The notes: generated by a model from the letters alone, not told the origin. A stretch of DNA of 63,731 bases, filler included, from Octopus bimaculoides (GCF_001194135.2; 5 parts of 4 records of this genome joined end to end with filler, not necessarily neighbours in it), one strand, 5' to 3'. Positions 1 through 63,731 are shown, numbered from the whole stretch's first letter. Numbers and translations are program-made.

Positions 1-55
1 TATATATAATTTATATTATTATATGATCGAACGCCACGCATCTATTTCCAAATAA

Positions 56-98
<43 letters not shown>

Positions 99-353
99 GC
101 CATAACAGTGTTCCTGCCATTATTTCACCGCCTTTCTTAAGTAATCATAATAATTACAGTAATAATCTTTGTTAATAGAGGATGATGTAAAAGAAGAAGA
201 AAAATAAATCCTTGATTAATCCAAACTGAGAATGTGGATTTGTGAAGGTTTCAGTTGGTGTGAGGTAGGTAAAGTCCAGTTTTTGTTGTTGTTGTTGTTA
301 TTTTGAGGATGGGTTGTCAATATCAATGTCATTTGACGTATAGGTGGCTATTC

Positions 354-2968
354 TTAAAAAGGGTCAAACGATGACGTGTCATGACTATCCCAGCTAGAGT
401 CTGATGTTATTATAGTATCATTGCCATGAGTGTCATGATTAGAAGTGTTATGTGAGATGCTAATTGGTTGCAGTTCAAACTTCGTTGGAGTAGTAATATT
501 TAGAATTTCTAACTTGGCCGAGTTGGTTTTAGTCTCGTCTGACGACACTGAGAAATTTGAATCAGAAAATGAAGGACGAGACAAAGTCTCAGAGGCTGGG
601 GATAAGTCTTTTCCGTTAAATTTCAAATGCTTATCGGAAGCAGCTTTCAAGTTATCTTCATTGATTTCCGACCATGAAGAAACAATATGGCTGGTGTCAA
701 CAGTTTGAGGTGAAGAAGTATCGTCTCGATGATCTTCTCCATCTAAATGATTTAGTGTTGTATCGTTATGTGCTTCTAAGGTAGTTGGCAGTAATTCGTC
801 GTTGCCAGTGGATATTTTTAAAGAAATCGGGTTTGTTAGCATACTTTTTGGAGACAAGCTTTGTGTGTCAGTCGATTGTTCGTCTTCCGTCATTTCAAAA
901 AACGCCTCGTCTTTCTTGTTGTGTTCTTCATCACTATCGGTTGATATATGTATGTCACGAGGAGAAATGTTGCGATCAGATAAATCTGGATTGTTCTCTT
1001 GTGAACTATCAAAGCTTATATCTGAATGATTCCTGTGAGCGTTGGACACGTCGGCTGGAGACTCTGTATGCAAAATATTTTGAACTTTTTTCAGTGCTTT
1101 ACTGAAAAATCCCTCCCGATGTTTTTCTTTGCTCTTTGGACTATTAGGTGAATTTAAGTCTGTATTGCCTGCTTCTGTTGAGGTTTCTAAAACATAAGAT
1201 TTGCTATTGGACGTCACGTCTTCTTTGATGAAACTGTTTATATTGGAATCGCTGGATTCGTTCAGAGTAAATTTTGTATCGGTTTCTATCGCCATGTCAT
1301 GGTTTGAATTTTTAAATGCTGAATCTATTTTAATAGAATCATTGTCTGAGTGATATGGCGAGGCTTCAGAAGTATGAACTCTTTTAGCAGCTAATTTGGG
1401 AGAATATGAATCGTCAGTCTCGCTCATTAAGGAGGAACTGTCATCCAGGCGTAAAAAGTTTGTCATAAATGGTAAAGGAAACGTTGCGTTTTGGTTTTCA
1501 CTTTCATTAATTTTCCCTCCAAATTCTTCATTTGCATTATTTTTCTTATTTCCCAAAGTAGCAAAATTATAATCATTTGAAGATGCACTACTTGAGCTCC
1601 CATCCAGTTTAAAACTTGTAGTTTTGGTGGGTTGTTTTATAAGCGACTGCATACTAAATTCATCGTCACCAAACAACGGCATAGGAAAGCTAGTGTCTAC
1701 ATTGTTTTGTGAATCATAGTTTCGGTCCCAAATCTTATTCTTGAAATTGTCATCAGTCGATAATAAACCTTTAGCCCTTTTTACTACAGAATCATTTGCA
1801 TTAGTTTCCAGTTCATCCGAAGTTAGATGGAGGTCAACGTTATTTTGAAGATCTCTACTGGGTAGATTTGTCACATCATGATCTTTTGTTAGGTCAATTC
1901 TGGTGGGAATGTCTGGTGAATCTAACTGTATGATCGCACTTTCGTCATGGCTTGGTATTTTCATCATCTCAGAATCAGAGGCAAAGCTATCGCTATCTGC
2001 AATATATTTGCTAATATTATTTTCTACGGCACCCTCATCTCTAACAAATTTTACAGGCATTGTCAATAAGTTTTCTGTAGGAGATTTTAGATGAGTCATA
2101 TCTGTTTTAGGTTCTTGTATTTCATTCAAATCGGTAAAATTGCCGTCAAAGGAAGGGATTTCTGGGGGATTTTTGAAAGGGGACTTGAGAGAAACATCTT
2201 TTTTAATTGGTGTGATTTCTGCTTCCAATTCTTTTAGAGATGGTTTTTCATTAAAAATAGTCTCAGAATTTAAACTAAAAGGGTTAACATCAGTAAAATC
2301 GTTACCCACTGATAGATTATCGGCTACAATTCCATTTGTGATATTTTTGTTTGGTATGTCATCTCTGATGTTTGGATTTTGAGAGAAAGCAGTCTGATTT
2401 GTTGTCACAGAGATTGTGTCTTCGATAGGTGTTCTATCACTAGGCAGTTTCTCCGGATTGAAGCGCGGTATATTACTCTTGTCATTTATTTTATCATATA
2501 ATTCAGAAAAATGAGCTGAATAACGTATACTTCTTTCTAGTTCTGCAAATTCACTTTCTGAATTTAGAGAGCGTTTTCTTTCGTTATCTGGAACCTCCAA
2601 TTCCAGTCCCGTTGATTTTTCTTCTGCTTCGTGTTTCAAATCTAAAAATTCTTTATCATACTTGGAAAACTGCAAATCCATTTTGTCATCGATATTTGAA
2701 ATATCTTCTCTGGATTTTAAGCTGCCGTCTGTGTTTCCATCAATCTGTGAAGCCAGAGAAGGAAAGCGTAGGTTTCGTGAATTTACCAGATTGTCTTTTT
2801 CAGGCAGAATTTTTTTCTCTTTATCAAATTTGCCAGCGCTTTCTTTTTCCGAATGGACTACTACTTCTAATGTACCTGGGCTTGGTGATATATCACATTC
2901 AGAATCGAAGAGACTGCTATTTGTAGAACCATGAAATTTGACTATAGATGAATCATGTCTCGGACTTT
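354..2968 (-). CDS. Large terminal coding exon (at least 871 aa visible, 5' part lost in the N gap 2969-3803) of an acidic Ser/Asp/Asn-rich, probably disordered protein; likely last exon of the PDZ gene
   Basis: Uninterrupted 2.6-kb reading frame in AT-rich DNA, ending ...DSSWDSHDTSSFDPF-TAA (stop 354-356). The MAT start at 3812 in the track is only read-through of the gap. Linkage to the PDZ exon is inferred from strand and position. Confidence 0.88.
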
Positions 2969-4456
2969 NNNNNNNNNNNNNNNNNNNNNNNNNNNNNNNN
3001 NNNNNNNNNNNNNNNNNNNNNNNNNNNNNNNNNNNNNNNNNNNNNNNNNNNNNNNNNNNNNNNNNNNNNNNNNNNNNNNNNNNNNNNNNNNNNNNNNNNN
3101 NNNNNNNNNNNNNNNNNNNNNNNNNNNNNNNNNNNNNNNNNNNNNNNNNNNNNNNNNNNNNNNNNNNNNNNNNNNNNNNNNNNNNNNNNNNNNNNNNNNN
3201 NNNNNNNNNNNNNNNNNNNNNNNNNNNNNNNNNNNNNNNNNNNNNNNNNNNNNNNNNNNNNNNNNNNNNNNNNNNNNNNNNNNNNNNNNNNNNNNNNNNN
3301 NNNNNNNNNNNNNNNNNNNNNNNNNNNNNNNNNNNNNNNNNNNNNNNNNNNNNNNNNNNNNNNNNNNNNNNNNNNNNNNNNNNNNNNNNNNNNNNNNNNN
3401 NNNNNNNNNNNNNNNNNNNNNNNNNNNNNNNNNNNNNNNNNNNNNNNNNNNNNNNNNNNNNNNNNNNNNNNNNNNNNNNNNNNNNNNNNNNNNNNNNNNN
3501 NNNNNNNNNNNNNNNNNNNNNNNNNNNNNNNNNNNNNNNNNNNNNNNNNNNNNNNNNNNNNNNNNNNNNNNNNNNNNNNNNNNNNNNNNNNNNNNNNNNN
3601 NNNNNNNNNNNNNNNNNNNNNNNNNNNNNNNNNNNNNNNNNNNNNNNNNNNNNNNNNNNNNNNNNNNNNNNNNNNNNNNNNNNNNNNNNNNNNNNNNNNN
3701 NNNNNNNNNNNNNNNNNNNNNNNNNNNNNNNNNNNNNNNNNNNNNNNNNNNNNNNNNNNNNNNNNNNNNNNNNNNNNNNNNNNNNNNNNNNNNNNNNNNN
3801 NNNTGTCGCCAATACAACAACCGCACTACCATATATTTTTCTTTTAAGGCGAGGTTATACCACAAATAAGGTTCCGTGACTACATGAGGCTATGGGTACA
3901 CACGTGAAGTTAGTTTTACAATATCGACCCGCAAAATCCTTAGCATCGGATTGTTTTTGGGTTGTTCTTACTTTTTTTTTGTTTTGGGAATTTTTGTTTT
4001 TTTTATTTTTAGTTCTTTTTATTATTCAAAATGTACATAGGAAATAGCCTTTAACCAAATCCACCACACTGCCCGAGTGAAACCGGGAAAAACAGCTAGT
4101 AATATATACTTTACAATGTATAGTANNNNNNNNNNNNNNNNNNNNNNNNNNNNNNNNNNNNNNNNNNNNNNNNNNNNNNNNNNNNNNNNNNNNNNNNNNN
4201 NNNNNNNNNNNNNNNNNNNNNNNNNNNNNNNNNNNNNNNNNNNNNNNNNNNNNNNNNNNNNNNNNNNNNNNNNNNNNNNNNNNNNNNNNNNNNNNNNNNN
4301 NNNNNNNNNNNNNNNNNNNNNNNNNNNNNNNNNNNNNNNNNNNNNNNNNNNNNNNNNNNNNNNNNNNNNNNNNNNNNNNNNNNNNNNNNNNNNNNNNNNN
4401 NNNNNNNNNNNNNNNNNNNNNNNNNNNNNNNNNNNNNNNNNNNNNNNNNNNNNNNN

Positions 4457-4493
<37 letters not shown>

Positions 4494-4519
4494 ACCCTCT
4501 CCTTCTGACTCTTTACATG

Positions 4520-4905
4520 CTAAGCTCAAACTCTGCCAAGGTCAACATTGCTTTTCATTATTTCGAGGTAAATAAAGTAAGTACCAGTCAAGTCAAATAC
4601 TGGGGATCAATGTAATTGGCATGCCCCTCCTCTCAACACTCTTGAACTTGTGTCTATATTGGACAGATTATTATTATTAATAAGGTGGGGAACTGGCACA
4701 ATTGTTACTGCGATTGGGAAAATGTCTTGTGGCATTTCTTCCAGTTTTAAGTTCTGAATTCAAATTCCACTGTTGTTATCTTTGCCTGTCATCCTCTTGG
4801 GGTTGATAAAACAAGTATCAGTTGGGTATTGAGGTCGATGTAATCAACTAATCCCTCCTAAAACTTTGGGCCTTGTGCTTATTGCAGACAGAAAGGATTA
4901 TCATT
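4520..4905 (+). mobile_element. Two tandem degenerate copies of SINE family C (core gtcgactttgcctttcatcc...taagtaccag)
   Basis: Motifs aaggtcaacattgcttttcat, taagtaccag and tggggatcaatgtaat repeat at 4528-4680 and 4683-4900; same family as 28951 and 30642. Confidence 0.7.
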
Positions 4906-4967
4906 ATTATGAAAACATGTGTATGTTCATAGAACAGCTAGAAATGGTGAAACTCTTGGCTACTTAC

Positions 4968-5112
4968 CGGCTCTTAACTTCCCTGATTCCTTTGCTGGTC
5001 CTCTGTTTCTTACCTCGTCAATATATATCCCTTCTCTCATATTACCTGATATGTTGAAACCAAGACCAGTGAAGTCCTGGCTTAACAAATCCGCACTTAC
5101 AATTTCCGGATC
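4968..5112 (-). CDS. Internal exon encoding the N-terminal two-thirds of a PDZ domain (periaxin/AHNAK-like type)
   Basis: Acceptor tcttttttgtctgttttAG, donor GTaagtag; 145 nt, phase 0 in and phase 1 out. Translation DPEIVSADLLSQDFTGLGFNISGNMREGIYIDEVRNRGPAKESGKLRA(G) shows the GLGF carboxylate loop, the GIYI strand and GPA..SG.L..G. Not in the ORF track because it has no start codon. Confidence 0.9.
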
Positions 5113-5419
5113 CTAAAACAGACAAAAAGATAGAAAGAAAGTAAGAAAATAAAAAAAACAATGAAAATAATTTATTGGATGACAATCGATCTCAAATAAC
5201 TCACAAGCTTTTAGGTTCATTTCATTTTGTCAAGTTACATAGAAGCCTACTAGAAATATACCCTCCTTGCTGAAAACAACGCTCAGCTGAAACGCAAAAA
5301 GTTGGTGGTTCTCGACATGGCTACAAGAAATTGTGTGAAACAAAGAGTAAAAGAATAAGCCTGATAGTATAAGAAATAATTGGAAAATATTTTATTTCCA
5401 ATATTTCAATCTAAAATGT

Positions 5420-5620
5420 AAGGCAGAATCATTAGCACACTGGTTAAAATGCTTAGTGGCATTTCATCCGCCAGCACATTCTGAGTTCAAATTCTCCCAA
5501 GATCAACTTTGCCTTTCAGGGTCAATAAAATAAGTACTAGTTGAACACTGGGGTCGATGTAATCAACTTGTCCTCTCCTATGAAATTGCTCGTCTTGCAC
5601 CAAAATTTGAAATCAATATT
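5420..5620 (+). mobile_element. SINE family C copy
   Basis: ggcagaatcattagcac...ttctgagttcaaattc...caactttgcctttc...taagtactag...ggggtcgatgtaatcaac. Confidence 0.75.
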
Positions 5621-5649
5621 TTGGTCTAAAATATAACATATTCAAGGAC

Positions 5650-6370
5650 ATTAGTATTGTGAAGAGGGTACTATCCTTGTTCGTCTCTAACTAAGCTGAA
5701 ATTTGGATGTAAATGTAATTTAGGAAACATATGACAACCTACATCGTATAAAATCTCAATTTGTGTTTTAACACCATTTAAAAAAAATAAGAATTTGCAC
5801 AAATTTATTTGGAATCTTGTTTGCCACACATTCAGCACCAGTGATGTGAGTATTTCATCAGAAGTTTTGTATTTTTTAGTAACTCTCAAATTTGAAGACC
5901 TATAAAAATCCTTCTCTTTAATTTTGGTAAAATTTAAGTTTGGAAGTATTTTTGAGAGAAATTGAAATCCTCTAGAATGTTTTTTTTTTAGTTTTAGTCA
6001 TTGCCTCAACAAATTATAACAAGTCTAATATGAAGAGATGGTTTCTTTTGGGTTAGCTAGGCTAAAGGAAAAAAACTCAATAATTGTAACAATACAGAAA
6101 GAAGATCTGTAAGGTGATCTTCAGTTCCCTCCAAAAGCAAAAGACATTGAGGGCCTCTTTTTCTTCAACTAGTCTTGCAAGCCATTTGAACACACTGCAT
6201 GAATCTGATGAGGAACTCATGGCTTGTCTTGGTCAACAAGTTGACAGTCGAAATATAGTAGCTTGTGCTTCAGTTTTTATGATCTCTTTTAACATGTTAG
6301 CATTATGATATAATTGTGAAGCTACCGTAGACATAGCAAGAAGTGTCAGGATGATTTCTACATTCCCTAA
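5650..6370 (-). mobile_element. Degenerate, internally deleted DNA-transposase relic (probably Chapaev-3/CMC-like)
   Basis: Minus-strand remnants CRNHPDTSCYVYG, LYFDCQLVDQDKP*VPHQ..CSNGLQD*LKK, IFIGLQI*E, GCHMFPKLH and DEQG follow the order of the CxNxPDxFCYxCG...GDQDKxWAPH...GIFxGPQIR...SDEQGERFHQ transposase family. The superfamily name is inference. Confidence 0.7.
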
Positions 6371-6509
6371 ACATGTAGCTAGTTTAATTAGGTTAAATTA
6401 TAATTGTTAAAAGAAACGAAAATAAATTAATAAAAGCAATATTATAGAGGAGTTGTCATAATTATGCAGTTGTTATGACTGGTTGATTTCTCCAACATAT
6501 AGAGAGGAT

Positions 6510-6557
6510 AGAAGAGAGAGAGAGAAGGAGAAAGAGAGAGAGGGGAAGAGAGAGAGG

Positions 6558-6630
<73 letters not shown>

Positions 6631-6632
6631 AG
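6510..6632. repeat. (GA)n microsatellite
   Basis: Direct reading; source of the poly-LS ORFs 6442-6719. Confidence 0.97.
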
Positions 6633-7460
6633 AGACACATAGCATAAAAGAGAGATATGGAAAGCTGCAAGATGAGTGCACATACTAAACTTTATTTCGT
6701 CATTTACTATAAGCACCAAGATTCAATAAAGGTTGAATTATAATTATTATAAATATGCCATATTTCCTTATATTTACCTATAGCGGTATAGGTGTACTTA
6801 CAATGTTATCCATTTTATGACAGGTAACACTCTAGCTTTGAGTAATAAGGTAGGTAAAGAAACAAAAAAGTAAATGATCATATCTAGAAACAATGGTACA
6901 TTCCAGGTGGGGGAATTTCAAAATCAGTGCAAAATGATATTTTAATATTCTTAAAATCATCTCAAATAAAAATTATTAGTTTGCCTATATAAACATTGAA
7001 TTATTTATTTTCGAAACAATTCCATTTTTTTTTTTTCACCAATAAATGTACAACCTTTTCTATTTACTTAGTAATTCTCTCACCATTTCGTCAAGAATGA
7101 TAACAAAGTAACTGTTCCACTGATGAGGTCAAAATAGGAACAAAACCTGAGTAGAGTTATCTTCCATACTTAACATCATTGACTGATATTGCTTTATATT
7201 TCTCATTGCACAGTTATTTCTTGCTACATGAATAAAAATATATCAACACTAAGTTAATCAGTAGCAGTAAACTTAAGAAGGTGATGAATTCGTAGAGCTG
7301 TTAGGGTTGTCGGATAGAAATCCTTTTATTAATATTTGTTCTGGCTCTGAGTTCAAATCCTGCCAAAATCTTCTTTGCCTCTCAACCCTTCTAGATTGGT
7401 AAATATATTACCAGACAAGTACTGGGAGGGAATTTTTCATTCCTTCTCTGCATGGGAGCT

Positions 7461-7992
7461 CTTTACTCTTTACTCTTTACTCTTTACTCTTTACTCTTTA
7501 CTCTTTACTCTTTTTACTCTGTTACTTGTTTCAGTCATTTGACTGCGACCATGCTGGAGCACTGCCTTTAGTCGAGCAAATCGACCCCAGGACTTATTCT
7601 TTGGAAGCCTAGTACTTATTCTATCGGTCACTTTTGCCGAACCGCTAAGTTATGGGGACGTAAACACACCAGCATCGGTTGTCAAGCAATGCTAGGGGGA
7701 CAAACACAGACACACAAACATATACACACANNNNNNNNNNNNNNNNNNNNNNNNNNNNNNNNNNNNNNNNNNNNNNNNNNNNNNNNNNNNNNNNNNNNNN
7801 NNNNNNNNNNNNNNNNNNNNNNTATATACGACGGGCTTCTTTCAGTTTCCGTCTACCAAATCCACTCACAAGGCTTCGGTCGGCCCGAGGCTATAAGTAG
7901 AAGACACTTGCCCAAGGTGCCACGCAGTGGGACTGAACCCAGAACCATGTAATTGGTAAGCAAGCTACTTACCACTCCCGCCACACCCGCTA
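7461..7992 (-). mobile_element. SINE family B copy (tRNA-like head, internal TA/TG microsatellite, (AGAGTAA)n tail)
   Basis: Reverse complement of the copy at 22876-23294; tail (TTTACTC)n at 7461-7520; internal microsatellite lost in an N gap. Confidence 0.92.
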
Positions 7993-8649
7993 TGATTTTT
8001 CAGAAACGTAAAAGGGTTCAGAGTGGGGCTAGCTACCTCTTGTAATAGAAAAACTGCCCCATGCCACAGGAACCATCCAAAGAACAAAAGTTAACTAATG
8101 ACCTATTGATTCATTGTGAATTCTCCTGTCTTAGAAATAGATGAGGGCTCCTCCATTTCTTGCTGAACAACCTGTACTGAATGATTTGATTACAGTGATT
8201 GAATGCTTGTGTTATACATCAGCACATTCCCTCCATCAAATCCACATTGCCTGAACAGATGCTCAGTTTCCTACTTGTCAGATGTCAAAGTGATTGCAGA
8301 GCAACGTTAGATGATGTGTTTTACTCAAGAACACAATGCCCCGCGCAGTCTGGGAATCGAAACCAGGGTCTTGTGATCATGAGCACAACGTCATAACCAC
8401 TACGCCACGAACCCTCACTGCTGATTATAGATTTATTGGTTACACAGTTAATTACAGTTGAATGATTTGGCAACAAATACATTTCTATATTTTGAACAAA
8501 GCACTGATGTAGATATAAAAACATGCATAGCTGTTCAATTTTAGGGTTCCTGGCTTCCTATAACTCTCATTTTTGCTGTCAGCATAGTCATAGTGTGCAT
8601 ATATGTTTGTGTATGTGTGTGAATGTGTGTATGTGTGTGTGAGGTGGAT

Positions 8650-9027
8650 GTGCAATGGCCCAGTGGTTAGGGCAGCGAACTCGCGGTCATAGGATCACGG
8701 TTTCGATTCCCAGACCAGGCGTTGTGAGTGTTTATTGAGCAAAAACACCTAAAGTTCCACGAGGCTCCAGCAGGGGTCGGTGGCGAACCATGCTGTACTC
8801 TTTCACCACAACTTTCTCTCACTCTTACTTCCTGTTTCTGTGGTACCTGTACTTCAAAGGGCCAGCCTTGTCACACTCTGTGTCATGCTGAATATCCCCA
8901 AGAACTACATTAAGGGTACACGTGTCTGTGGAGTGCTCAGCCACTTGCACGTTAATTTCATGAGCAGGCTGTTCCATCGTTCAGATCAACTGGAACCCTT
9001 GTTGTCATAACTGATGGAGTGCCACGA
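8650..9027 (+). mobile_element. SINE family A copy (tRNA-derived)
   Basis: A-box tggcccagtggttag and B-box-like ggtttcgattcc; body aligns along its length with 37563-37940. Confidence 0.9.
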
Positions 9028-9327
9028 TGTGTGTGTACTCAAGCACACACATGTACATACATACACACACACATACATACATACATACATACATACATAC
9101 ATACACACACAATGAAAAGAATAAAAACAAGTCATTGGTAGCTTAGTCTATTAGAAATAGCAGCTTATATCTTTCTTGAGTTATATATACATTATTATCT
9201 GTGGACAAAAAAAAAAGGCATGAGAAACACGTTGGATAATATAGTCCTAATACACAACATCAAAGAGAGGAACAAACCAAACATGACTGGATGAAAGTTC
9301 AACTCACTCACGGCTGTCCCAAAGCTG

Positions 9328-9351
9328 AACAACAACAACAACAACAACAGT

Positions 9352-9383
<32 letters not shown>

Positions 9384-9422
9384 AAACAACAGCAACAACA
9401 ACAACATCAACAACAACAAACA
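9328..9422. repeat. (CAA)n microsatellite
   Basis: Direct reading. Confidence 0.96.
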
Positions 9423-9599
9423 GTAAACTGGAACTTACTTGCAAAAAGCTATTCAGAGAGCAATATGAACCATACTCGGTGCCAGCAAACTGCACTTTGG
9501 GAAGTGAATTCCAGTCTTTCTTGCTTAGAGAGCTCGGACCATTATATGAAGCGAGGGTCTGGATTTAAACATGTATTGGTCATTTATTAAGGTTTACTT

Positions 9600-9850
9600 G
9601 TATGCATGCATGCATGCTTACATACATACACACACACATATATATTTATAAATGTATATATAAATATATGCATACATAAAGGCACACACACATAGATACA
9701 TACATACACACATACATACATACATTCATACATACATACATACATACATACATACATACATTCATACATACATTCATACATACATACATACATACATACA
9801 TACATACATACATACATTCATACATACATACATACATACATACATACACC
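9600..9850. repeat. (TACA)n/(CA)n compound microsatellite
   Basis: Direct reading; source of the MYVC ORFs. Confidence 0.96.
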
Positions 9851-10283
9851 TGAATATATATATATTTGTATGTGCAGGGTGGGACACATTTCACTGGTTG
9901 ACAAATGTTTTAACAACAAACACACAATTTATAATAGTCAAACTGCAATGGTAACTAATAAAACGGTAAAATATTATCTACATGAAGACTCCATTACCAT
10001 CTAACTAACCTTACTAGTGCCACATTAACGAGCATGTAAAATGTGGGAGGTTTTTCTGTCGCACTCTCTCTCTTTCTCTCTTTCTATGTATGTGTGTCTG
10101 CATGTGTGATGTATGTATATATGAGAAATACTGCAAGAGACAATAAAATAATTACAATTCATAAGGCCACAGACAGCCAACTGCACCTATCGTATGTATC
10201 ATATTCCACCTTTCCAAAGTCTTTGAGAGAGAATCATAGGCAGAAAGAGAATAGTGTAGAAAAAAAGATGTTCTTTTTTAACA

Positions 10284-10710
10284 ATGGTGGACTTTGCAGA
10301 TGATACAGCAATCATATCTGATAAGATAGATCAAGCACAGCAGCTGCTCAGGAGAGTAGAAGCATCAGCTATCAAAATTGGACTAAATACAAATGTCAAG
10401 AAAACCGAACACACGTCTTTCAACCGATCAAGTGATGCTGAACTTTTTACTCTGAGCGGTTACAAATTTGATGTTGTTGAAAACTTCAAGTACTTAGATG
10501 GATGAGTGAACAGTTTGGAAGCAGACATTAAGATCAGGAAGGTACAAGTATGGACAGCCTGTCACAAGCAAAAGGTCTGGAACTCCAAACTGCCAAGGCG
10601 AATCAAAATCAAGCTGTACATCGCAACTGTCAAATAAGTGCTGTTATATGGCAGTGAAACATGGACACTGATAAAGAAATTATCAAATGGGCTTGATGGC
10701 TGCTTTGCAA
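10284..10710 (+). mobile_element. Non-LTR retrotransposon RT C-terminal fragment (RTE-like)
   Basis: DFADDTAII catalytic motif, ENFKYLDG, then EADIKIRK...VLLYGSETWTL after a stop codon. Confidence 0.88.
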
Positions 10711-10720
10711 TATTTTTTAA

Positions 10721-10940
10721 CCCTTTCGTTACTGTATTTATTTTGAGATGCTCTGTGTCTCTTTCAATTACTTTAAATATACAAAAGAATTTAGTAAAAT
10801 AACTTAATTATCATTAAGCTAGTGTTAGGAACATAAATTGTGACTAAGGTTTGGTGGAAGATTTTAATTCAAAACTTATGAAAACAAGACATTTGTACTC
10901 AGACTCAGAGCCGGTTTCAGCCGGGCTGGTAACGAAAGGG
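10721..10940. mobile_element. piggyBac-type MITE, 220 bp
   Basis: TTAA target duplication at 10717-10720 and 10941-10944; perfect 12-bp TIRs CCCTTTCGTTAC...GTAACGAAAGGG. Confidence 0.9.
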
Positions 10941-11149
10941 TTAACACAACCTTAAAACTTTTCTGGAGGTGACAATACTCTGCACAGTTACTTAATAACA
11001 ACCCAAAACTGTAGGAAAAGCAGCATACAACATTAACAATGAGATGAATATATAGAAAACAGCATAAACTAGATAACAGACTGAAGACCATCATAAAGTA
11101 GGAAGCATAAGGAAAATGTTTACCTTAAACCCTAAACCTAGATAAAAAC

Positions 11150-12480
11150 TTGATGAAAATTTTAAATAATTTCAACAATAATATTAGGAAGGCTATCAAC
11201 CTCTAGTGATGCAACATGGTTGGTTTATCAGTATTAGTTATAAGCATAACTCTCAAATTATCCAATTTGACATTGCCAAATTTAGCCTTTCATCTCTAAA
11301 TCTGAAGTGCTTAGAGTTCACAAAGAAAGACTTATAAAACAATAAAAGATAAAGGAACTGAGATTATCAATCATGTTAGATATCACTCAATTTTGACAAA
11401 GATTCTGACTGGGTAAAATCTGACCACTCTAGTACTGTTGAAGTAAGCATGGGGGATTATGATAGCATAGAGATATGAAAGCTTCTAGGATTATATATCC
11501 TGGATATACAAAGCAAGAGGCTTACTTCAAAAGACATTGATTCTTATAAAGACACTTTGTCAGCTATATCCAAATAAGCCAACTAACACACATTAGCTAT
11601 ATTAAGGGATAACCTTATCTACACATTTAGGGTACATTTTATATGCTGAATTTAACAATAAACTTTTATAAAACTTTTAGTAAACCTAATGAAAAACTTA
11701 TGTTAAGATAGGCTCCTGCCACATACCCTTAAAATTTTTAAATCTCAAAACGGTACAAGAATTTTCATTTTACTCTTAAAGAAGGAAATCTTTGCTGAAA
11801 GTTTCTTTACTCAAATAATATCTTGGAAGCGAACAAATTCAAAGATAAAATTGCATTTGCTACCAGCCTTGCCAACTCAAAAATAGTAAAAAGTGACAAA
11901 ACATACTCTGCTTTACACTTCCTATTTTTATTAAACATTAAGTCAAATATTCATTAAAACCTTTTCAGTATTAACTGATAACCACTTCTCACCAACTATA
12001 AATTTAGAAAAATATATAATGGATATGATTTAAATAAACGTACAGTTGCACAACCATTATGAACTTCACTATATTGCATATGCTTCCAAAAATATGGCTC
12101 TGATTGTATATGCAGAGATACCAGCATAAGTTTACACAATATGTCATGCAACACAGGCTTCATTACAAATGAAACTGAAGCTGATCCACCAAAGTAAACT
12201 AAACCAAATTTCAACAAAGCACATAAACGCTATATAAGCATGACAGAAGGGACATATAATTCGAAAAATAACTATCATACTTCTTTGAAACACATTAAAA
12301 AAAAGAAATGTGAGAAAGTTATCCAATTATATCTGGCAATTAAAAGATAACTCTTCTTTTATAAATGCCAATTATTAAAGATTGTAACCTTAAATGAATG
12401 CTAATGAAGTTAAAATCTCTGCACAGTTGAAAAAGGTCTCACCCTTAAAAACCTATATAATTCTCATGGTGAATTCTAGT
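11150..12480 (+). mobile_element. Degenerate Penelope-like retroelement (RT plus GIY-YIG endonuclease)
   Basis: MGDYDSIEI*KLLGLYIL at 11449 resembles the PLE motif MGSYDGAEICELVGLYIL; YISMTEGT...HTSLKH...LSNYIWQLKDN from 12231 resembles the GIY-YIG region. Confidence 0.78.
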
Positions 12481-12693
12481 TTTTGGAAAATGTAAACAAT
12501 TTGACATGAACCTGTTCTATAAGTGGACCCTACTACTATTACTAGATCAAACAGAACACACTAACATTATTCACTAGATCACAATATCTATTTCTTTTAT
12601 TAATTAATGTCTATATATTTTGTAGGCATATGTATGTATTGCTCTGTAATTGTTATCAAGTGAATGTCTGCTTGCATGTGTGTGTGTGTGTGT

Positions 12694-13426
12694 AGTCGTA
12701 AATGACAGAGAAATATTTAGATGAGTCTTTATTTAACGATAAAAAATCCAAATATCATGGCAAATTTGTTTCATAACTAAAAAAAACCAAGTAAATAACT
12801 TATATTATCATATTCATCATCATCATCATCATCATCATCGTTTAACGTCCGCTTTCCATGCTAGCATGGGTTGGACGATTTGACTGAGGACTGGTGAAAC
12901 CGGATGGCAACACCAGGCTCCAGTCTGATTTGGCAGAGTTTCTNNNNNNNNNNNNNNNNNNNNNNNNNNNNNNNNNNNNNNNNNNNNNNNNNNNNNNNNN
13001 NNNNNNNNNNNNNNNNNNNNNNNNNNNNNNNNNNNNNNNNNNNNNNNNNNNNNNNNNNNNNNNNNNNNNNNNNNNNNNNNNNNNNNTTTGTTTCATAACT
13101 AAAAAAAACCAAGTAAATAACTTATATTATCATATTCAATAATAAATAAATTACTTACATATCTGCACTGACACAAAATGTAAAAAAATCTTTTCAAAAT
13201 GATGCAGAATTTGAGTTATGTCATGGCTCAAATTCTGCATCATTTTGAAAAGATCTTTTTACATTTTGTGTCAGTGCAGATATGTAAGTAATTTATTTAT
13301 TATTAAATATGATAATATAAGTTATTTACTTGTTTTTTTGAGTTATGAAAAAAATTTGTCGTGATATTTGGATTTTTTTATCATTAAATAAAGATTCATC
13401 TAAATATTTTTCTATCATTTATGACT
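12694..13426. repeat. Fold-back (hairpin) element with ~200-bp arms and an 11-bp spacer, left arm interrupted
   Basis: Right arm 13227-13426 is the near-perfect reverse complement of 12694-12815 joined to 13139-13215. Confidence 0.9.
12816..12943 (-). mobile_element. Young RTE-associated 3' end with (GAT)n tail (truncated by gap)
   Basis: (CAT)n-cgtttaacgtccgctttccatgctagcatgggttggacg..., near-identical to 19325, 61125 and 61579. Confidence 0.88.
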
Positions 13427-13608
13427 TTATATAATCCTTATCCTTGTCTTTTGTATATTTACTATATATTCTATATCGTTTGTACAGTGACACATTAAGG
13501 AGCTTTTTTATGAGTACTACCGGATTACGTGAATTTATATATTGTAACTTAAATTTGTATGTATGTATGTATAAACTGTATTATATACATGCATACATAC
13601 ATACATAC

Positions 13609-13640
<32 letters not shown>

Positions 13641-13759
13641 ATGTATATATATGTATATTGTGTGTGCGTGTGTGTGTGTGTACATATATGATATAATATC
13701 CAATGTAATACATACAGTATGTATAAGTATCATATATTTCTATACATACATACAAACAT

Positions 13760-13778
13760 CCATATCTATCTATCTATC

Positions 13779-13853
<75 letters not shown>

Positions 13854-13856
13854 ATG
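13760..13856. repeat. (TCTA)n microsatellite
   Basis: Direct reading. Confidence 0.96.
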
Positions 13857-14266
13857 TATATATATTAGTGTGTACAACACACACGCACTCATATATTTGT
13901 TTGTTTTGTGTCCATTTCTCCAAACCAGCATGGGTTAGACAGCTATATAACCGAACCATTATTTTACAGCCAGATGCCCTTTATGTCACTAACTCTCGAC
14001 TGTTTTGTGTAGAGCACAAACATAGAAAAAAAAACATAGTGAAGTACAGTTAGTTCTGTCTACCAAATTCATTCACAAAGCTTTGATCGGCCCATAGAGA
14101 ACACTTGCTCAAGTTGCCAAGCAGTGGGACTGTACTCGAAGCCACATGATTTGGAATCGAATTTCTTTGTCCCACGGCCATGCCTGTGCCTCTGGGCATT
14201 ATGTATGTGTATGTATGTATGTGTGTGTGTGTGTGTGTGTATGTGTGTGTGTGTATGTGTGTGTGT

Positions 14267-14302
<36 letters not shown>

Positions 14303-15800
14303 TTATCCCTTATGTAATACATCCCTGTCAAATTCCTATTTGATTCTCTCTTGTCTCTTAAATACTATCTCATCCCCATTACCTATCTGTCAATCATCTC
14401 TATTGTTCTTGCTTTCTTTCTCAGTCACCTATATGCTTACCATTCATGCTCTCTCTGCCTAATTTTCTGCTATTTTCTGCCATGTAGCTACAAGCGCCAT
14501 TGGCTCTGTCAGACCCTCTCGTCTCTCAAGTACTCACTCTCTCCACTTTGACTTCTCTCCTATTCCCTGCATCATGTCACCTGTCTAGTGAGGGAGAGTA
14601 TTGAAGATGTGAACATTCTACCTCCATCCTATAAACCCTACCTCATTCTCCCATTCAGACTCCAACATATGGAAGGTAGTATCAGACCTGTTCGTATCTG
14701 ATATACCCAACCATTACAATTTCTGTGTCATCAACCATCACTACTTCTCCTCCAGTTCATTTGCTATTGCCATCAGTCGTCTTTGCTTATCATCGCCTTT
14801 TACGTATACTATCTCTCGATCTCACTCCTGCACTAAGAAACAAGCAACTACCATAAGTATCTTTCTTCCATTACTCTTTCAGCAGTGTCACTCTTACATC
14901 ACTCCTACTTAATGACACTCATACTACAGTTACTCTATTTTTTCCATCATGTGTTCACATTTCTTTCCTTGCTATTAGTCATGTTGCCTTGATTGAACAG
15001 AGGCATCTCAGTGTTGAGAAGGTTTTTTTTACTTTTGTCGAGGATATGAAAATTATTTTAATGTTGGCAGAATGATAATATGAATCTAGTACATTTTGTA
15101 AAATGGTTAATACAATGAAGAGTATCCATTGGCAGAAAGGATGCCAAAATTTTGGAATATATTAACAAGATGTGAGTCTCTGACCTATCTAGAGGATGAA
15201 TACGGCTGAATAAGAACTAATTTAAATAATGATAACTCATCCTACCCATGTCAACATGTAAAGCAAATTTAATATGATATTGACAATGAAGTGTACACAT
15301 AAATACATATATGTCTATATATACATGTGGTATATGTGAGTGTGTGTCTGCATGTGTATGTGGCCTAATGGTTAAGGTGTTATTCCTGGTAAATACTCAA
15401 GAATGGGTTTACTCAGTTAAGTGATGTGAATTCTTCTAGTGCTTCAGTAGGTACTTGTGGAAATGGCAATATTTCACGTAGTGATCTGGTCTATCATTCA
15501 GAAAGTCTATGGATTTATTAGAGTTAATAAGTATGAGGCTATACATAACTTATAACATTTTGTATGATTTCAGTATGACTTGCATCTCTCAATTATAATA
15601 TGACACACACATACACACATACATTAATGTATTCATGCATACATATATTTATACAGTGAACATTCATTTATATATATATATATATATATATATGCATAGC
15701 TAAATAGATTGATAAATAGACATAGATATAATATATAATCCATAACATGAATATATATTTCATAATATACCTAACATATATAAAACATAAATGCATGCAT

Positions 15801-15890
<90 letters not shown>

Positions 15891-16247
15891 TCAACATCAT
15901 CACCAAGAACATCATCATAATTTTACATTTGTGTGTCATGTTCTCATTCGTTGGGCAATATATAATATATATGATATTTAATAACATATATATGTAATTT
16001 ATATGTGTATGTGTGCATGTATATAATATTTATGTAGTGTATAGTTAAATATGTATCTATATAACATATGAAATATATAACATATAATATATGCAATATA
16101 TAAAAATATATCATAAATATATTTGTATGTGTGTATGAAGTTGTATGTATCATCATCATCATCGATATCATTAGAAATAACATCATCATTTCCTGGATCT
16201 TTGATGGGTTGGCCTGGAAGATATCTACCTATCTATCAATCTACGTG

Positions 16248-16280
<33 letters not shown>

Positions 16281-16474
16281 ACACAGAGACACACACACAC
16301 ACATACATACATATATATAAACATACATACATAATACATACATACATACATACATATGTATATGTATATATNNNNNNNNNNNNNNNNNNNNNNNNNNNNN
16401 NNNNNNNNNNNNNNNNNNNNNNNNNNNNNNNNNNNNNNNNNNNNNNNNNNNNNNNNNNNNNNNNTATATATATC

Positions 16475-16725
16475 GTGGTTTCAATTCCTAGACCGAGTGG
16501 TGCATTGTACTCTTGAGCAAAACACATCATCTCATGTTGTCCTGTGATCATTTCGCCACCTCATGTGTGGTACACCGTGCACCTCTTCAGGCAATGTCGA
16601 TTTAATGGAGAGAGATAGCTAATGTGTAGCACAAGCATTTGATCACTATAAACAAACCATTTGTGAAGGTTGTTTGGCAAAAGCGGAATGCTCATACGTC
16701 ATCTTCGACAGGAGAGTGTGCATAT
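16475..16725 (+). mobile_element. SINE family F copy
   Basis: gtggtttcaattcctagacc...cttgagcaaaacacatcatctc...gctaatgtg; aligns with 25668-26015. Confidence 0.75.
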
Positions 16726-16810
16726 GTACATTTACATACTCACACACACATACACACACGCATTTGTGTGTGTGTGTGTGGTGTGTGTGTTTGTATATGT
16801 GTATGTGTAT

Positions 16811-17240
16811 CTTTCATTTTACTTGCTTCAGTCAGTAGACTGTGGCCATACTGGGGCACCACCTTGAAGAATTTTTTAGTTGATTGTATCAACTCCTGTA
16901 CTTATTTTTAAAACCTAGTACTTATACTACCAGTCTCTCTTGCCGAACCGCTAAGTTATGGGGATGTAAATACACCAGCACCAGTTGTGAGGCAGTGGTA
17001 AGGGGACAACCACAGACGGAAAAACACACACACACATATATATGTACACACACACACACACACACATATATAAATATATATACACACACATACACACATG
17101 CACATATATATGACAGGTTTCTTTCAGTTTCAGTGTCAGCCTGGGGCTATAGTAGAAGACACTTGCTCAAGGTGACACTCATTGGGACTGAACCCAGGAC
17201 CATGTGATTGGGAGGCAAGCTTCTTACCACACAACCACAC
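16811..17240 (-). mobile_element. SINE family B copy, diverged
   Basis: Same motif order as 7461-7992 (gccgaaccgctaagtt, gggactgaaccc, aagcttcttaccacac). Confidence 0.85.
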
Positions 17241-17699
17241 CTAATAATGCACTACATGCAATTCTGGATAATTTGAAATGCAATATAAAGTCTACAATTG
17301 TTGATAACTTTAACTTCATCTTAGTGTCTTTTATTTAAAATATTCCTTCTATAGCATCTCTTTATCGCCTTGTGCCTGTCCTCTTGTTAGGAATCCTCTT
17401 TGGCTTCTTCTAAGTAGACTAGTAAGAAGACATATCTATGAGGTAGATGATGATGATCATAGTGAAGAGGATGATGATAATAAAGATTATGATGATGATA
17501 AAGATTATGATGATGATGGTGGTGGTGGTGGTGGTGACGATGTCGATGACAAGGACAATGATGACAACGGTGATGTTTAAGACAATGATGGTGTTGGTAA
17601 TGATAATGTAGATGACAATGACAGTGTTGTTCATGATGATAATGATGACAACGCCGACGACAACAACAACAACGATGATGAGAATAACGTTAGTGGTGG

Positions 17700-18125
17700 T
17701 GATCATATCATTTGGTATGGCTACATCAATGATCTGACAGTATTTGTCTCTCCTATTCACTATGACAATATCCAGCCGACAGTGTTCGATTACACGATCC
17801 ATCTGAAAATCATGGTCCCAGAGTATCGTTACTTTTCCATTCTCCTGCATAACTTTATTTGGTACATGATCATATCAGTTCTCTGTTACTTCATATTCGT
17901 ATCTCATGCATAAAAGCCAAAGATGTTACACACACACTTTATCGTTGTAGCACTTGTATTCTTTTTGTGCAAGGATCCCACATTTACTTACCAAGTGGGT
18001 CACATTTTCCACGCTCTTTCCACAGAGTCTGCATTTCTGGGTGTCAGAAGTTTTATAGATGTTATATTTCACTAACTTGGTAGTGAGAGCCTGGTCTTGT
18101 GCAGCAAAGATCAGGCTTATTATTA
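17700..18125 (-). mobile_element. R4/Dong-like non-LTR retrotransposon fragment (CCHC knuckle plus restriction-like endonuclease)
   Basis: LIFAAQDQAL...KCRLCGKSVENVTHLVSKC and ILWDHDFQMDRVIEHCRLDIVIV...IIDVAIP. Confidence 0.87.
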
Positions 18126-18146
18126 TTATCATTATCATTATTCTTA

Positions 18147-18193
<47 letters not shown>

Positions 18194-18644
18194 GAGTGAG
18201 AGAGCAGTGCGTGCCATCAAAGTGACACTGGGGTAAAATATACGAAGCCCAATATACCCATTGTGACTACCCGTCTGATAAGGGTACACCAGGCACATGC
18301 ATCACAACCATATGTACGCGACATGGTGATCTCATATCAAGATAAACAGCGCATGACCTCGCAGGTGGGGCCCAGTTAGAATTTTCTTCAGCTTGAGTAG
18401 CCCATCTTGCTCAAATGGTCCTTGAATATGGTTTGTTTAAGGATGTTGAGCAAAACACTCATGTTTCCAAAGGTGAATTATTCAAACTCCAAAGAATTCC
18501 TCTCAACACATGGCTATGATGCTCCCCCCTACTTCTGCTCATGATCAGAGATGCACATATTGTCAGCCACCAAGGGACATGCTCAACTGGTTAAGGTCAA
18601 ACAACTGACAAGCAAATCTGTGGTATTGAGCAGAATATTTTCTG

Positions 18645-18645
<1 letters not shown>
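18194..18645 (-). mobile_element. Non-coding interspersed element with (AAT)n tail, flanked by (TTA)n
   Basis: Non-coding 450-bp block between two (TTA)n arrays, next to the R4/Dong fragment; the non-autonomous status is inference. Confidence 0.55.
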
Positions 18646-18707
<62 letters not shown>

Positions 18708-18882
18708 TATTGTTGTTGTGATTAAAAGTGTTGATAATGATGATGATGAAGATGATGATGATGACGACGATGACGACGACAATGATGACTTGTTAAATCA
18801 GTTAGGAATCCCACCCACCAAAAAGGGAAAAAAATTAAAATGTACAAAATAAAACAAACAAGCATAATAAACAATCACATAC

Positions 18883-18923
18883 CTTGTTTGGAGAGTGGTG
18901 GTCCTTAATAGATTCAGAAATCC
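18883..18923 (-). CDS. Probable 41-nt internal exon of the minus-strand PDZ gene
   Basis: Strong acceptor (ttttttttcttttcAG) and donor (AAG/GTatgt). The frame (G)ISESIKDHHSPNK ends in phase 0, compatible with the phase-0 start of the PDZ exon. No homology support. Confidence 0.6.
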
Positions 18924-19324
18924 CTGAAAAGAAAAAAAAGTTAAATTAACACTTTGTATATTCATAAATCTAAAATGAAATAAATTAGGTTTAAATTATG
19001 AAGGTCAAACTGGTTCAATAATTTGAAAATACAATGATAAGAAGACTTTCTAATTTCAGCACCAGGCCAGCAATATGAGTGAAGGAGGTAAGTTAAGGTC
19101 TTTGACCCCAGTATTTGGCTATGCTCAAGCAAAGGTTTTAAGTCAAGGGTGGTTTACACAACACTGCAATGACTCACATTCATAATATCAAGGAACCTGG
19201 ATACAAGCAAAGTGAAAGATAACTGGTTCAGTGGAACAGAGGGTCTTATATACAAGCTGGCCTTCTTTTAGATTCATCATCATCATCAATGCTTTAACCA
19301 CAAACTCCTGTATCCTTGATGTCA

Positions 19325-19510
19325 TTCATCATCATCATCATCATCATCATCGTTTAACGTCCGCTTTCCATGCTAGCATGGGTTGGACGATTTGACTGAG
19401 GACTGGTGAAACCAGATGGCTACACCAGGCTCCAATCTGATTTGGCAGAGTTTCTACAGCTGGATGCCCTTCCTACCGCCAACCACTCAGAGAGTGTAGT
19501 GGGTGCTTGT
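19325..19510 (-). mobile_element. Young RTE-associated 3' end with (GAT)n tail
   Basis: Near-identical to 12816 and 61125. Confidence 0.88.
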
Positions 19511-20344
19511 CACATGAAAATCAACATCACACAGTGATTGACCACAATGGCCCATTGAATTGCAGTCCATCTGACAAACTGCCATAGTTTCCATCTACCC
19601 AAATTACACTTACCTAGGCTTTAATAAAAGATGCATGCAAAGAAATTGAATCTAGAATCTCAGATTGTGAGATAAACTTAGTGAGATTCAGTAGTGATGA
19701 TGTGTCCACATATAGAAGAAGCGGCCAAAAAAATCTCTCTTGCATTTTACAGTTTGATAAACATTACAACTGAAAACACCAGTTATACATCAGCTTAAAC
19801 CACAATATTAACTGTTAAAAAAAAACATTGAAATATTAGCTACACGATGACACTATTATCATTTTCCTATCTTCCCTAGCACCACAACAATAGTCATGTA
19901 AAATACGGGAGGTTTTTCTGCTGCACACTGTTTAAGGCTATGAATGTTAACTGAGTGTTAGTGTTACATGCATATATTACACTTTTTTCTCATTCATTTG
20001 TATAGAGAAAAGGTGGAATGATTTTTTGCATTGATCAGTGTTCTTCTGACCAGCTGGCTGCCAGCTTGTTTTTGTTGGCAACCACTCCTTTATACACATT
20101 GTAATTGATTGATGCAGTTGTTGCTGTTGTTATTATTATTGTGACTGCTGCTGTTGTTGTTGTTGTTGTGGTGGTGGTTTAGCCACAGGTCAACCTGGTA
20201 AAAACAAATCTACGATCACAAGCATTCAGAATGTGACAATCCCATCTTAATTTTTGTGTGTAGTGATATCTAGAACTACATCATTAACTGTGTATTTCCT
20301 TATATATATATTTTTTTAAAGATAGTATGGTGTGATTTGGTGGA

Positions 20345-20585
20345 GGTGCGTGGCTTAGTCGTTAGGGTGTCAGCATCATGATCATAAGATTGTGGTTTCG
20401 ATTCCTGGACTGGCCAACGCGTTGTGTTCTTGAGCAAAACACTTGATATCACGTTGCTCCAGTCCACTCAGCTGGCAAAAATGAGTAGCGCTGCGATGGA
20501 CTGGTGTCCCATTCAGCTGGGAACACATACGCCATTGAAACCAGGAAACCGGGCCCACGAGCCTGGCTAGGCTTTAAAAGGGCGC
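20345..20585 (+). mobile_element. tRNA-derived SINE (head related to family E)
   Basis: A-box tggcttagtcg, B-box-like ggtttcgattcc, then ttcttgagcaaaacac...ctccagtccactcagctg shared with 34393. Confidence 0.75.
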
Positions 20586-20954
20586 ATTTATTTATTTTTT
20601 TTTTTATGGTGTAATTTGCAGGAGAAGGAAGATTTGGCTGCTATTTCTAACAATTTGTGTGACAAGGTATGTACTCCTTTATTGGTTTATCCTGATGTCC
20701 TTTTGTACATATAGGCAGAGTCTATAAAAGAAGAGATCAGCAAGTACATCAGTCCAAGGCCTGGTCAGACAAGGCAGAACCTGTGACCTAACAGAAAAGA
20801 AAATAACTAAAAAAATCTCACTCCCCTCTGCAATTTTGGAAGGACTCTCCCCCTACCCAGTGGGGGTAGGGTGAGGGAAACTAGGAGTAGACTTACTGTA
20901 CCTTGACAGCAAAGAATATTGGAAGGAGTATGGGAGAAGGAATATTGCCTTACT

Positions 20955-21222
20955 TTTTACTCCATTGTGAATTGGAACTTTGTCAGACAATTTTTTCATT
21001 ATAGACAACCTGAGCCTTTATATCTTGGTGCAACCGCTTAAACATACAGACAAACAATGATGGGTACCTGACATTTCCAAGCATTGTTCACAGTGCATCC
21101 CTGTTAAATGTATCAAAAGCTTTCATTGAATCAACAAAGACTTGATACAAAGGCACCTACTGTTCAGTGCATTTCTCTTGTATCTGTTTCACAGAGAATC
21201 TCATGTTGATTGTTCCTCTACC
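20955..21222 (-). mobile_element. RTE-clade RT fragment
   Basis: GRGTINMRFSVKQIQEKCTEQ*VPLYQVFVDSMKAFD matches the RQxQEKCxEQ...FxDLxKAFD region. Confidence 0.85.
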
Positions 21223-21244
21223 TCATCTATAGCTATTTTGTGAT

Positions 21245-21635
21245 TTACAGATGATTGTGGGACACATATCTTCCATCAATCTATTCAAAAAACGTCTAGC
21301 AAGAATGTGGACTATGAGGACAGTGTCTGTCATCCCAATAGCTGTAGGCGTACTTGGAGCACTAACAACCAAGTTTGAGAAATATGACAGAGAAATTGGA
21401 ATTGACATGAGAGCAAGCCCAAAAAACTGCTCTGCTTGAGACAGCAAGGATTTTGAGGCTGGTACTTGGATGTTAAATGTCTTCCATGATAATTAACAAC
21501 CAGGTATCAAAGCTTACAATGTGCAGAAAGAGACTCTGTGCAACCTCTGACAACAGGCTGCTGTTCACTCTCACAGAATCAACCAGAGTAAACAAGACTG
21601 AGTACTCTCAGAAATAAAACAATAATAATAATAAT
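21245..21635 (+). mobile_element. R4/Dong-like element 3' end with (AAT)n tail
   Basis: LARMWTMRTVSVIPIAVGVLGALTTKFEKY...KTALLETARILRLVL, then a short 3' UTR and aataataataat. Confidence 0.82.
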
Positions 21636-21644
21636 CTTCTAATA

Positions 21645-21815
21645 GGTGCAGGAGTGGCTGCGTGGTAAGTAGCTTGCTTACCAACCACATGGTTCCGGGT
21701 TCATTCCCACTGCGTGGCACCTTGGGCAAGTGTCTTCTACTATAGCCTCAGGCCGACCAAAGCCTTGTGAGTGGATTTGGTAGACGGAAACTGAAAGAAG
21801 CCCGTCGTATATATG

Positions 21816-21848
<33 letters not shown>
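21645..21848 (+). mobile_element. SINE family B copy (5' half; rest in gap)
   Basis: Head ggtgcaggagtggctgcgtggtaag...ggttc...; body near-identical to 22876. Confidence 0.9.
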
Positions 21849-22875
21849 NNNNNNNNNNNNNNNNNNNNNNNNNNNNNNNNNNNNNNNNNNNNNNNNNNNN
21901 NNNNNNNNNNNNNNNNNNNNNNNNNNNNNNNNNNNNNNNNNNNNNNNNNNNNNNNNNNNNNNNNNNNNNNNNNNNNNNNNNNNNNNNNNNNNNNNNNNNN
22001 NNNNNNNNNNNNNNNNNNNNNNNNNNNNNNNNNNNNNNNNNNNNNNNNNNNNNNNNNNNNNNNNNNNNNNNNNNNNNNNNNNNNNNNNNNNNNNNNNNNN
22101 NNNNNNNNNNNNNNNNNNNNNNNNNNNNNNNNNNNNNNNNNNNNNNNNNNNNNNNNNNNNNNNNNNNNNNNNNNNNNNNNNNNNNNNAAAATACCTTCCT
22201 CTGCCTGAATGCTTTCATTCTGATCTGAGAATGCTGGGTTATCAAGAGGTTTTGCTCTGGGAGATTTTCTCATATGTTTAACTGTAAATAGAAGTAAAAA
22301 AATAGAAGAAAATCAATTATAAGGATTCTTTACATTTACACAAGACATCTATGATTAAGGCAAAAAAAAAACCCCCCAAAAAACCCCAGACAAACAAAAA
22401 TACAAGTATGACCAGAAAAACCACGTAACTGTAATCTTTTGTGATTATCTTTATTTAATAATAGTTTCTATAACTGTTGGTCCATTGGTGGATTTCTCCA
22501 AACATGTTTTATATTATATAGATACAAGGGGAGACTGAAAGACACATACACAGAATTAACATTAAAGGTACTAAATAAGTGCATACTAGGCTTGGTGACA
22601 GGCAATGAGTAAGAAAAGCACTAACCAATTAATTAATTAATGGAACAGTTACCACCTCAGTCATTCTTGTTAGACCACAAAACCTATTCATTATTTGTCT
22701 GATTACTGTTATATTCTGTGATTAATGTACCAACCTAACAATTGGTGAATGAAAACATTGTGCCATTTTTAAGTGGTGTCAACATAAAAGCAGACATGAA
22801 AATGAACACACACAGACATACACACAATATATATATATTGATATATATTGATATAAATATATATATTGATATATA

Positions 22876-23294
22876 GGCGTAGGAGTGGCTGTGTGGTAAG
22901 TAGCTTGCTTACCAACCACATGGCTCCGGGTTCAGTCCCACTGCGTGGCATCTTGGGCAAGTATCTTCTACTATAGCCTCGGGCTGACCAAAGCCTTGTG
23001 AGTGAATTTGGTAGACGGAAACTGAAAGAAGCCCGTCGTATATATGTATATATATATATATGTGTGTGTGTGTGCGTGTGTGTATGTGTGTCTGTGTTTG
23101 TCCCCCCAACATCGCTTGACAACCGATGCTGGTATGTTTACGTCCCCGTAACTTAGCGGTTCGGCAAAAGAGACCAATAGAATAAGTACTAGGCTTACAA
23201 AGAATAAGTCCTTGGGTCGATTTGTTCGACTAAAGGCGGTGCTCCAGCATGGCCACAGTCAAATGACTGAAACAAGTAAATGAGTAAATGAGTA
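22876..23294 (+). mobile_element. SINE family B, full-length copy
   Basis: tRNA-like head, internal (TA)n(TG)n, gtaacttagcggttcggcaaaagagacc, tail (AATGAGT)n. Confidence 0.93.
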
Positions 23295-23884
23295 TCACAG
23301 CAAGCTAGCATAAACCTCACCCTCAAAGATCTTTATCCTTTACAGAAAGAAAACAGACCAATGAACACAGCTATATATACCTACACCCCCAGAACAAAAT
23401 TATACACCAGACACCGCTACACATACCACATACACCCCATCCCAACAGGAGCACCACATTAATAATGCATACTTTTCCCACTTCAAAAAAACTCATGTCA
23501 GCTTCACAGCATACCCAACCAAGGCACATGACTCCTAACCTAATCCTCTGACCCTTTTTTGTTTCACCCCCTTTTCCGCAGAAAACGCTGACAGGTTGTG
23601 CTAATCCACGTCTGACAATAGAGAGCAGATGCCATATTTTCTTCCATATCACCTAAAACTGATGAGCATAAAGTTATATAATCGGATTGTTACCTAACAC
23701 TCCATTCCATTCTCTATGTGAAACTGACTGGTAAGATTAGCTGTGATAGCTATTTAATACTATATATTTCGGATAATGTACTGATATATATACATATATA
23801 TATATATCATCATCATCATCATCATCATCATCATTTAACGTCCGCTTTCCATGCTAACATTATATATATTTATATTTATATGTA

Positions 23885-23956
<72 letters not shown>

Positions 23957-23964
23957 TATATGCA

Positions 23965-24200
23965 CCAGTTCACTCAGCGGTTGAAATGAGTTGTAACATT
24001 ACTAGTGCCAAGTTGTATTGGCCCCTTTGCCTTTCTCTTGGATAACATCGGTGGCGTGGAGAGGGGAGGCGAGTATGCATGGGTGACTGCTAGTCTTCCA
24101 CAAACAAACCTTGCCTGGTCTTGTGCCTGGGAGGGGAACTTTCTAGGTACAACCTCATGGTCACTCATGACCGAAGGGTGACTTTACCCTTTACCCTTAC
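23965..24200 (+). mobile_element. SINE family E body (headless)
   Basis: Aligns with 34505-34715 (ccagttcactcagc...gaaatgagttg...ctttctaggt). Confidence 0.8.
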
Positions 24201-24394
24201 TTTTTCCAGTGACAGTGTTCATACAAGTGAACCAAGTGGTTAAGCTGTTGAGCTCACAATCATAATGCTGTGAGATTGAATTCTGGACAAGGCTGCAAGT
24301 TATTTCTTTGAGCAAGGTACCTCATTTTACAATATTCCAGTCTCTGTTTCTGTTTCTATCTGTTTGTCTGATTCTCTCTCTCTGGTCTTGAATT

Positions 24395-24505
24395 TAGGTC
24401 TCACTTGGCTTGCTGGGTCTTCTCACGTACAGGTGGTGAGGCACAACCTTCGAACATTAGGTCTCACCGAGGCGATGACTTCTGACTGAGACCTTTGGAA
24501 ATCAC
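24395..24505 (-). mobile_element. RTE ORF C-terminal fragment
   Basis: Minus strand reads LTEVIASVRPNVRRLCLTTCT in one frame; the nucleotide sequence resembles the 28620-28700 RTE end. Confidence 0.55.
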
Positions 24506-24519
24506 GTTAATAATAGTAA

Positions 24520-24740
24520 TAATCCTATCTACTACAGGCACAAAGAATAAAATTTGTGGGGAGAGGGCGAGTTGATTACATCCACCCCAGTGCTCAACTG
24601 GTACTTATTTCATCAATCTTGAGAGGATGAAAGGCAAAGTCAACCTTGGTAGAATTTGAACTCAGAACATGAAAGTGGACGAAATGCTGCTAAGCATGTT
24701 GTCCGGCATGCTAGTGATTCTGCCAGCTCACCACCTTGGC
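24520..24740 (-). mobile_element. SINE family C copy
   Basis: Reverse complement of the family C core (tggtacttat...gatgaaaggcaaagtcaacc...gaatttgaactcagaac). Confidence 0.85.
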
Positions 24741-25313
24741 TAAAAGACACATTATTGGACATATACATAAGTAACACTATGCACCCACACACACACACAC
24801 ACACACACACATACGTACAGAAGTATACACACATGTATACGCATACAGACAATAGACTGCTGCACTTCTGGGCCAATCAATTGCAGTCCAAGCAATAGAT
24901 CAATATAACAGAATAAAACATACTTCTAGGTTATACACACAGTCCTGCTTTCCNNNNNNNNNNNNNNNNNNNNNNNNNNNNNNNNNNNNNNNNNNNNNNN
25001 NNNNNNNNNNNNNNNNNNNNNNNNNNNNNNNNNNNNNNNNNNNNNNNNNNNNNNNNNNNNNNNNNNNNNNNNNNNNNNNNNNNNNNNNNNNNNNNNNNNN
25101 NNNNNNNNNNNNNNNNNNNNNNNNNNNNNNNNNNNNNNNNNNNNNNNNNNNNNNNNNNNNNNNNNNNNNNNNNNNNNNNNNNNNNNNNNNNNNNNNNNNN
25201 NNNNNNNNNNNNNNNNNNNNNNNNNNNNNNNNNNNNNNNNNNNNNNNNNNNNNNNNNNNNNNNNNNNNNNNNNNNNNNNNNNNNNNNNNNNNNNNNNNNN
25301 NNNNNNNNNNNNN

Positions 25314-25653
25314 TTGGGTAAGTGTCTTCTACTATAGCCTCGGGCCGACCAAAGCCTTGTGAGTGGATTTGGTAGACGGAAACTGAAAGAAGCCTGTCGT
25401 ATATATGTATATATATATGTATGTGTGTATGTGTTTGTATGTCTGTGTTTGTTCCCCCAACATCGCTTGACAACCGATGCTGGTGTGTTTATGTCGCCGT
25501 AACTTAGCGGTTCGGCAAAAGAGACCGATAGAATAAGTACTAGGCTTCCAAAGAATAAGTCCTGGGGTCGATTTGCTCGACTAAAGGCGGTGCTCCAGCA
25601 TGGCCGCAGTCAAAAGACTGAAACAAGTAAAAGAGTAAAAGAGTAAAAGAGTA
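25314..25653 (+). mobile_element. SINE family B copy (head in gap)
   Basis: Near-identical to 22950-23294; tail (AAGAGTA)n. Confidence 0.92.
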
Positions 25654-25667
25654 TACATGCACACCCT

Positions 25668-26015
25668 AACCTAGTGGTTAGGGTTTTGTACTCGTGATTG
25701 CAAGATCGCGGTTTCAATTCCTAGACCTGGTGGTGCATTGTGTTCTTGAGCAAGAACACTTCATCTCGCATTGCTCTGCAATCACTTTGACACCTGACGC
25801 TTGGTGCACCGTGCACCTATCCAGACAATGTTGATTTGATGGAGGGAGTGTGCTAATGTGCAGCATGGGTTGGACGATTTGACTGAGGACTGGTGGACCA
25901 GGTGGCTACACCAGGCTCCAATCTGATTTGGCAGAGTTTCTACAGCTGGATGCCCTTCCTATAAAGAAATCACTTGTGAAGGTTATTCAGCAAGTTGAAT
26001 GCTCATACATCATCT
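25668..26015 (+). mobile_element. SINE family F copy carrying an RTE-derived patch at 25862-25960
   Basis: Aligns with 16475-16725 on both sides of the patch. Confidence 0.75.
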
Positions 26016-26466
26016 TCAATGAGAGAATCCATCATGTATATTATTCTTAAAGAAAAATGTTGTTGACAGTGACTTCGAAATTTAGGCCAGTTAAGCCATC
26101 ACTGGATAATGGCTTAGCTGACTGAAACTTTGAAGTCACTGTTGTTTAAGAATAATAAATTTGTACTCTACAAAGTATAGAGTAACCTACTAGAGTAATG
26201 TAAAATTAAAGATTTTCTAACTAGCTGCTTTGCTTGTTTTTATTACAACTGAACATAAAACAAACATTAATGTAACTACACACACACTGTTGGTGATTCC
26301 TTTTCTTTCTTTGGATTCCCCCCACTTCTCCTTTCCGACAAAGAACTATGCTTGAAATGCCAAAACTTGTCTCTTTTTATTGAGCAGCAAACTAATGCAT
26401 GTCCTCTCGTTCTCTGTAAAATTTATGATTCGACTATTTGAATTGTTTGTTTATTTGAATTGATTT

Positions 26467-26497
<31 letters not shown>

Positions 26498-26867
26498 ATA
26501 CATACATACATATATACACACACATATATATATATATATANNNNNNNNNNNNNNNNNNNNNNNNNNNNNNNNNNNNNNNNNNNNNNNNNNNNNNNNNNNN
26601 NNNNNNNNNNNNNNNNNNNNNNNNNNNNNNNNNNNNNNNNNNNNNNNNNNNNNNNNNNNNNNNNNNNNATATGTATGTATGTATTTATGTACATAGATAT
26701 ATATTGATATTTCAGTTATTGATATTTTGCTTAGGCATTGCGATACTAATAACCTGCTGTTAGAACTCAATATACTTATGCTTCAGTATGAAGTGTCAGT
26801 CAAGTACAGAACAGTAATAAGAAATTAGGATGACAAAGGAGTAAATAATTATGTTATGAATTTCAGT

Positions 26868-26944
26868 AGCTTACAGCTGTTTCTGCTAGAAGATGCAATG
26901 CACTCATAGTTGAATGCTTGAGTATCTATAGCTTCATCAGAGCT
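26868..26944 (-). ncRNA. Candidate type I minimal hammerhead ribozyme motif
   Basis: Minus strand: AGCT-CUGAUGA-a-GCUA...UAGC-a-GAAA-CAGCUG-UA-AGCU. Conserved core boxes, palindromic stem III, GUA cleavage triplet and a 4-bp stem I; the 10.1/11.1 pair is an A-A mismatch. Confidence 0.6.
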
Positions 26945-27193
26945 TCAAACATATATATATATATACACACACACACTCACACACATATATATGCTCCCCA
27001 TCCACCCACATACTCCACCCCACATATCTTTTATCTTTTACTTGCTTCAATCTTAGACTGCTGCCATGCTGGGGCAGTGCATTGAAGAACTGTAAGTCAA
27101 GTGAATCATTAAGTTATGGGCGATGTAAACACACCAACACCAGTTGTCAATTGGTGGAGAGAGAGACAAAGACACACACATTCATATATATAT

Positions 27194-27293
27194 NNNNNNN
27201 NNNNNNNNNNNNNNNNNNNNNNNNNNNNNNNNNNNNNTTAATTAATTAANNNNNNNNNNNNNNNNNNNNNNNNNNNNNNNNNNNNNNNNNNNN
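27194..27293. other. Artificial 100-bp assembly spacer N44-TTAATTAATTAA-N44
   Basis: Identical layout at four sites; the 12-mer gives stop codons in all six frames. Confidence 0.95.
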
Positions 27294-27359
27294 CTCTCTC
27301 CCTCTCTCTTTCTCCCCCTTCTCTCTCTCTCTCTCCCCCTCTCTCTCTCTCCAACTGAG

Positions 27360-27705
27360 GAAGCCTTCTGTCTCCTCTACTGCTAGACACCTATTTCTCT
27401 CCCTTTATTCCTCCTCTAACTTCTTATCATGTGGGGCACACAGCCACCTCCTTCAATGCCACTCTCCCCTCCATTCAAGGGATCTTGTCTCACAAGGTAC
27501 TTGGTGACCTCACTATTGCTGGTGCCATGTAAGAAGCATCCAGTACACTCTGTAAAACAGCTGGCATCAAGAAGGGTACCCGGTGGTAGAACCCTTGTCA
27601 AAGCAGTCAGTAGAGCTTGGCACAGAGTCTTCGAACTTACCAGCACTTGTCAAACTGTTCAACCCATGCCAGCATTTTAGGAGGACGTTAAATGATGATG
27701 ATGGT
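27360..27705 (+). mobile_element. Older RTE-associated 3' UTR with (GAT)n tail
   Basis: ...aacccatgccagcat...ggacgttaaatgatgatgatg, the same 3' terminus as the young family in forward orientation. Confidence 0.75.
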
Positions 27706-27941
27706 GATGTTGAGGATTATATATATATATATATGTATATATTCTTCATTTTCTCTGATATTGTTTCTTCTGTCTTTTGGAAGCCTTTCAAGTCAAAAAT
27801 TGCTGGAGGTATTTATCATAACAGCAGTCAAATTATGTGTGTGTGTGTGTACGTATATATATATATGTGTGTGTATATGTATGTGTATATATATATGTAT
27901 GTATATATAAATATGTATGTGTGTGTATATGTGTGTATATG

Positions 27942-27992
<51 letters not shown>

Positions 27993-27998
27993 TTGTAC

Positions 27999-28047
<49 letters not shown>

Positions 28048-28294
28048 AATACATACTCTCATATGCACACCCACGCATACACATATATGTACATATGTGT
28101 ATATTATCTATATTAAACTGTAATTGATGCTATCAGTGACATAGGTGTTTGCAGGTTATGGCCACCGGCAGACCTTGTAATGCTGTTTACTAACTAGAAA
28201 CACCATAGTATGATATATTAGGTTTTAACATTATTTATCTTTGATTCTATCTCTGTCAGTGTTTCATGGATATGATTTTGGGTAAACTCTTTAT

Positions 28295-28815
28295 AATCAT
28301 CATCATCATAATTTAATATCCGTTTTCCATACTGGTATGGGCTGGATTTTTTGATAGGAGCTAGCTAGCTGAAGAGCTGCCTGGGTTCCAGGTCCATTTT
28401 GGTTTGGCTTCTACGGCTGGACACCCTTTCTAATGCCAACCACTTTACAGAGTGTACTGGGTGCTTTTTCACAGCATCAGTATGAGTGCCTTCTCGTGAC
28501 CCCGACACAGATGCTTTTTATGTGGCACCAGCACCCATGAGTCTACAAGATTAGTATCGCTCAGCTGATGAAGGCTGCAGGGGACATGCCTGTATGCAAG
28601 GACAACCATGATTTTACTTAACTTCTCAAGCACAGCAAACCACCGGACATTTCGGCCCTTTGTCGTCACCTCTGAGGCCCACCATCTGAAGATCTTTTCT
28701 CACCACTTCATCCCACGATATCCTGAGTCTACCCCTTACACACATTACCTCCACAATTAGAGATCGGCACTTTTTGATGCAGCTGTTTTCATCCATGTGC
28801 AAGCTGTCTTGATCC
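28295..28815 (-). mobile_element. 5'-truncated RTE element (ORF C-terminus plus 3' UTR)
   Basis: MDENSCIKKCRSLIVEVMCVRGRLRISWDEVVRKDLQ matches the RTE R.RGRP..TW...V..DL motif; (GAT)n tail near 28300. Confidence 0.85.
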
Positions 28816-28823
28816 ATATAAAC

Positions 28824-28901
28824 CTCTCTAGTTCACTAAAATGCCCTGTGGTCATGCTGTAAGTCGGTTGGTCATAGAAAAAGCATCTGGGGATAAAGAT
28901 C
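28824..28901 (-). CDS. Candidate 78-nt minus-strand exon of unknown affiliation
   Basis: Strong acceptor (ttattttgtttttctctttctttctgcAG), weak donor (AG/GTttat). Only one frame is open throughout: IFIPRCFFYDQPTYSMTTGHFSELE. No recognised homology. Confidence 0.3.
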
Positions 28902-28950
28902 CTGCAGAAAGAAAGAGAAAAACAAAATAAGTTTACTCATACAATAGGTG

Positions 28951-29137
28951 CGGTATTTTGTCTGGCGCTACGTTCTGAGTTCAAATTCCGCCGAGGTCGA
29001 CTTTGCCTTTCATCCTTTCAAGGTCGATTAAATAAGTACCAGTTACGCATTGGGCTCAATATAATCGACTTAATCCGTTTGTCTGTCCTTGTTTGTCCCC
29101 TCTGTGTATAGCCGCTTGTGGGCAGTAAAGAAATAAG
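28951..29137 (+). mobile_element. SINE family C copy (subtype with gtttgtcccctct...gtgggcagtaaagaaataag tail)
   Basis: Direct alignment to the reverse complement of 30642-30869. Confidence 0.88.
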
Positions 29138-29482
29138 AAGCTTGCTTCCCAACCACATGGTTCCAGGTTCAGTCCCACTGCATGGCACCTTGGGCAAGTT
29201 TCCTCTACTCTAGCCTCAGGCCAACCAAAGCCTTGTGAGTGGATTTGGTAGACAGAAACTGAAAGCCCATTATTTATATGTATGTATGTGTATATATATA
29301 TATGTATATATTTATGTGTGTGTGTGTGTCTGTGTTCGTTTCTCAGCTATCATTTGACAACCAATGCTGGTGTGTTTACATCTTCCAAACTTAGCAGTTC
29401 AGCAAAAGAGACCAATAAAATAAGTACTAAGCTTACAAAGAATAAGTTTTGGGGTCGATTTCTTTGACTAAAACCCATTGAG
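29138..29482 (+). mobile_element. SINE family B copy, diverged
   Basis: aagcttgcttcccaaccacatggttcc...aaagccttgtgagtggatttggtag...aataagtactaagcttacaaag. Confidence 0.85.
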
Positions 29483-29858
29483 GCAAGTAAAAGAATGAAA
29501 CAATAAAAGATTACAATGACAAAGATGACTGATTTTTGTCTGCTGTTGTGTATCAAAGAATGAAAAATCGCAAGCAAGTAGTTCAAGGTTTTTTTTTGTT
29601 TTTTGGGGGGGTTTTTTTTTTTGTTTTTTATATAATTTTGTCCCAGACAAAGTTTCAGGTCACTATAGCAATATTTAGGAGCCATTATTTATCTCCTTCC
29701 TTGATCCACCATTCCAAAAATGTTTATAAACCCATGTTTTGAGTTCTGTTTTCTGTTTGTATCACTGAACCTAGGTCTTCTTAAAAATACAAATTTAATG
29801 GCTTTCTTTGTCGGTTGGTGGAAATCATATCTTGGATTTCTTGTTTTAACTTTTCTAG

Positions 29859-30029
29859 AATGTTTTGCCTATACTGAAATGGGTCAGAGGGGACCAATTC
29901 ACTTCCAGTCATTGGGTAGAGATAAACACATTGCTTCAATTACCACCAAACACCAAACCAGAAAAACTTACTTTTGGCATGGTTCTTGGTTCCAGTGAAA
30001 ACATCATCAAAAATGTAGACACATTAAAA
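29859..30029 (+). CDS. DYNC2H1: Cytoplasmic dynein 2 heavy chain 1 exon (tail/linker, DHC_N2 region)
   Basis: Acceptor ttttctAG, donor AAA/GTgagt; 171 nt, phase 0-0. NVLPILKWVRGDQFTSSHWVEINTLLQLPPNTKPEKLTFGMVLGSSENIIKNVDTLK matches the DYNC2H1 segment I recall from human, IVIPILKYVRGEHLSPDHWLDLFRLLGLPRGTSLEKLLFGDLL. Confidence 0.9.
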
Positions 30030-30641
30030 GTGAGTATTGTTGTCTGTTTTTATAATCAAATCTGTTTTGTTTTCATTATATTGTTTCTCCTACATTTTCA
30101 TGTATGTGGACCCTGGAATGTAGATGTTCACTTTAGGTAAGTGAGAGTATATAGCTGCAACCTGGGTATGTATGCCTTTAAACTGCTCCCTGTTGTGGGC
30201 CTCTGGTTTGGGTATTCCAGAGTTTTGAGGAGATTGGAACCACTTCTTAGCTATTATTGTTCCCAGAGCTGAGCCAGAGTTATAGCCTCTATGAAGGCCC
30301 CAGCTATAGAAAAAGCCTCCAGATAAAGGTCATCGTCACAAACAGCCCCAATGAACCCAGGGCAGATAAGGCTCTTCAGCTCTTGTGTTATTCAGCTAAA
30401 AGAAGATAACTGTTCAAATCCTGCATCCTGACAATTGGGTTTGTGGCACTTGGGTCACTTGTTGCATCAGACCGAAAAAAGTTTGAAGTTTCATGCATTG
30501 GCACTTAACTTTCAACAGATTTTCTGTGACCAGATTCCCTTTCTATCACCAACTCTAAATTCTTTCCAAGCAGGGATTGTTAATTTGTAGTGTAAATGAT
30601 TGAGTATTTACAGATACTTGTAAAAGATATCTAAAAAATAT

Positions 30642-30869
30642 CTATTTCTTTACTGCCCACAGGGGGCTAAACATAGAGGGGACAAACAAGGACAGGCAAT
30701 GAGATTAAGTTGATTACATCAACCCCAGTGCGTATCTGGTACTTATTTAATCGACCCTGAAAAGATGAAAGGCAAAGTTGACCTTGGCAGAATTTGAACT
30801 CAGAACATAACGGCAGACGAAATACCGCTAAGCATTTCACCTGGCATGCTAACAATTCTGCCAGCTCAC
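30642..30869 (-). mobile_element. SINE family C copy, same subtype as 28951
   Basis: Reverse complement shares both core and tail with 28951-29137. Confidence 0.88.
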
Positions 30870-31359
30870 TGTCCTGTACTCTAAAAAATATCCTCAGTTT
30901 CTCACTATGTTTGACAAGACTGAGACATTGAATTACTGGTATGGTCCATTGTGTGTGTTTCTGAACACTTTTTTATTTCTGCTGCTCAATTTTACTCACA
31001 AACGCTCAGGTCAAACTGAAGCAATGACAAAAGATGCCTAAAGTGCTAATGGGATTGAACACAGAGTCTTGCGGTTGCAAGATGAACTTCTTAACCATTT
31101 ACCTATAATCTCATAGAAACTTATTGGTTACATGGCCATGTGGCCATATGAAGTTGTTAGCTGTACAACCATACATCAATATTGATATGCTGAAAACATA
31201 CACTAATATTTTTACAGTAAAACTGTTATATGTAAAAATATTTGTCAGATGAAAACAATTTTGTACTTTCATTGTCATATATATAGATATAGAAAGGAAA
31301 TATTTACCTCGTATGTTATATATGTAGAACATTTTCAACCCTATTTCTATTTTTCATAG

Positions 31360-31518
31360 GAATTGAACCGCCGTGCCCAAGGAGAAATTATCATTCGCGA
31401 TGCCATACGAGAAATTGAAATGTGGGGTGTTGGAGCTGCGTTCTCTTTGACTGACTATGAGGACACCAACAAACAGACAGTGAAGTTAATTAAGGGCTGG
31501 AAAGATATTTTCAACGAG
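31360..31518 (+). CDS. DYNC2H1: Next cytoplasmic dynein 2 heavy chain 1 exon
   Basis: Acceptor ttttcatAG, donor GAG/GTaaga; 159 nt, phase 0-0. ELNRRAQGEIIIRDAIREIEMWGVGAAFSLTDYEDTNKQTVKLIKGWKDIFNE matches the recalled DYNC2H1 segment DLNSRAQGEVTIREALRELDLWGVGAVFTLIDYED...LIKDWKDIVNQ and continues directly from the previous exon. Confidence 0.93.
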
Positions 31519-31624
31519 GTAAGAGTAATGAAGAAGACAAATTGTCCTGGTTTTGAACTGATTAGATTACACTATCTTTATTTTGTTATGACGAAAAGTA
31601 TAAGTTATAAAAAAACAATTTGAA

Positions 31625-32040
31625 TCATCATCATCATCATCATCATCATAATCATCGTCATCATCATCATTTAACAGCCAGGTAGAAAATCTACCCAAGG
31701 CTACTGTGTCTGTTTTGGCAGGGATTTTATGTCTGGATACCCTTCCTAACACCAACCACTCTGCAGAGAGGACTTAGTGCTTTTTACGTGACACAGGTAC
31801 AGGCAAGGTTAGTTTTGGCATGATTTTTACAACTGGATGCCCTTCCAAATGCCAACCACGTTACAGTGTGGCCTAGGTGCTTTTAATGTGGCACCAGCAC
31901 TGGCAGGGTAACCAAGTAACTCGCAAGACAAAGAATTACGAGAAGTGCGTGGGCATTTGAGAAGGGGAACTTGTGTCAGAGGATGAAAAGTTAGAATATT
32001 ACAAAGAGACAGAGGGTCAGAAGCAGGTGTCTTGCCACAA
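31625..32040 (-). mobile_element. Older RTE-associated 3' UTR with (GAT)n tail
   Basis: (CAT)n followed by ggatacccttcctaacaccaaccac and ctggatgcccttccaaatgccaaccac. Confidence 0.7.
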
Positions 32041-32164
32041 CAGAGGAGGAGGAGGAGGGGGAGGAGGAGACGCAGTATGTTTTTACTATATAACAACCTA
32101 AGTGTATATTCATAGCGAAAAGCTTCTTGAAAGAATTACCTCCCTTATTCATGATGTTCATATA

Positions 32165-32382
32165 CGAGGGGGTGCTGAAAAGTTCCTGGCTTTGGGAAAA
32201 AGAAAATACAGGAGGATCAGTTAATTATAATTTTATTCAGCATATTCCCCTCTCAGATTCACACACTTATTGCAGTAGTCCTTCAGTTTTTGTAAGCCCT
32301 GTAAAAGAACTCGGGAGGTTGGGCCTCCAACTAGGCCTTTCACGATACCCTTAAAGCCAAGAACTTTTCAGCACCCACCACA
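32165..32382. mobile_element. Tc1/mariner-type MITE, ~218 bp
   Basis: TA-flanked TIRs cgagggggtgctgaaaagttcctggcttt and aaagccaagaacttttcagcaccc; a decayed second copy lies at 53505-53640. Confidence 0.85.
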
Positions 32383-33057
32383 TAACTAAGGTGACCAAAC
32401 CATGGCTTGCAAGCCACATGCGGTTCTCTGACTGTTAATATATATAGCTCTTGGAAATTTGTTAGCTGAGTTCTTTTTTATTACAGATAATTTAAGAAAA
32501 TAATTTAAGCTTTATAAATTATTTATTGGATATCAATTTATACAAGCCTTGTAGTACTGCAGGAACAGCCTTTCTTTCATTTGCAGGAAGGGCAACAGCA
32601 TTCCCCAACTATTTCAAATAAACTCATATATAACATTGTAATGTATTTTTAAAATTTAATTTTAATTTACTTTTAGGTTTTTTTTTGTACACTGACTTTC
32701 TTAATATATTTCCCATTCAAATTCTAACCATGTAATAGATATATGTGTTTATGGATATACACATATATCTATGTGCTGGTGTCATGTCAGTGCTGGTTTC
32801 ACATTGGGGCTAGTGCCATGCCGGAGCTGGTGCCACATAAAAAGCACTCCATCCGGTATTAGGAAGGGCATCCAGCCATAAAAACCCTGCCAAAACAGGC
32901 AGTGAAGCCTGGGGCAGCCTTCTATCTAGCCAACCCCTGTCAAACTGCCCAACCCATGTCAGCATGTAAAGCAGATGTTAAATGATAAAGATGGATATGT
33001 AGTTAGCTTGTAGAATATTATTTCCATCACTCTCTTTTGAAATATGCTACAGCGTGT

Positions 33058-33098
<41 letters not shown>

Positions 33099-33643
33099 AG
33101 AAGTGACAACAAATAGGAAAATTTATTTGCTGTCTCTGGTTTTTTTATCTTTCACTTTTTGCCACATTTTGCTTTTCGCTTTTCGCTATGGCCATTGTTG
33201 CATTATCTGCTTAGAACAATATTGATATAACTATTAACTCAATAATTTATATTATTTTACTTGATAATGGATCTCCCACCATTAATAGAATATTGAATAA
33301 CAGACTAACAGAAACAGTTCTAAAAGATAATACTAGATCTGAGTGAGGTGTTGTTCTTTAGTGCTGAGAGTAGGAATGGTAGAAGGCAGAGGGATTAGAG
33401 AATTTTAAGGTAAGCAAGGGTTACAGAAGAATACCAGAAGACTGATATCATGGATAAGGCTGATGTGCAATGGATAGAGGATGAGACTGGTTACAGACAG
33501 ATTTATTAGTCTAGCCTCAAGTGTATTTCTGTCGTCGTACATTAATGTAATTTAATATAAGCCATACTACCATTCATACCTAGTTGACAGATTTTGGATA
33601 CAGGTTTTGTTTACAAGTATCTGTTAAAAAATTGTGAAGGAAG

Positions 33644-35790
33644 ATGACATCATCAGCTTGTAAGAAACAAAGATATGAAGATGACGACAGAAACATTAAG
33701 CTAGAGTGGCATGAAGGTCTTGTATTCATTGATAAAGAAGGTAAAGCTTTGTGCCTTGTTTGCCATATTTCACTTAGTCATTACAAAGCCAGCAACTTAA
33801 AATGCCATAAGGAAATGAATTACAGAAACTTCTCATCTGATTATCCACCTAAATCAGAATTAAGGAAGAACAAGTTGACAGTGTTAAAAACATTACTAAG
33901 GGGCCAGCAGACATTGTTGACAATGTTCAGCAAAGAAGCCAGTACAATGACTGAAACCAACTTTGTTATAACATGGAATATTGCTCTTGCTAAACACCCA
34001 TATTTTGATGGTGAATTTCTTAAAAAGAATATTGCTGCTGTTGTTGCAATGTTAGATCCAAGTAACACAAAACCTGAGTGACCAATAACTCAGACACCAG
34101 TTCCATGCGACACTACAGAGAGGCGTTTCTTTCAGATCAGTACTGATGTTGCCAGCAAAATCCAAAATGATTTTTTTAAATGTCCTTGTATTCAAAATCA
34201 ACTGACACACAAGACAACCCACAATTAGCATTATTTGCTTGTTATGTTTCTTCTGAGTTAATTGTGAAAGGAGAAATGTTGGATTTAGTGGAAGTAAAAG
34301 AAAAAACCTGTGACATTGACACAAAAATTGCATTTGATAGAGCCTCAACAAATGCTGGTGTTCCACTGAATAAACTTGTCTGTGTTGCAAGAAGGCACAT
34401 GGCTCAGTGGTTAGAATGTCGAGCTTACAATCGTGAGGTTGTGGGTTCGAATCCCGGACCGGGCTATGTGTTGTGTTCTTGAACAAGACACTTTATTTTA
34501 TGTTGCTCCAGTTCACTCAGCTGTAGAAATGAGTTGTAACATTCACTGGTGCCAAACTGTGTCGGCCTTTGCCTTTCCCTTGGATAACACTGGTGGTGTG
34601 GAGAGGGGAGGCGGGTATGCATGGGCAACTGCTGGTCTTCCATAAACAACCTTGCCTGGACTTGTGCCTGGGAGGGTGACTTTCTAGGTGCAATCCCATG
34701 ACCGAAGGAGGTCTCAGCAATTGCAAGATGGTGTTTCTGCANNNNNNNNNNNNNNNNNNNNNNNNNNNNNNNNNNNNNNNNCTCCAGAGTTTCTCCCTAT
34801 TCTCTGTTATTATCATGAACGCCTTGTAGCCAGACACTTCAAGTATGAAGACGCAGGGAAATCTGTACTTGAACTTGTGAATTTCAAATATGTGAATGGG
34901 AAGACTCACCTGCATGTCAGAAATTTTATTGAAAAACTGGAGCTGGAAAATAGACCTAGTGATGTAGCTTTACATTGCATTGTGAGGTGGCTATCAATCA
35001 GAAATGTCTTGAGTAGGTTTGTGGATCTTTTGGAGCCCATTATTACTTTTCTTAAAGAAAAGAAAAAAGATTCTTCCCTCAATTGGAAAATGATGAATGC
35101 ATGCAAGATCTGATGTTTTTTTACTGATATAACGAATCATCTACAAACTCTTGACTTGGCGCTTTAGGGGAAGGATAAGATTATTTCTGATCTTACTCGG
35201 ACAATTTTCAGCTTTCTGAGTAAAATAAAAGTTTTTCAGAGAGACATTTTGTCAAGAAATTCCAGTCACTTATCAATCTCAGAAGAATAAATCCATTCCT
35301 CGATACTGAATGTAAATGACAATGAAGAGGGAGAATACAAACATAAATGACAAGGACTGCTTGATAATTTCATCAGATGCATCTGTCTGGTAAACCCATT
35401 TGTGGTTGATGTGGTCAATGATAGCTTTCCAATTCTCAAACTTCTAGCCATAGAATCATCTACTGCAGAAGAGGAACTAATGGAATTACTGGAGGACCTG
35501 GATGGGCTTAAAGATGATTCATAAATCCTTGTCAACAATTGGGTTTTGGAAACAAGTTCCAGAAATAAAATATCCTGAATTGAAGAAAACTAATGTGTGA
35601 CACAACTTAATACTGATTTACATACTGATGTGAATCCCTGTACTCTATAATGAACTTTGAAGAATCAAAACATCCTGCAAACCTTAACAATCAACACCTG
35701 ATGAAACTAATTCATACTGCACTAACTTCATACCAGTCAGATTTTCAATGGCTGACAGTCAAGATGGAAACCTGCAAGACTTCTATTCAC
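33644..35790 (+). mobile_element. hAT transposase pseudogene (GTF2IRD2/EPM2AIP1/SPIN-like), fragmented
   Basis: BED-like ALCLVC...SNLKCH, STDTQDNPQLALF, VA-(TDG) split by a SINE, CYYHE and HCIVRWLS motifs, with frameshifts and stops. Confidence 0.9.
34393..34720 (+). mobile_element. SINE family E insertion with 8-bp TSD TTGCAAGA
   Basis: Intact A-box TGGCTCAGTGG and B-box GGTTCGAATCC; ttgcaaga at 34385-34392 and 34721-34728. Confidence 0.9.
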
Positions 35791-36213
35791 AGTAAATAGC
35801 AGCTTTAATAGACTGAAATGTGTTGCATTGTTTGCTTCTCATAAAATATTATGATAACCCTATTTTAGTAAGGTAGGAACTGATTTAGATATCTCTAATT
35901 TCATAGGTTTACCTTTTTATATATTTTCCTCCATGTTTTGATGAATTATTTACTTAGAGAAATAAATACCATAAAAATATATATTTTTTTCCTTTCACTT
36001 TATTTTTTTTAGGCTAATTTTATGTTACTGAAATGCAAATCTATATATTTTCCTTAAGTGTTTCTGCATTAAATATGCTAAAACTTTTGGTGTATATACA
36101 AAAGCTAATACAATTTAAAATTGAAAATTTAATCAACCTGAACCATCACTTGACAGTTCAGGTTATAAAACATTGAAGCTAATTTCAACATTGTACTGAA
36201 ATGAAAGTTAATT

Positions 36214-36420
36214 TTATGATGATTCAGTTAAATATTTCAATTCATTCGTATGAGCCCCAAAAGATGTCATTTGGAATAGGCAGTTGTATTGTCTGAAGTT
36301 CTTCCTGAACTCTTTTGCCCCAGGTTGATCAGTACCAAATAAATTGTGAAGTTCCTGGGGTAAGGGCTGCAGATTCCTCAGCCTGACTTTTCCATTCATA
36401 CAGCAAAAGTTAACAGTTTC
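36214..36420 (-). mobile_element. Helitron Rep/helicase N-terminal fragment
   Basis: CCMNGKVRLRNLQPLPQELHNLF...KEFRKNFRQYNCLFQMTSFGA matches the Helitron CC..GKV.L...FR.NIR.YN..FQMTSFGA signature. Confidence 0.85.
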
Positions 36421-37249
36421 ACTAGTGTATTAAAGAACGTATGATGGGCCCACCTTCAAATATAAGATAGAGTGATTTTTTCGAGACATTTTTGGGGAAA
36501 ATAAAATGCATCTTATGTCATCAAATATGATAGGTTGTTATGAAACAAAAATATTACAGTTATTGTTATTGGATATATTTGTGCCATATATTTGGCAAAT
36601 GATGGCTGTTAATTACCTTCAGAACTCCCATTATATGAAGTTAGAGTTTGTTTTGTAAAACTAGAAAGTATAGAGGAAACATATTGATTATAATGTAGCA
36701 AGTAAATTGTGCGTAAGATACTTTCAATAAGCTTTTGTGATTAATTTATTATCTAAGTTTTGATCTCTGTTTATAGACTTGTGCTCTGTCATCTTCATAG
36801 AATTTAGTTCTTTTAATGTCCATCAACTTATAGTCTGTCTTCATAAACTCATAGTGTTAGGTTTCCATTAGTTTTTCATATTTATCTTTGGAATGTTTCC
36901 ATTTTGTCTTCTTTACATCGGAAATGTTTGCTTTAATAAGATAGCCGGAAGAGAAGGGTCATTACTCAGAGCATTTTCAGGCTCTCCTCAAATACTGATG
37001 AAGATGATGCTCACAGCACCTGAGTCTCCATTTTTAGGATAAACACATGTGTACTGAATTGGGGCTGCTATATTCCATCTCTGAATGCTGGAGTCAAAGT
37101 CTCATCCAGTGATGAAGCAACTCTGTGAGTATTTTGGTCCCTTTCATTCCAACACCAGAACTGCAAAGGGTCAGCCACTGATGTAGGCAACAAACTCCTG
37201 CACAGCAGCACAAGCTTTGTTGAGTTAGATGTTGTGACTCTGGGCCAGA

Positions 37250-37512
37250 TGTTTCTATCATCCTCAATACTCATAATTGCTACACCACTCTTCCTCACTC
37301 TTGAATCAAATTTAATGACTTGCTTTCTTAGAAAGGTTCTGACAGTTTTCTGGTGACCTCTTTTTTCTTCTTCACAACTAGCTAAAAGACTCCTAAGCAT
37401 CAAGTGAACCCTGATTCTCACAAATCCTCCAACACCTATGTCTACAGGAAGACATATTGTCTCCAGTCTGTTGTTTTCACAGAGTTCAACCAGCTCACTG
37501 CATTTTCTTTCT
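37250..37512 (-). mobile_element. Restriction-like-endonuclease C-terminus of a non-LTR element (Hero/NeSL-like)
   Basis: ERKCSELVELCENNRLETICLPVDIGVGGFV resembles RK..KY..LV..C...GW.....PVEVGCRGF. Confidence 0.55.
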
Positions 37513-37562
37513 TTCTTGAAAAAAAAAGTATCTTTGATATTTACATCCCAGGCAACTGTAGA

Positions 37563-37940
37563 GGCGCAATGGCCCAGTGGTTAGGGCAGCGGACTCGCGG
37601 TCATAGGATCGCGGTTTCGATTCCCAGACCAGGCGTTGTGAGTGTTTATTGAGTGAAAGCACCTAAAAGCTCCATGAGGCTCCGGCAGGGGATGGTGGCG
37701 AACCCTGCTGTACTCTTTCACCACAACTTTCTCTCACTCTTACTTCCTGTTTCTGTTGTGCCTATAATTCAAAGGGTCAACCTTGGCACACTGTGTCATG
37801 CTGAATATCTCCCAGAACTATGTTAAGGGTACACGTGTCTGTGGAGTGCTTAGCCACTTGCACATTAATTTCACGAGCAGGCTGTTCTATTGATCGGATC
37901 AACTGGAACCCTCGACATCATAAGCGACGGAGTGCCAACA
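37563..37940 (+). mobile_element. SINE family A copy
   Basis: ggcgcaatggcccagtggttagggcagcggactcgcgg...; aligns with 8650-9027. Confidence 0.92.
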
Positions 37941-38335
37941 ACAACCCAGGTAACTGTCAGCTCTACCATCTTTACCACCTTCCTTTCCTTGCACCTCGTG
38001 ATTAGGTCAGCTCTTTCCATGGCAAAAAAATGGGAAGTGATATACCTAATTGCTAACCAGATTTCTCTGGTCCATGACAGCATGGAACATAGACATTAAA
38101 TGAAGATGAAGATGACAACCACAGCTTTCAGCTTGATACAGCTGAAATGACAATGATATAAAAATGATGCTGTAACTTTTGAAAAGTAGTTGGGTCACCA
38201 ACAAAAGGGTTTTTTTTCCATATAACATTTCAAGAGAAAGTTTGCCTTGCAGACCCCTTCTTACTCACAAGATATTAGCAACAAGTTGTAAGCAGAGTTA
38301 AAAGAAATAATTGAAAGCAGTTTGTTCAAATATAT

Positions 38336-38732
38336 CTTTTATCTTTTACATGTTTCTGTGATTGGACTGTGGCCATGCTGGGACACTGCCTTGAAGGGTT
38401 TAATCAAACAAATTCACCCCTGTAGTTATTCTTTAAGTCTGTTACTTATTCTATCAATCTCTTTTGCTGAACCTGCTAAGTTACAAGGACATAAAGCAAC
38501 ACTAGTTTGCAAACAATGTAGAATGACAAACACTAACACAGGCATGCACGCACACACACACCCACACACACACAAGCTTCTCCACAGTTTCTGCTTACCA
38601 CTTTCACTTAAAAGGCATTGGTCGGCCAAGAGCTAATGTAAAAGAGGTTTGCCCAAGGTGTCATGCAGTAGGACTGAACCTGAAATCTCATGGCTGGGGA
38701 GCAAGCTTCTTAACCACACAGCCATTCCTGCA
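38336..38732 (-). mobile_element. SINE family B copy, diverged
   Basis: ggccatgctggg...gctgaacctgctaagttac...gactgaacctg...caagcttcttaaccacacagcc. Confidence 0.8.
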
Positions 38733-39407
38733 TGTATGCCTGGAAAAATATAAGACAGATGGTTACAGCTGGAATGCTTTTTGGGTCACAGATGGTTTTC
38801 TGAATTCGAGCCGACCTATGCTGCAGACACCATTAACAACAACCATAATCAATAGACCGAACAAAGGCCATAAAGTACACATCTAGCCATTGTGTTTCTG
38901 CTGTTATATCATCAAAGAGTTTCTGAAGACATCGACAAAGCCATTGATTTCATGCACTCTTTCTCTCTCTCTCTCTCTCTCCAGCAGAAAGTCAATCAAT
39001 ACCCAATACATTGGTCTTTGAATCAGTCTCAGAGTTTCTCTAAGATTCTAGTCATTCTATCACTCTCCCCTCCTCCTCCTCCTCCTCCTCCTCCTCCTCA
39101 TCATCATCATCATCATCATNNNNNNNNNNNNNNNNNNNNNNNNNNNNNNNNNNNNNNNNNNNNNNNNNNNNNNNNNNNNNNNNNNNNNNNNNNNNNNNNN
39201 NNNNNNNNNNNNNNNNNNNNNNNNNNNNNNNNNNNNNNNNNNNNNNNNNNNNNNNNNNNNNNNNNNNNNNNNNNNNNNNNNNNNNNNNNNNNNNNNNNNN
39301 NNNNNNNNNNNNNNNNNNNNNNNNNNNNNNNNNNNNNNNNNNNNNNNNNNNNNNNNNNNNNNNNNNNNNNNNNNNNNNNNNNNNNNNNNNNNNNNNNNNN
39401 NNNNNNT

Positions 39408-39800
39408 TCCCTCTCCCTTTCATCCACCTCTTTCTTCTTCTTCTTCCCTCTCCCTTCCCTCTCTCCTTTATCCACCTCTTTCTCCTTCCTCTTTTTCTTC
39501 TTTTCCTCTTCCTCCATCCATTTCTCCTCCGTTCACCATCCCCCTTCTACTGTTCCTCCTCCTTTCGTCCTCGCATTCATCCTCTCCTTCCTCTTCCCCT
39601 CCTCGTCCTCCTTATCCTTCTTCATTCGTCCACCTTGCTCTCCTCCTCATTTGCATCCCTTCCTAACCTTCCCTACCTTCCCCTCCTATCCCCTCACTCC
39701 CCTTCTCCATCACCTCCTTCTACCCTATTCCCCTCTCACCTCCACCTCTTTTCTTCTCCTCTTTCCCTTTCCCTCTCCCTTTCTCTCCCCTCTTCTCTCA
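39408..39800. repeat. Polypyrimidine (C/T-rich) low-complexity tract
   Basis: Direct reading. Confidence 0.9.
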
Positions 39801-40066
39801 CTTTCCACTGTGTTACATAAACCATGCATCCAAACCTTCCATTATCTTTTACTATTATCTCTTTCAGTCATTAGAGTGCGGCCATGCTGGGGCACCACCT
39901 TGAAGAATTCTTAGTTGACCCCAGTACTTATTTTTTAAGCCTGGTACTTATTCTATCAGTCAATTTTGCTGAACTGCTAAGTTACAGGGACATAGATCCA
40001 CCTGCAACGGTTGTCAAGCAGTGGTGGAGGACAGACACAGACATAAAGACACATATGCATAGATAC

Positions 40067-40099
<33 letters not shown>

Positions 40100-40101
<2 letters not shown>

Positions 40102-40301
40102 AATATTAATTGAAATACACAACCAAAAAAGCTACTGATAGTTTCATGCTATTATAATACTTGAACAGGCATATCTATAAAATACACCATGTATCTTAAA
40201 GAAATCTTTCAGGCTCTGTCGTATAAATATACCTGTTCAAGTATCATAAAAGCATGAAACTATTGGTAGGTCTTTCAGTTGTGTATTTAAATTGATATTT
40301 A
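40100..40301. repeat. Hairpin element with ~80-bp imperfect inverted arms
   Basis: tactgatagtttcatgctattataatacttgaacagg versus cctgttcaagtatcataaaagcatgaaactattggta; arms extend outward to taaatattaattgaaatacacaac and gttgtgtatttaaattgatattta. Confidence 0.82.
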
Positions 40302-40340
40302 TCTGTCGCTTGATGGAGTACTTTTTTTTTGTTGATTCCA

Positions 40341-40440
40341 NNNNNNNNNNNNNNNNNNNNNNNNNNNNNNNNNNNNNNNNNNNNTTAATTAATTAANNNN
40401 NNNNNNNNNNNNNNNNNNNNNNNNNNNNNNNNNNNNNNNN
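40341..40440. other. Artificial 100-bp assembly spacer
   Basis: N44-TTAATTAATTAA-N44. Confidence 0.95.
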
Positions 40441-40693
40441 AATTTGTGTATAGAAATTTAATTTGCGGTCCATGGGAAGAGCTGTTTTAACGATGCGTCC
40501 TGCCTAGCTCTTCGAAACGCCGGTGTTAAAACGGAGGTAGCTAATGAAGTAGAATGTTCTCTATGTGGCTTGTGTGTTTTCTCGTCTCTGTTTTGTTTGC
40601 AATGTCCTGTACCCAGATATGCACCTATACATACAGGTGGATGTCGGTATGCACATACCTGTGCGTATATATGCATATACTCATTTACTATTT

Positions 40694-40730
<37 letters not shown>

Positions 40731-41100
40731 CAAATACATTAAATATATGTATGTCAATATATATTTATTTATGTATATATATATGTGTGTGTGTGTGTAT
40801 ACATACGCACATACATGCACACACACATGTATGTGTGTGTGTGTGTGTGTGTGTGTGAGTGTATACACACATTTATGTTCGGCTAATCTACTCTTTCGTG
40901 ACTCCGTATGACGTTTATTAATCGATGTAATTCTTGTTGGAGCCTTCCTGCCCGGCGGGTAACTGTGGATCAGTCGGGGGCTGCTGGTGTGGGGTGTATA
41001 ATCGTAGCTATATACGTATATATATTCGCACACACACATACATATATATTCTTTTATTCTTTTATCTGCCATTTTACAGTAGCCATGCTGGACCACTGCC

Positions 41101-41137
<37 letters not shown>

Positions 41138-41140
41138 TTG

Positions 41141-41545
41141 TATTCTTTTATTGTTTCAATCACTCAGCTGCGGCCATGCTGGAGCACAACCTTTAGTGGA
41201 ACAATTAGACCTGAGGACTTATTCTTTGTAAGCCTAGTACTTATCCTATCAGTCTTTTTCGACGAACCGCTAACTTACGGGGACGTAAACACACCAACAT
41301 CGGTTGTCAAGCGATGGTGGAGGACATACACAAACGTAAACACACACATACACACACAGACACGCACAGACACACACACACACACACACATATATACGAT
41401 GGGCTCTTCCAGTTTCCGTCTAACAAATCCATTCACAAGGCTTTGGTCGACCCGAGGTTAAACATTAATGTGCCACGCAGTGGCACTGAACCCGGAGCCA
41501 TATGGTTGGTAAGCAAGCTACTTAGCACACAGCCACCCCTGCGCC
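41141..41545 (-). mobile_element. SINE family B, full-length copy
   Basis: Reverse complement of 22876-23294. Confidence 0.9.
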
Positions 41546-42594
41546 TATCTATCTATCTATNNNNNNNNNNNNNNNNNNNNNNNNNNNNNNNNNNNNNNNN
41601 NNNNNNNNNNNNNNNNNNNNNNNNNNNNNNNNNNNNNNNNNNNNNNNNNNNNNNNNNNNNNNNNNNNNNNNNNNNNNNNNNNNNNNNNNNNNNNNNNNNN
41701 NNNNNNNNNNNNNNNNNNNNNNNNNNNNNNNNNNNNNNNNNNNNNNNNNNNNNNNNNNNNNNNNNNNNNNNNNNNNNNNNNNNNNNNNNNNNNNNNNNNN
41801 NNNNNNNNNNNNNNNNNNNNNNNNNNNNNNNNNNNNNNNNNNNNNNNNNNNNNNNNNNNNNNNNNNNNNNNNNNNNNNNNNNNNNNNNNNNNNNNNNNNN
41901 NNNNNNNNNNNNNNNNNNNNNNNNNNNNNNNNNNNNNNNNNNNNNNNNNNNNNNNNNNNNNNNNNNNNNNNNNNNNNNNNNNNNNNNNNNNNNNNNNNNN
42001 NNNNNNNNNNNNNNNNNNNNNNNNNNNNNNNNNNNNNNNNNNNNNNNNNNNNNNNNNNNNNNNNNNNNNNNNNNNNNNNNNNNNNNNNNNNNNNNNNNNN
42101 NNNNNNNNNNNNNNNNNNNNNNNNNNNNNNNNNNNNNNNNNNNNNNNNNNNNNNNNNNNNNNNNNNNNNNNNNNNNNNNNNNNNNNNNNNNNNNNNNNNN
42201 NNNNNNNNNNNNNNNNNNNNNNNNNNNNNNNNNNNNNNNNNNNNNNNNNNNNNNNNNNNNNNNNNNNNNNNNNNNNNNNNNNNNNNNNNNNNNNNNNNNN
42301 NNNNNNNNNNNNNNNNNNNNNNNNNNNNNNNNNNNNNNNNNNNNNNNNNNNNNNNNNNNNNNNNNNNNNNNNNNNNNNNNNNNNNNNNNNNNNNNNNNNN
42401 NNNNNNNTATAAAGAGAGAGAGAGAGTGAGAAAGAGAAATATCTATTTGTACGTGTAACAATATATGCTCCTGTATGTATATATAAATATAAACATAAAT
42501 GTTCACATATCCATATATGCTTGTATACACATATTCATCAGTTATAGGGGAATGTATTGATGTGTGTGTATATGTGTGTATATATATGTGTGTG

Positions 42595-42625
<31 letters not shown>

Positions 42626-42759
42626 TTGTGTGTGCTTATATTTATATATATATAAATCAAAGTGTTATTAATGAGTGTGGCTCTATCCAGAAAAAAAAAT
42701 TTATAAGATCTCTCTTACTACATCAGGCTAACAGGATTTATTTTGATTTGTAAAGAAAT

Positions 42760-42930
42760 CGTTAGCAAGCCAGGCGAAATGCTTAGCGGGATTTCGTCTG
42801 CTGCTATATTCTGAGTTCAAATTCTGCCAAGGTCGACTTTGTCTTTCATCATTTCGGCGTCCATAAATTAAGTACCATTTCTGTACTGGGTTCGATGTAA
42901 TTGACTGGCCCCTTCCCCGCCATGTTTCAG
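42760..42930 (+). mobile_element. SINE family C copy
   Basis: gaaatcgttagc...aggcgaaatgcttagcgg...ttctgagttcaaattctgccaaggtcgactttg. Confidence 0.85.
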
Positions 42931-43639
42931 GATTAGTAAAGAACACCGAGTGCTCTAATGGCAGGATCCGCGGTTATAGCTCGTCACCCCTCCATACTGT
43001 AAATCCATGGTTGCTCTCCCAGTTATACTGGTCTTTTACATAGCGTGATTTACAAGACAATGCATAATAATGGTCATTATATATTCCTTTATTGTAGAAA
43101 ATTTGAGTTACTACTGTTTTGATAGTCATTATAGGTCGTTATTTATTGGTTTACTCTATCGTCCATTGATCGGTTGAGAGAAATCGAACGACCTAGAGAA
43201 TTAATGCTCCCTTCTGCAAAGTCATTGTGTTCTGGTGAGAAACAATCAGAAGAGAGGCAATAAGATGAGTGGAAGAGTTATAAAGAGGAATGGGAAGAAC
43301 TGATGGGCTGAAAACATAGAGCTCAAGGCAATATAAGGAAAGAAAACGAAGAAGAAAAATCAGAGAAAATAAAGGAGGGAGGCATGCGATGGAAGAGTAA
43401 AAACAGCAACGGGTAAGCCTTGGCCGGAATCAAATGGGTGACAGCAATAAAAATATCAGTGACCTTGGTGTGTTTAATTGGGTCATCACATTCAAAACGA
43501 TATGCATTGTCTTCAGGTCTGCTACTCTCCAGATAGTGTATTGAAATTTGATATAGGCCACTTACACTCATGGTCAACTTAAATCTTTCCACAGCTTTCT
43601 TACTTGGCTGATTGCTTCATAGTAGCAGAATTTCATATC

Positions 43640-43870
43640 ACCACTTTTGCATGCGTTATAACACTAGTTTTTTGTCTCATTTGATGTATGATAGAGTTTG
43701 ACACAGCTGCCTTCATCTGTACATCATTCCGTGACGTTGTAGAATGTCTAGTTCCTTTTTGAAGACATTCATATCCATATTTTGTCGTTTTCTGAATTTC
43801 TTTGGTACAGAATTGAAAAGATGTATGGACATATGTGTAGACACCTTTGTAGATATTAACGAAAATAAAG
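43640..43870 (-). mobile_element. CR1/L2-like LINE ORF2 C-terminal remnant
   Basis: HLFNSVPKKFRK...NVFKKELDIL plus, in another frame, VQMKAAVSNSIIHQ; resembles LFN.LP..IR...FK..LD. Confidence 0.65.
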
Positions 43871-43923
43871 TCTGATATGCATTCATAAGTATTTATAAAG
43901 ACACTCATTTTCTCACAGACATG

Positions 43924-43956
<33 letters not shown>

Positions 43957-44869
43957 NNNNNNNNNNNNNNNNNNNNNNNNNNNNNNNNNNNNNNNNNNNN
44001 NNNNNNNNNNNNNNNNNNNNNNNNNNNNNNNNNNNNNNNNNNNNNNNNNNNNNNNNNNNNNNNNNNNNNNNNNNNNNNNNNNNNNNNNNNNNNNNNNNNN
44101 NNNNNNNNNNNNNNNNNNNNNNNNNNNNNNNNNNNNNNNNNNNNNNNNNNNNNNNNNNNNNNNNNNNNNNNNNNNNNNNNNNNNNNNNNNNNNNNNNNNN
44201 NNNNNNNNNNNNNNNNNNNNNNNNNNNNNNNNNNNNNNNNNNNNNNNNNNNNNNNNNNNNNNNNNNNNNNNNNNNNNNNNNNNNNNNNNNNNNNNNNNNN
44301 NNNNNNNNNNNNNNNNNNNNNNNNNNNNNNNNNNNNNNNNNCACACACACACACACACACGCACGCACGTGCGCGCGCACACACACGCACACACACATAC
44401 ACACACACACACACTCGTGTTCTTGCATGGCTTTCGAAGTGTAATGCGATGTGATGTAGCGGTCACGAGTCCGAGAGATGCTTCGTTCATGCTAATGTTA
44501 CTATCTTCTTTGAATCTAAGAGAAACACACTTATGCATTGTCTTTTGTTGCAACACTGAACGTTTCACCTTCAGGCCTTCTTTCAGGTATGCTAGTCCAG
44601 CTGACTTGGGGTTTTATGGGAGGTTAGTAGGAAGTGAGTACTTCCCGAAGAGCAGCCTTCCAACGCATAGGATATTGTTTTCTTCGCTTTTCAGCACTAT
44701 GTTAATGTTTTGGGGGTTTTTATGCTTTTTGTTTTTTGCTTATTTTTGTTTTGTTTTATTTTCCTGCTTTTGCTTAGCAAATGCTGTCTGAGAGAGACTA
44801 TGTGATATTCAAAAGCTGTCTGCACTAATTTCAGACCCCTACTTCCTTCATCTCTTCTTAGGTAGAACC

Positions 44870-45155
44870 TGTCGATATCATTATTTTTGTGGATATTTAC
44901 AGTTCATGTTAGAATCTGATGGGTTTTTGTATGTATTGAGTGGATTTCTTCTACAGGCCAGTCAAGTATCCCAAATGGTAGAGTCAGCACTGGTACTGCA
45001 AATGCATTCTGGGATATTTTTTTTTGCTGTAAGGGAAATGTTTGGACTGCCATATTTTTCTTAGTCTGGTGTAATATTTTTGGTCACTCTATGCCTATTC
45101 ACAGCACCTCCTGTGATATATTTTCATCAATACCAAGGTACTTCTAGCATTCTTT
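44870..45155 (-). mobile_element. R4/Dong-like RT C-terminal fragment
   Basis: KYLGIDENIS and YYTRLRKIWQS, the same region as 54500-54590. Confidence 0.75.
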
Positions 45156-46415
45156 GTGTGGGACAAGAGAGATAGTGAGACCACTGAGGCAAAGGTTTTC
45201 TGGGGTGGGGGACTGATTTTCCCCGTTCAACAATTAAATAAAAACATTTCTCATGGTCAAATTTTATTCCTACATCAGCTGAATATGTTGTTATTAATTC
45301 CAGTTGTTTTTATCATTAACATTTTTAGCATAAATCTTGATGTATGTATATATGTATGAGTACATTTATATATATGTATGCCTGAGTGTGTGTGTATGTG
45401 TGTGTGCGTGTGTGAATGTGTGTTTGAGTGTGTGTTTGCGTGTGTGAGTGTGTGTGTGTGTGTGTGTGTGTCTCTGTGTGTGTGTGTGTATAAACGAAAA
45501 TGACATAAGTCAAATAATTCACAACAGCCAGTCGAACAAGAAAAACTGATGACTGTATATCCTATGAGATATAATATTCATACTTCATTTATTAAGATTA
45601 TTTCTAATTACAGTGGTGGATGACTGGTTGCTTGCAAATGAAAAGAGATAATCTGAAGAATTAACAATTCTTCATTATAGAATAGAGAGTCTGATTGCTG
45701 ACAACAGGTAAATATTGAATGTAGCTGTTTCAACTACAATATGCAGCATCAGCAAAGCAAATATGTTAACTTACATGTAGAAGATGAAGTACACATATAC
45801 AGAAACAATGTTGAACCCATTTATGCCATACGTAATTTGCATAAATGAAATATAAACGAACTAAGAGATATAGCTAAAACTGTCCAGTAACCGATAAGCA
45901 TTTGTTAAATAATATACAAATAAAATCTGGATGCATTTAAATTATCTTTGCTTCTATAAAGAGTAGTACAAATGTTTTTAGCAGTAGAATTAAATCGAGA
46001 ATATCGCAAAAAATCACCAGAATTAACATGCCATAAATTAACAGAGCAAGAGAAGAACTATGGATACGCTCTTCTGCCTCAATTGACATCATCAGCACAG
46101 CATCCAACATACCTGTATTTAGCAGACTCGGCAGATAGAAACATGCAAAAATAAAATAGTAGGAAACAATTGTGACCTTGGTTATTAACATAAATGAAAC
46201 GAAGATGAACTTAGGTAAATAAGAATGAGCAATGTCGTGTATTTCAATAACAAAGACGAAAAAGAGTATATAAACAGACAGGAAAAATTCGTGTTCTATT
46301 GAAATTATCTCCGTTTCCAGTAAGTGTACTTAAATACATGCACACACACTCACAAAATTTTATACTTGCACATGCATGCATAAAAACATGCATACAGCTG
46401 GAGAGTGAGTGAGAT

Positions 46416-46470
<55 letters not shown>

Positions 46471-47699
46471 TTGTAGGAGTGTCTAAACAACGTCATCATT
46501 GTTGAAACTAATTTCAATCTTAAGCACTGGAAAAATAAATGTACGATACTATTCTTTAACAGTAAATACTGTTTCTCATGTTGTACATGCATACTACTGC
46601 TGCATAGAGGTGGTCGGCTTGATCTTAATGAAACATAAATTAGCACGTGTGAAAGATAATTAATGTGATAAAGAAATTCCTTTCATTTTTTCTGTATGTT
46701 CCAGTTTTCTCAATTGGGAATTATGTATAGCTTTCTTTCAACTTTTTTCATGTTCACACTTTGTTGCCTTCTATATTGATTTTACAGTACCTAGAATAAT
46801 TGATTCGTCATTAAAATAAAAAATCGGTAAGTCACGCTTTCACTCAAAGACCTATAAGTATAAGCTGAAATTTCTGATGCCATACTGTCTAATGTGTATG
46901 TATGTATTTGTGAGTGACTGTACGTGTGTGCCTATGCCTATATGTGTGCGTGTGTGTGCGTATGTTTGTGTGTATTCGCGCGCGCCAATGTATGTGAGAA
47001 TGTATACATAGAAACGTGTATGGTTGACTTTCAAATTGTTTTACCTATGGAATTTTCCAATGCGAACATCCGTTTCGTTTGGCAAAAATCCACTCTCAAG
47101 ATTATCTGGATACGTACTAGATTCTACAACGGCCAGAACCACTTGTTGCATGTATGTACGAAGTTATGCATTTATGCACGAAATTATGCATTTATGCACG
47201 AAGTTATGCATGCATGTATGCATTTATATATGTATACACGCATTATTTCATATCACAAGAAATTGTAAATTGTGTTAAGTACATATCTCCCGGAAAACTT
47301 ACTTTCTTAAGGTTGTAGCCTGCAAGTGACAATCTCCATACACAGAATGATGTAAAAGTATGTTTGACTGTTAGGTATGTTCGTCCCTTTATTGAAATAA
47401 AAGAATAAGTGTACTGACTATATATAAAAGACATAAAAGTATAACGTCTTCACTCAGCGTACTTTAGCTCCGTTGCTTCGCAAGAATCCCGATACCTTTT
47501 CATCAGACCTCGTATGCACTCCGTCTATATAACTAATGATTATACAACTATATGTGTAACATGTTAGCTGCAACTGAAAAGGAAAACAATAATTTACAAT
47601 TGAATTCCTCTCAAGTAAAACTGGTTCATTCGAATAAAACAGAATATCAAATTGTCAATATCATGAAAATTATTTAATGAAATGTATTAAGGTCCCAAA

Positions 47700-48560
47700 A
47701 CAAATTTCTTTGAAACATTTATAAAGATTCTCGACTTTTGTTTACGAACGGCATCAAAACGCGAAATAACTCAAGTTTTCCTTGAAAAATATTGCTACTT
47801 GAAGGCGTGGAATTAAAGTTCTTTCAATGTTATGACTAACATCCAAACATTTAGAATAGAATCATCACTCAACTTGCTTATGGTAGACAGGGGATGATGA
47901 GATAGGAGTATTGTCTATCTTCAAGCTATCCAAATATTGCGTACTCAGACTGACAAAACAATATTATGCAGCATTTGATCTAGCCCTTCACATCACAATT
48001 CTTCACAAAACAGGGTTAATCTTAACTTCTATGCTAATAAAAGTACCTACGAAGCATAACTGAACCAATAAGTAACACTATCTTCGTGAATGGAATTATA
48101 ATTCTTGAAAACAAAACAACAGCAAAGAGATGAAGTGAAAGAATACCATAACATCAGATAATCAAAATATTTACTCAACTGAATCAGTTATGCAAATAGA
48201 TAGCAGTCAAACAATATATTAGTGAGTGGAACTGCTTGAAACTTTCAAAATGACTACACAAATATGAGCATCTGCTAGTACCATCATTTTACAATATTTG
48301 ATGACGGTTGGTGAGGAATAACATGTTTGGATTCTGCTAAGAGGCACCAACGAAAAGAATATTTTCTTATTGACAATCTGTTGCATGTAAAACTATTTCA
48401 ATCAAGAAAAAGAGGTCAGATTAGAGAGTGAGATTATTATCACCAAAATAGACAATTATTTAGCTGAAAATGCTAAACAAGTAATAATGGCTTGGATACC
48501 TTCCCATACAGATATTGAAAGAAACAGAAAATCACATTAATTAGCAGAAACAAATATACA
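47700..48560 (+). mobile_element. Highly decayed LINE with RNase H domain (I-clade-like)
   Basis: IMAWIPSHTDIERN at 48484-48525 resembles the RNase H motif W.PSH.GI.GNE; the extent upstream is approximate. Confidence 0.55.
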
Positions 48561-50393
48561 GATTACATTCCGAAACATTCGCAATTCAAATCATTTAGCA
48601 AAAGAATCAATATTCAATAAAGGAAAAATTCTGAAAAAAAAATCAAGAGATATCGAATATTGATCTTTCATTATCTTAGTGAAATGTACCAGCGTACAAA
48701 ACATCAAATCCTGAGCACAGCTAACAAAGAATTATTTGCTTCAAATTGGTTGGATTCCTTTGAATTATATTCGCTCACGTATGTGAACGGAATCTTCTTT
48801 AAGTTCTTGTGGAGAGTGTTCAGGAAACGTATGGCATTATTTGCTCCAATCCAAACAATACTGGTCTATTTTCTAAGTAATCTTTAAAATGCTACCGAGG
48901 TTGGAAATGCAATTTATTTTCGAGGATGCACCAACTATAAAAGTAGACTTTCGATTCGTAGAAATTCAAACAAAAATTAGCAAAAACATTAAACTGTTAT
49001 TTATCCAGTCTTCGTTTGCTATTTTATAATTCTTTGCATTAATATTTTGACTTCGTTTCTTCCTTTACATTTGAGGCATCATATACTTTTCTGAGTCAGT
49101 CATGGATTATCAGAATTACCCGGACGGTTAAATATATTACATAAATAGAATAAATATACAAATGTGCAAATGAGGCGAATCAGCCGTTCGTGTCATGGAT
49201 GGTTCAAGCTTTTACGTTTTGTATTATACTTTTGGTATGAGGTAAATAGTATATTGACACCACATAGTGAATAGCAGATCAAGGAAGCGGTTGTAGGAAG
49301 AAAAGAAAGGCTAATTGGACGTAAGGGCGATCAAAGGACGGTAGAAAGAAATATTTATGTAAACTCTGAGAAACCGAAGAAAGGTACCTGGAAAGCAATG
49401 TGTAAATATTGATAAGGCAATTTCATGAATATGAAAAGAAATGTTGATTGAGGTAATATAAATTCCATACCGAAGATTAGTTGTAACAAAGGAAAACAAA
49501 ATGTTGAGAAATTTCTGTTTCTTACATAAACATCAGGTTCTTACAAACTGAAAAATAAATGGGAATTCCTACGATATTATTGAGAACATACCAGAATAAT
49601 AAAATATTAGCTCTCCTTGTGAAAATATTAAATATATTGTCTGAAAACAAAAACAAATTGAGCAGAAATGCCTCTAATTTTTGGTTTAATGCACAATCTC
49701 TATAATAATATACAGTCTAAATAAATCGAGTCATAGATATGGAGACTAACACACACACGTTGAGAAATAATCTATGTAGTCCACTCCTGTAAGTCACCTT
49801 TCTTTCAAGTTATATTAAACCTATGTGGTTATAACGCAACAAATTAACTTTTCCATTGATGGCTGCGATATTTCAACCACGCATTTATAGCAAATTGAAG
49901 AAAACATAACAAAGAACATTTTAATGCAAGCATATTTATATTTTTATATATAAGAATGTCGAAAGTTAATGTGGAAGCGCTGCAAGTTTCGTTTCACTCA
50001 ACTCTTCATAGCCTTGTATTTCAGTAATTATTTTAATATTTTGTGAAGATTTTTTTGTTTTCCTTTTCATATTGTCAATTTAAGTTTATTTACTGTGTGT
50101 CTTCAAATATTAATTTCGGATGAGTTCAAAATTAGCTTTGTCGCCAGTATGCTTTCTCTATTCATATCTACAATTTACAAGTTGAACTACTTTGCAACAT
50201 ATATATGTGTTTATATATGAAGAAATTAAAAAGAGCCATGCGAATTCAACAATATACCTATTCACATATACATAAAGCTACGCATGCACGCACACACTCA
50301 TATAAGCATTTGAGTATTTATATCAAACATTTCAGTCTATCCAGCTAAACCAACACACGCGTGCGCACTCAGACACGTACATCCCCCCACCCC

Positions 50394-50438
<45 letters not shown>

Positions 50439-63653: not shown

Positions 63654-63731
63654 GTCTGTCTGTCTGTCTCTATATCTATAGATACATATATACATATATA
63701 CATATATACATATATACATACACACACACAC
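63545..63731. repeat. (TCTA)n(TCTG)n(TA/CA)n microsatellite
   Basis: Direct reading. Confidence 0.96.

Follow-up and report, generated by a model that had tools for sequence, protein, structure and literature searches.

An octopus gene with a periaxin/AHNAK2-like PDZ domain belongs to a protostome-wide family of predicted membrane-anchored proteins

Periaxin (PRX) is a scaffold protein of vertebrate Schwann cells. A locus of Octopus bimaculoides in which half a PDZ domain precedes a giant exon on the same strand raises the question of whether the periaxin/AHNAK family has an invertebrate member and how much of the protein, beyond the PDZ domain, is shared. We addressed this in a stretch of 63,731 nucleotides from the O. 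bimaculoides genome (filler included; hereafter the window), for which an earlier note had proposed such a gene between positions 354 and 18923.

Results

Exon structure of the octopus gene

The window contains most of a genuine octopus gene, all features of which are carried by the minus strand. Exon mapping within the window identified the gene as the octopus orthologue of O. sinensis LOC115217417, represented by its exons 2 to 6, with the following features:

22195..22281, minus strand: exon 2, cytoplasmic juxtamembrane stretch (V)KHMRKSPRAKPLDNPAFSDQNESIQAEE(G), 87 nt, phase 1 to 1
22240..22229, minus strand: NPAF motif in exon 2 (LDNPAF = 22246..22229)
18883..18923, minus strand: exon 3, (G)ISESIKDHHSPNK, 41 nt, phase 1 to 0
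9439..9558, minus strand: cassette exon, TLASYNGPSSLSKKDWNSLPKVQFAGTEYGSYCSLNSFLQ, 120 nt, phase 0 to 0
4968..5112, minus strand: PDZ N-half exon, DPEIVSADLLSQDFTGLGFNISGNMREGIYIDEVRNRGPAKESGKLRA(G), 145 nt, phase 0 to 1
2969..3803, minus strand: assembly gap over the acceptor and the first ~257 nt of the giant exon, the remainder being intron
354..2968, minus strand: giant terminal coding exon, visible part, 870 sense codons plus a stop at 356..354
843..917, minus strand: best-conserved short tail motif, KKDEAFFEMTEDEQSTDTQSLSPKS, kept in Argonauta and near-identical in the squid-like P0121

Exon 2 is matched by the orthologues P0002 and P0004 and is bordered by the acceptor tatttacag and the donor gtatttt, the latter six bases short of gap 21849-22187. 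It sits beyond the range of the earlier note, whose top coordinate, 18923, is the first base of exon 3. The latter (borders ttttcag and gtatgtg) showed 92% identity in tblastn to residues 92-104 of P0002. The cassette exon (borders aaatccag and gtaagt), which went unmentioned in the earlier note, matches P0004 residues 104-145; Argonauta isoform X1 and the public model P0035 include it, but O. sinensis isoform X2 does not. The PDZ N-half exon (borders ttttag and gtaagt), which includes the peptide TGLGFNISGNMREGIYIDEVRNRGPAKESGKLRAG from 5070 downward, is 90% identical to P0002 residues 106-154. Gaps 4126-4456, 7731-7822, 12944-13086 and 16372-16464 are all intronic, and P0035, a model of 130 aa, has the same exons (2, 3, cassette and PDZ N-half) spliced together at exactly the mapped borders. 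Orthologue searches found no counterpart of exon 1 in the window; the other orthologue residues are accounted for, except for the stretch in the first gap. In Argonauta, intron 1 measures 34 kb.

The giant exon and its tail

A same-strand terminal exon of at least 2.6 kb had been proposed, and it was found at 2968..354 (871 codons including the stop), running into gap 2969-3803. Together with the ~257 nt in the gap, this 3' exon accounts for ~2.87 kb of the ~3.3-kb coding sequence. Judged by its conservation, the terminal ORF is real coding sequence, since 2968..354 shares 85% identity with O. sinensis LOC115217417, 74% with another octopod and 43% with Argonauta, and dN/dS against the other octopod is 0.47 (865 codons). 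Orthologue tails also end at the same stop codon.

The 870-residue tail is long, fast-evolving and of low complexity, rich in S, D, N, E, T and K, with Ser, Asp and Asn prominent. It is acidic (D+E 158 versus K+R 88) and ends in ...SSFDPF. No Pfam domain was found in it, TRF returned no tandem repeats, and self-BLAST gave the identity match alone, i.e. no internal repeats. MPK[FLMI] motifs are absent from the octopus tail, compared with 25 in the Daphnia protein P0044. The cephalopod tail resembles other cephalopod tails alone, and the tails of family members outside the cephalopods show no detectable similarity to it.

The PDZ exon and the tail belong to one gene

The long ORF might belong to a different gene from the PDZ exon, or might be non-coding or pseudogenic, with the gap masking the break. 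Continuity over 2969-3803 is unreadable in the window itself, and the public model P0035 ends at the PDZ N-half. That end, however, corresponds to read-through of the donor into the intron (...LRAGK*) and is a truncation artefact, whereas the RefSeq models of two other species unite the PDZ domain and the tail. A gap-free octopod contig (L001) reads cag/GT GAT TTA ATC..., giving (G)DLIKEVSISFKNIVFKDALAILGYASPYPVK contiguous with the long ORF, and its position 466 aligns to window position 2967. The Argonauta locus (L002) has the same junction, cag/GT GAT, with the giant exon opening in phase 1. In both, the C-half and the tail lie within one exon, and the phase-1 opening fits the window donor at 4968. 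With an ORF open over 870 codons in three species and the dN/dS value given above, a division into two genes or a non-coding ORF is extremely improbable. Splicing of the PDZ exon to the 354-2968 exon, a point on which the earlier note had made its proposal depend, is seen in the orthologue models and fits the genomic junctions of L001 and Argonauta, the window being blocked by the gap.

The hidden ~257 nt correspond to P0002 residues 155-241, that is, the PDZ C-half and a linker, so that the C-half of the window gene is known from orthologues alone. The earlier note had predicted a phase-1 start and a segment of the type D..L..I.ISFEN..YEDAL..L..A.PY in the gap, and the orthologues match it closely (DLIKEVSISFKNIVFKDALAILGYASPYP). 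GLGF is readable in the window; [YF]ASPY and the H-P-x-[YF]-R-S linker would fall in the gap and are present in 3/3 cephalopod orthologues. Several small PDZ exons had been envisaged, but there is one, the other half of the domain lying within the giant exon.

The PDZ domain is of the periaxin/AHNAK2 subtype

That the 145-nt exon (5112..4968) codes for a PDZ half was borne out by Pfam, whose PDZ model matched it over profile positions 11-46 of 81 with E=1.1e-4 and 22.9 bits, a score for half a domain set against a whole-domain cut-off of 23.2 bits. The alignment to the N-half is good and the GLGF loop is canonical, as would be expected of an ordinary PDZ domain of Dlg, Scribble, MPDZ or PDZD2 type with a merely generic likeness to periaxin. 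Searched alone, the window's 49 residues indeed placed Dlg-family PDZ3 at the top (24-25 bits) and periaxin at rank 27 with 18.9 bits. The periaxin alignment of this peptide, which the earlier note had offered as evidence, is therefore non-discriminating, and a reciprocal search restricted to it would lead to another PDZ family.

The result differs once the C-half is added from orthologues. The best single-domain PDB matches of the full O. sinensis PDZ were periaxin (41.8 bits) and AHNAK2 (40.2 bits), the next scoring 32, and a profile of 22 family sequences matched, among solved PDZ domains, AHNAK2 at 68.2 and periaxin at 64.6 bits, the next single PDZ reaching 48.9 bits; the two thus lead the single-domain matches by 8-19 bits. 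In the reverse direction, under a vertebrate PRX/AHNAK2 profile, the protostome family reached a median of 51.9 bits, as against a maximum of 26.6 bits over 157 PDZ domains of 16 multi-PDZ proteins. The reciprocal search proposed in the earlier note thus gives agreement both ways when the full domain is used. In addition, the Pfam PDZ model failed on the C-half in 3/4 family members scanned.

An AlphaFold model of the PDZ domain (pLDDT 88.5) had chains of 4CMZ (periaxin) and 4CN0 (AHNAK2) as its top five PDB matches, at TM 0.68-0.79 for the former and 0.70-0.76 for the latter, whereas canonical PDZ domains reached at most 0.50. The predicted protomer would thus take the open conformation of an intertwined (domain-swapped) dimer in silico. 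Both structures are intertwined dimers. As they belong to the AlphaFold training set, this open conformation, modelled for a single protomer, may partly be recall.

Intron positions were compared among five loci (the window, L001 and Argonauta on the one hand, bird AHNAK2 and mammalian PRX on the other), and in all of them the PDZ domain is split by a phase-1 intron within the Gly codon of G-D. The junction G/gt...ag/GT GAT does not differ in position or phase between the window (donor at 4968), L001, Argonauta and bird AHNAK2 (L003); mammalian PRX (L004) has the same donor codon, and the read-through ORFs agree. The comparison of intron positions with PRX that had been suggested therefore yields the same position, extending to bird AHNAK2.

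Reciprocal profiles, common intron and structural match all point to PRX/AHNAK2, and an ordinary PDZ domain is very unlikely and largely refuted. These results support the assignment of the domain, completed from orthologues, to the periaxin/AHNAK2 subtype. The closest relative of the periaxin/AHNAK2 PDZ of vertebrates is probably that of the protostome family. The cephalopod domain retains a canonical GLGF loop and may therefore continue to recognise C-terminal ligands in the manner of ordinary PDZ domains.

A predicted membrane anchor and a protostome-wide family

Upstream of the PDZ domain, the N-terminus of the orthologues has a signal-like segment, a strong transmembrane (TM) segment and an NPxF motif. 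Exon 1 of the orthologues codes for two hydrophobic stretches, residues 6-26 and 31-57, ahead of RRYQR; as this exon lies outside the window, the signal peptide and TM of the octopus protein are deduced from P0002 and P0004. The cytoplasmic x-N-P-x-F between TM and PDZ is present in the window itself (LDNPAF) and in most family members.

The family comprises 94 representatives at E<1e-30 from molluscs, crustaceans, insects, ticks and mites, a tardigrade, nematodes, a nematomorph, a priapulid and rotifers, so that the gene, rather than being special to cephalopods, is one member of a protostome-wide family. More than 80 of the 94 share the same spacing: a TM around residue 20-50, NPxF around 80-100, and [YF]ASPY exactly 57 residues downstream of GLGF. 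Some have been named automatically as 'periaxin-like' (Haliotis), 'Periaxin' (Amphibalanus) or 'AHNAK-like' (the prawn Macrobrachium), and Daphnia sinensis GHT06_022475 has the same architecture and PDZ signature. The TM - NPxF - PDZ - long-tail layout is common to the family, including the octopus gene. Most members carry a conserved Cys beside the TM, which the cephalopods lack. The RefSeq entries LOC115217417 of O. sinensis and Argonauta hians ('uncharacterized protein') are the direct orthologues; they share the exon set, cassette exon and C-terminus and differ in nothing of kind, the window copy being without exon 1 and having its C-half in the gap. We conclude that the octopus protein, rather than being a plain periaxin homologue, most likely belongs to a large and unstudied invertebrate family whose members are anchored in the membrane.

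Discussion

The locus most probably encodes a single-pass membrane protein with a periaxin/AHNAK2-type PDZ domain, belonging to the protostome-wide family. From the N-terminus, the protein would begin with a signal peptide and an ectodomain of ~8 residues, cross the membrane in one transmembrane helix and continue in the cytoplasm with [FYL]-x-N-P-x-F, the PDZ-like domain and a disordered, acidic, repeat-free tail of ~900 residues with a few strongly conserved short motifs. Such a protein would act as a membrane-anchored cortical scaffold: the PDZ-like domain would form intertwined homodimers, as in periaxin and AHNAK2, NPxF would bind sorting or adaptor proteins of the PTB type, and the motifs of the disordered tail would recruit partners under the membrane.

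The family membership put forward in the earlier note thus stands for the PDZ domain, on profiles in both directions, the intron and the AlphaFold model, but not for the whole-protein architecture. Likewise, most of the protein does come from a giant last exon, whereas the signal peptide, TM, NPxF and repeat-free tail depart from the vertebrate layout. The PDZ-like domain of PRX aligns with the family profile from end to end, interrupted by one 1-residue indel, and shares the F-E-N-x-x-Y-E-D-A-L...PY signature. Most of PRX is likewise a disordered tail that comes from one giant last exon, and its C-terminal region is acidic (PMC7072810). However, the PRX sequences compared lack the signal peptide, TM and NPxF of the octopus orthologues, and PRX has PEVK-type repeats and an AHNAK2-homology region (PMC7072810) that the octopus tail does not. 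AHNAK2 and AHNAK similarly combine small 5' exons with one giant exon, but have tandem repeats of 128 or 165 residues (PMC10682155), as opposed to ~1,100 repeat-free residues in octopus, and are not described as membrane-spanning. The canonical GLGF loop kept in the cephalopod PDZ is missing from both periaxin (GVSGINV) and AHNAK2.

How far the homology extends bears on ancestry. It could be limited to the PDZ domain, in which case the TM-PDZ family and AHNAK/PRX would not be orthologous genes but would have one old PDZ subtype in common, acquired for instance by exon shuffling, and would have gained giant last exons separately. The N-termini of vertebrate AHNAK2 and PRX, in which neither TM nor NPxF is seen, and the lack of AHNAK-type repeats and MPK[FLMI] motifs in the cephalopod tail are in line with this, as are an additional PRX intron between the PDZ C-half exon and the giant exon (exon 7) and the absence of a TM-bearing deuterostome member among the named representatives. 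On the other hand, flanking exon structure is common too, with N-half exons of 145, 142 (bird AHNAK2) and 157 nt that all run from phase 0 to 1, and in the compared genes the C-half stands at the head of a long stretch of downstream coding sequence. Furthermore, Daphnia P0044 unites TM, NPxF and family PDZ with a tail of AHNAK-like repeats that holds its MPK[FLMI] motifs, and the name given to the prawn member points the same way. We consider homology of the PDZ domain alone unlikely, although it merits serious consideration.

A wider proposal, to which we give slightly less than an even chance, is that an ancient single-pass membrane protein of bilaterians, with signal peptide, TM, FxNPxF, swapped-dimer PDZ and giant disordered tail, gave rise to vertebrate AHNAK, AHNAK2 and periaxin, which lost the membrane-anchor exon, the protostome family, including the octopus gene, keeping the ancestral form. 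If this is true, the pre-myelin function of the family would be directly testable in genetically tractable protostomes such as nematodes, beetles, Daphnia and mosquitoes.

Structure of the octopus gene

Orthologous proteins were aligned onto the window and splice sites were read from the sequence, yielding a map of five exons on the minus strand, all of them mutually consistent in phase.

Exons of the octopus gene (a slash marks a splice junction)
22281..22195 (-), exon 2: 87 nt, phase 1 to 1; encodes (V)KHMRKSPRAKPLDNPAFSDQNESIQAEE(G); beyond the range 354-18923 considered in the earlier note
18923..18883 (-), exon 3: 41 nt, phase 1 to 0; that range has its upper limit at the first base of this exon
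9558..9439 (-), cassette exon: 120 nt, phase 0 to 0
5112..4968 (-), PDZ N-half exon: 145 nt, phase 0 to 1; acceptor ttttag/, donor /gtaagt
2968..354 (-), visible part of the terminal exon: 870 sense codons, stop at 356..354

The earlier note had described an exon encoding half of a PDZ domain, followed by a long terminal exon on the same strand, and both proved to be real. In the 145-nt exon at 5112..4968, positions 11-46 of the 81-position Pfam PDZ model are matched (E=1.1e-4, 22.9 bits), corresponding to the N-terminal half of the domain, and 2968..354 is open. The PDZ peptide of that note starts at window 5070 (-), while the upstream end of the terminal-exon ORF abuts a gap at 2969.

The cassette exon (9439-9558, -), which is absent from the earlier note, is included in Argonauta hians LOC115217417 isoform X1 (P0004) and in P0035, a public 130-residue model, and is skipped in O. 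sinensis LOC115217417 isoform X2 (P0002). A W..LP motif within it recurs in the protostome family described below, e.g. as KKTWTSLP in gastropods and KWxxWSPL in insects. P0035 (window 4968-22273, -) is identical to exons 2 and 3, the cassette exon and the PDZ N-half, and thus lends independent support to the splicing. At its end the donor is read through into the intron (...LRAGK, then stop); the assembly gap has cut this annotation short. Searches for exon 1 in the window, by tblastn with orthologue N-termini and a hydrophobic-ORF scan of 22282-27193, returned only microsatellite artefacts; in Argonauta, intron 1 is 34 kb long.

The introns contain several copies of interspersed repeats in both orientations (80-250 nt, 62-98% identity) and are also rich in CA, TA and 8-nt microsatellites.

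Interspersed repeats
window 7499-7975, 16906-17243, 21642-21860, 22873-23294 and 25314-25653, both orientations: first set
window 8661-8742, 20356-20437, 24234-24315 and 25672-25753, both orientations: further copies

One intronic repeat family, with tRNA-like GGTTCGATTCC boxes, looks like SINEs. A 143-codon intronic ORF at 17419-17850 (-), containing ..ILWDHDFQMDRVIEHCRLDIVIVNRRDKYCQIIDVAIP.. and then a low-complexity I/V/T run, has no Pfam match and looks like a transposable-element remnant. At 13103-13339, directly adjoining the assembly gap 12944-13086, lies a near-perfect palindrome of two 118-nt arms that are 96% complementary and 1 nt apart; a fold-back artefact of the assembly or a genuine hairpin repeat could account for it.

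The terminal exon carries the second half of the PDZ domain

The gap at 2969-3803 conceals an acceptor and ∼257 nt of coding sequence, equivalent to P0002 residues 155-241. In L001, a gap-free genomic contig of another octopod in which position 466 aligns with window 2967, the exon starts cag/GT GAT TTA ATC..., encodes (G)DLIKEVSISFKNIVFKDALAILGYASPYPVK and is contiguous with the long ORF. The Argonauta junction is the same cag/GT GAT, and together the two junctions place the second PDZ half in the giant exon, with a phase 1 start. This agrees with the earlier note, which had predicted that the missing half was hidden in the gap and began in phase 1; the orthologue sequence DLIKEVSISFKNIVFKDALAILGYASPYPVK closely fits the motif predicted there. 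The remaining four gaps between 354 and 18923 are all intronic, and the only orthologue residues without a counterpart in the window belong to exon 1 and to the stretch inside 2969-3803. Identity over the long ORF is 85% with O. sinensis P0002, 74% with P0003 (the ORF of the octopod represented by L001) and 43% with Argonauta P0004; across the 865 codons compared with L001, dN/dS comes to 0.47. The ORF at 2968..354 is coding sequence.

A comparison with PRX introns, as suggested in the earlier note, extends the likeness to gene structure. In bird AHNAK2 (L003), the N-half exon is 142 nt long, runs from phase 0 to 1 and ends GAA G/gt, followed by cag/GT GAT CAG; in mammalian PRX (L004), the exon is 157 nt long, runs from phase 0 to 1 and likewise ends GAA G/gt, and read-through ORFs give ...SPAG/DQLLSARVFF. 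The position and phase of the PRX/AHNAK2 intron equal those in the window, L001 and Argonauta, a match that applies to these five loci and is uncalibrated for its frequency in other PDZ families.

The PDZ domain resembles those of periaxin and AHNAK2

The 49 PDZ residues present in the window were rejected as evidence for periaxin when taken alone: their top PDB matches are Dlg-family PDZ3 domains (24-25 bits), with periaxin at rank 27 (18.9 bits). The peptide that the earlier note had aligned with periaxin therefore does not single it out. When four family members were scanned, the Pfam PDZ model aligned with nothing beyond the N-half in three of them, which makes the C-half the family-specific part.

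With the full O. sinensis PDZ domain, the best single-domain PDB matches are periaxin 4CMZ (41.8 bits) and AHNAK2 4CN0 (40.2 bits), the next scoring 32. A profile of 22 family PDZ domains gave 68.2 bits for AHNAK2 and 64.6 for periaxin, compared with 48.9 for the next single PDZ domain, and aligned over the full length with one 1-residue indel. A reverse database search with the PRX+AHNAK2 profile, in which the word filter let through just 276 candidates, yielded vertebrate sequences only. Reciprocity was therefore tested by direct scoring of the protostome family and of 157 PDZ domains from 16 multi-PDZ proteins. Against a profile of 45 vertebrate PRX/AHNAK2 sequences, the protostome family had a median of 51.9 bits and octopus 41.3, whereas the multi-PDZ set reached a maximum of 26.6; for the forward profile, the family median was 64 versus a multi-PDZ maximum of 39.7.

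For the O. sinensis PDZ domain, the 22-sequence alignment gave an AlphaFold model with a pLDDT of 88.5 and unpaired terminal segments (a first run from a 3-sequence alignment gave 49 and was discarded). Chains of 4CMZ and 4CN0, both intertwined homodimers, take the top five places among the PDB matches of this model (TM 0.68-0.79). Canonical PDZ domains reach a TM of at most 0.50, with training-set recall of 4CMZ/4CN0 as a caveat. With all five tests considered, the shared intron included, the octopus-family PDZ domain is of the periaxin/AHNAK2 subtype.

A membrane-anchored layout shared across protostomes

The orthologue N-termini have a signal-peptide-like segment (∼residues 6-26) and, ∼8 residues further on, a strong transmembrane (TM) segment (∼31-57) followed by RRYQR. 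After these come the exon 2 motif NPAF, the PDZ domain, a linker with conserved HP-x-[YF]-RS, and finally the tail. From this layout, which is unlike that of periaxin and AHNAK, the octopus protein is predicted to cross the membrane once in type-I orientation, with a minimal ectodomain outside and the PDZ domain in the cytoplasm. A Pfam scan of four family members found no domain other than PDZ. LDNPAF in exon 2 (22195-22281, -) is conserved, reading FDNPxF in most relatives, and resembles sorting or adaptor signals of the PTB type. In the very short ectodomain, immediately ahead of the TM segment, most family members (P0007, P0008, P0010, P0025, P0041 and others) carry a conserved Cys (C-[YF]-x-x-G) that could form a disulphide-linked dimer; this Cys is absent from the two cephalopod orthologues compared, P0002 and P0004.

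When 1.84 billion proteins were searched with a profile extending from exon 2 to the linker, 94 representatives were recovered at E<1e-30. More than 80 of the 94 share a TM segment at ∼residue 20-50, x-N-P-x-F at ∼80-100 (often FDNPxF) and GLGF, followed after exactly 57 residues by [YF]ASPY. Protein lengths are mostly 600-1,600 residues.

Named members of the protostome family
Molluscs: gastropods Pomacea and Haliotis (named "periaxin-like"); bivalve Solemya
Crustaceans: Daphnia sinensis (3,688 residues); Macrobrachium ("AHNAK-like"); barnacle Amphibalanus ("Periaxin"); Pollicipes
Insects: beetles, one orthopteran, mosquitoes
Other panarthropods: a tick, a mite, a tardigrade
Nematodes: Caenorhabditis brenneri, Heterorhabditis, Pristionchus, Plectus
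Further members: a nematomorph, a priapulid, rotifers

No TM-bearing deuterostome member was present among the representatives whose names were looked up. The Daphnia sinensis protein (P0044, GHT06_022475, 3,688 aa) combines a TM segment, NPCF and a periaxin/AHNAK2-type PDZ domain with a tail containing 25 MPK[FLMI] motifs, a pattern of AHNAK-like repeats. No other single observation hints as strongly that a membrane anchor and AHNAK-type tails once coexisted.

The octopus tail has no tandem repeats, no internal repeats and no Pfam domain. It is acidic (D+E 158 versus K+R 88) and, by BLAST, resembles other cephalopod tails only. Conservation is strong in a few islands, most clearly in KKDEAFFEMTEDEQSTDTQSLSPKS at 917..843 (-), which is conserved in Argonauta and near-identical in a squid-like protein. 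Since the latter also retains the molluscan W-S-G-K-R-L...S-F-S-E motif, the tails are homologous but fast-evolving. The acidic tract of KKDEAFFEMTEDEQSTDTQSLSPKS with AFFEMTE presumably resembles a FFAT-like motif, and we take the protein end, ..SSFDPF (357-365, -), to contain a DPF motif.

DISCUSSION

The earlier note had proposed an invertebrate member of the periaxin/AHNAK family. At the level of domain and exon this holds, the octopus gene being a relative by PDZ subtype and intron. At the level of the whole protein it does not, as two family features are missing: the octopus protein is repeat-free and membrane-spanning. For this reason we assign it to a sister family in protostomes and do not call it "an invertebrate periaxin".

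Gene structure, orthology, PDZ subtype and family architecture are established here. In the most likely mode of action, the octopus protein would be a cortical scaffold anchored in the membrane, and three parts of it would do the work. Its PDZ-like domain would dimerise through strand exchange, as those of periaxin and AHNAK2 do; since GLGF is kept in the cephalopod domain, ordinary C-terminal ligand binding is possible as well. The FxNPxF-type motif, by analogy with the LDL receptor FDNPVY signal and integrin NPxY/F motifs, may bind PTB-domain adaptors, and short motifs of the disordered tail may recruit partners. Candidate partner-binding peptides are NPxF, for PTB-domain adaptors, and the KKDEAFFEMTEDE motif.

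A 2020 review holds that, AHNAK2 apart, no PDZ protein is structurally like the periaxin PDZ domain, and that AHNAK2 alone is homologous to periaxin in sequence (PMC7072810). In the count of a 2023 review, the AHNAK family has two members (PMC10682155). Our literature search brought up no publication on homologues of periaxin or AHNAK in invertebrates, and members of the protostome family appear to be unstudied. Automatic names such as "periaxin-like" already imply the link.

For octopus, the annotation is improved in that five exons are mapped and the truncated public model is explained, with exon 1 missing. More broadly, the periaxin/AHNAK2 PDZ subtype and an identical intron are found in a conserved membrane-anchored family across protostomes. 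If whole-gene orthology is true, this family would provide an origin for the giant vertebrate scaffolds, as well as simple model organisms for the pre-myelin role of a domain-swapped PDZ domain with a disordered tail.
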